Shown: in pieces, positions 1 through 56,260 of the stretch
How positions within the stretch are numbered: position 1 is the stretch's first letter
How the letters are laid out: each line of letters starts with the position of its first letter
Made by a program: the position numbers and the translations under genes
The notes under the pieces: generated by a model
Database searches by the model: none
What the model was told of the DNA's origin: nothing
What the model saw: only the letters and a program-made list of their open reading frames with translations
IMG/VR virus record: IMGVR_UViG_3300016471_000620
Location: 1-56,260 of that record
DNA from: a virus
Taxonomy: Duplodnaviria; Caudoviricetes
Length of the DNA: 56,260 nucleotides
Direction: 5' to 3' (one strand)

Positions 1-892
1 GATGCAGGGTGACCTGATCGAGCTCATCCGGGCTCGCGAGGTGTTTTCGCGGGCGGGGTCCACCAACATCGCGCTGCCTCCCAGCGGTCGGATGCGATGG
101 GGCAAGCAGACCGGTGCGACCACCGTTTACTGGGTCGGTGAGTCGGTGGCGATCACGTCCAGCGAGCCCACCACGGGCGATCTTGACTTTATCGCCAAGA
201 AATTGGCGGTGTTGGTCAAGCTGCCAAACGAGCTGCTGCGGTTCGGAAACCCTTCGGTGGAGGCGTTCGTGCGAGCCGACATGGCCCGCGTGATGGCGCT
301 CGAAGCGGACCTGGCGATGCTCAGCGGTGCCGGATCGTCCGTCAAGCCCAAGGGCTTGCTGAACTACGCCAACATCCAGACGCACACCGCGTCGACCACT
401 GCGACCGACGGCGACACTTTCGAGCCGGAAGATCCGGCGCTGATGGTCGCGAAGCTGCAGGAAGCCAACCACGACACCGAAGGACTCGGTGCGACCTGGG
501 TTCTGCGCCCCTTGTTCCGCGCGACGATCTTCAACAAGCGTGCGACGCCTTACTCGGGCGGAACGGGCAAGGGCGAGTTTCTGTTCGAGATGGACCGGTC
601 CAGCTCGCAGAACGGCATGGTCGGACGCCTCGGCGGCTACCCTCTCGTGACCAGCACGCAGTTGCCGAAAGACGGCGCCAAGGGGTCCGGAACCGGCCTG
701 TACCAGACGCTGTGCGGCGTGTTCGCGCACTGGATGATCGGCCGCGTTGGTGTGGCCGAATTTGCCTCGTCCAGCACCGGGGACACGCCCTTCACGAACG
801 ATCAGACTTGGCTGCGGGTGATCCAGCACATGGACGCCGGGCCGCGATACGAGGACGCGTTCATCAAGTGCGTCAACCTGATCCTGGCCTAA
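1..892 (+). CDS. Major capsid protein (HK97 fold), C-terminal part; about 496 aa in total
   Basis: HK97-like motifs YWVGE, KKLAVLVKLPNELL, D-x-AMLSG-x-G..PKGLL, GRLGGYPLVTS, F-x-NDQT-x-LR. Confidence 0.92.
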   Translation, partial: MQGDLIELIRAREVFSRAGSTNIALPPSGRMRWGKQTGATTVYWVGESVAITSSEPTTGDLDFIAKKLAVLVKLPNELLRFGNPSVEAFVRADMARVMALEADLAMLSGAGSSVKPKGLLNYANIQTHTASTTATDGDTFEPEDPALMVAKLQEANHDTEGLGATWVLRPLFRATIFNKRATPYSGGTGKGEFLFEMDRSSSQNGMVGRLGGYPLVTSTQLPKDGAKGSGTGLYQTLCGVFAHWMIGRVGVAEFASSSTGDTPFTNDQTWLRVIQHMDAGPRYEDAFIKCVNLILA

Positions 893-971
893 TGTCGGCA
901 GCGACAGGCTAAGTGTCGCTTGAATCGAGTCACACTGGTTTTTCCGCGGCGAAGTCCGCAGAGGTTTGTCG

Positions 972-1376
972 ATGCACGTCGATCTTCGGAATCAGCTTGT
1001 CGGGGCTCCGTCGCAGCTCCCCGGCAGCACAGCCCTGTCCGGGACCACTGCCGCCAACGGGTCGGCGGTGGACTGCGACCTGGCGGACGGCCCCATCTAC
1101 GGGATCTTCAACACCGGGGCCGCGACGGGGTCACCCACAAGTTTCACGGTGACGTGCAAGCTGCAGGAATCCGACACGTCCGGCGGAACGTACACCGACC
1201 TGGTCAGCCAGACCACGCTTGTGCTGTCGGCCGGGTCGACGATGGGGATCATTCAGGGCATTCGCACCAAGCGGTATGTCCGGACCGTCGTGACACCGGC
1301 GTTCACCGGCGGATCGTCCCCCACTGTTCCGACCTCGGCCAACGTCGTCGGCCAGAAGCGCCGCATCGGGACGTAA
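972..1376 (+). CDS. Putative capsid decoration/cement protein
   Basis: Directly after MCP; beta-rich 134 aa with KLQESD...YTDL and KRYVR motifs; followed by a terminator. Confidence 0.6.
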   Translation: MHVDLRNQLVGAPSQLPGSTALSGTTAANGSAVDCDLADGPIYGIFNTGAATGSPTSFTVTCKLQESDTSGGTYTDLVSQTTLVLSAGSTMGIIQGIRTKRYVRTVVTPAFTGGSSPTVPTSANVVGQKRRIGT

Positions 1377-1416
1377 TCCCTGATGCCTGTTTCGCGGCAG
1401 GCCGGGAGCTAAGCGT

Positions 1417-1449
1417 AATCGGGCGGGGCAGAATGCCTCGCCCGATTTT
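1417..1449 (+). terminator. Intrinsic terminator after the capsid/decoration genes
   Basis: AATCGGGCGGGGCA-GAA-TGCCTCGCCCGATT hairpin followed by a short T run. Confidence 0.6.
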
Positions 1450-1483
1450 CAAAGTCCAGAGACCCAGCAGTCGAAGGTGAATC

Positions 1484-1807
1484 ATGCCCCCACAGCCGAA
1501 CGTGCAGGCGGTTTTCAGCGCCGACGTGAGTCTCGACCCAACCGTCGCCGGGATGGCTCTCAACCTGGCCCAGTTGGTCGCCAAGTGCGAGAAGTACAGA
1601 GCCGATTGGGTGGCCCTGATCGGAGACGCCGGCGATTTCTTTCGCACGGCCAATGTCGTGCAGCCGGGGTCTGCGGGGCCCCACGTTGTCCGGGCTGTGC
1701 TGGCCCTGGAATCGATCGCTGCCTCGCTGGCGGTGATCGCCAGCAACGGCAGCCAGACCCAGCAAAACACAGAAACCATCCTCGCAATCCAGAGGGGTCA
1801 ACAGTAA
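1484..1807 (+). CDS. Hypothetical protein
   Basis: AAGGT RBS; stop overlaps the next start (TAATG). Confidence 0.6.
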   Translation: MPPQPNVQAVFSADVSLDPTVAGMALNLAQLVAKCEKYRADWVALIGDAGDFFRTANVVQPGSAGPHVVRAVLALESIAASLAVIASNGSQTQQNTETILAIQRGQQ

Positions 1808-2253
1808 TGGCCTGGATCTCGCTGCTGGCGATTGAATCGCACACTGGTCCCCGCGACCCGGTGCAGGTCAAGCCGCCGATCAACGCTGCCAAGTTCGCGA
1901 TTCGCTGTCCGTGGGACGCCGATTCGCGAGTCGACCCGGGCCGGCACCTCTCGGTCCGGACCTACAAGTTGACGGTCGGAACGCAGACCGCGAGCGCACC
2001 GATCAGTCGCGGCAACTTTGACTCGACGGGCGCTCCGGAGCTCGCGCCGGATGATGTCCCGTTCCCCGGCACGGGTGGCTTTCCGGTCGACCTGGTCGGC
2101 TGGGAATCCAACAACGAGCTGGAATTCCGGCTCCTGCACACCCACGACAACGGAGCCCAGCCAATGGCGGCGGGGCTGCAGGTGAAGTGGTTCAACGCGT
2201 CCGGCGTGGAGCTCACGGCCGACGGAAACGTGGAGCCCAACCCCTCCGAGTAA
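1807..2253 (+). CDS. Hypothetical virion-module protein
   Basis: TAATG coupling at both ends; begins MAWISLLAIE. Confidence 0.6.
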   Translation: MAWISLLAIESHTGPRDPVQVKPPINAAKFAIRCPWDADSRVDPGRHLSVRTYKLTVGTQTASAPISRGNFDSTGAPELAPDDVPFPGTGGFPVDLVGWESNNELEFRLLHTHDNGAQPMAAGLQVKWFNASGVELTADGNVEPNPSE

Positions 2254-3665
2254 TGGCTCTCCCGACAACAGTTGCGACAGGCAGCGGCAGCGGATCGTCG
2301 GCGACGACTGGCACGATCAGTGCGGTGTCGGTCGCAGTCGGCGACGTTGTCGTTGTGCGCATCTCGGAGACCAGCGGTTTCGAGCGCACGGCAACGGTGT
2401 CGGACAATCTGGGGCACACGTGGACGGCGCAGCAGACGGCGCTGAACAGCCGAAAGGCGTACATCTACACGACCACTGTCGTGACTGCCGGGACGATGAC
2501 GGTCACCACGAACTGGAACGCCTCCAACGTCTGGCTGTCCTACGCCAACGTCGTGCGCGACAGCGATGGGGCGGCTGCAGTCGACACGAGCGACAAGTTC
2601 ACCCAGACGGCAACGAGCTGCTTCGCTGCCCAGTCCGGAAACATCGACACGTCCGCCAACGTAGTCGTGCTCGCGGTGTATGCGTGCACGACGGCACGAA
2701 CATGGACTCCGGGAAGCGGGTACTCAGCCGATTCCAGCGGAGCCGGGTTCCTGTTCCAGTCGCTGTCGTCGGCGACGGCGCTGACAGACGAGCGTGCACC
2801 GGCAACGCAGTCCGGGTCGGCACTGCAGAGCGCCGCGGCGGTGATCTCGATCAAGGGGGCCGCAGGATCCGGGACGTCCATCAGTGTCGCTGACACGGGC
2901 TCAGGGTCCGACGCGACGCCGACGATCTCGTGCTCCCTGACGTCGAGCGACACAGGGTCCGGTACCGACGCGGTTTCGTGCTCGGTGTCGGCCCCAATTA
3001 CTGACTCAGGCAGCGGGGCCGACGCGGCGCCGGTGATCACATGCCTGATCTCGGTGGCTGACAGTGGTTCCGGTACCGACTCGGTTGCGTGCTCTGCTTC
3101 GGTGTCGGTGGCAGACACCGCCTCGGGCTCTGATGCAGTTGCGATTGCGGTGGCGGCAGGACCGATCTCGGACTCAGGTTCAGCCGCTGAGTCGGTGTCG
3201 GTCAGTCAGTCGATCCTGATCACCGTCTCCGACACCTGCAGTGCCAGCGATTCGGTCGCGATCATTGTCTCGGTGCAACTCACCGACAGCGGATCCGCAG
3301 CCGAAACCCTGAGCGCGTCCGCGTTGCTCGGGGCGATCACGGATTCCTGCGCAGCGGTCGACGTTGTCGCTCAGATTTCCCAGGGCGTGCTGATCTCGCT
3401 GGCCGACACCGGTTCGGCTTCCGACCAGATCTCAGGGCTGACTGTCACGCTCAGTGTGCCAGACACAAGTGCGGGAGTTGATTCACTGTCAGCCCTGAAT
3501 GCCCAACTGGCCGCGATTGCGGATGCGTGCACCGGGGTCGACGGAGTGACTGTCTCGACCAGTGGCGGCGGGACGCGAGTGGCCACGATTCAGTTCAGTT
3601 CGCGGTCGAAGACTGCTGCATTTTCCCCGGTCGCGAAGTCGGCCGTGATTGTCCCCAACCTGTAA
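2253..3665 (+). CDS. Ser/Thr/Ala-rich repeat protein (putative head/neck fibre)
   Basis: N-terminal beta-rich domain, then about 12 repeats of ~19-21 aa with core D(T/S)GS(G/A)x(D/E). Confidence 0.7.
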   Translation: MALPTTVATGSGSGSSATTGTISAVSVAVGDVVVVRISETSGFERTATVSDNLGHTWTAQQTALNSRKAYIYTTTVVTAGTMTVTTNWNASNVWLSYANVVRDSDGAAAVDTSDKFTQTATSCFAAQSGNIDTSANVVVLAVYACTTARTWTPGSGYSADSSGAGFLFQSLSSATALTDERAPATQSGSALQSAAAVISIKGAAGSGTSISVADTGSGSDATPTISCSLTSSDTGSGTDAVSCSVSAPITDSGSGADAAPVITCLISVADSGSGTDSVACSASVSVADTASGSDAVAIAVAAGPISDSGSAAESVSVSQSILITVSDTCSASDSVAIIVSVQLTDSGSAAETLSASALLGAITDSCAAVDVVAQISQGVLISLADTGSASDQISGLTVTLSVPDTSAGVDSLSALNAQLAAIADACTGVDGVTVSTSGGGTRVATIQFSSRSKTAAFSPVAKSAVIVPNL

Positions 3666-3677
3666 GGAGACAGAGAC

Positions 3678-4232
3678 GTGATGTCGTCAAAACCTAAAAG
3701 TCCGTGGCAGTGGTTCGGGTCGTTAATGACTCTCGCCGTTCCGGCACTGATGCCTCGCGACGCGTGCAAATACACGAGCGAGTGGAGGATAGCGAAGTAC
3801 GCCAGCGACGCGGAATACGCGGCCGGCAATCCCTACGAGGTCTCGATTCTGCCGGGGAACATCACGGTCAATGCGGGCATCCAGCTCATGCTGGACCTGC
3901 TGATCGGGGCGGGGGGAACGGTGTACAACAACGCCAACGCCTACATCGGCGTGGGTGACTCCACCACGTCCGAATCGGCGTCCCAGACCGACCTGCAGGC
4001 CGCGACAAACAAGCTGCGGAAGGCCATGTCCGCTGGCTACCCATCGCGATCCGGGCAGACCCTGACGTTCCGGAGTGTGTTCGGTCCCAGCGATTCCAAC
4101 TACGCCTGGAACGAGTTCGCGGTGTTCAATGCTGCGAGCGCCGGCACGATGTTGAACCGCAAGGTGAACTCGCAGGGAACCAAAGCAAGCGGCCAGACGT
4201 GGACGATCGACCTGGCAATCGTTTGGAGCTGA
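3678..4232 (+). CDS. Virion structural protein (fibre-anchor-like)
   Basis: AAGGAG RBS; YIGVGDSTT...DLQA...WNEFAVFNAASAG-x-MLNRKV pattern seen in phage structural proteins. Confidence 0.6.
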   Translation: MMSSKPKSPWQWFGSLMTLAVPALMPRDACKYTSEWRIAKYASDAEYAAGNPYEVSILPGNITVNAGIQLMLDLLIGAGGTVYNNANAYIGVGDSTTSESASQTDLQAATNKLRKAMSAGYPSRSGQTLTFRSVFGPSDSNYAWNEFAVFNAASAGTMLNRKVNSQGTKASGQTWTIDLAIVWS

Positions 4233-4239
4233 ACCGGCA

Positions 4240-5184
4240 ATGTGGGTCGTCAACGAGAAGGATTCGTTCCAATGCCCGGTGTCGTTCAAGGACGAGACCG
4301 GGGCGGCTGTGACTCCGACGTCGATCAGCTACCAGATCCTGGACGCTGAGACGGGGACCACAATTCGGGGGGCCACGTCGGTCACGGCCGCGTCCACGGT
4401 GACGATCACCCTGACGTACGACGACACGACGCTGGTCACCACCACGCGGCGGCAGGAAGAGCGAATCCTGCAGGTCACAGCGAACTACGGGACGGACTCC
4501 GGCGGAGACCCGATCCAGAAGACCGACACGTACCAGTTTGTGGTGCGGCGGTCGGGACTGACGACAATCGCCAAGCTGAAGTTGTTCCTCGGCGTCGACA
4601 CGACCGTCGAAACCAACGATCCGCTGTACCTGATGCTCATCGACGCCGCGGAAGAGGCGATCCGCGGCTACCTGAACCGGACGCTGTCTCAGGCCACGTA
4701 CACCGAATACTTTGACGGGCCGGGACGCCCTGATCTGCTGCTGACGCATCGGCCGGTCCAGTCCATCACGGGAGTGTGGGTGGACCCGGTCGGATACTAC
4801 GGGCAGGCGAGTGGGTTCGGCTCAGGGACGGCCCTGACGGCGGGAAGCGACTACGTCGTGATTCGGCCTGAGCAGTCGGAGCGGTCCCCCGGAATCCTGC
4901 GGATGCTGTCCAGCCTGTGGGACGGGTCGGGAAGTGCCAACTGGCCGCGGGGACAGGGGAACATCAAGGTCACCTACGTCGCCGGCTACAACCCGGTCCC
5001 GCTCGACGTGCAGGTCGCGACGCACATGCTCTGCGCCCAGATGCTCAGCCAGCGGGAGAAGGGGGTGGCCCTGAAGAGCGAGACCCTCGGCGAGTACCAG
5101 TACGAGGTGCTGGCCCACGCCGAAGACCCGAACATCGGCACGGCTCGGCGGATGCTGAATCGGTATCGCGAGGTCTGCGTATGA
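4240..5184 (+). CDS. Head-tail adaptor (gp6-like) with an extra N-terminal Ig-like domain
   Basis: LTT...KLFLG..D..L..LIDAA...I..Y.NR; IKVTYVAGY..VP.D; KSETLGEYQY. Confidence 0.75.
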   Translation: MWVVNEKDSFQCPVSFKDETGAAVTPTSISYQILDAETGTTIRGATSVTAASTVTITLTYDDTTLVTTTRRQEERILQVTANYGTDSGGDPIQKTDTYQFVVRRSGLTTIAKLKLFLGVDTTVETNDPLYLMLIDAAEEAIRGYLNRTLSQATYTEYFDGPGRPDLLLTHRPVQSITGVWVDPVGYYGQASGFGSGTALTAGSDYVVIRPEQSERSPGILRMLSSLWDGSGSANWPRGQGNIKVTYVAGYNPVPLDVQVATHMLCAQMLSQREKGVALKSETLGEYQYEVLAHAEDPNIGTARRMLNRYREVCV

Positions 5185-5540
5185 GCCTGCGCAGCCTGCT
5201 GAGCCAGACCTGCACGATCAAGAGAGCGGCGATCACGGTGGGATCGACCGGGCTGCCGTCGGTCGCGTACAGCGACAGTTCGACCGGCGTGGCGTGCTTG
5301 CTGCAGGGCAAAAGCGGCCGCACCGTCAACACCGCGAACGGGCTGGACATCACGTTCGACGCGATCCTGTTCGTGCTGCCGGAGACCGACGTGCGACCAC
5401 AACAGGGGACCGGCGATCACCCCGACCAGGTCGTGATTTCCGGGGCGACGTACACCGTGCAGGCGGTGGTCGACCGGTCAGGAAAGTCGAACCACAAAAC
5501 CTGCTACCTGAAGGGACTGCGGGCTCCCGCAGCGGCGTGA
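5181..5540 (+). CDS. Head closure protein
   Basis: Position after the adaptor, ATGA overlap, D-x-V-x-I-x-G-x-x-Y-x-V motif. Confidence 0.65.
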   Translation: MSLRSLLSQTCTIKRAAITVGSTGLPSVAYSDSSTGVACLLQGKSGRTVNTANGLDITFDAILFVLPETDVRPQQGTGDHPDQVVISGATYTVQAVVDRSGKSNHKTCYLKGLRAPAAA

Positions 5541-5544
5541 TCCA

Positions 5545-6099
5545 GTGCAGGTGACGCTCGATGGGCTCGGGCCAGCGGTCGCGACGTTCACGCAGGCCCT
5601 GCATTTCTGGTCGGCTGACACGCAGCGGAAACTGCTCAAAGCCCACAGGTGGGCTGGGCAATACTGGGTCGCGGAAGCCAAGAAGCGCTGCCCAGTGGAC
5701 GAGGGGCGACTGCGGAACTCGATCCGCACCAACACATATGCCGACGGCGGCGGCATCCTGATCACGGAAGTTGGTTCGAACGTCGCGTACGCTCCGCACA
5801 TCGAGTTTGGCACGAAGTACATCGCCAGCGGGCGGGTGAAGCTGATTGGTCTGCGTCCCGACGTGACTGACGTGATCGCGATCCATGACTGGCCGGCCAA
5901 ATCCGGGCAGGCGACTTCTGACACTTCCGCGTCAATTGAGACCCAGGGGGCGGATTACGGTCGACTCCGGAACGCGGAAGGGCAGTTTGTGGCCGGGACG
6001 CAGGAGCAGATGCCGTTCCTGCGGCCCGCGTGGATGCACATCCGACAGCGGGTGCTGGGCTGGTTTCAGGCAGCCCTGCAGCCCCCCGCCCAAAACTAA
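5545..6099 (+). CDS. HK97 gp10-like neck/tail completion protein
   Basis: CPVDEGRLRNSI, VGSNVAYAPHIEFGT, PFLRPA motifs. Confidence 0.85.
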   Translation: MQVTLDGLGPAVATFTQALHFWSADTQRKLLKAHRWAGQYWVAEAKKRCPVDEGRLRNSIRTNTYADGGGILITEVGSNVAYAPHIEFGTKYIASGRVKLIGLRPDVTDVIAIHDWPAKSGQATSDTSASIETQGADYGRLRNAEGQFVAGTQEQMPFLRPAWMHIRQRVLGWFQAALQPPAQN

Positions 6100-6114
6100 C
6101 CAAGCGGTGCACAA

Positions 6115-6555
6115 GTGGCAGACTTGAGTGAGCTGTACGGGACGGTGCGGGCCAAGCTGGTTGGTGACGCTACGCTGATCGCCCTGCTGAGCAGTGCAGA
6201 CGCGGTCTACCAGGAGACCAGCGCCGACATCCGACTGACTGCCCCCTGCATCCTGATGCGGCTGGTGAGCTCGCGGCCGCAGTACGAGATCGACGGGACG
6301 GGCCAATTCCGGCCTGCCTGGCGACTGCGGATCCTGGCCCAGTCAGCAGACCGCTGCCGGGCAATCGAGGCTCGGCTCGGGGCACTGCTGGAGGTCCCGC
6401 TCACCGTCCCAGCGGGCCTTGTGGGGTCCACGCTGCGGATTGTCGAGATGCGGCAGGTCGACTCGCAGGAGGGGGCCGGGTGGATTACCAGCGACCAAGG
6501 GACGGTCGCAACGATCGAAACGATCTGGAATTGCTGCGTCCGCCCGGTATCATAG
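6115..6555 (+). CDS. Tail terminator protein
   Basis: Lies between the gp10-like gene and the tail tube gene; size and N-terminal helix fit. Confidence 0.6.
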   Translation: MADLSELYGTVRAKLVGDATLIALLSSADAVYQETSADIRLTAPCILMRLVSSRPQYEIDGTGQFRPAWRLRILAQSADRCRAIEARLGALLEVPLTVPAGLVGSTLRIVEMRQVDSQEGAGWITSDQGTVATIETIWNCCVRPVS

Positions 6556-6557
6556 GT

Positions 6558-6613
6558 CGCGACAGAGTCGAATCACCTGCCTCTCAACTGCCCGATAACT
6601 CCGGGCCGGAGAA
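6558..6613 (+). promoter_or_regulatory. 56-nt conserved leader element, copy 1 (before tail tube)
   Basis: 42/56 ungapped identity to 55602-55657; hairpin GCCCG-ATAACTC-CGGGC then CGGAGAA. Confidence 0.75.
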
Positions 6614-6619
6614 ATCGAA

Positions 6620-7138
6620 ATGGCCAAGACCGTCGCGAACATCACTGCCGGCCCGGCGAAAATTCTGTTGGGTGGCACGGAGATCCCGCATACCGAGAAC
6701 GGGGTCATGTTCAAGATCAGCCCCAAAAACCGGATGCGGAACGTCGACAAGTACGGGGTGGGGAACATCGCCGTCATCCACACGGGCGACGACGTGCGGG
6801 TGAACACCACGCTGGCGGAGTGGTCGGCGGAGACGCTGTCGATCATCTACAACCCGGGCAACAACACGTCGTCCGGTACCGGGTCGGGCTCGGGGGTGCG
6901 ATACATCGGCGTCGGGCGGTCGGCAGGCTTCATCTACACGACCACCACGATGGACGTTGTCCCGTTTCTTGCGGCCGACTCGGGCAAGGGGGCCTACTTT
7001 GGCAAGGTGACTCCGGTCGGGGAATTCACCGTCGACCACAAGCCTGATTCGGACCGGCTGTTCGCCTGCGAGTGGGTGGCACTTGTGGACGAGACAGCCA
7101 CTGACGGCGAGTTGATCGGCAAGATCCGCCTGCCGTAA
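6620..7138 (+). CDS. Major tail (tube) protein
   Basis: Position in the tail module; begins NITAGPAKILLGG; strong RBS. Confidence 0.7.
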   Translation: MAKTVANITAGPAKILLGGTEIPHTENGVMFKISPKNRMRNVDKYGVGNIAVIHTGDDVRVNTTLAEWSAETLSIIYNPGNNTSSGTGSGSGVRYIGVGRSAGFIYTTTTMDVVPFLAADSGKGAYFGKVTPVGEFTVDHKPDSDRLFACEWVALVDETATDGELIGKIRLP

Positions 7139-7193
7139 TCGTCTGGTCGCCGGCAGCCGCACCTGCGCTTCTAACCCACCTCAGGAACCACAC

Positions 7194-7547
7194 ATGGCAG
7201 CGAAACCATCCCGATACGCGGCGGCCCTGGATGCCGCTCTTGGCTCAGCCGACCAGGTCGCCGACATGGGCATCAGCGGCGAGGCCCAGAACTTGTACAA
7301 CGCCCTGTGGACAGAACAGGGGGGGAAGCTGGAGGACCAGTACAGCCAACCGTGGGAGGAGATGCGGGTGGCGGTTCGGGACGGCGATCGCGGCGCAGCG
7401 ATTCGTGCCGCAACCGAGTTCTTGCTGGCGATTGAGTTCGGGTTTTTCGACCCGAATGGGCCGCCTCCGGGACAGCCCGGTGCGCAGCCGTCCGCGACGA
7501 ACGATTCGTCGGTCGCGGTCGACTCAGTCCGAATCCTGCGGGACTAA
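7194..7547 (+). CDS. Hypothetical protein
   Basis: AGGA RBS; ORF fills the gap in the tail operon. Confidence 0.55.
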   Translation: MAAKPSRYAAALDAALGSADQVADMGISGEAQNLYNALWTEQGGKLEDQYSQPWEEMRVAVRDGDRGAAIRAATEFLLAIEFGFFDPNGPPPGQPGAQPSATNDSSVAVDSVRILRD

Positions 7548-7594
7548 CTGCTGCGCGAGTGCGTGGCTCACGTGCCTCACTTGGAGAGTGATCA

Positions 7595-8110
7595 GTGGAG
7601 CGAGAGCGAACCATCGAGACCAGCGTCGGCGACATCACCGTCGGAATGCTGCAGTGGGGAGGCTACCGCAGGATCAAGGCCGGGATCCTGCAGTTTGTCG
7701 GCGAGAAGCTGGGCGAGACGATCAAGAACTCGTTCAGTGGGTTGCCGGGCGGCGTGCAGATCGACGCGGCTGTCGTTGCAGCCCGCGTTGTTCCGGCCCT
7801 CGCGGTCGAAATCGGCGCGAAGATCGACGATGCAAGCGTCGACATTCTGGAGGCGTGCGGGGTGCCCCGGGCCAAGCTGGAGCAGTGCGCGGCGATCGAT
7901 GTGGTCCGGTTGCGGGAGGCTGCCCACGAACTGAACTCGATTGAGCGGCTGATCGAAGCCGAAAAAAACTTGCTGGGGGGCCTCGTAATGAAGGCCCTGA
8001 AGACCGTTGGATTCAGCCCACCGTCGCTGAGCAGCTTTGGTGGACGGGGTGGGAATCAATCCTCACCCGCGCAGGATGGCCCCGAAGCGAGATCCTTCGA
8101 ACCCCAGTAG
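7595..8110 (+). CDS. Tail assembly chaperone (gpG-like)
   Basis: Between tail tube and tape measure; contains in-phase slippery heptamer A AAA AAC at 7963-7969. Confidence 0.7.
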   Translation: MERERTIETSVGDITVGMLQWGGYRRIKAGILQFVGEKLGETIKNSFSGLPGGVQIDAAVVAARVVPALAVEIGAKIDDASVDILEACGVPRAKLEQCAAIDVVRLREAAHELNSIERLIEAEKNLLGGLVMKALKTVGFSPPSLSSFGGRGGNQSSPAQDGPEARSFEPQ

Positions 8111-8478
8111 ACGAGGTCTTCGCGCATATCATCCACGCCCGGAGGGCCGAGAGTGATGACCGTCTCTGGCAGATCCGCGCGGCGACCGCGCCGCACATGG
8201 AAGTGGAGGGCCAGAGACGAATTCAGGCCTCCGCGGCGGCGCTTGCCGACATCGGCCGGCCCAGAAAAAAAGCCTTCGAACTCGCATCCCGGGAAGAGCG
8301 CATCATCATGATCGGCGGGGACTACAACAGCGCCGGTCAATCTTTCGTCGATGCGAACCGCGACCAGATCAACTGGCTCGAATCGCAGGGTGTGATGCTC
8401 GAAGAAGCGGCCGCCCGGGCCAATGCCTGGCTCGAAGGCCGCATGGCTGATCACGCACGCTGGAAGGGAGGCGAGTAG
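7963..8478 (+). CDS. -1 frameshift extension (gpGT-like)
   Basis: The -1 frame is open from 7945 to the stop at 8478 and encodes ...GWPRSEILRTPVDEVFAHI... Confidence 0.6.
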   Translation, partial: KKLAGGPRNEGPEDRWIQPTVAEQLWWTGWESILTRAGWPRSEILRTPVDEVFAHIIHARRAESDDRLWQIRAATAPHMEVEGQRRIQASAAALADIGRPRKKAFELASREERIIMIGGDYNSAGQSFVDANRDQINWLESQGVMLEEAAARANAWLEGRMADHARWKGGE

Positions 8479-8480
8479 CA

Positions 8481-8870
8481 ATGCCGGCGGCGAGCACAGT
8501 GTCATTCACCATCGGCGGGACGACCGTCACTGTGAACGGCCCGGCCGGTGCGACCGATGTGTCGGCACTGCCCATGACGGCGGTTGATCGGGCCGCCGAT
8601 CACACACTCTGGAGCTACAAGTACACCAGCACCAAGAAGTGGGTCTGGTCGATGACACTGACGGACCTGACGGCGGCCCAGAAGGATGCGCTGGAGGACT
8701 TTTTCACGGACACAGCGATCGGACCCAGCAACGCTTTTACGTACGTTCACACCGACGGCGCGAGCTATTCGAGCTGCCGGTTTGTGATCACTGAGCTGAA
8801 GTGGCAGCGAGTGAACGAACGCATCTGGAGCGTGCCGGTTCAGTTCGAGGTCCCCTCACAGGTGGCGTGA
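8481..8870 (+). CDS. Minor tail protein (distal-tail/gpM-like)
   Basis: W-x-MTL..LT......LEDFF....G...F-x-Y pattern typical of Dit/gpM-like proteins. Confidence 0.55.
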   Translation: MPAASTVSFTIGGTTVTVNGPAGATDVSALPMTAVDRAADHTLWSYKYTSTKKWVWSMTLTDLTAAQKDALEDFFTDTAIGPSNAFTYVHTDGASYSSCRFVITELKWQRVNERIWSVPVQFEVPSQVA

Positions 8871-8874
8871 TTCG

Positions 8875-11808
8875 ATGGGGCAAGAAATCCATGAGCTGCG
8901 TGGGGTAATCGGGGGGGACGCCTCGGGGTGGCTGCGCGCGATCGGGCAGGCGATTCGCGGGGCGGACGATTTCGGTCGGCGGTGGGCCCAGGTCGCCAAC
9001 GATGTGGCGGAGGTCGGGGGGCGACTTGCAGCCGGGATTGCTGGTGCCGCGACGGCAATGGCGTCGGCTGTCGCTGTGACCGGTGGCAAGTTCAACGCGT
9101 TGAAAGAGAACGCCAATATCGCGTTCTCGACGATCCTGCGCGACGGGGCGAAAGCACGCCAGTTTCTCGGCGAACTGCAGAAGTTTTCACAGGAGACTCC
9201 GTTCACATTCGGGGGCCTCATCAAGAACTCCCAGTACCTGCTGGCGACTGGGTTCGCGCTGCAGGAGATCATCCCGACGCTGAGGATCCTCGGCGACACG
9301 ATGTCGGGGCTAGGCAAGGGGGAGGAAGAACTGAAGTTGGTGGCGGCTGCGCTGGGGCAGATCCGAAACAGCGCAAAGCTCTCTGCAGCCGACATGGCGC
9401 AGCTCACGAATCAGGGCATCCCAGCCTGGCAGATGCTGGCAGAGGCGATCGGGACGACAGTCGGCGAAGCTCGCAAAATGAGCGAGTCGGGGGCGTTCAG
9501 CGGCCAGCAGGCGTATGAGATCCTGTTGGGCGGGCTGCAGAACAAGTTCGGCGGTGGCATGGCGGCTGCCGCGGGGTCATTCGACCAGCTCGTCAGCAAT
9601 CTGAAGGACACGTTCGACATTCGCGCCGGGGAGATCACAGCGCCCCTGTTTGCGAGCCTCAAGAACGTGTTCAAGATGTTGCTGGACTACTTCGGGTCCG
9701 GAGAATTCAATCAAGCGGTGGCGGTTCTGGCCGACAAGTTTGGGCAGGCCGGAGCGGCGATTGAGCAGTTTGTCGGGGGCAACAAGGAGGCCCTGATCGG
9801 GACTGTCACGCAGGCGATTGGAGGCCTGGCCGACGGGGTGCAGAACCTCCTGCAGTGGTCGCGTGAGGCCGGCCCGGCAATCACAGACATGGCCCAGGTG
9901 ATCTGGTCTGTCGTGACCGCAGTCGGCGGGTTCGTCGCCCAGTACCCTCAGGTTCTGGTGGCCCTGGCACTGTGGCAGGGGGCCCAGATGATCGGGGCTG
10001 TAACCGCGGCCAGATCGCTGATTTCAGCAATCACTGGGACAATCTCGGTGGTCTGGAACATGATCAGTGCCTTTCGTTCTGCCATGGCCCCGGCTCAGGC
10101 TCTGGCAGGCCAGATGAGCCAGACCACCTCGGCGGCCGGAGGGCTGAAATCGGCATTCTCCGCCGGGGCGGCCTCTTTGATCGTCGCCGGGTTCTTCGCG
10201 GTGCTAATGATTGCCGCGCAGCAACTGCAGGCCGAGCTGGCCGAGACGCAGAAGTCGATGGACAAGATCTCCAACTGGCAGGCGGAGCAGGTCCGAAAGA
10301 AGATGCAGGCGGCCGGGCGGGAGGACAACCACAACGCCCGATTGGCTGGATCCCGCGAGGCTGAGGAGGCGGCGAAGGAAGAGGTGCGAGACGCAGAGAG
10401 GGCGTTGCGGGCGAGGGAGTCCGAGACGTCCCGCATCAGGAAAGAGCTGAATTGGACGAACGGCGGCATCGGGGCGATGCTCCCGGAGGCGCTCGGCGGG
10501 TTCGACCCTGTCAAGCAGGCCGAAAAACAAGAGCAGGATGCACGGGACCGCCTGGAGCGGGCGAAGCAGGCGGCGGAGGAAGCGGCGATTCAGCGGGAGG
10601 CTGCGGAGCGGCAGGCACGGGACGCGTTACACGGCCCGGCTCAACCAGGAGGTGGCCTGGGGGCTGGAGCCGGGGGGCCCATGCTGGGGCAGCCGGCCCA
10701 GCCGGAAGCCGAAGCGGCTGACGCTCTAGACAAAGCAACCAAAGATGCCGAAGACAAAATCCGCGCGGCATGGGAGCGTATCACCGACGACGTCGCCAAG
10801 CGCACGGAGGACATGGCCCTTAAATTCAGGGACCTGGCCACCTACATGGATCCAGCACAAGTGCAGATCTTGGCGGACTCGATGACGCGGCTGAACCAAG
10901 CCGTGATGGGCGGCGAGATATCGCAGGACCAGTACGATCGTCTGGTGCAGGGACTCAACCAGGTCGGCAACAGCTCGGGCGATTTGACCGAAAAAATGCA
11001 GAAGCTGGCGGCGGAGGGCAAGATCAGCGCCGAAGACGTGGGGGCCCTGCAGGCCGGCCTGTCCAACTTGATGCAGCAATACCAGCAGGGCAACATCACG
11101 GCCGACGGGTTCGCCCGCGGCATCAACGGGCTGAACGACGCAATGGCGGCCGCGACCTCGCAGGCCGAGGCACAGGCCCGGGCCGAAGAGCGCAAGCGTC
11201 TGATGTCCGGGCAGTTCACTGGGGACGAGCTGCGAACGGCATACGAGGACCGTATCATCGCGTTTCAGCGGCAGCGGATGCAGGCGCTGGTGGAGCAGCA
11301 GTTTCGCCAGTGGCAGTACGCAAATGGGTTTGTCGATCAGACGGCACGCAGCTTTTCGTCGCTCGGGCAGACGATGGGCAGGTTCAGCGTGGGCGTGCAA
11401 CAGGCGACAGGCTACCTGAATGGCATGAGTGGCGGAGGGGGTGCATTTGCCGCCTTGAACGGCCTGTTCTCGGGCCAATACGACTTCGCGCTGCTGTACA
11501 ACGAGCTCAACCAGCTCAAGCAGATCCTGAGTCTGCCGAACATCTCTAGCGAACGGCGAATGCAGGTCGAAGGCCGAATTGGCGAGATCCAGAGTCAGCT
11601 CAACGCCCCGCCTCCCCCGCCGATGTTCGTGGGCATGACCGGCAACGGGCAGATCGTCGACCCGGGGATTCAGACGCAGTCGGCTCGGGCTCAGGCGATG
11701 TCGATCACGGTCTCGCTCCCGAACCTGACGCGAGTCTCGCAGAGCGAGGCACAGATGCTGGTGCAGGCCCTGCAGTCCGAGATGCAACGACAGGGGAGGC
11801 GGCTGTAA
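8875..11808 (+). CDS. Tape measure protein
   Basis: 977 aa, Ala/Gly-rich and helical; tape-measure domain (ETPF...QL..QGIPAWQMLAEA...SNLKD). Confidence 0.93.
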   Translation: MGQEIHELRGVIGGDASGWLRAIGQAIRGADDFGRRWAQVANDVAEVGGRLAAGIAGAATAMASAVAVTGGKFNALKENANIAFSTILRDGAKARQFLGELQKFSQETPFTFGGLIKNSQYLLATGFALQEIIPTLRILGDTMSGLGKGEEELKLVAAALGQIRNSAKLSAADMAQLTNQGIPAWQMLAEAIGTTVGEARKMSESGAFSGQQAYEILLGGLQNKFGGGMAAAAGSFDQLVSNLKDTFDIRAGEITAPLFASLKNVFKMLLDYFGSGEFNQAVAVLADKFGQAGAAIEQFVGGNKEALIGTVTQAIGGLADGVQNLLQWSREAGPAITDMAQVIWSVVTAVGGFVAQYPQVLVALALWQGAQMIGAVTAARSLISAITGTISVVWNMISAFRSAMAPAQALAGQMSQTTSAAGGLKSAFSAGAASLIVAGFFAVLMIAAQQLQAELAETQKSMDKISNWQAEQVRKKMQAAGREDNHNARLAGSREAEEAAKEEVRDAERALRARESETSRIRKELNWTNGGIGAMLPEALGGFDPVKQAEKQEQDARDRLERAKQAAEEAAIQREAAERQARDALHGPAQPGGGLGAGAGGPMLGQPAQPEAEAADALDKATKDAEDKIRAAWERITDDVAKRTEDMALKFRDLATYMDPAQVQILADSMTRLNQAVMGGEISQDQYDRLVQGLNQVGNSSGDLTEKMQKLAAEGKISAEDVGALQAGLSNLMQQYQQGNITADGFARGINGLNDAMAAATSQAEAQARAEERKRLMSGQFTGDELRTAYEDRIIAFQRQRMQALVEQQFRQWQYANGFVDQTARSFSSLGQTMGRFSVGVQQATGYLNGMSGGGGAFAALNGLFSGQYDFALLYNELNQLKQILSLPNISSERRMQVEGRIGEIQSQLNAPPPPPMFVGMTGNGQIVDPGIQTQSARAQAMSITVSLPNLTRVSQSEAQMLVQALQSEMQRQGRRL

Positions 11809-11823
11809 GCCGGCAAAACAGCG

Positions 11824-14406
11824 ATGGCCAGAACCCTCACCAGCGCGGCAACGACGGCGAAAAACACCACCAACGGCGCGTTCCCGATCTACGTTTTGGA
11901 GATCCAGTGGGGTGGCGGGACAGGCACAAAATACTACGCCGGCGAGGTGCTGACCTCCCCGGTGACGGCAGAGGGCCGCGTGATCGACTGGGGATCGATC
12001 CAGATCGGGGCCGAACCAGGCCGCGCCGGAGGGCATGGGCAGGTTCAGATCACGCTCGCCGACCCTGACCTGGCGCTGAAACCGCTTCTCGAAACAAGCC
12101 CTGGCCCGATCAACAAGAAAGCGTTCATCCACCTGTTTTTCTCGGGCGGAACGTGGCCCACTGATCGCGTCACGATCTTTGGCGGCGTGCTCGACTCGCC
12201 GTGTGAGTGGGACGACGCGCGGGCCCAGTGGCGGATCGCGTTCAAGGGGCTGGAGAGCCTCTACAACCGGCAGGTGGGCCGCTACATCGACCGCGACATT
12301 TTCAACGACGTCGCGTGCTCGGAGTGCGAGGGGCAGATCATCCCGATCGCATACGGCAACCCGGTCAGGCGCATTCCCTGCTGCATCATCGAGCGCCCCG
12401 GGCAGTCGGCGCTGTACTCGACGCTGCAGCCTTTCGACTCGGCGCTGTACATCCAGAACACAGCCACAAACGACCTGTTCACAACCTCTGGGACACGCAC
12501 CCTGATTGTTGGATTCGCCGGGAATTACGAGACATTCACGGGCACGTGGGACGGCAGCATCGCGAACAAGTTCAACATCGCGACGCGTGATTCGTGGATC
12601 GCCTCAGGGTACATCTCGGCGACCTACGGGGTGGGCGGGCAGTCCTACCTGATGGTCCCTGTGGCGGACGTCCCCAACCCGACCAAGTCGCGTGGGGGAT
12701 ACCCAATTGCCCTGCAGATCGGCGGGAACTGGAACATCCTCCCGATCACGCAGTGGACGACCTCGGGCGGGTCAATTGCGGTCCTGAACGCCGGCAACTT
12801 GGGGGCCAACGTCGGCACGCCATACAAGATCGGCCGCTACCCCGGGCAGGTGCCAGTGTGGCCGCCTGGCACACAAGTGTACGAGGTCGACACTTGGAAA
12901 TTCGCGGTCAACTGGCTGCCGTCGAAGTCGGTCGACTACGTCGAGATCATGACCAAGGTGCAGATCCCGGGGGGGAACCTTGTCGACGCGTTTCTGCAGA
13001 TCAACCCGGCTCTGTACTCGGTCAACCTGAACGACACGACCTACAACACGGCTCTCGGGCGTGCAGGTGGGGACCCCGGAATCACGACGATCACCATGTC
13101 CAACCCGCCGATCAAGGCGGGTGCCAGCGACGCGCGGCTGTACTGCACCGTGAAGGGCATCACCGACGACAACACGTCGTCGGGAACGGTGCTGAGCGAC
13201 CCGGCCGATGTCATCAAAAACCTATTGGGGAACGCATTCATCGGGGCGGTCCCGTCGAGCGAGATCGACTCCACGTCGTTCTCGGCGGCCGCGACGGCCA
13301 TCACCCAGACGCTCGAACTGGCGATCCTCACCCCGCGGAAGCTGATGGACGTCTGCGGGGAGCTGGCCTACCAGGCGGGGGCGATCTTTTTCTGGGACGG
13401 CGGGCAGGCTCGGATCAAGAAGCTGGCGCACACGCTGAGCAGTGGGGACTCGGTCTACACGTTCGACGCGGGCAAGTACGCTCGGCAGACGTTGCGGGTG
13501 CGAGAGACCTCGCTGTCCAACACGCCGACGCAGACGACCGGCAAGTTCCGCACGTCGCTGGCGGCCCCTGAAAGCAAGCTCGTGCGGCGCTGCGCAGACG
13601 CGGTGACAGCGTTCGGCTGGCGAGACGACGAAATCGACATGTGGGCGATGCAGGTGCCCGCGAACGTGGCGGCGATCATCGAGTTCTGGCTCAAATTCAA
13701 GCTCCAACAGAACCAGACGATCAGCCTCGACTGCTTCCTCAACGGGGTGCATTTGCAGCCTGGCGACACGGTGACGCTCAACATCGCCCATGCCGGGACG
13801 AGTGTGCTGAACAACGTGCTCGGCCGCGTAAAGACGCTGCGGCACGACCCCGGGTCGGCGAACGGGGGCAAGGTCGACCGCATCTCCGTCGAGCTCGACG
13901 TCGGGCTCTACACATGGACCGTTTCTGCTGTCACACCGTACTCCCGCGAGTGCAATCCGCCCCTCGGAAATCCCGACCTGACAGTGGGGCCGGGGGCCGC
14001 GTTGGGCAGCGGGTCGGGCTGGATCTGGGGCTCGGGGCAAGCCCAGGCGTCCTGGCACGACAGCAACAACCAGATGGCCGGCGGGTCAGTCAACAGCGGG
14101 ACGGGGATTGGCACAGGCACAGGCACAGGAACCGGTTCTGGCTCTGGCAGTGGGTCGGGCTCTGGATCCAGCAGTGGATCGGGCGGAGTGACCTACCCCG
14201 CGGTGGGCAAACACGGGACCGGGGTGTGGTCGGGAGCGAGCTCCAAGACCGTCACGATCTACACTGGGGCCGGTGGATCCGAGACCGCGACTGCGTTCAC
14301 TGTGTCCGCGTACCTGCCCTCTGGCCTGACTGTCGCGTCGAACGCGCTGTGCATTCTCGACCAGGTGTACGGCGGGACGATTTACGCTCACCCGAACTCG
14401 TGCTGA
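11824..14406 (+). CDS. Tail tip/hub protein with a C-terminal Gly/Ser/Thr linker
   Basis: After TMP; IIPIAYG, DPADVIKNLL, LQPGD motifs; GTGTGTGSGSGSGS tract. Confidence 0.75.
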   Translation: MARTLTSAATTAKNTTNGAFPIYVLEIQWGGGTGTKYYAGEVLTSPVTAEGRVIDWGSIQIGAEPGRAGGHGQVQITLADPDLALKPLLETSPGPINKKAFIHLFFSGGTWPTDRVTIFGGVLDSPCEWDDARAQWRIAFKGLESLYNRQVGRYIDRDIFNDVACSECEGQIIPIAYGNPVRRIPCCIIERPGQSALYSTLQPFDSALYIQNTATNDLFTTSGTRTLIVGFAGNYETFTGTWDGSIANKFNIATRDSWIASGYISATYGVGGQSYLMVPVADVPNPTKSRGGYPIALQIGGNWNILPITQWTTSGGSIAVLNAGNLGANVGTPYKIGRYPGQVPVWPPGTQVYEVDTWKFAVNWLPSKSVDYVEIMTKVQIPGGNLVDAFLQINPALYSVNLNDTTYNTALGRAGGDPGITTITMSNPPIKAGASDARLYCTVKGITDDNTSSGTVLSDPADVIKNLLGNAFIGAVPSSEIDSTSFSAAATAITQTLELAILTPRKLMDVCGELAYQAGAIFFWDGGQARIKKLAHTLSSGDSVYTFDAGKYARQTLRVRETSLSNTPTQTTGKFRTSLAAPESKLVRRCADAVTAFGWRDDEIDMWAMQVPANVAAIIEFWLKFKLQQNQTISLDCFLNGVHLQPGDTVTLNIAHAGTSVLNNVLGRVKTLRHDPGSANGGKVDRISVELDVGLYTWTVSAVTPYSRECNPPLGNPDLTVGPGAALGSGSGWIWGSGQAQASWHDSNNQMAGGSVNSGTGIGTGTGTGTGSGSGSGSGSGSSSGSGGVTYPAVGKHGTGVWSGASSKTVTIYTGAGGSETATAFTVSAYLPSGLTVASNALCILDQVYGGTIYAHPNSC

Positions 14407-14416
14407 GAGGTGCCCA

Positions 14417-15325
14417 GTGAGTGGATGGGCGTGGTGCTGTGCGTGTGCTCCGGCAGCCGGAAAGTACGTGATCGCTTACGGTCTGCGATCGGGTGGCAAT
14501 TACGTCCGCGACGTCGACGTGTACGACGCTGGGTCGTGGACCTCCAAGGCAGACGGAGTGGCGCCCGGTAGGACAGGTCACAGATCGGCGACGTTGTCGC
14601 AGAAGGGATACGTATTTGGCGGATTTGAAGGAACCAGCCCGTTCAACATGACCCGCAATGACGAGTACGTTCAGAGCTCTGACGTGTGGACGACCAAGAC
14701 CGCGATGTCGGCCGCGAAAGCGTACCACAGCGGATGTGCCGCGTCCGGACAGGCGTATGCGTTTGCTGGGTACAGCGACGTCAATGCCCAGACATTTAGC
14801 GATGCAACGTATCAGTACGACACTGGCGGAGATTCATGGTCGACGAAAGCATCGTGTCCGTTTCCGTCGAGGCAACTCGCTACGGCCATCGAGATTGGGG
14901 CGAAGGCGTACTTGATCTGCGGTATCGCTTTGGGAGGTACAATCATGTCGGACAACGACGAATACGACCCTTCCGGCAATTCGTGGACAGCCAAAACAGA
15001 TTGCGTTTCACCGGCGAGGCACGCATCGTCTGGATTTCAGATTTCATCGAAAGGTTACATCACGTACGGAAACCTGGGTGGCTCGTACATCAGGGATACC
15101 GACCAGTACGTACCGGACACATGGACCAGCAAAGCTGATGGCCCTTCGCCTGCCCGGTGGTATCAGGCCGGTGCCTACTACGGAGGTGCCGGATACGCAA
15201 CCGGGGGGCAGGGTTCGAGCGGACTGCTTTCAGACCACAGCGAATTCACGCCCGACGTGTGGGCCACCAAGATTACAATTCCGTCCCCCGCACGCCAGCA
15301 ACTGACATCATTTGAGGCAGCATGA
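14417..15325 (+). CDS. Kelch-repeat beta-propeller protein (candidate receptor-binding protein)
   Basis: Six Kelch-like blades (e.g. GYVFGG...YV...W.TK, AYLICG...YDP..NSW.AK). Confidence 0.8.
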   Translation: MSGWAWCCACAPAAGKYVIAYGLRSGGNYVRDVDVYDAGSWTSKADGVAPGRTGHRSATLSQKGYVFGGFEGTSPFNMTRNDEYVQSSDVWTTKTAMSAAKAYHSGCAASGQAYAFAGYSDVNAQTFSDATYQYDTGGDSWSTKASCPFPSRQLATAIEIGAKAYLICGIALGGTIMSDNDEYDPSGNSWTAKTDCVSPARHASSGFQISSKGYITYGNLGGSYIRDTDQYVPDTWTSKADGPSPARWYQAGAYYGGAGYATGGQGSSGLLSDHSEFTPDVWATKITIPSPARQQLTSFEAA

Positions 15326-16095
15326 TTCAAGCAATTCTGGCCGACCACCGCCACTACCACAGCGACTGGCAGATCGATCACGCGATCACGATCCGCGCCG
15401 GGGGAACGCTCTACGGGTGCTACAAGCAGGCGGTGCGGGAGCTGCACAAGAGGTGGAGGGGGCTGCGTGAGGTCTACGCAAACACAGAGCGATTGAGGCT
15501 CGACGTCGACGACTTGGAGCAGATTCCTGAAGCCTCCGGAAACAACGCCCGGCGGCGGGAATTGGACCTCGCGGAGAAGCGTCTGGCGTTGCTCGAAGCC
15601 AATGGGGTAGTGCGCGACACGGAGCGGGAATTCCTGCGGTTCCTGGGGCAGGCAGTCGCGTGCCGAACTGCTCTCGGGATACCTCCCGACGGGACGCTGG
15701 ATGAGGCGACCAGGGACCGACTGGACGCCGAGATGTGGGAGCATCAGATCAAGGCGATGGCGGCGGTGGACTTCATGGCGCAGGGAAGGATCGGGCGGTC
15801 GACGATCGAACTGCTGGCTGCCTGCTCCCCGGCGATGCGTCGGAGGATTGCGGCACTGGTTCTGCACGAATCACGCCACCACGAACTGATTGAGTGGTAC
15901 CTGACCGCCGAGACACCGATGCCGCCACCAGTCATTTTCACGGCCGGCGAAAGCAGAGAGGCTCTGGAATGGATCTCGAAGAGTTTGAGCGGGCCGCCCG
16001 AGAATGGAACAGCACCACGTCTACTCTCGGATCAGAGGGAGAGTACCGCGGCCGACTGGAGGCGTGCGTCTGGTGCCGGTGGAGATGCGGGCTGA
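15322..16095 (+). CDS. Hypothetical coiled-coil protein
   Basis: ATGA coupling to the Kelch gene; long helical segment. Confidence 0.6.
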   Translation: MIQAILADHRHYHSDWQIDHAITIRAGGTLYGCYKQAVRELHKRWRGLREVYANTERLRLDVDDLEQIPEASGNNARRRELDLAEKRLALLEANGVVRDTEREFLRFLGQAVACRTALGIPPDGTLDEATRDRLDAEMWEHQIKAMAAVDFMAQGRIGRSTIELLAACSPAMRRRIAALVLHESRHHELIEWYLTAETPMPPPVIFTAGESREALEWISKSLSGPPENGTAPRLLSDQRESTAADWRRASGAGGDAG

Positions 16096-16232
16096 TCTGC
16101 TCTCTGGTGCACTGTGGATGCCGAATTCCGGTGTACGCCGCCAGAATCGAGAGTGAGTGCCCGATCCAGAAGTGGCCAGCGATTACCCCCCACCAACCCC
16201 CAGCAGAACCAGAGCATGACCAACCAGGCTGA
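15969..16232 (+). CDS. Small Cys-rich zinc-binding-like protein (DUF6171-like)
   Basis: R..AC..C...C..C...CGC.........CP..KW pattern; overlaps the upstream ORF by 127 nt. Confidence 0.6.
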   Translation: MDLEEFERAAREWNSTTSTLGSEGEYRGRLEACVWCRWRCGLICSLVHCGCRIPVYAARIESECPIQKWPAITPHQPPAEPEHDQPG

Positions 16233-17226
16233 GCAAAGGACACTGTACCTGCGGGCCGAAGCACACGGGTTCGGCGATGCGTGTGTGACGTCTGTGATCA
16301 GCGAGAACAGCCGCGATCTTCCGGTTCGGCTGGTGCATTCCTGCCAAGGGCAAATGGCTGCGTTCGTGCGGATGCTGGGGCAGGAAGTCGTACAAAAGCC
16401 CGACGACGAATGCGTCGACACCTTCGAGGCGTACTCCGCGTACGAGATCCAGACCCAGGGGGGCCGGGTGCCACGCGTGTGGTCGCGGGCGTTGGCGCTG
16501 GGGATCTATCTGGACCACCTGCGGCCGGAGGATCTGGTGATGCCCAAGGCGGTCATCAGCGATCGCGCGAAGGATTGGGCGAAGGCGACCTGCGACGAAA
16601 TGCGGGCGTTCGGTGAGTGCAAAGCGGTGGCTCTGTGGCCCCAGACGGTGTACGCGTGCCGGGAGTGGCCTGTCGGGTACTGGCACGATCTGGCGTGGGG
16701 TCTTCGGCAGCGGGGGATCGGGGCGAGGTTCTTTCTGGGGCAGGACGAGCCTCGGTGGCACAACACCCCGGGGTACGTGTTCGGGATGGGCTGGGAGTAC
16801 TGGGCGGCCCTGATGCTGGAGGCAGACGTCAACGTCGCGATCAGTTCCGGCCCTGCGTCGCTTGCTGCAATCCTACGTGCGTGTATAATTGTCCTTGAAG
16901 GGCCAACCAAGCCGACGATCTGGGCGCACACGCCGTGGGTCGAAATCATGCAGGTCGGGAAAGACGCTGTTGATTGTGTCGGCTGCCATTTCGGGACGCC
17001 TTTTCGGGGGGCCTGCGACTTCGGTTGCTTCGCGCTGCAGGCCCTGAATCCGGCACAGGTGCTGGCGCGAGTATTGGAAAAACTCGGTGTTGAATCACAC
17101 CAAGTGGAACGCTCGGGTGAGCCCAGTGCTCCCCTCCGTCTATGGCACTGGTCCTCATTGGGCTCAGGAGCTCTTGATCCGCGAACACGAGCCCTGGCAC
17201 GACCAGGATGTGAGGGTTTTGACTGA
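16216..17226 (+). CDS. Glycosyltransferase family 9 (heptosyltransferase-like)
   Basis: N-terminal GFGD, REWP...W, SSGPASLAAIL, GPT and a C-terminal CxxC...C...C cluster. Confidence 0.75.
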   Translation: MTNQAEQRTLYLRAEAHGFGDACVTSVISENSRDLPVRLVHSCQGQMAAFVRMLGQEVVQKPDDECVDTFEAYSAYEIQTQGGRVPRVWSRALALGIYLDHLRPEDLVMPKAVISDRAKDWAKATCDEMRAFGECKAVALWPQTVYACREWPVGYWHDLAWGLRQRGIGARFFLGQDEPRWHNTPGYVFGMGWEYWAALMLEADVNVAISSGPASLAAILRACIIVLEGPTKPTIWAHTPWVEIMQVGKDAVDCVGCHFGTPFRGACDFGCFALQALNPAQVLARVLEKLGVESHQVERSGEPSAPLRLWHWSSLGSGALDPRTRALARPGCEGFD

Positions 17227-17890
17227 CGTTGTGCTGGACGATTGCTACGACGTGCAGGGCCACTTGGACGGCCTGTTTCCCGGTGTGATCGTCGACATTG
17301 GGGCGCACATTGGAGCGTTCGCGCTGATGTGCCGGAGGTGGTTCGGGTCGGACGTCGAGTACCACGGCATCGAGGCCCACCCGCTGAACTGGGAGCTGCT
17401 CCGGCGAAACGTGAAGCGGTTCGGCTGGCGGCCGGTGCAGGCCCACTACGCGGCGATCGACTACTGCGTGGACGGTGCACTTCTGCTGGATTCGTTTGTG
17501 TCGGGCGGGACCGCCACGGGCGGAAGCCGGGTGGTCGCCACTGGCGAAGAGCAATCGACGTGGGGACACCCATTCGCGGCAAGTCCGCTGGACTGCACGG
17601 TGTCGACGCTGGAAGACTTCTGCTGGGACGAGGGCATCCAGCAGATCGACCTGCTGAAGCTCGATTGCGAGGGCAGCGAGCACCGCATTGTCGACCACTT
17701 CAGCGGCTGGCACGCGGTCCGCACGGTCGTCGGCGAGTACCACGGCCGAGAGGACTGGGAGCGGCGAATCAAGGCCCACCCGGTGTTGTGTGACTGGCGG
17801 TACACCGAGCTGAGCCGACGGAACGACAAGTCGATCGGGATCTTTTTGCTGGAAAATCCGGAAGAGCACATCGGCTGGCTTGAATCGTAG
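17087..17890 (+). CDS. FkbM-family SAM methyltransferase
   Basis: IVDIGAHIG, IEAHP..N..LL..N, IDLLKLDCEGSE, VGEYH. Confidence 0.85.
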   Translation: MLNHTKWNARVSPVLPSVYGTGPHWAQELLIREHEPWHDQDVRVLTDVVLDDCYDVQGHLDGLFPGVIVDIGAHIGAFALMCRRWFGSDVEYHGIEAHPLNWELLRRNVKRFGWRPVQAHYAAIDYCVDGALLLDSFVSGGTATGGSRVVATGEEQSTWGHPFAASPLDCTVSTLEDFCWDEGIQQIDLLKLDCEGSEHRIVDHFSGWHAVRTVVGEYHGREDWERRIKAHPVLCDWRYTELSRRNDKSIGIFLLENPEEHIGWLES

Positions 17891-17939
17891 CCGGTCATGC
17901 CCTGCGCGAGTGCACAACTTGATGGAAGGGGGGACGCCC

Positions 17940-18296
17940 ATGTCTTACTGCCGTTGGTCGACCGACGATTTCCTCTGCGATCTGTACGTGTACGAGACGG
18001 CCGACGACTGGGTGGCCATCCATGTCGCAGGGAACAGGCCAGTCGGGGAGATCCCGAAGCGGGGCGTCCCGACGGTCGACAACGCGGCCGAATACTGCGA
18101 GCGGATGAATGCCCAGCTCGCCTGGCTGGACACGTGCGAGCGGGAGGACATCGACCTGCCGCACGCCGGGGAGAGTTTCGGCGCGCCCCACACTGAGGCT
18201 CTGGGCGTGTTGTTGATGCTGCGTGAGCTCGGGTATCGGTTCCCGGACTCTGTGATTGACGGGATTCTTGGAGAGGTTCTTGAGCATGTCGAATAG
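17940..18296 (+). CDS. Hypothetical protein
   Basis: Begins MSYCRWS..D..CDLYVYE; GGGGG RBS. Confidence 0.6.
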   Translation: MSYCRWSTDDFLCDLYVYETADDWVAIHVAGNRPVGEIPKRGVPTVDNAAEYCERMNAQLAWLDTCEREDIDLPHAGESFGAPHTEALGVLLMLRELGYRFPDSVIDGILGEVLEHVE

Positions 18297-19269
18297 CCCA
18301 CTGATCTACGTGATTGGGGACATTTTTGTGGACCGCATGGTGGTCTACCGCGACCATCGCAAGACCGTGGACGGGGTGCCCGTGGTCAAGTCTCGCAAGT
18401 CGGCATCAAGGCCGGCGGACTGGAGGACAGGCCTCGGAGGAGCCGGTGCGGTGGCCCTGATGGCGTCTGCGTTGGGGGCCCGTGTGATCCTCGGTGGCGC
18501 CGGCGATGACGCGTGCCAGAAGCTGATCCTGCGTGACCAGTTCAACCCGGACGGGGACCTGATGCGGTGGTCTTTCGTGGGGGACGCAAGTCGTCGCTGC
18601 GGGCGGAAGACGCGGCACATTGTCGACGGAATGACGTTGCTGCGGGTGGATGACGAGCGTCCCTGGCCAATCAGTGATCACGACTACCAGGCGATGGTTG
18701 CGGCAATGTCGTCAGCGGGCCAACCTGACGCCTTGATCCTCAGCGACTACGCCAAGGGAGTGCTGCACGAGGACTCAATTCGAACAATCCGGGAGGCATT
18801 CCCGGGGGTGCCGACGTTCGTCGACCCCAGCGCCGACAAGCTGGACTGGGAGGTGTACGGAGGGCATCTCGCCGCCATCTGCCCCAATCGGCACGAGCTG
18901 GCGACCCGCCGCCATCCGCACGCCTGGATCGAGGCCGGCGCTGAGGTCATGATCGAGAAGCAGGACGAGGACGGGCTGGTCCTATGGATCGAACAGCGAA
19001 CGCCGGGCGAGATCAACCGGGAAGCCGTGTGGATGCCGTCGAACGTGAGCAAGACAGCCTCCCATTGGGAGGACCGCGTCGTCGACACCGTGGGGGCCGG
19101 AGACATGGTGATCGCGGCCCTGGCGGTCGAACGCTGCAGGGGAAAGACCTGGAAGGACGCCTGCGACTTTGCGAACGCGGCCGCCGGCGAGAAGTGCAGA
19201 CACTGGGGGGCCGTGGCGGTCCACCGGGAGGCCGTTGAACGGAGGATGCGATTGTGTCCGGTCGTATAG
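18286..19269 (+). CDS. hldA: PfkB-family kinase, HldE/RfaE domain I-like (heptose-7-phosphate kinase)
   Basis: VIGDIFVD, LGGAGAVA, LRVDDE, LILSDYAKGVL, FVDP, PNRHE, DTVGAGD. Confidence 0.85.
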   Translation: MSNSPLIYVIGDIFVDRMVVYRDHRKTVDGVPVVKSRKSASRPADWRTGLGGAGAVALMASALGARVILGGAGDDACQKLILRDQFNPDGDLMRWSFVGDASRRCGRKTRHIVDGMTLLRVDDERPWPISDHDYQAMVAAMSSAGQPDALILSDYAKGVLHEDSIRTIREAFPGVPTFVDPSADKLDWEVYGGHLAAICPNRHELATRRHPHAWIEAGAEVMIEKQDEDGLVLWIEQRTPGEINREAVWMPSNVSKTASHWEDRVVDTVGAGDMVIAALAVERCRGKTWKDACDFANAAAGEKCRHWGAVAVHREAVERRMRLCPVV

Positions 19270-19745
19270 ACTCTGCCCACGCGGCCGCAGCCTGGGCGGC
19301 CATTCAACGCCGCAGGAAGCGGCCAATTGCGATCGTCAACGGCTGCTTCGACGGGCTGCACGTCGGGCATCTGGAGCTGCTCAGGCAGGCTCAGACGCCG
19401 CGGAACGGGGAGGACCTGGTCTACTCCGTGCTGGTCTGCATCGACAGCGACAGACGCGTCGCGTTCCTGAAGGGATCGGACCGTCCGATCTTCCCGCAGG
19501 CGGAACGCGTCGCGATGCTGGAGGCGTGCCGCTACGTGGATCGCGTGGAGGTGTTCGAGTCGCCGGGCGAGCTGCGGGAGATCGTCGAGGCCGTGGCCCC
19601 GACCTGGATCGTCCGCGGCCAGGAAGAGCGAGGCCGAAAACCGGTCTGGTGCGAAGAGCTGGCGACGCGAGGCGTGCTGTGGGTGCAGACCCCGCCTGTG
19701 CACACCAGCGACATCGTGCAGAGGGTGCTGGATCGGCAGATTTGA
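19254..19745 (+). CDS. hldC: HldE/RfaE domain II-like nucleotidyltransferase (ADP-heptose synthase)
   Basis: NGCFDGLHVGH, DSD..V..LKGSDRP, ER..ML.A...VD.V, HTS.IV. Confidence 0.85.
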   Translation: MSGRIDSAHAAAAWAAIQRRRKRPIAIVNGCFDGLHVGHLELLRQAQTPRNGEDLVYSVLVCIDSDRRVAFLKGSDRPIFPQAERVAMLEACRYVDRVEVFESPGELREIVEAVAPTWIVRGQEERGRKPVWCEELATRGVLWVQTPPVHTSDIVQRVLDRQI

Positions 19746-19753
19746 GGCAGAGG

Positions 19754-19881
19754 TTGCAACACTGCCGGTCCGGTCGGTAGGATTGAGACCGTCCTTGCCA
19801 GACACCCGTACAACTTGATCCACCGGGGCGACCCGGCACAGCCCGCTCGTATTGTCTGGCAAGGCGCGAGCGGGCTGTTTT
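19754..19881 (+). ncRNA. Short promoter-to-terminator RNA whose terminator loop is complementary to its 5' end
   Basis: TTGCAA-18-TAGGAT; CCTTGCCAGACA (19793-19804) pairs with TGTCTGGCAAGG (19853-19864) in the loop of a 13-bp stem followed by Ts. Confidence 0.5.
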
Positions 19882-20150
19882 CTGCGCTGTCACTCGATGA
19901 AAATCGCGGTCGTAAAACACAAATCTGCCGGGGCCGACTGCATCCGGCCTGCGCGTCGAGTGGCGTCTTGTTGGCGACGGGAATCACCAGCCCGAACCGG
20001 GCACAGTCAACTCAAATCCACGCTCTCGCCTCCCCTGCGACCGTGGGCCTTGCCGCTGCGCACACTCCCGCAGCCTCATCGCGACTGACTCCGGACAAGA
20101 CGCAGACGGCGTAAACGCCTACGGCAAGGCGTAATGGGGGTGCTGCGCGC

Positions 20151-20333
20151 TCAGTTGGTCGACGTTCCTGGGTGGGGCGTGTTGAGCCGGCGACGGATCG
20201 ACGCCAGGCGTTCGGCTTCGGCTTGCTGCTCCGGCGTCGTCTCCTTCCCGCACCGGGCGCAAAGCCACTTCAGCCCGACCTTCTGGGCGAGCACACAACC
20301 GCAATGCACACAGAGCTTTGTGCCGATCTGCAT
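20151..20333 (-). CDS. Small zinc-ribbon protein
   Basis: CVHC...CARC. Confidence 0.45.
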   Translation of the reverse strand: MQIGTKLCVHCGCVLAQKVGLKWLCARCGKETTPEQQAEAERLASIRRRLNTPHPGTSTN

Positions 20334-20407
20334 TGCCTGATGCTACTCGGGCTGGTGGGCGCACGCGACTTTTTCTGGAAAAATATGGAAAAGTTGTCGA
20401 TCTAGCA

Positions 20408-20437
20408 TTGAACTGAATCATACACGTGTGTATGATT
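20408..20437 (+). promoter_or_regulatory. Sigma70 promoter with palindromic operator, site 1
   Basis: TTGAAC-17-TATGAT; AATCATACAC-GT-GTGTATGATT. Confidence 0.8.
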
Positions 20438-20492
20438 TGGTCATGCGGGGGCGATTGACGCAGCCGCCGAACACCAGACCTGGGAGCCTGAC

Positions 20493-20702
20493 ATGACCGG
20501 AACTGAAATCAACCTGAAGCTGAACGAGATCCTTCACCGCGGACTGGGGCTGTGCCACCCGACTGAGGCCGAGCTCCGGAAGCTCGGACGCGATCTGCGG
20601 GCCATCGCCCGGGCTGGCAATGAGCTGGATCGCGACGCAGTGGATCGCGTCCGGAAGATGATCATTCACCAAAAGGGATCTCGGGCGGCACAGTACCTGT
20701 AG
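20493..20702 (+). CDS. Hypothetical protein
   Basis: GGGAG RBS; downstream of operator site 1; followed by a GC hairpin. Confidence 0.6.
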   Translation: MTGTEINLKLNEILHRGLGLCHPTEAELRKLGRDLRAIARAGNELDRDAVDRVRKMIIHQKGSRAAQYL

Positions 20703-20774
20703 TTCGACAGACACCCGCCCCGGTCGATCAGCCGGGGCGGATTCCAAGAAAAACAAAAAAATCCAGATTGAGAG

Positions 20775-20805
20775 TTGACTCGAATCATACGCAAGTGTAT
20801 GATTC
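20775..20805 (+). promoter_or_regulatory. Sigma70 promoter with palindromic operator, site 2
   Basis: TTGACT-17-TATGAT; GAATCATACGC-AA-GTGTATGATTC. Confidence 0.8.
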
Positions 20806-20876
20806 ATCCATGCGACGGCCAGTGCGGCCAAGCAACATCCACCTCGGCCAGAACGGCCGGCCCAATGGAGATTCCA

Positions 20877-21461
20877 ATGTCGATCACAATTGAAGTCAAG
20901 GGTGCCCGGGTTTACTTCATCGGCAACACTTTCAGCGTCAAGGACGCGATCAAGGCCCTTGGCGGGCACTGGGATTCAGATAAAAAGGCATGGTGGGTCG
21001 GAAAGGCGAAGCTGGAGGCGGCCCAGAAGCTGGCCGCTGGCATCGCCAGCGGAGATGTCAAGGCAGTGGAAGATGACGATCCCCGGATCGTCGCCAAGTG
21101 CAAGTACAAGGGCAAGACGTACTTTGCCAGGTGGGTCGGGCGGACGCAGTCCGGGGCCGAGAAGGCCCACCTGTTCAGCTTCGACGGCAAGATCAACTTC
21201 TGGGCCACTCTTGGCGGGGACGGGAGCGGAGAAACCGCCGCCGTCATCAAGCGGTACCAGCCCCTGTCATCCGGCGGCCGGGAGGAATACCAGCGGCTGT
21301 CTTCGATCCGTAAGTTCGTCGAAAAGCTCAAGACCGAGACCCCGGAGCAGGCCGGCGAGCGGGCGGCGATCCGGGAGTGCGGCGGGCGCTGCCGGTGCAG
21401 CCGGCCCACCGATGAAGGCGACGGTACCTGCATGATTTGCGGGTACGCGATCGTCGGGTAG
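20877..21461 (+). CDS. Hypothetical protein with a C-terminal Cys cluster
   Basis: GNTF..KD.IKALGG.WD...KAWW motif; ends CRC...CMICG; followed by a GC hairpin. Confidence 0.7.
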   Translation: MSITIEVKGARVYFIGNTFSVKDAIKALGGHWDSDKKAWWVGKAKLEAAQKLAAGIASGDVKAVEDDDPRIVAKCKYKGKTYFARWVGRTQSGAEKAHLFSFDGKINFWATLGGDGSGETAAVIKRYQPLSSGGREEYQRLSSIRKFVEKLKTETPEQAGERAAIRECGGRCRCSRPTDEGDGTCMICGYAIVG

Positions 21462-21859
21462 TGTTGAAGTGTGGCCGCCCCCCGGACCAATCCGGGGGGC
21501 GGGGTGCGGCAGAGGTATCCCAGGCCCTGCGGGGCCGCAATTTTCTGGAGTCAGAGCATGTTTCAGGCAGCGATTTTGGCGCACGTTGTGCCGCACTGGG
21601 CTACCCCCAAGACCTCTGCGCATGGCGGAAAGGGAGATGTCTCGTTCGGCATCGTGTTGATGGCGGCAGCCATTGTGGCGTGGGCGGCTGCTCGGTTAGC
21701 GGCGAGACGAGTGAAGTAGTGTGCGTCCTTCCGCGGGCCGGCCGGGAGGTGAGAGACCCGGTCGGCACAAGTCCCCCCTGTCGGATCGTTTCCGGCAGGG
21801 GGGCAATTCAAACAGCGTTTACCCGGCCGCCCATTGGGTGGCCTCAAATGGAGAGTACC

Positions 21860-22750
21860 ATGAGCGAAATGAATCCCACTGTTTCGGCGGAAGTTCCTGC
21901 GGTCGTGGCCCGTGCACTGGCCGCGGGCGAGCGATTTTGGATTACCGACGACACCCTGTCGGCGGACCGGAGCCGTGTCCGCAGGGTGTTCTGGTTGGAG
22001 ATTGAGGGGGAGATGCGGGGGTGGGCCGGAGTGGCCCACTTCTGGGCTGGAACGACCTGGCTGGGCTGCCCACAGCCGGTGCAAGGGCTGCCGGAGTGGC
22101 TTGTCCCGCTCCTGTCGCAGCAGCAGCGGATGATCGACGCGCCGGCCCGCCCGGAAGACCCGAGCGAGTGCATGCGTCTGTCGGACGCGGTGTCGATCCT
22201 GGTGGCCCGCGGCGTCCCTGCCGAGGCAGCCCGAGACGTGGCCCATCGGTGGAGCGCACGTCGCGCCGAACTCCGGAAGGAGCAGGTCTGGGACGACGTC
22301 ATCGCGTACGTGTGGGCGGCCCGAGGGGGCCGCTCCGACTACATGGTCGACAACGTCGAGATCTGGGCCGTGCTGGCCGCGGAGATCTCCGGAGTCGGTG
22401 GATCGGACGACCCCATCGAGACCAAGGGGTGCGGAGAGCGGCATCCCGCTCTCAAGTGTCACCCCAAGAAAACCAGCCCAGCCGGAGAGGCGACAACCGC
22501 AGCAGTTGAACGGGCATGGGCTGAGGCTGGTAGCTGGAATATCGTGTGGGTCCCGCAGACAAACGGAGACTTGGGGGCACGCCGAAGCGATGGCCCCGTG
22601 TTCTGCGTCACGGAGTTGATCCCGCCACGTTGGCGGGCGAAGCTGGCTGCCGACATGATCGCAGGTGGCGCGACCGGCGAGGACGCCCGGGCGTGGGGCG
22701 AGGTGTACTTGGTGGCGAGGGCGGATTACCATCGAAGGGAGTCGGCGTAA
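21860..22750 (+). CDS. Hypothetical protein
   Basis: GGAGA RBS; long ORF. Confidence 0.55.
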   Translation: MSEMNPTVSAEVPAVVARALAAGERFWITDDTLSADRSRVRRVFWLEIEGEMRGWAGVAHFWAGTTWLGCPQPVQGLPEWLVPLLSQQQRMIDAPARPEDPSECMRLSDAVSILVARGVPAEAARDVAHRWSARRAELRKEQVWDDVIAYVWAARGGRSDYMVDNVEIWAVLAAEISGVGGSDDPIETKGCGERHPALKCHPKKTSPAGEATTAAVERAWAEAGSWNIVWVPQTNGDLGARRSDGPVFCVTELIPPRWRAKLAADMIAGGATGEDARAWGEVYLVARADYHRRESA

Positions 22751-22788
22751 CATCAACCCCATTGGGAAGCCCAGCCCGGAGAGTAAAA

Positions 22789-23139
22789 GTGATTGCGATT
22801 CGATTCTTGACCTTGGCGGCGCTGTCGCTGCCGGCGGTGATGGCCGCGACAGCGGCCCGAACGCCGCATCCTCTGCGGCAGCGAGTGCCACGTGAACGGC
22901 CCGTGATCAGCGTCGTTGCTGACGCGGCCGCAGCCTCTCCGCCAGTTCGGGTGGCGACCTACCCAGTACCGACTGGACGCTACGGGGCATCAGGCAGGGC
23001 GGTCCTGTTGGGAGTCCCAAATGCACCGCACCGCTGGCTCGGGCCGGACGCAGCCACGGTTGACAAGTATCGGGCCGAGACCGGCCGCAACTGGTGGGAC
23101 GACTTCGGGGCACCGAAGCCGCCATCGACATTCCCCTGA
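22789..23139 (+). CDS. Hypothetical protein with a signal-peptide-like N-terminus
   Basis: GGAGA RBS, GTG start, IAIRFLTLAALSLPAVMAATAA. Confidence 0.45.
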   Translation: MIAIRFLTLAALSLPAVMAATAARTPHPLRQRVPRERPVISVVADAAAASPPVRVATYPVPTGRYGASGRAVLLGVPNAPHRWLGPDAATVDKYRAETGRNWWDDFGAPKPPSTFP

Positions 23140-23293
23140 GTCGCTGCCGGATTGCAGACATCCGGCAGGGTTGATTAATTTTCCGAAGCCGCCGGCGCGG
23201 CCCAATTGGAGCAGGAAACTCCTGCGTTGCGATCGCTTTCCGCGCCGTCGGCTGATTTTTCCCCGCGAGTCCCGCGGGCCACATGGAGGCACA

Positions 23294-24073
23294 GTGTCAG
23301 ATCAAGAGGGAATGCTGGCCCAGGCCAGACTGATGTCACCCGAGTCGATCCGGCTACCGGACCGCATGGAGCGAGCGATCCAGATCGCTTCCAGCGGGAT
23401 GGTCACTGGGTCCGAAAAGCACGGATTCCTGATTCAATCCAGCAGCGGCCATCGGCACTACCGCGTCAATCGCGGGGTGTGCAACTGCCCGGACGAGTCA
23501 CCACGGTGCAAGCACGTGCTGGCCGTGGAGATGCTGCTGCGGTACGCCGACCACCTCGCCCAGCGGCTCGGGTGCGACCCTCCGGGAAGGGTGGAAGACA
23601 TCCCCGCATTGGAGGCGGAGTGGGAGTCACTCCTGCGCGAGTGTGCAGGATACAAGCCACCGCAGCCTGGGATGCTGTTCGGGTTCGGGCTGGAGGCCGT
23701 CCGGGACGACATGGCCCAGGACGACATCGACCGGGAAAAGTACACCGGGGTGCGATACCCAGCCGCGATCCGCACGCCAATCCCGTGGGTGGCGCAGATT
23801 CTCGGGCTCTGCCCGCAGTACGAGTTCCGACGTCAGTTCCTGCGGGGCAAGAAGGACTACCGCAAGGCCGACAAGCGGTTTCGGCGGGGGGTGTGGGTGT
23901 ACTGGCAGTTGCCGGCGGGCCTGTACGAGGCGCAGGAGGTTGAACCTGCCCACCCTCGCCCGGTCGGCAACAGGTTCTTTTTTCGAGTCGAAAACCAGTC
24001 TATCCGACGCATAAGCCGGAAGGAGGTGATCGCATGCCTGCGGCAAGGAAGCGGAAGCAGCAGTCACTCCTGA
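23294..24073 (+). CDS. SWIM zinc-finger protein fused to a second phage domain
   Basis: GGAGG RBS; Y.V....CNCPD....CKH; C-terminal PWVAQI.G...RQFL.G..DY...RGV domain. Confidence 0.7.
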   Translation: MSDQEGMLAQARLMSPESIRLPDRMERAIQIASSGMVTGSEKHGFLIQSSSGHRHYRVNRGVCNCPDESPRCKHVLAVEMLLRYADHLAQRLGCDPPGRVEDIPALEAEWESLLRECAGYKPPQPGMLFGFGLEAVRDDMAQDDIDREKYTGVRYPAAIRTPIPWVAQILGLCPQYEFRRQFLRGKKDYRKADKRFRRGVWVYWQLPAGLYEAQEVEPAHPRPVGNRFFFRVENQSIRRISRKEVIACLRQGSGSSSHS

Positions 24074-25275
24074 AGGTCAATCTCGGGATGGACGTGCTGA
24101 CCGCCGCACGCCAGCGGATCGCCACTGTTTTCGATGCGTTTCCCCGCATCTACGTCAGCTTCAGCGGGGGGAAGGATTCGGCGGCGATGCTCCATCTGGT
24201 GATGGAAGAGGCAGTCGCCCGAGGCAGGAAGGTGGGCGTGCTGTTTGTTGACTGGGAAGCCCAGTACGAATTGACCATTGCCCACGTCGCCGAGTGCCTG
24301 GAAATGTATCGCGACAACGTCGAGGTGCTTTGGTCCTGCCTGCCCCTGAAGACCACGAACGCCTGCAGCCAGCACGAGCCAGAGTGGATCTGCTGGCAGC
24401 CGGAAAAGCGTGCCATCTGGGTGCGGCAGATCCCGGAGCAGGCCACGATGACGAGCGACAATCCGCCCTCGTTTTACCGCGATCTGATGACTTTCGAGGA
24501 ATTCGTGCCGGCGGTCTCGCACTGGTACGGGCAAGGCCAGCCAGTGGCCTGTTTCGTGGGGATTCGGTCGGACGAGTCCCTCAACCGGTTTCGGTCATTT
24601 CGCCGCATCAAGTCTCGCTGGCAGGACCGCTGCTGGACGACCTGGCTGGGTCAGCACGCGTACAACGCGTACCCGATCTACGACTGGAAGACCGAAGACG
24701 TCTGGACGTATTTCGGCCGCTCCGGAAAGCCGTACAACAGGCTCTACGACCTGATGCACAAGGCCGGCTTGTCGATCCACCAGCAGCGCATCTGCGAGCC
24801 CTACGGGGACGAGCAACGGAAGGGGCTGTGGCTCTACCACTTGGTCGAGCCGAAGACGTGGACACGCATTGTCCAGCGGGTCGCGGGGGTCAACTCGGGG
24901 AGCCTCTACGCCAAAGAGCGGGGCAACATCCTCGGCAATCAGCGGATCGACCTGCCGAAGGGCCACACGTGGAAGAGCTACGCCAGATTCCTGCTGGACA
25001 CGATGCCCGGCCCCACGGCTGAGCATTACCGGACCAAGATCGCCAGGTACGTCAACTACTGCACGGGGGCCCTCGGGTATCTCGGTGACATCCCCGACCA
25101 CGCTGACGGTGATACCGGGGGGAAGGACATCCCCAGTTGGCGTCGCGTGTGTCGGTGCCTGCTCCGGAACGACTACTGGTGCTATTCGCTCTCGTTCAGC
25201 GCGACGAAGTCCGCCGCGTACGAGAAGTACATGCAGCTCATGAAGATACGCCGCAACAAGTGGGGGATCATGTGA
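24034..25275 (+). CDS. PAPS-reductase-like/DUF3440 protein (IbrA/YbdN family)
   Basis: PP-loop SFSGGKDS, VGIRSDES..R, YPIYDW...DVW, RICEPYG, PSWRR.C..LL.NDYWC..LSF. Confidence 0.9.
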   Translation: MPAARKRKQQSLLKVNLGMDVLTAARQRIATVFDAFPRIYVSFSGGKDSAAMLHLVMEEAVARGRKVGVLFVDWEAQYELTIAHVAECLEMYRDNVEVLWSCLPLKTTNACSQHEPEWICWQPEKRAIWVRQIPEQATMTSDNPPSFYRDLMTFEEFVPAVSHWYGQGQPVACFVGIRSDESLNRFRSFRRIKSRWQDRCWTTWLGQHAYNAYPIYDWKTEDVWTYFGRSGKPYNRLYDLMHKAGLSIHQQRICEPYGDEQRKGLWLYHLVEPKTWTRIVQRVAGVNSGSLYAKERGNILGNQRIDLPKGHTWKSYARFLLDTMPGPTAEHYRTKIARYVNYCTGALGYLGDIPDHADGDTGGKDIPSWRRVCRCLLRNDYWCYSLSFSATKSAAYEKYMQLMKIRRNKWGIM

Positions 25276-25691
25276 AATTCACGATTGACCAACTGCCGCA
25301 CACAGAAGCCAAACTGTGGCCGATGATTGGCCCCATTGTCACGTCGAGAGAGGTCCACAAGGAACTCGGCGGGGCGATGTTCAGCGACGTCCGCACTATG
25401 TGGTGGGTAGCCCACGAAGGACCTGTGGTCCTGGGCTGCTGCTGTGCCCGGGTGACAGACAAGGGTATCTGGATCGACAACGCGTATGTCGTGAAGGAAA
25501 GCCGCAAAAAAGGCGTGCACGCGGCGCTGTGCGTGGCACGCGAAAAGTGGATCGAGAAACAACAGCCATCCACAATCCTGGTGTGCTGCCGGGCCTCTCG
25601 GTGGCCCCATTTTGAAAAGCGGGGATTCATCTTGAAGTCAACCCGGGGAAGCTGGAAATACGCGGAGAAGCCATGCCAGAAGAGCGAGTGA
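25272..25691 (+). CDS. GNAT-family acetyltransferase
   Basis: GTG start overlapping the upstream stop; IDNAYV...R.KG motif A; F.KRGF. Confidence 0.7.
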   Translation: MKFTIDQLPHTEAKLWPMIGPIVTSREVHKELGGAMFSDVRTMWWVAHEGPVVLGCCCARVTDKGIWIDNAYVVKESRKKGVHAALCVAREKWIEKQQPSTILVCCRASRWPHFEKRGFILKSTRGSWKYAEKPCQKSE

Positions 25692-26317
25692 CGCAAGTCG
25701 TGCGCGAGTGCACGGCGCAGTTCGGGCTGCTGGCCGAACTGGAAGAACAGGACCGGATCGATGCGATCAACCAGATCCGACTGGCCCTGCACGCGGTGAG
25801 CCCGATGAGTGGCGAGCCAGTGGACTGCGTGCTGTGGGTACGGTCCGAAGAGGTGACCGCCAACGACTACAACCCAAACACTGTCGCGCCCCCCGAGATG
25901 GAGCTCCTGAGGCTCTCAATCGAGGCGGACGGGTACACGCAGCCGATCGTCACCTTCCCGGAGGGCGCGACCCGAACGACCGTCGACGGGTTCCACCGAG
26001 GGCGAGTGGGAAAGGAGTGCGAAAGCATCCGAACGCGGGTGAAGGGCCGGCTGCCTGTCACCACAATCCGCCCCGACCGAGAAGAGCGAAACAACCGCAT
26101 CGCGTCCACGATCCGCCACAACCGCGCCCGCGGGAAGCACGGGGTGGAAGCCATGTCGCAGATCGTGATGGAGCTCACGCGACGCAATTGGAGCGAGGAA
26201 CGCATTGCGAAAGAGCTGGGCATGGATGCCGACGAAGTGCTGCGATTGAGGCAGGTGACTGGCCTCGCAGAGATGTTCAAGCACCGCGAATTCAGCGAAG
26301 CATGGGAGACTGTCTGA
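25673..26317 (+). CDS. ParB/Srx-domain protein (IbrB/YbdM family)
   Basis: ANDYNPN.VAPPEM.LL..SI..DGYTQPIV, VDGFHR, ASTIRHNRARGKH. Confidence 0.9.
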   Translation: MPEERVTQVVRECTAQFGLLAELEEQDRIDAINQIRLALHAVSPMSGEPVDCVLWVRSEEVTANDYNPNTVAPPEMELLRLSIEADGYTQPIVTFPEGATRTTVDGFHRGRVGKECESIRTRVKGRLPVTTIRPDREERNNRIASTIRHNRARGKHGVEAMSQIVMELTRRNWSEERIAKELGMDADEVLRLRQVTGLAEMFKHREFSEAWETV

Positions 26318-26724
26318 TGCCCCTGTACCACTTGTCCAACGCCCAGAGGAAGGCACTGCTGGTCAACGGCCAGCCGATCATTCTGGCGCTGCCGATCCCC
26401 GCCAGCAGCGACCCGGAAGACCGCGGCGATTTGCTGGCATGGGCCCGGGCGCAGCTCCCGCAGGACGTTCGGATGTTGGCGAGGCAGGCGCATTGCGATC
26501 TGGTGACAGTCGCTCCAAAGCTCTCTGGGGGCCGCGCCAACCTCACGGAGGTGCTGGGTGACATTCTCACTGGGGAGGTCCCTCCGGACGTCTACACGAT
26601 CGCGATTGACGCGTGCCTGGTCACGTTACGGCCGCAGAGCGAGCGACGGGGCACATCGCCACGCCCGCAGTGGCCGCTGAACGTCATCCACGGCGGGAAG
26701 CCGCTGATCGACAGGGACGCTTGA
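26317..26724 (+). CDS. Hypothetical protein
   Basis: TGATG coupling to the ParB-like gene. Confidence 0.55.
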   Translation: MPLYHLSNAQRKALLVNGQPIILALPIPASSDPEDRGDLLAWARAQLPQDVRMLARQAHCDLVTVAPKLSGGRANLTEVLGDILTGEVPPDVYTIAIDACLVTLRPQSERRGTSPRPQWPLNVIHGGKPLIDRDA

Positions 26725-26858
26725 TTCGGGTCTGCCTGCCCGTATACTGTTGTCCTGTACAGTCCGGCAGTCGTCCGGACGCGGAAGCCGGCCCCCGGAA
26801 CCAAGGGGAGAAGTAGGATCCTCCCTGGTCGGCAGGTCCCAATTGATAGGGACGACAG

Positions 26859-27101
26859 ATGAGCAAGTACAAGGCAAATGGGCGGCAGGTGGTGGTTGTC
26901 GACGGAGGCAAAGTCGTGTGGCAGGGAGAGGACCCGGCGTTGGGCTGGCAGTACGCGCAAGGGAGAGGCTCGGGAGTGGTCTATCGCGAGTGGCGGCCAT
27001 TTCAACCCGAGTCTCCCGAAGTGTCCCCCGAAGCCGCCCAGCGGCGGGTGACACAGGCCCCGGTGGCCCAGCGAAGTGCCCCAGAAATGCCGCTGTCGTG
27101 A
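26859..27101 (+). CDS. Hypothetical protein
   Basis: Short ORF after the possible promoter TTGATT-16-TATACT. Confidence 0.45.
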   Translation: MSKYKANGRQVVVVDGGKVVWQGEDPALGWQYAQGRGSGVVYREWRPFQPESPEVSPEAAQRRVTQAPVAQRSAPEMPLS

Positions 27102-27122
27102 TGGAACTGTGATGGATCTGCG

Positions 27123-27175
27123 TGGGGCCGGGGGGATTATGAGTCCCCTGCTCTAACCGATTGAGCTACGGCCCC
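27123..27175 (-). mobile_element. Putative attP: tRNA-Ile2(CAT)-like sequence lacking the variable loop and T arm
   Basis: Minus strand reads GGGGCCG TA GCTC AATCGGTTA GAGC A GGGGA CTCATAA TCCCC C CGGCCCC A; overlaps the integrase stop. Confidence 0.8.
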
Positions 27176-28382
27176 GCGACGCTGTGTCCCCTCCCGAGTC
27201 CCCTGTTATGCCCTGCGCTGCTGCGTGGGCGTCCCAGAGGATCCGGCAGGTCTCGTCCGCGTCGAGTTCGACGTAGTACCTGAGCGTCGTCTCGATGCGT
27301 TCGTGCCTCATCAGGACCTGCAGGATCTGAGGCAGCACTCGCTTCGCCCATCGCGTTCCGAATGATCTTCTCAAGTCGTGCGCGGATGCGTATTTCGGGA
27401 GGCGTTCGCCGTTGGTCCCGCGGCGGTTTGACTGCGCGACGATCACGCCGGCGGCCTGGCCGATCTGCGTCACTACCCGGGATACGCTGGTCGGGTGCGG
27501 CCGCGAGTCTCGTTCTCGCTGTCGAGGCAAATCGAACACCAGTCCCTGGCGTCTGTCAGACGGGACCTGCCTGAGGAACTCCGCGAACTCTGGGGCCATC
27601 GGCAACAGCCGGTCGCGGTGGCCCTTCTCGCTCTCGGCAGGCACGCGAAACAGCGGGAAGTGGCCATCCATGTCGACGCGCATCCCGGAGAGTGAATCCC
27701 ACGTGAGCCCCAGCGATTCGTCCAATCGCAGCCCGGAAAGCCAGAGCGAACGCAAGTAGAACTCCCACCCTGCCGCCCGGGCTGGTCCCACAACGCTCGG
27801 AATGGCCCCCAGCATCGCCGCGAACTCCGCCTCAGTGATTGGACGGCCTTTCATCAGGCGGGCCTTCTGGCCCGTCTTGGCGCGTTTCACGACCGGGAAT
27901 TTCGGGATCTCGTGCAGGTATCCCAGGTCGACCGCGAACCGAAGTGCCGCGTGCAGATGCTTCGCGTAGCTGTTGATGGTCGATTCGGCACGCCCCCCCG
28001 CCCGAAGCTCCGCAAGCCACTGGGCCACGCGAGCCGAAGTGACCCCCGCCAGTGTCTGAGGCCGCATGAGCGCGTCGACCGAATCGAGGATCGTTGACGC
28101 CTTGTTTTCGGTGGCCTGCGCCAGCCCGCTCAGCGACTGCCGAAGATATCGCACGCGAAACTCCGCCCACGGGAGTGACCCGTCGGGCCTCACCACGGAG
28201 CTCGCCAGCTCTTGTTCCCAGCGGGCTGCCTCACGCTCCGCCTCTCGTCTGACTGCCGTTCCGGTCGACCTGGTGCGCTCTTCCCCGGTCTGGCTGTTGC
28301 GGCAGCGCATGTACCAGTATTTGCGGCCCGCCTTGCGGAGCAGCAGCACGCGCGGAGCGGTTTGTCGGCGGCGAGGGCACAT
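27153..28382 (-). CDS. int: Tyrosine integrase
   Basis: N-terminal arm-binding-like region (YWYMR...STGT), SGLRLDE, HDLRRSFG, LMRH..I.TT..YY. Confidence 0.95.
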   Translation of the reverse strand: MCPRRRQTAPRVLLLRKAGRKYWYMRCRNSQTGEERTRSTGTAVRREAEREAARWEQELASSVVRPDGSLPWAEFRVRYLRQSLSGLAQATENKASTILDSVDALMRPQTLAGVTSARVAQWLAELRAGGRAESTINSYAKHLHAALRFAVDLGYLHEIPKFPVVKRAKTGQKARLMKGRPITEAEFAAMLGAIPSVVGPARAAGWEFYLRSLWLSGLRLDESLGLTWDSLSGMRVDMDGHFPLFRVPAESEKGHRDRLLPMAPEFAEFLRQVPSDRRQGLVFDLPRQRERDSRPHPTSVSRVVTQIGQAAGVIVAQSNRRGTNGERLPKYASAHDLRRSFGTRWAKRVLPQILQVLMRHERIETTLRYYVELDADETCRILWDAHAAAQGITGDSGGDTASRGRSSIG

Positions 28383-28540
28383 CAGTCGACTGTGCGGGCC
28401 GCCCCGCAGATCGCGACCCAGGTGACGAGCCCCAGAATTGTCGAGACGGCCCAATGCCCGGTGAACATCACGCACGTGACGAACACGCCCACGCCCAGCC
28501 CCATGCCCATGATGACGATCAACTGCCGCTCGGTGTTCAC
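28382..28540 (-). CDS. Small two-TM membrane protein
   Basis: GTG start overlapping the upstream stop; two hydrophobic segments; TGATG coupling to int. Confidence 0.5.
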   Translation of the reverse strand: MNTERQLIVIMGMGLGVGVFVTCVMFTGHWAVSTILGLVTWVAICGAARTVD

Positions 28541-28887
28541 GATGGGCGATGCAGCTTGGGCTTCTTGGCCGCGCGGAGGCGTGCGGCCTGCTTGTCGGAC
28601 CGGATCTTCGTCGCCTCGGCGGCGCTCAGCACACCGTCCAGCCGGGCCCGAGCCTGGTCCTCCGCCTCGGCGGCGAGCTTCGTTGTCCATCCGGAAAGCT
28701 CCGGGATCCTCCGGCGAATCACGTTGTCGCCGTGAACCAGCAGTGTCTCCATTCCCGCTGATTCCATTGTCTGGATCGCTGTCGCGACATCCTGCGACGA
28801 CCTGGCGAGAGCGTCCTTAACTCGAATCAGCTCCTTGATCTTCCGTGCGACTCGCATCTGGGCATCCCGTGTGGCATGTGGCAGCAA
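28537..28887 (-). CDS. Hypothetical protein at the head of the int operon (possible regulator)
   Basis: Downstream of the leftward promoter TTGACA-18-GATACT. Confidence 0.55.
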   Translation of the reverse strand: MLPHATRDAQMRVARKIKELIRVKDALARSSQDVATAIQTMESAGMETLLVHGDNVIRRRIPELSGWTTKLAAEAEDQARARLDGVLSAAEATKIRSDKQAARLRAAKKPKLHRPS

Positions 28888-28894
28888 TGCATCA

Positions 28895-29007
28895 AGTATC
28901 GAACTGCAACGAAACTGCTGTCAATCTGCGAATCGCCGAAAGTTCCGAATCAGTTCAGTATTTTCTGACGCACTTGTGTTGCATTTCTGCCGCACAACTG
29001 CTACAAT
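28895..29007. promoter_or_regulatory. Divergent promoter pair (lysis/lysogeny switch region)
   Basis: Minus strand TTGACA (28924-28919)-18-GATACT; plus strand TTGCAT (28979)-17-TACAAT with ATG 7 nt downstream. Confidence 0.6.
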
Positions 29008-29013
29008 CATGCA

Positions 29014-29328
29014 ATGAGCAGCGCACGAACGAACGGAGTCACGGGCCGCAGGAGGCCGCCGAAGCAGGCCAAGATGGTCGAGCCGATTGTGGACGGAGCC
29101 ACCTACACGAAGGAGCTGCTCAGGGATCGCCACGGGATTGGCACACGAGCATGGAATCGGCTCGTCAAGGCAGGGATGCCCGTCGACCGGATCGGAAACC
29201 GCGTGTTTCAGCGCGGGGAAGTGATTCGGGAATGGATTGCGCGAGTGGCGGCCGACAAGAGGGCGAGCCGTGCACACGCGCAGGATTTAGCAGGGATGCC
29301 CGCAACGGACGGCGGCAATGGGAACTGA
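29014..29328 (+). CDS. Excisionase/Cro-like winged-helix protein
   Basis: YT..L....GIG......L...G.P..RIG.R......I.EWI; divergent from int. Confidence 0.65.
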   Translation: MSSARTNGVTGRRRPPKQAKMVEPIVDGATYTKELLRDRHGIGTRAWNRLVKAGMPVDRIGNRVFQRGEVIREWIARVAADKRASRAHAQDLAGMPATDGGNGN

Positions 29329-29384
29329 GGGAGTAGCCTGGTGGGAAGCCCCACGGCGGTGTTGATTCCGTCGTGGGGCAACGA

Positions 29385-29455
29385 CCCGGGGTCGGCAAGT
29401 GGTCTGCCAGAGGGCTCATGCCCCTCGCACGCTGGTTCGAGTCCAGCCCCCGGCG
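29385..29455 (+). tRNA. tRNA(CAT) with initiator-like features
   Basis: Cloverleaf CCCGGGG TC GGCA AGTGGTC TGCC A GAGGG CTCATGC CCCTC GCAC GCTGG TTCGAGT CCAGC CCCCGGC G; no encoded CCA. Confidence 0.75.
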
Positions 29456-29751
29456 CTGAGTGTGGTAGTGAGCGAGAAGAAGTGCCGCTGAAGAGCTGGA
29501 AAACCACCCGGTCTGTATCCTCCGGGCGAAGTATCTGGCGTGGCGGCCCGGTCACGCAGAGAGCCGGTTAACGCCAACGCCGCGCCCCGCCTTGAGAGGG
29601 GACCCCACAAAAGACGGCGCACATTGGGCCGGGAGTCGCACCCGGGAGCATCCACGCAGCGACATTTTTTTTGTCTGGCGACGCAGTGGTTGCGTCAGCA
29701 GAAGTTCATGTTCCGGCCCGGGTTCACTTGGGCCGCGGTTTGGAGTAAATC

Positions 29752-29931
29752 ATGCTGGTGTTGGGACGCAAGGTCGGGGAGTACGTGCAGGTCGGACACG
29801 ACATTCAGGTGCACGTCGTCGATGTTCGGGGCGGCAATGTGCGGATCGGGATCGTGGCCCCGAAAGAGGTGCAGATCACTCGCCCTGAGCTTGAATCCGG
29901 GCTCGGCAGTTCCGACAAAACTGATTCCTAA
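29752..29931 (+). CDS. csrA: Carbon storage regulator CsrA/RsmA homolog (59 aa, absent from the ORF track)
   Basis: MLVLGRKVGEYVQVGHDIQVHVVDVRGGNVRIGIVAPKEVQITRPEL; GGAG RBS. Confidence 0.9.
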   Translation: MLVLGRKVGEYVQVGHDIQVHVVDVRGGNVRIGIVAPKEVQITRPELESGLGSSDKTDS

Positions 29932-29934
29932 CTG

Positions 29935-29964
29935 TTGACTTTAATCATGCACGAGTGTATGATT
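29935..29964 (+). promoter_or_regulatory. Sigma70 promoter with operator, site 3
   Basis: TTGACT-17-TATGAT; AATCATGCAC-GA-GTGTATGATT. Confidence 0.8.
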
Positions 29965-30007
29965 CAGCCGTCGGGGCAATCAGTTACTCTTGTCGGAGAG
30001 CAGCAGC

Positions 30008-30331
30008 ATGTCGGAGCGGTTTTTCGAGACAACCATTGAGGATGCCGATCGCAGGATCGAGTTCGACGTCCGGATTCAGTGGGAGCGGTGGGAAGATGAG
30101 GGCCGGAGGACGTGCGTCGCGGCAACGCACGTCAAAGTGACTGGCGGGCGGGTCGCATTCCGTGGGATGGTCTCCGCTGGGGCCCGCAACACAGTCTGGT
30201 GCGAGATCGACGCCGACGATATCGCGACGATTTGCGTGCAGGATTTCTGCCGCAAATACAGGGACGAGATCGACGACGCTGTCGTCGCTGAGCACGAGCG
30301 GATCGAGGACGCAGGGCTCTGCCTTGTCTGA
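30008..30331 (+). CDS. Hypothetical protein
   Basis: GGAGA RBS; first gene after operator site 3. Confidence 0.6.
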   Translation: MSERFFETTIEDADRRIEFDVRIQWERWEDEGRRTCVAATHVKVTGGRVAFRGMVSAGARNTVWCEIDADDIATICVQDFCRKYRDEIDDAVVAEHERIEDAGLCLV

Positions 30332-31379
30332 CTTGTCTGATCGCAAGAAGCACCTGAGCCCCTCGCAGCTCGACATGATGTCGCGCTGCGGGGAGGCGTA
30401 TCGGAGAAGGTACATCGAGGGGCAACGGATTCCCCCCGGGATTGCAATGCTGAGCGGCACTGGCGTGCATGCCGGTGCCGAAGTCAACTTTCGGCAGAAG
30501 ATCGACACTCACGTCGACCTGCCGGCGGAGGACATTGTCGACGCGTCGGTGGACGGGTTCGACCGCGCTCTTTCTCGCGGATATGAGCGCGGCCCGGAGG
30601 ACGAGCATCCGGACGTTGCTCGGGACAGCGTGGCCGACATGGCTCGGCTCTACGCGGACGAAGTGGCCCCGGAGTACCAGCCTCGGTTCGTGGAGCAGAT
30701 GGTGCGGATCGAGCTGCCTGGCTCGCACGACATGCTCGGCGTGCTGGACATGGCGGACGATGCTGGCCGGGTCGTCGACCTGAAGACGTCCGGCAAGGCG
30801 AAGTCACAGGCTGAGGCCGATGCCAGCCCGCAACTCACGTTCTACGCGGCGGCCCACAAGGTGCTGACGGGCAATCTGGCCGAAACTGTTCGGCTCGAAG
30901 TCTTGGTCAAGAACAAGACCCCGAAGCGGGTGATGCTCGAATCCACCCGCGGGCCGGCCGACTTTGCGGCGCTGGCCAATCGCATCAACACCGCCTCGGC
31001 TGCGATTGAGGCTGGTGTGTTCCTGCCGGCCGATCCCAGTTCGTGGATGTGCTCTCCGCGCTGGTGCGGATACTACAGCACATGCCGTTACGTGGCCCAA
31101 CGGGAGCGGGTGTTTGTGGACCTGGCTGGTTCCGATACGGGATCGGCTCAGCCAATCGTAAGGCCTGCGACGCGTGCCAAGTCGTACGCCAGCCCGCTGG
31201 CCAGAATGCTGGACATGGACCCGCACTGTGCGATGTGCCGGTGCGAGTTGAGCAAACGTACCGCGCTGCTGGGGTTCATCGTGCCGCTGTCTGCCGGCGG
31301 TGCGAACAGCCCAGAAAACTACTGTCTTTTGTGCCGCGCCTGTGCGTCGCGGCGACTTACCACCAAGTCCTCTGAGTAG
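30324..31379 (+). CDS. PD-(D/E)xK RecB/Cas4-like exonuclease with a C-terminal degenerate HNH-like zinc domain
   Basis: LSPSQL...C, G..D...VVDLKT, QL..Y, C...WC.Y...C; then CAMC...IVPLSAGG....N...LC..C. Confidence 0.85.
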   Translation: MSDLSDRKKHLSPSQLDMMSRCGEAYRRRYIEGQRIPPGIAMLSGTGVHAGAEVNFRQKIDTHVDLPAEDIVDASVDGFDRALSRGYERGPEDEHPDVARDSVADMARLYADEVAPEYQPRFVEQMVRIELPGSHDMLGVLDMADDAGRVVDLKTSGKAKSQAEADASPQLTFYAAAHKVLTGNLAETVRLEVLVKNKTPKRVMLESTRGPADFAALANRINTASAAIEAGVFLPADPSSWMCSPRWCGYYSTCRYVAQRERVFVDLAGSDTGSAQPIVRPATRAKSYASPLARMLDMDPHCAMCRCELSKRTALLGFIVPLSAGGANSPENYCLLCRACASRRLTTKSSE

Positions 31380-31392
31380 GGAGATCACACAC

Positions 31393-32427
31393 ATGTCGGG
31401 TGAGAACCGTGCGACCGCTGAGTCGTTCCTGATGCCAGCTTCACGCCAGTCCGGCCCCAGTGGGGGGGCCCTGGCAAAGACCGATTCGGACCGCGGAGTC
31501 GCTGCCGTTCAGGCCGCGATGGCGATTGCCAAGCGGTTTCCGCGCGACACGGTCGACAGCGTGGAGCGGATCATGAACGCGTGCACGCGGCCCAGCCTGG
31601 CGGAGGGGGCTCTGTACTCCTACTCCCGAGGCGGGTCAGACGTCACCGGGCCGAGCATTCGCTTGGCGGAAGCAATTGCCCAGCAGTGGGGCAATCTTGA
31701 TGTGGGAGTGCGAGAACTGGAGCAGGACGAAGAGGGTTCGACCGTTGAGGCCTACGCGTGGGACCTGGAGACCAACACACGGATCAGCAAGGTGTTCCAC
31801 GTGCCGCACGTGCGGCACACCAAAACCGGTTCGCGGCCATTGACCGACCCGCGCGATATCTACGAGAACGTCGCGAACAACGGTGCTCGGCGGCTGCGGG
31901 CCTGCATTCTCGGGGTCATCCCCGGGGACGTGGTGGAGGCGGCCGTGCAGAAGTGCGAAGAGACTCTCCGCACCAAGTGCGACGTGGGTCCAGACGCCCA
32001 ACGGAAGCTGCTGGAGGCGTTCCGCGAGAAGGGAGTCACACGCGACCAGATCGAGAAGCGGATCCAGTGTCGCGTCGAAGCTATCCGCCCGGCCCAAATG
32101 GTGCAGATGCGCAAGATCTACGCCAGCATGCGCGACGGCATGTCGGCTGCCGCGGACTGGTTCGAGCCGGTCGCGCCGGCTGGATCCGGGAGTGGAGCGG
32201 CCGCTGCAACAGTCGACGCACTGACGAGCGGGCAGGGCAAGACGCTGGGAGACACCAGGCCGCTGCCGGCCGAGACGACCTGGCCGGCAGCCGAGAATCA
32301 GGACCCGCACGACGACGGAGGGCCGACGCTCGCGGACCTGATGGGCACTGTCGACCATGCCGCTGCCCGGCCCACTGAGCAGCCGACTCAGGCTGCCAGC
32401 GAGAAGAAGCCCGCGGGCAAGAAGTAG
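31393..32427 (+). CDS. Putative recombination (single-strand annealing-like) protein
   Basis: Follows the exonuclease; AKRFPRD...YS..RGG..V.GPSIRLAE...WGN; acidic tail. Confidence 0.55.
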   Translation: MSGENRATAESFLMPASRQSGPSGGALAKTDSDRGVAAVQAAMAIAKRFPRDTVDSVERIMNACTRPSLAEGALYSYSRGGSDVTGPSIRLAEAIAQQWGNLDVGVRELEQDEEGSTVEAYAWDLETNTRISKVFHVPHVRHTKTGSRPLTDPRDIYENVANNGARRLRACILGVIPGDVVEAAVQKCEETLRTKCDVGPDAQRKLLEAFREKGVTRDQIEKRIQCRVEAIRPAQMVQMRKIYASMRDGMSAAADWFEPVAPAGSGSGAAAATVDALTSGQGKTLGDTRPLPAETTWPAAENQDPHDDGGPTLADLMGTVDHAAARPTEQPTQAASEKKPAGKK

Positions 32428-32436
32428 CTGAGCCTG

Positions 32437-32500
32437 CCGTGCCGCTGGTGCAGCCCTGTGCCGACATGCGGGGTGGGCAGTTCGATTCTGCCGGCGCGGT
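32437..32500 (+). ncRNA. tRNA-like element 1 (acceptor stem plus canonical T arm)
   Basis: CCGTGCC/GGCGCGG stem; GGCAG-TTCGATT-CTGCC; reduced D and anticodon arms. Confidence 0.5.
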
Positions 32501-32543
32501 GTCTCGACCGATGGATGGTCGAGTGGTGGCCACGATGGCCAGT

Positions 32544-32664
32544 GAATTCGGCGGCGTGGACAGTGACACGCGGCATCAGTGGCCTAGATTCGTCGAGCCG
32601 GGACGACCGACGATGGAAGCCTAATGAGCAGTCCCACAGCAGGTGCGATTCCTGCCCGAATTCG
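32544..32664 (+). ncRNA. tRNA-like element 2 (acceptor stem, T arm, long insert)
   Basis: GAATTCGG/CCGAATTC stem; GCAGG-TGCGATT-CCTGC; D-like hairpin GCGTG-GACAGTGA-CACGC. Confidence 0.5.
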
Positions 32665-32776
32665 TTTGATGCACCATGACGGCCGAACGCGAGACGGCGC
32701 GGGGCCACATTGATCTGCGACTGCCGTCCTCAGCTCGCGTTTTACGCTACGCACTTCTGTACCGGAGCAAAGTGAC

Positions 32777-34330
32777 ATGTCGGAAACCAAATCTTTTGTC
32801 GGTCTTCGAGACGAGATCCTGACGCGAGACAAGGCCGTTGATGCGGCTGCGCTGCTTGAGAAAGGCAACCAGGCGATCGCCTGCTATGATCGCCAGATCA
32901 CTCTGGAAAACGTCGGCCCGGTGAAGCGGTGCACGCTTCCAGTCCCGAAAGGGGGTGGTGTCGTCGTTCTCCGCGGCCGAAACGGCAGCGGGAAGACGCA
33001 CGTGCTGAATGCAGTGCAGGCGTTGGTGTCGGGAGACGGCAGCCTGCCGGTGCGCGACGGACAGGGCCGCGCGAGTGTCGAAGGGCTGGGCGTGACGCTT
33101 CGCGTCGGCAAGCGGGCCGCACGGTCCGGAGAGCTGGAGGTGACGGCGATCGAGGGGGGCGTCGACCCGTCGACGCTGGTCGACCCCGGGATCCAAGACC
33201 CGGAGAAGGCCGACGCCCAGAGGGTGAAGGCACTGCTGACGCTGGCGCGTGCTGAGGCGCGACCAGAGCAGTTCAACGGCCTGATGCCTGGCGTGGAGCT
33301 TCCACTCGGGGACGAGACAGACCCTGTCAAGCTGGCGGCGATCGCCAAGCGGGCGTACCAGGCTCGTGCCCGCGACTCAGAGCAGGAGGCGGAGCTGGCG
33401 AAACGGGAAGCCGCGGCCCTCGAATCTGACCCGGAGGGATACAGGTACGACGGGCCGACTGACCCGCAGGTGCTGCAGTCGCAACTTGAGGCCGCCACGC
33501 GGCGCAAGATGGAACTGGAGGCCGCGGCGCGGGCAAATGAGGCTGCCACAATTCGGGCCAACGAGGCTCTTGCCCGGGTGCGGGTGCTCAGCCACGGGCA
33601 CGATACCAAGCTGCGACTGGCGACTGAGCAGCGAGACGCAGCGCAGGCGGAGTGGGACAATCACGAGAGAATCGTGGCCGATCTGAAGCAGCAGCTCGCT
33701 GATGCTCTCGTGCGCCGCGATGAGGCAGAGAAAAGGACTGAGCAGGCTGCCGCGAACGTCGAGAGCCTCGAGTCTGCAGGAAGGACGATTCTGGAACTGG
33801 AGGCGGAGGTCAACAAGGCGTCTGGAATCGTTCCTGTCGACACGGAGGCGATCACGGAGGCTGCAGAGGCGGTGACAGCCGCGACTGACAACATCCGCAG
33901 GGCCCAACTGAAGCGTCAGCACGAAGCTCAAATCGAGCGGTGCCGAGAGGCCAAGGTGCGGTCCAGCACAGCCGGTCTGGCGGCGAGGGACGCCCGGGAG
34001 GCCGCGGCGAAATGCGACGACGTGCTGTCGTCGCTGATCGACACGTGCGGTACCGGCCTGCGGTTCGACGGCGGGCGGTTGCGGCTTGCGACCGACCGCG
34101 GACCGGACGAGCTCTACGCCGATCTGTCGCACGGCGAGCGGTGGCGCATCGCCATCGACGTCTGTGTGACATCGGTCGGGGCGGAAGGGCTGATCGTGAT
34201 CCCGCAGGAAGCCTGGGAGGGACTGGACCCGATCGCTCGCGAGCAGATCGCCCAGCACTGCCGCGAGGTGTCTGCGACTGCTGTTACCGCAGAGGCAGAC
34301 GCGTGCGAGATGTCGGTGGAGGTGCTCTGA
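32777..34330 (+). CDS. SMC/Rad50-like ABC ATPase with coiled coil
   Basis: Walker A GRNGSGKT, long coiled coil, signature LSHGER, degenerate Walker B IVIPQE. Confidence 0.8.
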   Translation: MSETKSFVGLRDEILTRDKAVDAAALLEKGNQAIACYDRQITLENVGPVKRCTLPVPKGGGVVVLRGRNGSGKTHVLNAVQALVSGDGSLPVRDGQGRASVEGLGVTLRVGKRAARSGELEVTAIEGGVDPSTLVDPGIQDPEKADAQRVKALLTLARAEARPEQFNGLMPGVELPLGDETDPVKLAAIAKRAYQARARDSEQEAELAKREAAALESDPEGYRYDGPTDPQVLQSQLEAATRRKMELEAAARANEAATIRANEALARVRVLSHGHDTKLRLATEQRDAAQAEWDNHERIVADLKQQLADALVRRDEAEKRTEQAAANVESLESAGRTILELEAEVNKASGIVPVDTEAITEAAEAVTAATDNIRRAQLKRQHEAQIERCREAKVRSSTAGLAARDAREAAAKCDDVLSSLIDTCGTGLRFDGGRLRLATDRGPDELYADLSHGERWRIAIDVCVTSVGAEGLIVIPQEAWEGLDPIAREQIAQHCREVSATAVTAEADACEMSVEVL

Positions 34331-34333
34331 CCA

Positions 34334-34576
34334 ATGCCATACGGCCCATTGCGGCCCTCGGCAGTGACGGCCAGCCCGGAGCAGCTCGCGGCCTACCACG
34401 ACGCCGAACGCTACTCACGACCTCGCGAGCTGCGACGCAGGCGAGTTGTGACCTGGCCGGTTGAAGCCTGCGCGGCGACGCGCGAGAGGCTGGCAGCGCT
34501 GGTCGAGACTACCGATCTCAAGATTGTGTTGAGCCCGGAGTTCCTCAGTGAGCTTCGGCAGAGTTGTGACAACTGA
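34334..34576 (+). CDS. Hypothetical protein
   Basis: Short ORF in the operon, GGAGG upstream. Confidence 0.45.
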   Translation: MPYGPLRPSAVTASPEQLAAYHDAERYSRPRELRRRRVVTWPVEACAATRERLAALVETTDLKIVLSPEFLSELRQSCDN

Positions 34577-34695
34577 TACCGAAGTGTATCGTTCCGGTCA
34601 GCGCTGCAGGGTAGTAGCTGCCGCGCGACGACAATTGCTTTTCATCCGCCACCAGATCGGCCCGTCTACTACCGGGCTGGTCTGGTGGCGTTTTT
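34564..34695 (+). promoter_or_regulatory. Promoter plus kissing-loop terminator leader upstream of the replication initiator
   Basis: TTGTGA-17-TATCGT with degenerate operator; loop GGTAGTAG (34610-34617) complementary to CTACTACC (34666-34673) in an 18-bp terminator with T5. Confidence 0.65.
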
Positions 34696-34746
34696 CTTGG
34701 AGTCGTCGATGTCCACGAAGTGCGGCGCAGACGCGGAGGGGCTCAC

Positions 34747-35676
34747 ATGCGCGCCCCGTGGATAAAGTTCTTCCCTGCCGACTGGCTGCACGGTACTGAT
34801 CTGAGGCTGGTTTCGCTGGCGGCCCGGGGGCTCTGGATCGACCTGCTCTGCAGGATGCACGACTGCACTCCGAGGGGGTATCTGGTGGTCGCTGGGCGGC
34901 CCCTGGCGGTGGAGGAAATCGCTATTTTGACAGGAATCGAAGTATCGACAGCACGCGTTCTGCTGTCAGAACTGGAGGAGCGGAAGGTGTTCTCCAGAGA
35001 CGAAAACGGGGCCATCTTCAACCGTCGGATGGTGCGTGAGGGCGAGGTATCGAACGTGCGTTCGGAGGCTGGAAAGAAGGGCGGGAGGCCATCCGGAAAG
35101 CAAACGGAAAGCAAAACGAAAGCAAAACGAAAGCAAACGGAAAGCAACCCGAAAGCTGGAGGCGAAAGCAAACCACAAAGCAACGCTCTAGCTTCTAGCT
35201 TCTACATCTCCGCAGGAGATGCGCGTACCGAACCAGAAACGGCCCACGAAGAACACCCAAAGATCCTCGCGCAGACGCCTGGGTACGACCCGACTCCGGA
35301 CTGGCTGGTCATCGAGTCCGAGTTCATCCGCGAGTGGAACACGCATGCCGGGCGCGGCGCGTGCGAGCTCAGTTTCAACGCGATGCCGTACAACCTGGCT
35401 GAGCCATTCCGGACGGCGTGGCAGACGCCCGGGTGGTTGGAGCGAGCGCGCAAGGCGATGGCAAAATTCCCCCTGCGGAACGGGACGGTGGTCTCCCTCC
35501 GGCAGTTTCTTGTCCCGACCACGATTGACGAGATCCTCGGAGGAAAGCATGACTTTGAACCCTCAGTCCGAACCGCAGCAACTGGGACCGGTGGTCGCCG
35601 AGCTGGCCAGCCGCTTCCGCCGCACCTCGCCATCGGCGGGAGGCCGGTCGACCCAGACGCCGAAGTCCCGTTCTGA
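34747..35676 (+). CDS. Replication initiator (lambda O-like organisation)
   Basis: PWIKFFPADW....L...S..ARGLWIDLLC.M; internal iterons; followed by a DnaC-like loader. Confidence 0.8.
   Translation: MRAPWIKFFPADWLHGTDLRLVSLAARGLWIDLLCRMHDCTPRGYLVVAGRPLAVEEIAILTGIEVSTARVLLSELEERKVFSRDENGAIFNRRMVREGEVSNVRSEAGKKGGRPSGKQTESKTKAKRKQTESNPKAGGESKPQSNALASSFYISAGDARTEPETAHEEHPKILAQTPGYDPTPDWLVIESEFIREWNTHAGRGACELSFNAMPYNLAEPFRTAWQTPGWLERARKAMAKFPLRNGTVVSLRQFLVPTTIDEILGGKHDFEPSVRTAATGTGGRRAGQPLPPHLAIGGRPVDPDAEVPF
35096..35185 (+). repeat. Iteron array, putative replication origin
   Basis: Five tandem 11-bp GAAAGCAA-nnn units plus further partial copies inside the initiator gene. Confidence 0.8.
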
Positions 35677-36220
35677 TCGACCCTGGCCGCCGGGCGTGGC
35701 CCGCGCGACCTGGGAGCAGGCAGACGCCAAGATCGTTGTTCAATCGCTGCAGGCGATCAGCGACGGGGCCTGGCCGCTCGTGATTGCCGGCGATGTCGGG
35801 GCCGGGAAGTCGTGCCTGGCTGCCCTGCTGCTGTCGCTGGTCCCTGACCGCAGCGCTCGAATGTTCGACTGTTCCACGCTTCTCGGCCACGTGATGGAGG
35901 CCCGCACCAGCCCCTCCGGGGCGACCTCGATGCCGCTGCTGGACGGCGGGTCGGTCGACCGCACCGAGACTCAGATCCTGCGGTGGATTGATCAGATGTC
36001 GCTGCTGGTGCTGGACGATGTGGGCGTTCGGGCGCTGACCGAACCGCAGAGCGAGGCGTTGCTGCGGATCGTCAACCTGAGGCACGGCAAGCCCCTGATC
36101 GTCACGACGAACTGCACCGCCCTGCAGCTCCCGGACATGGTCGGACACCGCATCAACAGCCGCCTTCGGGAGGGGGCCGGGTTCCGAATCGAGTCTCCCG
36201 ACCGCAGGCTGGTGAGGTAG
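35549..36220 (+). CDS. DnaC/IstB-like helicase loader ATPase
   Basis: GDVGAGKS, LLVLDDVG, IVTTN, RINSRL. Confidence 0.85.
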   Translation: MTLNPQSEPQQLGPVVAELASRFRRTSPSAGGRSTQTPKSRSDRPWPPGVARATWEQADAKIVVQSLQAISDGAWPLVIAGDVGAGKSCLAALLLSLVPDRSARMFDCSTLLGHVMEARTSPSGATSMPLLDGGSVDRTETQILRWIDQMSLLVLDDVGVRALTEPQSEALLRIVNLRHGKPLIVTTNCTALQLPDMVGHRINSRLREGAGFRIESPDRRLVR

Positions 36221-36267
36221 TCGCCGGGGCCATTTCGACATTTTTTGCACAAGTGTGCCATTTGTGC

Positions 36268-36298
36268 TTGACTCGCCTCATACGCGAGTGTATGATTC
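36268..36298 (+). promoter_or_regulatory. Sigma70 promoter with operator, site 4
   Basis: TTGACT-17-TATGAT; TCATACGC-GA-GTGTATGA. Confidence 0.8.
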
Positions 36299-36482
36299 AG
36301 TCATCACGGGGCAACGCGAGCGACAGCAAAAACAGAACGTCGGTTGCGTCGGACTGCGGTAACGGAAGTGTCTCGCGAGCACACACCGAACCTACAACGC
36401 CGACAACCAAACCTGACCCGCCAGTAGCTGTCCCTCGCGTTGCTTCGAGCCTCCCCCGCCCGCCCCTGAAGGTTCACTGCGA

Positions 36483-37976
36483 ATGTCGGAGATCGTCAAG
36501 CAAGTCAAGAACGCTCGCCGTGCGGGCGTGCCGCTGGTGGCGATCAACACCAGCGACGCAGGGGCAACGGTCGCCGGCCTGTGCGCCGGGATCAACGGGC
36601 CGGCTGTAAAGCTGGAGTGGGACATCGTGCGGGGAATTCGCCCGCACGGGAAAGTCAGCGAGGATTGGTGGAACGCCAACCGTGGGGATTACGACCCCAC
36701 GGTTGGCAACCCGCTGAACCTGTGCGGGGTTGGGCTCAAGGCCCCTGGCGGGGCAGTGGTGCTGATGCACTTGGCGGCTCGGTGGATCGGAGACCCGACG
36801 CTGGTGCAAGGCGTCTGGAACCTGCGGGATGCCTTCAAGGCCGACGGCCGCATGCTGGTCATGCTGGGGCCGTCGATCACGCTGCCGGCCGAGTTGTCCG
36901 AAGACGTCGTTGTCTTCGATGAGCCGCTCCCGTCGACGCAGGAGATCGCCAAGATCATCCTGCAGCAGTACGCGAACGCCGGCGTCGAGCCGGACGAGGA
37001 AGTCGTCGACCAGGCAATCGAGGCCCTCCGTGGGCTGTCGGCGTTTGCGGCGGAACAGGTGACGGCAATGTGCCTGACTCGAGAGGGAGTCGACCTGAAG
37101 GGGCTTTGGCAGCGAAAGCGCCAGCAGGTGGAGCAGACCCCCGGTCTGAAGGTCTGGCAGGGCGGGGACGACTTCCGCCAGATCGGCGGTTGCGACGTGA
37201 TCAAGGACTTCTTGTCCCGGATCATGCACGGCCAATCCCGCCCGAACGCGGTCGTCTTTGTGGACGAGATCGAAAAGGCACTAGGCGGGAGCGGTGACAC
37301 CTCGGGCGTCTCGCAGGATCAGCTCGGTTGCCTGCTCTCGTACATGCAGGACAAAGAGGCCGCCGGCATGATCTTCGTGGGGCCCCCCGGGGCCGCCAAA
37401 TCCGCGGTTGCCAAGGCCGCTGGGGCTGAGGGCCGGATCCCCACGATCCAGCTCGACCTGGGAGCCGCGAAGGGCTCGCTGGTCGGGCAGTCGGAGCAGC
37501 AACTTCGGCAGGCCCTGAAGGTGGTGACCGCCGTGAGCAACTCCCGGTCGCTGTGGATTGCGACCTGCAACAGCATCGCGGAGCTCCCCCCCGAGCTGCG
37601 TCGACGGTTCACACTCGGGACATTCTTCTTCGATCTGCCGACAGAAAAGGAGCGAGCCAAGATCTGGGAGATCTGGCTGCAACGATACGGAATCTACGGA
37701 TGCGATCTGACACCAGAGCTTGCGGAAATGCTGCCAAATGACGAGGGGTGGACCGGGGCTGAGATTCGCCAGTGCTGCGAGATCGCCTACCGCCTGGGCT
37801 GCCCCGTCAGTGAGGCTGCGGAGTTCGTTGTGCCGGTCTCGCGATCGGCTGCTGATCGGCTCGCCCGGCTGCGTGAGGCGGCGAGCGGGAAGTTCCTGTC
37901 GGCCAGCTACCCTGGCGTGTACGAGAGGGATCGCAAACCAGCCGCTGTCAGCGGCAGAAAGATCGAGGTGGAGTGA
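36483..37976 (+). CDS. Ycf46-like AAA+ ATPase
   Basis: Degenerate N-terminal AAA domain; FVDEIEK, GPPGAAKS, GSLVGQSE, IATCN...LPPEL.RRF, FFFDLP, WTGAEI. Confidence 0.85.
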   Translation: MSEIVKQVKNARRAGVPLVAINTSDAGATVAGLCAGINGPAVKLEWDIVRGIRPHGKVSEDWWNANRGDYDPTVGNPLNLCGVGLKAPGGAVVLMHLAARWIGDPTLVQGVWNLRDAFKADGRMLVMLGPSITLPAELSEDVVVFDEPLPSTQEIAKIILQQYANAGVEPDEEVVDQAIEALRGLSAFAAEQVTAMCLTREGVDLKGLWQRKRQQVEQTPGLKVWQGGDDFRQIGGCDVIKDFLSRIMHGQSRPNAVVFVDEIEKALGGSGDTSGVSQDQLGCLLSYMQDKEAAGMIFVGPPGAAKSAVAKAAGAEGRIPTIQLDLGAAKGSLVGQSEQQLRQALKVVTAVSNSRSLWIATCNSIAELPPELRRRFTLGTFFFDLPTEKERAKIWEIWLQRYGIYGCDLTPELAEMLPNDEGWTGAEIRQCCEIAYRLGCPVSEAAEFVVPVSRSAADRLARLREAASGKFLSASYPGVYERDRKPAAVSGRKIEVE

Positions 37977-38161
37977 TGTCGCCACACAACCTGAAGGTCT
38001 GGGGCCTGATCTGTGCGCAAAACGCACTGATCGAAATGATGAAGGCCAAAAACGAATCCCGAAGGAGTCAAGGATACTCAGAAGCCTACGACGATGAGGC
38101 GTTTTTTCGGGTGTACACCGAAATCGAAAGGCTCTCCAGTTCAATCAAAGGAACAGCATGA
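37973..38161 (+). CDS. Hypothetical protein
   Basis: Start and stop coupled to both neighbours. Confidence 0.45.
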   Translation: MMSPHNLKVWGLICAQNALIEMMKAKNESRRSQGYSEAYDDEAFFRVYTEIERLSSSIKGTA

Positions 38162-39147
38162 TCTCAGCAGCAACTGAAGAGCCTTACGCGCCCTACGCCT
38201 CCGGCGCGATGCCCTGGCGGCCGATCCGGAGCATCTCCGGGGACTCGCTCGGGGCCGAACTCCGGGCCAACACCGCCGGCGTGCGGGTGACGATCCGCAG
38301 GTTCGGCGCCAGCAAGAGGCTCACGTCGGAGCACACTCGGAGGGCCGCCGAGGAATTCGACGCCCAGGCCACGATGGTCAAGGCGTCGAAGAAACTGCTG
38401 GACACGAACCACAAACTCTACCGGGCTGTGACCAGCATCCTCAGCAAGGTCCGGCAATACTGGAATCTGGCATCTGTCGAGTACCCCGTGCGGGGGGTGC
38501 GGCTGATCCGCAAGTCGCGGATCGAAGAGTTCGAGACGCAGATGGGTGACTACCGGGAGCAACTGCGAGTCGCATTGCAGGAGCTTGACAACGCCTACCA
38601 AGTGCTGTGCGACGACGCCCGGCAGTCGCTGGGAGAGCTCTGGAACCTGGAGGACTACCCCGCCACGATCTCGCAGGAGTTCGGCTTCAGTTGGGACTAC
38701 CCCGCCATCGAGCCGCCCGACATGCTTCGGGAGCTGCACCCCGATATCTGGGCTCGGCAACAGGCCCAAGTGGCGGCGCAGTTCGAACAGGCGGCGGTTG
38801 CGATGGAGGCCGCGTTCGCCGAAGAATTGCAGCGGTTGGTGTCGCACCTGTCGGAGCGGCTGAGTGGGGACGATGACGGAAAGCCGAAAACGTTCAGGGA
38901 TTCGGCCATCGAGAATTTTGGGGAGTTCTTCGAGCGATTCCGCAAGGTAAGTGTGGGCAGCTCGGAGCAGCTTGATGCCGTGATCACCCAAGCAATGGGG
39001 CTGCTGGCCGGGAAGGACCCGAAGGACGTCCGCAAGTCCGGCGATGTCCGGGCTGAGCTGGCGACCGGCTTGGCCGAAGTGCAGTCGCGTCTGGAGTCGC
39101 TGATCGTGGAGCGGCCCACACGCAAGATCACATTCGATGACGAGTGA
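38158..39147 (+). CDS. DUF3150-like helical protein
   Basis: ASKKLLD, G.RLI, DYP, KPKTFRDS; typical partner position after the AAA ATPase. Confidence 0.6.
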   Translation: MISAATEEPYAPYASGAMPWRPIRSISGDSLGAELRANTAGVRVTIRRFGASKRLTSEHTRRAAEEFDAQATMVKASKKLLDTNHKLYRAVTSILSKVRQYWNLASVEYPVRGVRLIRKSRIEEFETQMGDYREQLRVALQELDNAYQVLCDDARQSLGELWNLEDYPATISQEFGFSWDYPAIEPPDMLRELHPDIWARQQAQVAAQFEQAAVAMEAAFAEELQRLVSHLSERLSGDDDGKPKTFRDSAIENFGEFFERFRKVSVGSSEQLDAVITQAMGLLAGKDPKDVRKSGDVRAELATGLAEVQSRLESLIVERPTRKITFDDE

Positions 39148-39173
39148 GTGACGAGAATCATGTGCTGTCAGTT

Positions 39174-39203
39174 TTGACGCATGTGATACACAAGTGTATG
39201 ATT
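39174..39203 (+). promoter_or_regulatory. Sigma70 promoter with operator, site 5
   Basis: TTGACG-17-TATGAT; ATACAC-AA-GTGTAT. Confidence 0.75.
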
Positions 39204-39230
39204 GCAATCTCGTGCCAGGGAGGAACTGCA

Positions 39231-39755
39231 GTGAGTCATGTCGCGACGATCAACGTCGAAATCAAGTCGCTGGACGACTTGGAAGCAGCGGCCAAATCCA
39301 TTGGCCTGGAGCTCGTCCGGGGCCAGCGAACGTATCGCTGGTACGGCCGATCGGTCGGTGACTACCCCGTGCCGCAGGGATTCGCGGCGGATGAACTCGG
39401 AACGTGCGATCATGCGATCCGAGTCCCTCTGTCGGTGGATGGGGCCGATCGCTGTTACGAGATTGGAGTCTGTGGTCGGCGCGACGGGAAGCCAGGATTT
39501 GTCCTACTGTGGGACAACTGGAACTCCGGAAAATGCAGCTACTCGACCGGTCTCGACGCCGATGAGGGGCGTACTGACTGGACAGTCAACACGAGCCGGA
39601 CGTCGCTGGTGCAGTTTGTCGGCGACGCTGGGCAGAAGCTGACCCAGTCCTACGCCCGGGTGGCCGCGATTCGAGCGGGCCAGCAGCAAGGCTTTCAGGT
39701 CCAAGAGCAGCGGCTTGCGGACGGTTCCATTCGGATCGTGTTTCAGAAAGGCTGA
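39231..39755 (+). CDS. DUF1257/Ycf35-like protein
   Basis: MSHVATI..EIK..D.L.AA...G; YEIG; L.Q.YA; G..V.E....DGSIRI. Confidence 0.75.
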   Translation: MSHVATINVEIKSLDDLEAAAKSIGLELVRGQRTYRWYGRSVGDYPVPQGFAADELGTCDHAIRVPLSVDGADRCYEIGVCGRRDGKPGFVLLWDNWNSGKCSYSTGLDADEGRTDWTVNTSRTSLVQFVGDAGQKLTQSYARVAAIRAGQQQGFQVQEQRLADGSIRIVFQKG

Positions 39756-39764
39756 GCCGAGCAG

Positions 39765-39971
39765 ATGAAAACAGTCGAAGTCACAATCGGCCCGGACGGG
39801 GCCGTGAGGGTCGAGACCAAGGGAGTGGTCGGATCGGGCTGCGAAGCCCTGTCGAAGGCCATTGAGGCCGCTGTCGGGACCACAACCGACAACATCCGCA
39901 AGCCGGAGTACCACCATGCCGCCGGGCTCGCAGCGCAGGCGAAGGCGAAGGCGAAGGCGGGTGCGCAGTGA
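39765..39971 (+). CDS. DUF2997-like protein
   Basis: V.I.PDG.V.VET.G..G..C...SK.IE.A.G.......KPEY. Confidence 0.8.
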   Translation: MKTVEVTIGPDGAVRVETKGVVGSGCEALSKAIEAAVGTTTDNIRKPEYHHAAGLAAQAKAKAKAGAQ

Positions 39972-40343
39972 GGCCTGAACTGCTGTTTTTTTCAGTGGTT
40001 CCTGCTGGCGGCACTGGTGTCGGCGGTAGCTGTTTTGTGGATCCAGTGCCATCTGCTGCTGCGGATGGTGGAGGTCCTGCACTGCAGGCTGGAGGCAATT
40101 GAGTCGGAAGATCATGAGCCACAGTGAGCCGCTGGGACTGGACTGCATGGGCATGCCGACCGAGCATGTCGACCGAGATACAGCAATACGCAAGCTGGCT
40201 GACGCAATCGCGAGGACCACGCTGGATGTGTTGTCCACTGAGAGCCGCGGGAAGCCACCAATTACAATCAACGACCACATCGCAGCGGTCAAGATCTTGA
40301 CCACTGAGGTGCTGTTCCTGCTCAACAACACGATGGGGCGGTT

Positions 40344-40583
40344 ATGACCTGCATTATCACACCAGGCGGCGAAGTGAAGTTCGTGTGGGACGACCAGATG
40401 GCGTTCTTGCGAGAGCTCGGGTTGGCGGAGATCGTCCGTGCGTCGCACGTCGAACCGACGCCTGACGGGGAGTGGATAGCCGACATGGGGCCGTCTGGAG
40501 GGCCGGTGCTCGGGCCGTACCAGTTGCGGTGCGAGGCGCTTGCTGCAGAGCGACAGTGGCTCGCCCAGAACAGGGGGCTGTGA
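40344..40583 (+). CDS. Small hypothetical protein of the AAA module
   Basis: RASHVEP...G.W.ADM.P.GGPVLGP...R.EAL.AE..WL. Confidence 0.6.
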   Translation: MTCIITPGGEVKFVWDDQMAFLRELGLAEIVRASHVEPTPDGEWIADMGPSGGPVLGPYQLRCEALAAERQWLAQNRGL

Positions 40584-41071
40584 TGCAGATTGGAGAACTG
40601 TTGACCGCATTTTACGTGCACGGAAAGCCGCAGCCGCGCGGCTCAAAGCGGTCCATCGCCATCAGGAACAGGTCGACCGGGCAGCCTGTGCTGCGACAGA
40701 ACGGGTCCATCCTGACGGCGACCGTCGACGACAACCCGCAGTCGAAGCACTGGATGAATCAGGTGTCGGCCGCGGCGTTCGCGGCGATGGGGTCAACCCC
40801 GATGTTTGAGGGGCCAGTCGCACTTGTGCTGACGATCGAAGTGCTGCGGCCGAATGGTCATTTCGGGAAGCGCGGGCTTTTGCCCAGCGCGCCGAAGCAC
40901 TGCACGGTCAAGCCCGACAGCAGCAAGGTTCTGCGGGGGGTTGAGGACGCGATGACCGGGATCGTCTACCGAGACGACAGCCGAATCGTGATCCACGTGA
41001 TCAAGAAGAGCTACGCCGAACGACAAGGCGTGAAGGTCGAAGTCTACAAGGTGGACGGAGACAATGCCTGA
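40583..41071 (+). CDS. rusA: RusA-like Holliday junction resolvase
   Basis: G.PQPRGSK, KPD..K..R.V.DAMTGIVY.DDS.IV.....K.Y. Confidence 0.85.
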   Translation: MQIGELLTAFYVHGKPQPRGSKRSIAIRNRSTGQPVLRQNGSILTATVDDNPQSKHWMNQVSAAAFAAMGSTPMFEGPVALVLTIEVLRPNGHFGKRGLLPSAPKHCTVKPDSSKVLRGVEDAMTGIVYRDDSRIVIHVIKKSYAERQGVKVEVYKVDGDNA

Positions 41072-41924
41072 AGACAAAGGCGCAATGCCGGTGCGTGCCC
41101 TGGCCCCGTGGTTCGGCGCTGGCCGGACGATTGCTCCGCTGGTCGCCGCAGAGCTCGCCGGCTGCAAATGGGTCGGCGTGCCGTTTGCCGGCGGAATGAG
41201 CGAAGTGGCGGCGATCGACGCCCGGTCGATTGCGGTCAACGATCTCCACCGCCACGTGATCAACCTAGCTCGTGTGGTCGCTGATGATGCAATGCGCCGC
41301 GAGCTGATCAAGCGACTGACCAGAGTGCCGTTTCATCCGGAGATTCTGTCCGAATCACAGGGCTGGTGCAAAGACAACGCTCCCGCGTGCATGGACCACG
41401 GCGACCCGCTGGCAGCCTACCACTATTTCATCTGCTGCTGGATGGGACGCTCGCACAAGGCCGGCTGCCGCGATGAATTCGGCGGCAGCCTGTCCACCCG
41501 CTGGAACGCAAATGGAGGCGACAGCAACACTCGCTACCGCTCAGCCGTGCGAGGTCTGGTGGAGTGGGGCCGAATCATGCGGCGGTGTTCCTTCACCTGC
41601 CTGGATGCGTTCGAGTTTCTGGATAACTGCAAAGACGACCGAGAGACGGGAATCTACGCAGATCCTCCGTGGCATTTGGACGGAGCGAAATACAAACACA
41701 TCTTCACGGACTCGCAACATGAACAGCTTGCCGACAAGCTGTTATCATTCAAGAAAACCCGTGTCGTAGTTCGGCTGGGGGTCGACGACTTCGTAAGGCG
41801 GTTGTATCCGGAAGATCGCTGGACATGGTTGCCAGTGGAAGGCAGGACACAAACCAACGAAGCCAAAGACGAATGCCTTTTGTTAAACAGCCAGATTAGA
41901 AAGAGTGGAGGGATTCTATTTTGA
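41064..41924 (+). CDS. Dam-like (D12 class) DNA adenine methyltransferase
   Basis: PWFG, PFAGGMS, NDL, IYADPPW. Confidence 0.8.
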   Translation: MPEDKGAMPVRALAPWFGAGRTIAPLVAAELAGCKWVGVPFAGGMSEVAAIDARSIAVNDLHRHVINLARVVADDAMRRELIKRLTRVPFHPEILSESQGWCKDNAPACMDHGDPLAAYHYFICCWMGRSHKAGCRDEFGGSLSTRWNANGGDSNTRYRSAVRGLVEWGRIMRRCSFTCLDAFEFLDNCKDDRETGIYADPPWHLDGAKYKHIFTDSQHEQLADKLLSFKKTRVVVRLGVDDFVRRLYPEDRWTWLPVEGRTQTNEAKDECLLLNSQIRKSGGILF

Positions 41925-42016
41925 GTGTGGCCCGATACAATGAAGCAAGCCGACGAAGTGCTTGCAACACGTTCGCCGGCTCTGACCACAAGTCCCTTTT
42001 GTTAGAAAGGAACATC

Positions 42017-42571
42017 ATGGCTGATTCTCAGCCTACAGGAACCGGCGAGGGCGTGCAACCGGTCGAGTACCGGGAGATCGATGGATTCCCTGGGTATCGA
42101 GTCGGTAGTGATGGAACCATCTGGAGCAAGCGGCTGAGCGGTGGCCGAATCGCTCGCGAGTGGCGACAGATGACTGGGGGCTTCGACAGAAATGGATACC
42201 GAAAGGTAACGCTCTGCAACAGTGGTTCCCAGGTCTGTTGGAGAGTCTCGCGAATCGTGATCGTCGCATTCCACGGCCCTGCACCTGCGGGGATGGAATG
42301 CTGTCATCGGAACGGAGACAAGACCGATGATCGGGCGGAGAACCTGCGCTGGGGGACACACTGCGACAACATCCGCGACAAGCTGATTCACGGAACTCAC
42401 CAGATCGGAAACAGTCATCCGACCAGAAAGTTGACCGAATCACAGGTCGTCGAAATTCGTCGTCGATGGGCGGCTGGTGGCGTCACGCAGTTCCAGCTTG
42501 CAGCAGAATTTGGGGTTAAGAATGTGACAATCTGCGCCGTGGTCACGCGACGGAACTGGAGGCACGTGTGA
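42017..42571 (+). CDS. NUMOD4-like/HNH endonuclease
   Basis: PGYRVGSDG, CCHRNGDKTD....NLRWGT..DN, C-terminal HTH. Confidence 0.88.
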   Translation: MADSQPTGTGEGVQPVEYREIDGFPGYRVGSDGTIWSKRLSGGRIAREWRQMTGGFDRNGYRKVTLCNSGSQVCWRVSRIVIVAFHGPAPAGMECCHRNGDKTDDRAENLRWGTHCDNIRDKLIHGTHQIGNSHPTRKLTESQVVEIRRRWAAGGVTQFQLAAEFGVKNVTICAVVTRRNWRHV

Positions 42572-42852
42572 GCGACTCAAAAGACAAACGCCTGTTGCTC
42601 TATCAGTCCATTCCAGTGGGTTCGGTCGTCAAATTTGTCGGTCGTGGGTGGCGTCGTCAGACAATGGGAACTGTGGTCGCAAAGCTCGACGACAAGATTA
42701 CGGGGATGGCCCGCTATCAAGTCGAGTTCCACGAAGACGGCGCGAAGTGGGATGTGTGCCGGTGGGAACTGTCGACGCAAAGTCGACTGACCCGAGAAAG
42801 GAAAAAACGGGAGCGGGAAGCGATCATCAAGAAAGCGAGGGGTGACGAATGA
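42568..42852 (+). CDS. Hypothetical protein (SH3-like)
   Basis: Coupled ORF, beta-rich. Confidence 0.5.
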   Translation: MSDSKDKRLLLYQSIPVGSVVKFVGRGWRRQTMGTVVAKLDDKITGMARYQVEFHEDGAKWDVCRWELSTQSRLTRERKKREREAIIKKARGDE

Positions 42853-44201
42853 GCCGACACCCGGTATTTGCCGATTTGTTCTGTGGCGCTGGCGGGACGT
42901 CCGCCGGGGCCGAGTCGACCGGGGCCGCCCGAGTCCGTTTCGCCGTCAACCATTGGTCAGTAGCGGTCCAAACCCACGCTGCCAACTTCCCGGACGCCCG
43001 CCATGTCAACTCGCGACTCGACCAGGTCAACCCTGGCGAGTGCGAGCGGATCGACCTGCTGTTCGCCTCGCCAGAGTGCACGCACCATTCGCGAGCCCGC
43101 GGAGGCCGGCCGACATCGGACCAGCAACGGTCGGGGGCGTGGGACGTGATGCGCTGGATCGAGCACCACCGGCCGTCGTGGGTGGTGATAGAAAATGTTG
43201 TCGAGTTTGAGCAATGGGGGCCGATCGGAGACGACGGGAGACCGCTGGCGAGCAAGCGCGGGGCGTTCTTCCGCGCTTGGATTGCTGCGATCGAAGCGGC
43301 TGGATATCGAGTCGATTGGCGGCAATTGAACGCGGCCGACTTCGGCGCTGCGACGTCCCGCAATCGGCTGTTCGTCGTGGCGAGGAAGGGAAACAGGATG
43401 CCGCGATTTCCTGAGCCGACACATGCACGCCAGTCCGGTGGAGAGCTGCCCGGGATGGGGCTGCCGCGGTGGAGAGCGGCGTCGGAGGTCATCGACTGGT
43501 CGCTCCCGTGCCCGTCGATATTCGCGCGGAAGCGGCCGCTGGCCCCAAAGACAATCGCGCGTATCGAAGCCGGATTGCGGCGGTTTGTGGGGCCGTTCCA
43601 AGTCCAGTTGCGGAACAATTGCGACGCGGAGGAAATGGCCAAGCCGGTGGGGACGATTACGGCAGGCGGCCAGCATCACGGCTTGGCCCTGCCGTTCACA
43701 GTCGAGGTAAATCACGGCGGTGCCGACAGCCGAACCTGCGACCCTCGCGAGCCGATCGGGACCGTCAGCACGCACAACGGCAGGGGGCTGGCGATGCCTT
43801 TCATTGCCGGCTGCGGCGGTCGCGCTGGTCAGTCTCCAGAGAGATCCGTTTCGACGCCGGTTGCGACGATCACAACGAAAGCTGATTCGTGTCTGGTGAT
43901 GCCGTTCTTGCTGCACTACTACGGAACGTCCGACGTCTCCCCGGTCGGAGAGCCGGTCGACACAATCACGACCCGCGACCGCCACGGGCTGGCGCTGGCC
44001 AGTCTCGTGCAGACCTGCCGCGAGCTGCAGGTGGTCGACGTAGGATTCCGGATGCTGCAGAATCACGAGCTGTCAGCCGCCCAAGGGTTCCGACCGGACT
44101 ACGTGTTCTGCGGCAGCAAGGCCGACGTGACCCGACAGATCGGCAACTCGGTGAGCCCACCGGTTGCCGCAGCAATCACGCAGGCAATCCTCGGAGCGTG
44201 A
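42849..44201 (+). CDS. DNA cytosine-5 methyltransferase
   Basis: DLFCGAGG, ASPECT, IENV, SR.RLF, QIGNSV; repeated P..TIT segments. Confidence 0.92.
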   Translation: MSRHPVFADLFCGAGGTSAGAESTGAARVRFAVNHWSVAVQTHAANFPDARHVNSRLDQVNPGECERIDLLFASPECTHHSRARGGRPTSDQQRSGAWDVMRWIEHHRPSWVVIENVVEFEQWGPIGDDGRPLASKRGAFFRAWIAAIEAAGYRVDWRQLNAADFGAATSRNRLFVVARKGNRMPRFPEPTHARQSGGELPGMGLPRWRAASEVIDWSLPCPSIFARKRPLAPKTIARIEAGLRRFVGPFQVQLRNNCDAEEMAKPVGTITAGGQHHGLALPFTVEVNHGGADSRTCDPREPIGTVSTHNGRGLAMPFIAGCGGRAGQSPERSVSTPVATITTKADSCLVMPFLLHYYGTSDVSPVGEPVDTITTRDRHGLALASLVQTCRELQVVDVGFRMLQNHELSAAQGFRPDYVFCGSKADVTRQIGNSVSPPVAAAITQAILGA

Positions 44202-44977
44202 CCATGAACGACGCCATGATCCGCGAGATCAACTCCACCGGGCCCCAGCGACTGGCCAAGGCGCGTGGCATCCCAGTGCCCGAGGCGGCGGCCTGGATCG
44301 AGCTGGCGAGTCTGGCCTTCCGCTGGAAAAAAGAGGTCCCGAACTGGCGTGAATCGCGCGAAGAAATGGTTCAAGTGTCGAATCAGCAGTGAAACAGGTG
44401 TTGCAAAACTGCACGTACTCGCGCATGATTCTGGCCATTCCGTCCGACTCGATTGCCTGAATCCAGCCCAGCGATCAATACACAAGCGCACAGCTTGAGT
44501 GGACTGCAGCGGTGTTCGCCGAATACTTCAGCCGCGTGCAGGTGTCACAGGGACCAGAGGAGACTCTGGGCAGGATGCTGGTGGTTGTTTTCGCGATCGG
44601 CATGGCGTTTGGATTGGCACTGAACCTGGCGTTCGCGTGCTGGATTTCGGTCAGACTGGGGAAAATCGAACGATGGATGGCCGAAAGAAAGAACTGACCC
44701 CGCTGGCACAGGCTGCCGGGGCTCCAATCGCCTCAGCGCCCCAGTCGCTGGCAGGTACGCTGGTTTCCCCCGCACTGCCCCCGGCAGGGTACAACGCGGC
44801 CCAGCTTGCCGCGAAGGCCCTGTTGAATTGGGTGCTGTACGGCAGCGTCAACGGCCCCCAAATGCAGCCGCCGGTGCCACCGACCGAACAAGAAGCGATG
44901 GCCGCGCTGGACCTGGCAGGCAGGCTGGCGGGCGGGCAAGTGGTGATCGTTGTCGCCGGCAGTCAGCAGGCCGCGCC

Positions 44978-45436
44978 ATGACCGAGCGGGCCGCGAAGCA
45001 GTTGGCGTCCCAGTTGGTCCCGCAGACGCCGGCGGCTGGCGTTCAGCCGGCGCAGCCTACCGACCCCAAGCTCACGATGATGCGGGAAGCGTTAGGTTTT
45101 CTGTCTCGGCAACACCCCGCTTACCTAACGCTCTGGGCGGTGCTGATCAGCCTCGGGGCGTGCATGTGGTTCGGCGGGCAGTACGTCGTCAACACAGCGA
45201 TCCCGGCGCACCTGGCCAGCATCAAGCAGGGCTACAAGGAGCTCTGGGACAAGCACATTGAGGACAAGCAGCAGACGGAGCGTCAGCACCGCCAGCACAT
45301 GGACCAGATCGTGCACGAGCTGCAGCACTCGAACCAGTTGCTGGATTCGCTGGTGCGAGAACTGGTCCTGCAAGTCCGAGCGAGAGATCACGCGGCATCC
45401 GGCAGTTCCGAGAAGCAGAAGGGAGGTGGTCAGTGA
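44978..45436 (+). CDS. Single-TM coiled-coil protein (holin candidate)
   Basis: LTLWAVLISLGACMWFGG helix followed by a coiled coil. Confidence 0.4.
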   Translation: MTERAAKQLASQLVPQTPAAGVQPAQPTDPKLTMMREALGFLSRQHPAYLTLWAVLISLGACMWFGGQYVVNTAIPAHLASIKQGYKELWDKHIEDKQQTERQHRQHMDQIVHELQHSNQLLDSLVRELVLQVRARDHAASGSSEKQKGGGQ

Positions 45437-45711
45437 AGCGAGTCGAACACCGGGCTGAGCACAATGCCATCGCCGGAGATGTGCTCACGCCCGACGAAAC
45501 AGGCTGGACTGACTCGCAGGGATACTCCCGCGACCCGGGGGAGATCTCGGCGATTGTACTGCCTGATTGGATCGGAAACGGAGGCGAGTTCTTCGGCCGC
45601 GGATCGACAGGCAGGCAGGGGAAAATCGTCGTCCGAATCGAAAACAAAAAGTGCTTCGTCGAGGTCTGCGACGAAGTCTGAAACCCAGTCACCCCTGTGG
45701 CCAGAAACTGA

Positions 45712-46005
45712 ATGCCAAGCAACAACAGCAACCCAAACCGCCTCGCGAACGACCGACTCGCAGAGATTCTGCGGGAAGTGGACGAAAAGCTGGAGAGTGC
45801 TCGCCCTCTGCTCTTCGAGATTGAGCCTGACGAGGCTTTCCTGCGGGACACTGGACTGCAAATTGACAACCTGCTGTTCCTGCTGACGTACCTGTCGGAG
45901 CGAATTCAGAACGAAGCCATTGACGCGATGAAAGTGACCGACCATGACCTCGACATGGAGGCCAACGGCCGGTCACCCAGCGTCGACATCAGCAACCAGC
46001 CCTAA
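45712..46005 (+). CDS. Hypothetical protein
   Basis: Acidic helical ORF. Confidence 0.45.
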   Translation: MPSNNSNPNRLANDRLAEILREVDEKLESARPLLFEIEPDEAFLRDTGLQIDNLLFLLTYLSERIQNEAIDAMKVTDHDLDMEANGRSPSVDISNQP

Positions 46006-46102
46006 GCGTCACGGACGACGCCGTTGGAGACGCCGGGGAATGGATGCCCCGGCGGTACTTAGTCCCGCATTCGCACGGATACCACCGCGAAACACAGATC
46101 AG

Positions 46103-46537
46103 ATGACCGACCTGCAGCCCCCCGACACACTGACTGGACTCTCCGCAATTGTTGAGATGTCGATCCGCGCCGATAACGAGTTTGGTCGCGATTGCGGAGA
46201 CAATCTGACTCGCATCGCCAATGCTGTCGCAGCCCACGGGGCAAGATACGCGCTCGCGCATGGCTGGAAGCTGTTCTGCGACAACCCCGGCAACAGCAGA
46301 AAAACAGGCATCGATCGTATCGCCGACCGCAGCGTTGCGGACCTCCGGGGATGCTCTCTGGGGGCTGCGTCGCTCAGGTCGCTCGCGGCATTCGGTGCCC
46401 GAAGACTGATTGACTGGGCAGCCTCAGCCCGCAAAAACCAGCTCGCGCTGGTGAAGATTGGGGCCCCACTGCCGTATTGGGCTGATGACGACAACGTGCA
46501 GCCGAAGCAGAGAACACTGGAGATCTTGGGGACCTGA
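46103..46537 (+). CDS. Hypothetical protein
   Basis: ORF in the late-proximal cluster. Confidence 0.45.
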   Translation: MTDLQPPDTLTGLSAIVEMSIRADNEFGRDCGDNLTRIANAVAAHGARYALAHGWKLFCDNPGNSRKTGIDRIADRSVADLRGCSLGAASLRSLAAFGARRLIDWAASARKNQLALVKIGAPLPYWADDDNVQPKQRTLEILGT

Positions 46538-46700
46538 CCAGTGCCAATGCCTTCGCTCTTTGTAGTGGTTTTGCGGCCCGCTGCCGGCGGGAAGCATCGC
46601 CAATACTACGAGAGTGAATGTGCGTGCTGGACGCTGGCTGCGAGCGCAGCGATGAAGGCCAACCCAGGCATGGTCCTCGAACGCGTGTACCAGGACCCGA

Positions 46701-47090
46701 TCAGTGTCGCCGGGATCTGCCAGCGCTGCGGTCAGATTCAGGAGTCTTTCCTTTGGACGGGGGTGCCACTGTGCCGCGACTGCCTGCGTTGACGCGTGGC
46801 TTCCTGGCCCGTTGAAGAACCAGCCCGAAATGATCAGCCAGCTTGCTCAACACAGACGCCTTCGGATCGACCTTGCCCGCGAGGATGCGGGTCAGGGTCG
46901 GCTGCGTCGTCCCTGCGGCTGCGGCGAGCGACATCAGCGACTCGGTGCCTGTGGCTGGATCGACAGCCTTGCAGATCGCCTGGCCGATGGGGCCCAGGAT
47001 CGGGCCTGGCAGAGCACGGCCGGAGGCGAGAGCCTCAGGGGAGGGCGGGTGGAAGCGGTTGCGGCCTGTGCGGGCCTGCTTGCGGGGCAT
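46701..47090 (-). CDS. XRE-family HTH regulator
   Basis: SLMSLAAAAGTTQPTLTRILAGKVDPKASVLSKLADHFGL; operator half-site upstream (47116-47125). Confidence 0.75.
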   Translation of the reverse strand: MPRKQARTGRNRFHPPSPEALASGRALPGPILGPIGQAICKAVDPATGTESLMSLAAAAGTTQPTLTRILAGKVDPKASVLSKLADHFGLVLQRARKPRVNAGSRGTVAPPSKGKTPESDRSAGRSRRH

Positions 47091-47173
47091 TGTCGAGTCG
47101 GGTCCTGTGGTCCAGAATCATACACCGGTGTTGGGATCAGTGTATTCCGCAGGCCTGAGGGGGGCAACTGACG

Positions 47174-47647
47174 ATGCCGGGTGAAGTCCCCACTGCCGCC
47201 CAGAAACGCGAGCGAATCGACGGGGTGATCCTGCGCATGCGGCAGGGTCAGACCATCGGGCAGATCCGCCAGTGGCTGAAGGGACAGTACGGGGTGACGA
47301 CGCGAACGTGTGACAGATATCTGTCTCGCGCGCGGACTGAAATCTCGGAGGCAATCGGCCGCACGGAGGGCGATCTGCGGGCCGAATCGATGGCCTTTTA
47401 CGAGGGCGTTCGCGCCGATCCAACCGCGACAGTCTGGCAGAAGCTGAAGGCCCAGGAACAACTCGACTCGCTGATGGGCCTCGCGAAGCCCCGCAAAGTC
47501 GCAATGACGGACACCACCGGAAACGGGCCGGCGACGATCCGAATTGAGGCTGCGCGGTTGCAGCAGGCCCCGGCAGAGGACCTGGCCAAGATCGCTGCTG
47601 CGTTCGACGCGCTGCAGAATCTCTCGGGTCAGCAGGGGGCCGGGTGA
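47174..47647 (+). CDS. Terminase small subunit
   Basis: N-terminal HTH; directly upstream of TerL. Confidence 0.75.
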   Translation: MPGEVPTAAQKRERIDGVILRMRQGQTIGQIRQWLKGQYGVTTRTCDRYLSRARTEISEAIGRTEGDLRAESMAFYEGVRADPTATVWQKLKAQEQLDSLMGLAKPRKVAMTDTTGNGPATIRIEAARLQQAPAEDLAKIAAAFDALQNLSGQQGAG

Positions 47648-49332
47648 TGGTGTCGCTCCCCTCCAACAGTGATCGGTTTGCCCAGCAGCTCACCGCCGGC
47701 AAGCTGGCCTACGTCACACTGCTGGCTCGCGGCGGGGACCCGCTGCCGTTCATCGAGTTCCAGTGGCCGGGGACGCTGCTGGACGGGTTTCAAAAGGAGG
47801 CGCTCAGGTCTCTGTTTGACCCGACAATCAGGCGTGTTTTCATGAAGGGGAATACCGGCTGTGGCAAGTCGGCCGTCGCTGGCCTCGGCGTCTGCGTTTA
47901 CTTTGCGATCTGGCCAGATGCCAAGGTCGTGCTGACCAGCAGCACGTTCGACCATTGCGTGCAGGTGCTGTTTGGCGAGGTTTCTCAGTGGTACAAGGCC
48001 ATGCGGATTGGACCAGGTGACGAGCAGTACTCCGAGTGCATTGGCGACCCCAAGGGAGAGCGATACGTTCAGGTCGTGAATCCCGGAGACGATGAGTCGT
48101 TCTCTGGCCGCCACGGGGAACACGTGCTGTTTGTGTTTGACGAAGCGACAGCAGTAGCCGACGGGCGGTTCAAGATGGCCAAAACCCAGGCCACGAAGTT
48201 CCTGGCCCAGGCCAACCCCCGCACGATGTCCGGGGCCTTCCGCCACGCCTTCCCGATCGACTGCCCGAACGAGAACACGACCCGCCTGACACCGGAGGGA
48301 AAGACCCGCTGCATCACGATCGACGGCGCAGAGTGCATGAACGTGCGGTTCCGCCGACTGAGCTCCCCCGCGGGGCCCCCCGGCGGAGTTGAAGCCGACG
48401 GCGTGCGGTACGAGCACGGAGATCCAATCCCCGCAGACGTGTACCGGGCGAATTTCCGGCCGATCATCCCGGGGCAGATCTGCTACGACGATTACCTGAG
48501 CCTGTGTGCCGACGGGGATCCTCGGTGGGTGCAGGTGTTCGCGCACGGCCGCTTTCCTGAAGAGAATCCCGACACCCAACTGGTGCTTTCAGGCTGGCTG
48601 AAGCGGGCCTATGCGGGCTGGCAGCGATACGAGCGGACGCGGCGTCGGGCGCAGGGTTCGAAGGCCGCCACGCGACTGTTGCGGAGACTGATCCCGGTGA
48701 CGGCGTTCGGTCTCGACGTGGCGGCGAGCTCGCACGGTGACAAGACCGTTCTCACTGCAGGTTCGAACCGGGGAATCCTGGCACAGCATGTCGCCCAGTA
48801 CGCATCGACGATGGACACGATTGGCTGGCTGCTGCGAGTGGCCCAGGCCGAGCACGGCATCGACCTGAGGAAGGGAGAGGTCGCGGTGGCTGTCGACGTC
48901 GACGGGCTGGGCAAGGGTGTCGGCGATCGACTTCGGGAGCAGGGGGTGCGGGTGATCGAATGCCGCGGGAATGACGCGCCCAGCGACCCGAAGCGGTTTG
49001 CCAATCGTCGCGCCGAGCGATACGCGGACATGGGCGATCGGCTCAACCCGGACGGCCCCAAGGGCACCTCTGTGTTCTGGCTCCCGGAAGATCCCGAGCT
49101 GGGGCAGGAGCTGTGCGCGGTCGAGAAGGTCTATCAAGGGAGCGACGGGTTCCGATTCGCGGTGACACCCAAGCGGAAGGTGCCTGGATCAGCGCACGAG
49201 GGCCCCACGGTCCAGTCGAAAATCGGCCGGTCGCCAGACAAGGGCGATTCGGCAGTGTACTGCCTGGAGGCAATCGCCGGAGCCGGTCGCGGTGACCTGG
49301 CTGGGTGGTTGGCTGCCGGGGCTTTTGGTTGA
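47644..49332 (+). CDS. Terminase large subunit
   Basis: Walker A GNTGCGKS, Walker B FVFDEA, nuclease motifs GLDVA, VDVDGLG, SPDKGDS. Confidence 0.93.
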   Translation: MMVSLPSNSDRFAQQLTAGKLAYVTLLARGGDPLPFIEFQWPGTLLDGFQKEALRSLFDPTIRRVFMKGNTGCGKSAVAGLGVCVYFAIWPDAKVVLTSSTFDHCVQVLFGEVSQWYKAMRIGPGDEQYSECIGDPKGERYVQVVNPGDDESFSGRHGEHVLFVFDEATAVADGRFKMAKTQATKFLAQANPRTMSGAFRHAFPIDCPNENTTRLTPEGKTRCITIDGAECMNVRFRRLSSPAGPPGGVEADGVRYEHGDPIPADVYRANFRPIIPGQICYDDYLSLCADGDPRWVQVFAHGRFPEENPDTQLVLSGWLKRAYAGWQRYERTRRRAQGSKAATRLLRRLIPVTAFGLDVAASSHGDKTVLTAGSNRGILAQHVAQYASTMDTIGWLLRVAQAEHGIDLRKGEVAVAVDVDGLGKGVGDRLREQGVRVIECRGNDAPSDPKRFANRRAERYADMGDRLNPDGPKGTSVFWLPEDPELGQELCAVEKVYQGSDGFRFAVTPKRKVPGSAHEGPTVQSKIGRSPDKGDSAVYCLEAIAGAGRGDLAGWLAAGAFG

Positions 49333-49566
49333 AGTGAAAGGAATCAGGATGCAGCGAGTCCGAGTCGTCGACGCGTTCCAGAACCAAGTTGTGCACATCT
49401 GCGTCGGCACGCAGATCTATCACGCGGCGGTGGCGGGTGACTGCTACTCCGCGGAGTGCTTGGAGACAGGGGACCGCGCCACCGGCCTGAGCCGGGATGA
49501 GTCGCTGCGGAACCTGGCGGCCAAACTGACCGTCAACGGACATCGGGGCCACCTCGGAATCACGGG

Positions 49567-50085
49567 ATGATTGCAGCCACCAGAGGCCCACACGAGCTCC
49601 TGCGGGGGCAGCACAAGCTGCCGGAGAACCAGCGGCAACACGTCGTACTGCTGACGTTCCTGGAGCCGGTCCCGCGGTGGAAGGTCAGCGAGTTCTTGCG
49701 GATCCACCTGCAGCGACACCAACTGGAGCGGGGCGAGGGGGAGGCGTTTCAGCCGGAGATCTTCCAGCCGCACCGGGTGGGGCCCAAGCCCTGCCCGAAG
49801 TGCAATCTGGTGATGGCACCGATGGCCGAATCATGGTCTCGGTGCCAGAACGCCAAGTGCGAAAACGTCGGCCGGCGAGTGATTCACGGCCCCCTGATCG
49901 GGGTCATCAACGTGCTGACGTGGCAGGACTCGGTCGTCGGAACCACGGCGCACGGGGAGGAAATGATCGCCTTCTGCGGGCTGGTGCTGGACCGGCGGTA
50001 CGACGAAACCACTCTGGCGGCGGTGTACCGCACCGCCGAAATTCTCGGGGAATCGATCGGAGCAACCCTTGCGAATCCTGCGTAA
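49567..50085 (+). CDS. Hypothetical protein with a zinc ribbon
   Basis: CPKC...CQNAKC. Confidence 0.5.
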   Translation: MIAATRGPHELLRGQHKLPENQRQHVVLLTFLEPVPRWKVSEFLRIHLQRHQLERGEGEAFQPEIFQPHRVGPKPCPKCNLVMAPMAESWSRCQNAKCENVGRRVIHGPLIGVINVLTWQDSVVGTTAHGEEMIAFCGLVLDRRYDETTLAAVYRTAEILGESIGATLANPA

Positions 50086-50379
50086 GAGGATCTGGACATG
50101 GTTCATGTCGCGCGAGCGGATGGCCCAGGAACTGGCCCTGCGTGACCACCTCCTGCGAATGAAGGAGCTCGAAATCGAGGCACTGAAGCGGGTTGTCACG
50201 CTGCTGGAAAACCGCACTGACTCCCAGGCCTGGCACCACGCGGCGGAGGGCGCGGAGGCGAAGGCCGTGTTTGAGTCGCTGCGGCGACAGCCGAGATGAG
50301 TGGCCCTTTCATTCCATCTCGCACTCGACTTGCCCAGCGAAATCAGTAGGCTGGACCGACCACACTCGGAGCGAAGTCA

Positions 50380-51849
50380 ATGCCCAGCTTGCTCGATACG
50401 TTCGAACCCGCGACGTTCCCCACGCAATCTCAGGCGATGGCCGGGCCCGTCATCCCGCAGCTTGTGAGCCTTGATCCGGCTCAGCGCTACAACCGGGGGA
50501 CGATCCGTACATCGAGAGAGCAAGTCAGCCATTACACCGAGTGGAATTACGTCAGCATCTCGGCTCTGGCGTGGCGATTCTCGCAGCTCTGCCCGTACAC
50601 CGGGAGCGTCTCCGGATCGTCGACGGCGCGGCCCAACACTCGACAGAGGCTGAGCTACGCACAAGCGCAGAACCTGCAGCGGAACTACCCTCGGATTCTG
50701 CAGTCGGCCGGGCACCAAGAAATCGAGCCGCTGGACCAGTCGCACCCGTTCGCGCGGCTGATCGGCAGCGTGAACTCAGCCGACTGGTGGCAGGCGTTTG
50801 CGTACGAGTTCCTGACGTCTCTGGAGACGTTCGGCCGCTGCTATGTCTGGCTGCTGCCGAACAATCTGCGGGCCGCGAACGGGGTAGGAAACCAGCCGGC
50901 CGAGCTGCACATCATCCCGGCGACGTGGATTGAGCCGTACTTCGCGGACAGTTCAGCCAGCCAGACGGGGTGGGTGATCACGCCGGAGGGAGACACCACG
51001 CGGCGGGAGTTCTTCCCCCTGGAGTGGGTTGAGTACTGCCGGTACAAGTCGCCGATCAGCAAGTGGGACGGATTTTCGCCCATGACCGGCGGATCGAGGT
51101 GGATCGAAAACGCCGAGTCGATCGAGGTCTCTCGCACCATGCAGTTCCGGAACGGGGGCAATCCAGACCTGCTGGTGACGCTCGATCCGGACGTGCACGA
51201 CAAGCCCAACCCCGACCTGATCGTGCGGATCAAGGAGGCCGTGATGCAGCGGGCCAGCGGGCTGCGGCGGCACGGGGAGCCGCTGATTGCCCCACCCGGA
51301 ATCAAGTACGAAAAGTGGTCGACTTCCCCCCGGGAGATGGACTACGGCACGTCCGCCAACCAGGCCCGCGACCAGGTGCTGGCCCTGCGGGGAACACCCA
51401 AGGTGCTGTTCGGGATCACCGAGGACGTGAACCGGGCCAGCATCGAGGGGGCCAACATCATCTTCGGCCAGAACCTGAATCCTCGGGCGGCATTCATCGC
51501 GGGGTTCTTCACGGAGAGAATTGCGCCCCGTTTCGGTCAGGGGCTGTGTCTGTGGTTCTCTGATGCGGTCCCGACCGACAGCGCTGACGAGCGGGAAGAG
51601 GTCAAGATCGACCTGTCGTCTGGTGCGATGTCGCCCGACGAACGGCGGATTCAACGCGGCCGCGAGCCGTGGGGGATCCCAACGGCCGAGACAGGGTACA
51701 TGCCGAGCGGCATGGTCCCTCTGGATCCAGAGGCGATTCCGGAGCCCCCATCACCGGAACCGGGGGCCGATACCGGCGAAGAGGTCGGCGACGATGGGGC
51801 CCAGGTGGACCAGGAAGATCCCCCGGCGGAGGATCCTGAAGACGAATGA
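50380..51849 (+). CDS. Portal protein (HK97-type)
   Basis: L...G..Y, P......G.SP, F.NG..P, EMDY, G.P....G, N.A, DE.R...G.EP. Confidence 0.9.
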   Translation: MPSLLDTFEPATFPTQSQAMAGPVIPQLVSLDPAQRYNRGTIRTSREQVSHYTEWNYVSISALAWRFSQLCPYTGSVSGSSTARPNTRQRLSYAQAQNLQRNYPRILQSAGHQEIEPLDQSHPFARLIGSVNSADWWQAFAYEFLTSLETFGRCYVWLLPNNLRAANGVGNQPAELHIIPATWIEPYFADSSASQTGWVITPEGDTTRREFFPLEWVEYCRYKSPISKWDGFSPMTGGSRWIENAESIEVSRTMQFRNGGNPDLLVTLDPDVHDKPNPDLIVRIKEAVMQRASGLRRHGEPLIAPPGIKYEKWSTSPREMDYGTSANQARDQVLALRGTPKVLFGITEDVNRASIEGANIIFGQNLNPRAAFIAGFFTERIAPRFGQGLCLWFSDAVPTDSADEREEVKIDLSSGAMSPDERRIQRGREPWGIPTAETGYMPSGMVPLDPEAIPEPPSPEPGADTGEEVGDDGAQVDQEDPPAEDPEDE

Positions 51850-53930
51850 CCGCCCTGCGTTCGATTCGCCAGCGCCGCACGGCTTCCGCCTCCCAGGCGA
51901 GGCACGCGGCGTTCCTGCGCGACCACGCAAGGCAGGAGCGTCGGACCTACTTGGACATCCGCAAATGGCGGGCTCCCGTCATCGACCGGATTGTCGCGGC
52001 GCTCCGGGATTACCCGAACAGCCAGCCTGTTGGGGCCCTGATCTGGACTCCCACCCGCGAGGACGAGGCGTCATTTCGGAGTATCATCCGTCGCGACGTG
52101 GCCCGGATGCAGCTTGCCGGGGCGGCGCTCGAGCAGCAGTTCATTCAGACTGCGACCGGGGCAGACAATCGCACAGCGAGGCAGGGGCTGGGAGCTTGGA
52201 TTGACCGGTTCATGTCGATCCAGCAGATCGCCCCGGCCGGGAGCTCTGTCGACCACCGCGACATCTACATCGATTTCTCTCCCGAGATGCGGGCGGCGGT
52301 CGACGCCTGGACCTCGGCGCGGGAGGTAGGGATCTGGAGACAGATCAGCGAGGGGATGCAGGTCCAACTCGCCCGGGCCGTCAGCGAGGGGCTGGCGGAG
52401 GGGCTGTCGATCCGAGAGCTGACAGTATCGGTCAAATCACGCCTCACTCAGTACGATGACGTGCAGGCCCGGCGGGTCGCTAGAACCGAGGCGACCGGGG
52501 CGATGAACCACGGCGCGCATGCGGCGATGGTCGACGCCGAAATCCCCTGGCACGAGTGGATCCGCACGATCGACAAGCGGACCCGCGGGTACGATCCGAA
52601 GCGCAGGTCGAAGTACGACCACTACAACGCCTCGCAGACCGTGCCCTTGGAGGACCCGTTCGTCGTCTCGGGCCAGCGACTGAAGTTCCCCGGCGATTCG
52701 TCGCTGGGGGCCAGCGCTGGGAATGTGATCAACTGCAGGTGCAGCGCGGCGGCCGCATTTGACGGGCCGCGGCGGCCCAGGGTCACTCCGCCCCCGCCCC
52801 CGCCCCCGCCTCAGCCACCAGTCCCCCCGCCGGTAGCTCCGCCCCCTCCGCCGAAGGCAGTGAAGCCGCGAAAGGACAAACCGCCGAAGGAAGACATTCC
52901 GGTCACGCCCCCCGTGGCCCTTCCGCCGAAACCGGCCGCCCCGGCTCCCGCCCCTGCACCTGCCACGCCACCGAAACCACTGACGATCGAAGAGCGGATC
53001 AAGGCGGCCGGAGAACGCGAGGACATCAAGACGCTGCGGGACCGGGTGAGGGCGGTGGCAGAGGGCCGAGACGCCGAGCTGCAGGCGCTCGAGGCCGAAT
53101 ACAAGGCCATTTCGGCCAAAATGGATGAAATCAGCAGGAAGAAGGCGGAACTGCTGGATCAACTCAATTCCGGCAAGATCAAGATCAAAGAGCTGAAGAA
53201 GAGGCAGTCCGAATACGACCAGCAGTGGAGGCAAGAGCAGGAAAAGCGGATCAAGGTCTACTCTCGGCGTGGCGACGTACGAGAGGGGTACCACACGGCT
53301 GCACGTGAGGCTTTCGGCGACCGCGACGTCCAGCAGTTTTCCGTTTCACGCCCAACTGCGCCCGCGAAGGTAACCACCCTTGGGCGCTCAGAGGTTGAAG
53401 TCACGCCTGGGTCGGCGACGTTCAACCAGAAGCTTGGCGACGCGTTGGAATTCATTCAAAGAGTGTTCCGGCTCGGCTCCAAGCCCCGAGCGGACGTCGT
53501 GCCGTACATGCTTCCTGCAGGCGAAAGAGCGTTTGCCAAACAGTCGGTCGTGTACATCACTGAACACCACGAGACGGACACGTTCGTCCATGAGCTCGCG
53601 CATATCATCGAAAGTACATATCCGGAGATCCAGAAAGCCACAAACGAGTTTGTCGAAATGCGACTCGCGAGATCCGGGAAAGCCTCGCAAAAGCTGGCAG
53701 ATCTGTTCCCGGCGCACAGATACCGCGACGACGAATACGGCAACGACGATGATTTCGGGGCTGTGTTTGACGGGACGGCCGCCTTCTACGTCGGCAAAAG
53801 GTACTGGTGGGGCTCCACGGAAATCCTGTCGATGGGCCTGGAGTATCTGTACACGGACGCCCCACGAATGGCAGCGGCCGACCCCGAGTTTTTCAACTTC
53901 CTTGTGTCCGTTTTGAGGGGGGTTCTGTGA
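51846..53930 (+). CDS. MuF (gpF) head protein with Pro-rich linker and C-terminal zincin metallopeptidase-like domain
   Basis: ARRVARTE, W....D.RTR, PF.VSG..L.FPGD, INCRC; then FVHELAHIIE...TEILSMGLE. Confidence 0.85.
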   Translation: MTALRSIRQRRTASASQARHAAFLRDHARQERRTYLDIRKWRAPVIDRIVAALRDYPNSQPVGALIWTPTREDEASFRSIIRRDVARMQLAGAALEQQFIQTATGADNRTARQGLGAWIDRFMSIQQIAPAGSSVDHRDIYIDFSPEMRAAVDAWTSAREVGIWRQISEGMQVQLARAVSEGLAEGLSIRELTVSVKSRLTQYDDVQARRVARTEATGAMNHGAHAAMVDAEIPWHEWIRTIDKRTRGYDPKRRSKYDHYNASQTVPLEDPFVVSGQRLKFPGDSSLGASAGNVINCRCSAAAAFDGPRRPRVTPPPPPPPPQPPVPPPVAPPPPPKAVKPRKDKPPKEDIPVTPPVALPPKPAAPAPAPAPATPPKPLTIEERIKAAGEREDIKTLRDRVRAVAEGRDAELQALEAEYKAISAKMDEISRKKAELLDQLNSGKIKIKELKKRQSEYDQQWRQEQEKRIKVYSRRGDVREGYHTAAREAFGDRDVQQFSVSRPTAPAKVTTLGRSEVEVTPGSATFNQKLGDALEFIQRVFRLGSKPRADVVPYMLPAGERAFAKQSVVYITEHHETDTFVHELAHIIESTYPEIQKATNEFVEMRLARSGKASQKLADLFPAHRYRDDEYGNDDDFGAVFDGTAAFYVGKRYWWGSTEILSMGLEYLYTDAPRMAAADPEFFNFLVSVLRGVL

Positions 53931-54181
53931 GGCGACTGGTCTGGAAAATCACTGGCGAGGACATCGTGGCCGACCTGGCAGACGACTGTACTTGGGCGTG
54001 CAGCTTCCGCGGCTTTCTGCCGCAGTTGCGGATCATCACCAGCGACGTGCTGGAATCAATCGGCCCGGCGGACGGAGACCCGCGGGCAAGGATCCTGCAG
54101 TCCGCAGGGCAGAGATTGAAGGCAAGCCAAGTGATCGACGACACCCCAATCGGGCCCACGCCCGAATACGTTACCCCCTGA
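53927..54181 (+). CDS. Small protein coupled to MuF (candidate immunity protein)
   Basis: GTGA overlap with the MuF stop; 84 aa. Confidence 0.5.
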   Translation: MRRLVWKITGEDIVADLADDCTWACSFRGFLPQLRIITSDVLESIGPADGDPRARILQSAGQRLKASQVIDDTPIGPTPEYVTP

Positions 54182-54396
54182 AAGGAGCGACATGACCACA
54201 CTCTTCAGCGTGCGATACACCCAGCAATGCGCCCGCACCATCCAGTCCGCATTCGTGCGGTGCGCGTCGACTGATATCGACCCGGCGGCGATCAGCGGTA
54301 TCATCGGAGCGATCAGCAGGAAAACCGGGGTCGACCCGGAGGACATCCACGTCTGCTGCGTGGAGCGGTTGGACGAGGTTCTGGAGGCTGCAAGCA

Positions 54397-55599
54397 ATGG
54401 CGAGTGTCACACTGACGGAAAAGCAATTGCGGTCGATGCTGCGGAAGGAGCGGCGGGTGGCGAGTCGGCAGGCGGCAAGCCGGCGACAGACACCCGCCCC
54501 TCTCGCAGCGGGGGCGGAAGCGGGTCCGGCTCCGGTTCGGTACCGACTCGCCCTGCCGCTCGGCGTTGACCCGGACGAAGACGAGGACGACGACGACGAC
54601 GAACCTGGCGTCACGCACCAGTCGCAGTCGGTGTACGGGACCGACGCGCTCGAGCATCTCGCGGCCCACAACCCGGCGTGCCTGACCCAGGCCGGATACC
54701 CGTACTCCACGTCGCAAGGCGCGACGATGGCGGCGAAGGACCCCGGGAGGATGAGCGCCACGTTTGTGGTCGTCACCCGGCAGAAGGACCCGAATCGCCA
54801 CGGGAACATGGTGCAGATCCTCCCGGGCCCCAACGGGCAGGGGCTGCAAATCGAGGACTGGGCGGCAAACCCGGTGGTACTGTTCGACCACGGGGTGGGC
54901 CTGAATCTGCCGATCGGCACAGCAATGCAGAACGGCGAGCTGTTCTGGAACGCCCAGAAATCCAAGGCGATCAGCACCGTATTCTTCTCGCAGACACTCC
55001 CGGAAGCCGCCGCGATCTATGCACTGATCGACGAAGGAATCCTCCGGGCGTCGTCGATCCAGTTCCTGCCGAGCAAGGCGATGCGACTGACTGGAGAGCT
55101 TCCGGATCGCCCAAAGGGGGTCGAGTCGCTGGACTATCAGGGCTACGATTTCGTGGAGTCGAAGCTACTGGAGTGGTCGGTCGTGGCGATCCCGGCCGAT
55201 CCCGGCGCGCTCCGCAAGTCGCTTGATTCTGGGCGAGTCGCCGGCCAGCGCATCGGCCCCGGGCTGAGATACGCACTCGCGCAGCACTTGGGGCCGCAAA
55301 AGGCGTGGACGCCGGGCGTGGAACTGCGGTCCGAACACGCTGCGGCAGCCGAGCCCCTGCAAGTGGCTGTTGCTGCAAGTGCTGTTGACGCAGCGCAGCA
55401 AAAGGCTACTCTTGCCCCTGTGATTGACGGAAATGCACTGGCGGAGCAATACCGGCAGAGCATCATTGCGGCGGCCCCTGCGGTCGACCACAACGCGATT
55501 GCAGAGCAGGTGCGGCTGGAAGTCCAGCGAGCTACCGCGGGCGTGCTGGAGGGCTTTCGGAAGCTCTCCAGTCGTGTGCAGTACCTCGCTGGAAATTGA
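54397..55599 (+). CDS. Prohead protease (HK97-type) with N- and C-terminal extensions
   Basis: NPVVLFDH, PIG, ASSIQF, LLEWSVVAIPADP.AL. Confidence 0.88.
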   Translation: MASVTLTEKQLRSMLRKERRVASRQAASRRQTPAPLAAGAEAGPAPVRYRLALPLGVDPDEDEDDDDDEPGVTHQSQSVYGTDALEHLAAHNPACLTQAGYPYSTSQGATMAAKDPGRMSATFVVVTRQKDPNRHGNMVQILPGPNGQGLQIEDWAANPVVLFDHGVGLNLPIGTAMQNGELFWNAQKSKAISTVFFSQTLPEAAAIYALIDEGILRASSIQFLPSKAMRLTGELPDRPKGVESLDYQGYDFVESKLLEWSVVAIPADPGALRKSLDSGRVAGQRIGPGLRYALAQHLGPQKAWTPGVELRSEHAAAAEPLQVAVAASAVDAAQQKATLAPVIDGNALAEQYRQSIIAAAPAVDHNAIAEQVRLEVQRATAGVLEGFRKLSSRVQYLAGN

Positions 55600-55601
55600 T
55601 C

Positions 55602-55657
55602 CGCGACAGTTTCGAAACATCTGATTCCTCTTTGCCCCATAACTAGGGGCCGGAGAA
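55602..55657 (+). promoter_or_regulatory. 56-nt conserved leader element, copy 2 (before major capsid)
   Basis: 42/56 identity to 6558-6613; hairpin GCCCC-ATAACTA-GGGGC then CGGAGAA. Confidence 0.75.
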
Positions 55658-55661
55658 CACC

Positions 55662-56260
55662 ATGACCGAGTCGGAAACGGCCACCACGCCGCAGCAGCCA
55701 GCGTCCATCGCGTTTGATCCCGCGCCACTTCTGGCGGCCGTCCGGCAGTCCGTGACCGAGCTGGTGGCCCCGATCCAGCAGGCCCAAACGGCTCTTGCCC
55801 AGCGGGTCGAATCCCTCGCAGCCCCCCAGCCCCAGGCGGCTGCCGCAGCATCGCGACTGTTCGGGGCCCCGGGAGCGGCCCCCGGCATTCGGCAGGGCGA
55901 GGACCCGATGTCGTCTCGCGGGTTCCAGTACTCGCGGGCGGCGGGCATGTTTTCGGGCGTCATCCCGTCCGACCAATGCAAGGTCGAACGGCAGATGCAC
56001 GAACTGCTGTCGGTCCACATGCGCCGGCTGGGATTCAGCCCCGAAGGCGACCGGTCGATGTTGTTTCCACTCTGGATCGACGCGATCCCGGGCCTGACCG
56101 AACAGCAGACCGCCGAGATCCGCGAGACCGTGCGGCAGGGTGCTGTCGGCTGCGATCCGGGCGAGTTGCGTTCCATCGTCCAGCGGTCCCGCAACGTGGC
56201 TGTCGCCCAGGGGCTGTCGCAGTACGACGACACCGGTCTCGGCGTGTTGCTGGGCGCGAC
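55662..56260 (+). CDS. Major capsid protein, N-terminal part (continues at position 1)
   Basis: ATG at 55662 after GGAGA; open to the window end; the junction codon AC|G joins in frame to ORF 2..892 (...QYDDTGLGVLLGAT-MQGDLIELIRAREV). Follows the prohead protease. Confidence 0.9.
   Translation, partial: MTESETATTPQQPASIAFDPAPLLAAVRQSVTELVAPIQQAQTALAQRVESLAAPQPQAAAAASRLFGAPGAAPGIRQGEDPMSSRGFQYSRAAGMFSGVIPSDQCKVERQMHELLSVHMRRLGFSPEGDRSMLFPLWIDAIPGLTEQQTAEIRETVRQGAVGCDPGELRSIVQRSRNVAVAQGLSQYDDTGLGVLLGA

Follow-up and report, generated by a model that had tools for sequence, protein, structure and literature searches.

Overlapping the end of the tyrosine integrase gene (int) of a tailed phage, we found a 53-nt element that resembles a tRNA(CAU) gene from which the variable loop and the T arm are missing. 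Judging from its sequence and surroundings, this element is probably the attP core of an integrase of the anticodon-loop class, through which a phage of freshwater, Gemmataceae-like Planctomycetota would donate the 5' half of a host tRNA gene; its T arm would have been lost by a deletion between AATCCC repeats. The attP so proposed is of the rare type that donates a tRNA 5' half; its tRNA piece overlaps the int stop codon and would keep a deletion remnant of the tRNA 3' end. The window, meaning the whole stretch of DNA analyzed (56,260 nt), is an entire IMG/VR virus record with a CheckV completeness of 99%.

Table 1. Location of the features discussed, in window coordinates
Feature	Coordinates	Strand	Basis or remark
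Tyrosine integrase (int)	28475..27153	(-)	Longest ORF, 440 aa; PF00589, E = 1.5e-10
116-aa ORF upstream of int, with sigma-70-like match	28537..28924	(-)	No Pfam match
Two direct copies of AGGGGAC[T/A]C, candidate P-arm integrase-binding repeats	27184..27204	(-)	In the int 3' tail; encode GDSGGDT
T-arm-less tRNA(CAU)-like element, proposed attP core region	27123..27175	(-)	53 nt; direct reading and Rfam
Acceptor 5' strand GGGGCCG	27175..27169	(-)	Followed by TA
Anticodon arm GGGGA-CTCATAA-TCCCC	Loop CTCATAA 27143..27137; CAT 27141..27139	(-)	
Junction C	27131	(-)	Single base between anticodon arm and acceptor 3' strand
Acceptor 3' strand CGGCCCC	27130..27124	(-)	7/7 complementary to the 5' strand
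Discriminator A (A73)	27123	(-)	
Tandem 11-mers AGATCCATCAC / AGTTCCATCAC	27098..27119	(-)	Immediately after the element, between core and P' arm; repeat family D8
Tandem pair GGGGACAC / GGAGACTC, candidate P'-arm repeats	27009..27028	(-)	12-nt period
Complete tRNA, anticodon CAT	29385-29455	(+)	Rfam, 44.7 bits; also in L004
104-aa ORF preceding this tRNA	29014-29328		No family match
PAPS-reductase/DUF3440 protein	24034-25275	(+)	Just beyond the P' side of attP
Weak GNAT-like ORF	25137-25691	(+)	Within 24034-26317, as is a 214-aa ORF without family
DNA methyltransferase	42849-44201		
Terminase large subunit	47644-49332		PHROGs
Portal	50380-51849		PHROGs
Head morphogenesis	51846-53930		PHROGs
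Head-tail adaptor	4240-5184		PHROGs
Tape measure	8875-11808		PHROGs

The terminase, portal, and head genes lie at 47-54 kb and the adaptor and tape measure genes at 4-12 kb, indicating that the structural module wraps around the ends of the window, and a 56,483-nt Logan contig contains the att stretch at another permutation and offset. The record is a circularly permuted, non-integrated genome of a free tailed phage. Because it is not integrated, the tRNA piece beside int is in the attP state and represents neither attL nor attR. The runs containing the phage were freshwater and lake metagenomes.

Read directly on the minus strand, the element consists of an acceptor 5' strand, a D arm (GCTC-AATCGGTTA-GAGC, followed by A), an anticodon arm and, after one base, an acceptor 3' strand with its discriminator; the variable loop and the T arm are absent from 27175..27123(-). 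The Rfam model RF00005 aligned with it from end to end (43.6 bits versus a gathering score of 29), a single base standing in for the 21 model positions of variable loop and T arm. Its predicted RNA fold is exactly the three-helix shape (-27 kcal/mol, z = -3.06), equalled by one of 200 shuffles. Direct reading, Rfam and folding thus confirmed an earlier reading of the sequence alone, which had described a tRNA 5' half joined to a complementary acceptor 3' strand and an A. The 5' half is complete (44 nt, tRNA positions 1-44), occurs once in the window and in none of 100 shuffles, and lies 3' of int in the same sense; it adjoins int and runs through the anticodon arm, as in attP sites of the anticodon-loop class. 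ARAGORN made no call on the 53 nt, which lack the full cloverleaf, T arm included, of a functional tRNA gene. Nematode mitochondria have T-arm-less tRNAs that likewise consist of acceptor, D and anticodon arms only and that work with dedicated partner proteins, whereas nothing suggests that the phage element is charged or takes part in decoding. The label tRNA-Ile2, which denotes a CAU anticodon reading AUA once it carries lysidine, was given to it earlier and was harder to sustain against elongator tRNA-Met: for the full tRNA of its closest host-side counterpart (Gemmataceae MAG G001, see below), the best Escherichia coli matches were a PGAP-annotated tRNA-Ile (anticodon CAT) and a tRNA-Phe, both at 81% over 57 nt, so that the BLAST isotype is ambiguous.

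A missing T arm could arise from misassembly or from a chimera, and all the evidence on the junction is drawn from assembled contigs. However, the same 53 nt, with the same flanks and a gap-free junction, were found in a separate JGI metagenome contig (L004) from a strain diverged by 3.7% (96.3% identity over 10,751 aligned bases, 375 mismatches). The junction was also present in Logan contigs from different studies. In run X6, a 447-nt contig over 26924-27370 had zero differences, and in run X8, which contains a lineage diverged by 2-3%, a contig on 26400-27168 (18 other letters) crossed the junction without a gap, a second one covering 27139-27900 (23 other letters). Furthermore, the 6-7-nt repeat at the junction is far shorter than assembler word sizes. 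The objection that the T arm is missing through an artefact was therefore not upheld, and we regard such an origin as exceedingly improbable.

The product of the int ORF matched PF00589 over residues 241-405 (41.6 bits versus a cut-off of 27.1), and the motifs HDLRRSF and TTLRYY are readable in it; the database gene call for int (P0001) is 409 aa long, for which the start would be at 28382. The ORF ends in ASRGRSSIG followed by the stop, and its last 23 bases, TAG included, are tRNA sequence. The TAG (27155..27153) corresponds to linear tRNA positions 21-23, that is, the last two bases of the D loop and the first base of the D-stem 3' strand, and these coordinates bear out the earlier proposal that the D loop supplies the integrase stop codon and that the last codons are tRNA sequence. 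The C-terminus RSSxG*, in the frame leading to the D-loop TAG, was shared by five among the 120 homologues listed (P0001, P0003, P0027, P0042, and P0046), of which P0003 has 78% identity. In P0002 (82% identity), the tRNA half is read in another frame, up to a TAA in the anticodon loop. An attachment site overlapping the integrase coding sequence is also described for the myxophage Mx8 in a passage of PMC6070905. In Mx8, the crossover lies inside the ORF and int gains a new 3' end, whereas the stop codon of the phage studied here precedes the anticodon loop and the proposed crossover (27143..27137) would lie 10-16 nt 3' of the stop. Integration would therefore leave the Int protein unchanged.

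The main argument for an attP core comes from repeats that flank the element on both sides and that are, by their sequence, candidate integrase-binding arm sites. Besides the two copies of AGGGGAC[T/A]C in the int tail, a third one coincides with the anticodon stem (27149..27141). The motif AGGGGACWC has only these three occurrences in the 56-kb window, all within 27141-27204(-). The pair on the P' side starts 112 and 124 nt 3' of the center of the anticodon loop. With the broader motif GG[GA][GA]AC[AT]C, counted from the loop center, starts were found at -63, -51, -8, +112, and +124 in the window, at -105, +110, and +122 in the related locus L039, and at -139 and +112 in L041, which has a single P' copy. 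The distance of about 111 nt from loop to arm is thus constant in three tRNA contexts, which argues that the element is the attP core and that the exchange takes place in the loop. No arm-motif copies other than those flanking the element were found in 2.3 kb around int. At the protein level, a peptide repeat G[DN]xxG[DN][TS] was present in the last 70 aa of 44 of the 120 homologues listed and in the remainder of the protein in none of the 120; this tandem repeat probably reflects arm-binding DNA repeats inside the coding tail. The tandem 11-mers between core and P' arm are a possible site for an accessory factor.

These arm repeats also bear on the idea that the element no longer has a function, being what is left of a phage tRNA gene or of an earlier att site, and that another sequence acts as attP, such as the complete tRNA at 29385-29455 or a site outside any tRNA. 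A relic would fit with the pseudogene-like deletion of the T arm, with the second, complete tRNA 2.2 kb away, and with our failure to find either an exact host tRNA or a lysogen. However, the family arm motifs flank the element at the family spacing and have no copy elsewhere in the 2.3 kb around int, and the att pieces of relatives are located directly 3' of int as well. In addition, the intact 5' half is almost the same as that of a Gemmataceae tRNA, and the tRNA at 29385 is weakly matched in potential hosts (72% over 68 nt in G001, 92% over 25 nt in G120, none in G252). We consider a relic rather improbable.

To place the integrase, we compared it with its homologues, of which 1228 were found at E <= 1e-10 among 8000 scored candidates; the few source names were those of Planctomycetota, and tblastn of Int against 50,697 GenBank phage records gave no match. 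Thirteen viral loci of the family in IMG/VR were inspected. A tRNA piece was located just 3' of int in eight of them, each piece starting or stopping at the anticodon arm, and none was seen beside int in the other five. In L036-L038 (integrase with 52% identity), the sense 3' part of a tRNA-Arg(TCT), from the anticodon arm on, follows int after about 60 nt, and L047 has the sense 3' part of a tRNA-Ser. Antisense 3' parts reaching the anticodon loop were found in L041, L042, and L045. Finally, L039 (46% identity) carries, 18 nt after the int stop, a sense 5' half of tRNA-Arg(TCT) without T arm, which stops within the anticodon stem with no trace of an acceptor 3' strand; its int lies in the middle of a 46.5-kb contig. 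The tRNA species across relatives were Arg-TCT, Ser-GGA, Cys, Gln, Phe, and CAU. As their tRNA pieces break at the anticodon arm, the family appears to recombine at the anticodon loop and, judged by these loci, one family uses both orientations and both tRNA halves. Among ten family integrases from Gemmataceae genomes, six were convergent with a full tRNA-Cys or tRNA-Arg, which is the classical layout, one was convergent with a partial tRNA, and three had no tRNA. Of note, L036-L038 and L039 have the same tRNA-Arg(TCT) anticodon arm as core and opposite gene halves, both in sense orientation after int, and so offer a ready-made comparison for the switch of the donated half.

The anticodon loop is reportedly one of the sublocation classes of tRNA-targeting tyrosine integrases distinguished by Williams in 2002. 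The family described here resembles that class in its symmetric stem-loop core, in having attP beside int, and in the several tRNA species used within one family, and it differs from the classical picture of the class, in which the 3' part is donated, by its use of both orientations and both halves. The relevant section of the Phage_Finder paper (PMC1635311) paraphrases this classification and restates the usual 3'-part rule. Our phage also carries CGGCCCC and A, a segment that elements of the 3'-end class share with their targets, so that one may consider a crossover in the acceptor 3' strand; in that case, the host promoter would keep an intact host tRNA and the far junction would place the mini-tRNA beside int. 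Against this, every tRNA piece seen beside a family integrase breaks at the anticodon arm rather than at the 3' end, counting from the anticodon loop gives a constant arm spacing, and the perfect 44-nt 5' half would have no use. A crossover at the 3' end is thus very unlikely.

Under the anticodon-loop reading, a host tRNA(CAU) gene would be the target, with strand exchange within the 7 nt of its anticodon loop. Since the tRNA homology is in sense orientation and at the int end of attP, the phage would donate the 5' half. In the integrated state, a complete hybrid tRNA, with its 5' half from the phage and its 3' half from the host, would lie downstream of int, and a truncated copy ending in the phage C, CGGCCCC, and A would remain under the host promoter. 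The predicted attL is a Gemmataceae-type leader and 5' half joined to ...TCCCC C CGGCCCCA CGCAGATCC, and the predicted attR is the int tail and 5' half joined to a variable loop and T arm. The earlier suggestion of an attP with crossover in the 5' half agrees with the location of the element where the family keeps its attP, with the family breakpoints at the anticodon loop and with the sense 5' half of L039, but no lysogen of this phage was found.

Elements with a "reversed target gene orientation", which recombine with the 5'-distal part of a tRNA gene, are said to have been described by Zhao and Williams in 2002. As in the present phage, they carry the 5' part of the tRNA, the restored gene combines element 5' and host 3' sequences, and a truncated copy remains at the host promoter. 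The phage differs from them by the overlap of its tRNA piece with the int stop, by the perfect acceptor 3' strand without a T arm, and by the lack of a visible promoter of its own. In a passage on tRNA targets, 5'-distal recombination is called "considerably less frequent" than 3'-distal recombination, with five reports cited (Krupovic et al., 2019, PMC6563490), including Zhao and Williams (2002). Our narrow literature search found no publication on a T-arm-less tRNA copy serving as attP.

We then searched for the host tRNA. The exact 44-nt half with the matching 3' strand gave no match in 185,579 species genomes and none in viral contigs, where a 38-nt core also gave none, and a genus-level genome search matched none of two genomes. 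The 44-mer alone, searched in 241 million metagenome records, retrieved only the phage itself (relative L004). A loosened pattern (D stem, free D loop, and anticodon arm) gave 15 loci in species genomes, namely six full tRNAs and nine 5' halves followed by unrelated DNA (L005, L010-L014, L016, L017, and L019). These nine came from MAGs of Actinomycetales, Burkholderiales, a beta-proteobacterium, two Terracidiphilus, Verrucomicrobiales, Planctomycetota, Gemmataceae, and Vulcanimicrobiota, suggesting that 5'-half-donating integration at tRNA(CAU) may be widespread. When six of these genomes were checked for a second tRNA copy, it was found on the same strand and contig in G001, G253, and G256 and on another contig in G255; G254 and G257 had none.

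The closest host-side half (L014), in the Gemmataceae MAG G001, is identical to the phage half at 43 of 44 bases. Among 252 Gemmataceae genomes, only G001 had an ungapped match with at most three mismatches, and six others had gapped matches of 92-96%. For the near-identical host tRNA expected earlier, G001 is the nearest candidate; the exact 44-mer was not found outside the phage in the genomes and metagenomes searched. Full tRNA genes of Gemmataceae have the acceptor stems GGGGCCT/AGGCCCC or GGGACCG/CGGTCCC, and the phage stem GGGGCCG/CGGCCCC is one compensated pair away from each of them (G4-C69 or G7-C66), as expected if it was copied from the gene of an unsampled relative. The phage also has the six-base leader CGTCGC in common with G120 and G135.

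The locus in G001 has the layout predicted for a lysogen. Behind a host ATP-grasp gene come, in this order, a -10-like TAAAAT, the truncated 5' half, non-tRNA DNA, an element of about 9.9 kb, and a full tRNA-CAT, which is codirectional with the element integrase, overlaps the end of that ORF and is the only full copy with this anticodon arm in G001. The element (L024, G001:C12:648000-664000, about 3100-13100) encodes a DUF3987/Toprim primase-helicase, a resolvase, a tyrosine integrase, and an N-terminal fragment of a terminase large subunit, a gene set resembling that of a phage satellite, and it has its own TACAAT 13 nt before the rebuilt tRNA. Between the two 5' halves of G001, the D loop and positions 6 and 43 differ and GAGCAGGGGACTCATAATCCC is shared, which suggests that the element brought its own 5' half and that the exchange occurred in or near the anticodon loop. 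With only 25% identity between its integrase and the window Int, this element is an analogue and not the lysogen of a relative. A CAACCCC located 13 nt after the G001 junction was tried as an acceptor remnant and rejected, its pairing at five of seven positions with GGGACTG of the element being within chance by our estimate; it pairs at four of seven with the preceding host-side GGGACCG.

A truncated and then a full tRNA(CAU) on one strand were also seen in G253 (Planctomycetota, 28.8 kb apart) and in G256 (Actinomycetales, 49 kb apart). The ORFs just upstream of these two full tRNAs belong to no Pfam family, so an adjacent integrase was not demonstrated. The proposed lysogen layout, in which a truncated 5' half precedes a full tRNA, thus exists in Gemmataceae, Planctomycetota, and Actinomycetales, while the attL and attR of the phage itself were not found. 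Indeed, no prophage of it was present in the 252 Gemmataceae genomes, seven of which matched 22000-31000 solely through the tRNA half. Logan contigs of runs X5-X8 did not join a phage flank to foreign DNA at the element, which is uninformative on lysogens since such contigs drop rare variants, and the loose contig ends at 27133-27179 in these runs were full tRNAs of other organisms. The L039-type Arg(TCT) half matched 109 of 401 Planctomycetota genomes, 108 of them with a single copy; G408 had two copies on different contigs, and no two-copy pair on one contig was seen among the 401 genomes. As a separate observation, L060 (G251:C79, about 1500-1550, minus strand) contains a Gemmataceae tRNA(CAU) through the anticodon arm and TGGT of the variable loop, followed by unrelated DNA, a junction point that differs from the anticodon-loop type.

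The missing T arm can be explained by one deletion. AATCCC occurs twice, at the anticodon and T arms, in five of the six aligned full host-type tRNAs, one copy spanning the anticodon loop and stem and the other the end of the T loop and the start of the T-stem 3' strand. If the tRNA copy in attP was once complete, a single deletion between its two AATCCC(C) repeats would leave ...CTCATAATCCC, the last two T-stem bases, and then the acceptor 3' strand. With CCCCC as the T-stem 3' strand, the product is exactly the phage junction, including the "extra" C; the CCCCC T stem that this model assumes was found in no genome examined. The repeats suggest that the ancestor had a complete tRNA in attP. 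Without the deletion, core and P' arm would lie about 134 nt apart; with it they lie 112 nt apart, as is usual in the family, and this spacing could have favored the deletion. The sequence-only reading had left this simplest origin of the missing arm out of consideration. As a single repeat deletion explains the shape, the clean architecture requires no selection. A search of IMG/VR for other T-arm-less junctions (CTCATAATCCC, 0-4 nt, CGGNCCCA) gave two matches, both without a tRNA 5' half and thus attributable to chance, and as L039 lacks an acceptor 3' remnant, the mini-tRNA shape is so far unique to the window lineage.

The same architecture has been read as an RNA device selected at the 3' end of the int mRNA, besides or instead of being attP, that would provide state-dependent retroregulation. 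As long as the phage is free, the 3' end of the int transcript would be a poor substrate for RNase P, and the stop codon would be retained. Once integration places a full tRNA after int, RNase P would cut 22 nt before the end of the ORF, giving a non-stop int mRNA and less Int. In phage lambda, sib is an RNase III site beyond the 3' end of int that integration detaches from int. The proposed device, for which lambda sib was the model, is similar in that an RNA structure past the int 3' end would have its linkage to int altered by integration. The logic would be opposite, as lambda loses the RNase III site on integration and our phage would gain a better RNase P substrate.

The only sigma-70-like match on the int strand (TTGACA-18-GATACT, 28924..28895, a consensus match only) is a possible start of a transcript running through int into the tRNA element, and no terminator-like site was found in 26300-29600. 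In host copies, a -10 box of the form TAnAAT ends 10-14 nt ahead of the tRNA, and the copy in the G001 element has a box of this type too, whereas the phage element would give the rebuilt tRNA no such promoter: no TAnAAT or sigma-70-like match is present within 30 nt upstream of the phage tRNA half, planctomycete promoters being poorly known. Without a visible tRNA promoter, co-transcription with int is likely, and the hybrid tRNA may be expressed by read-through from int.

This co-transcription and the absence of a terminator count in favor of an RNA device, together with the exact and stable fold, the fully paired acceptor 3' strand with A73, the int stop inside the tRNA (in the same frame in the five homologues listed above, and in another frame in one more), and the preservation of the junction in lineages diverged by 2-4%. 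However, a single AATCCC deletion gives the shape without selection, and by our own arithmetic zero changes in 53 nt at 3.7% divergence would occur by chance in about one of seven cases. Moreover, L039 is also a 5'-half donor and does without an acceptor remnant, both pattern matches for another mini-junction in IMG/VR were due to chance, and less Int in the prophage would hinder excision. On balance, a selected RNA device is unlikely. We are similarly doubtful, and slightly more so, that the T-arm loss is adaptive, with attP acting as a state sensor for int and prophage transcription being coupled to the host tRNA supply. If this were true, tRNA maturation would remove the last seven int codons and the stop, directing Int to non-stop decay. 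The hybrid tRNA might be the only gene of the cell for its isoacceptor, and loss of the 22 nt would also adjust the distance from core to arm in the intasome. The related idea of an addiction device was rejected as stated, since precise excision would rebuild the host gene.

The attP reading, which we favor, has several implications. Textbook tRNA-integrating phages restore the target gene through its 3' end, whereas this Planctomycetota family appears to carry either half and to use the anticodon loop in both orientations, and tools for finding prophage ends that seek only duplicated 3' tRNA fragments would miss elements donating a 5' half. In such lysogens, the working tRNA gene would sit behind the integrase gene and be partly phage-derived, which raises the question of who transcribes it. 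The window also offers a clean natural example of a tRNA arm apparently removed by a short-repeat deletion. Finally, the conserved core-to-arm distance of about 111 nt could guide the prediction of attP and attB in a phylum with few genetic tools.

Two other features near the attachment site were observed. The complete tRNA upstream of int, on the plus strand, is initiator-like, with a C1xC72 mismatch, three G-C pairs at the base of the anticodon stem, and a purine11-pyrimidine24 pair, and it has an odd anticodon loop, CUCAUGC. On the other side of attP, the PAPS-reductase/DUF3440 protein, the GNAT-like ORF, and the 214-aa ORF may form, together with the more distant DNA methyltransferase, a DNA-modification module.
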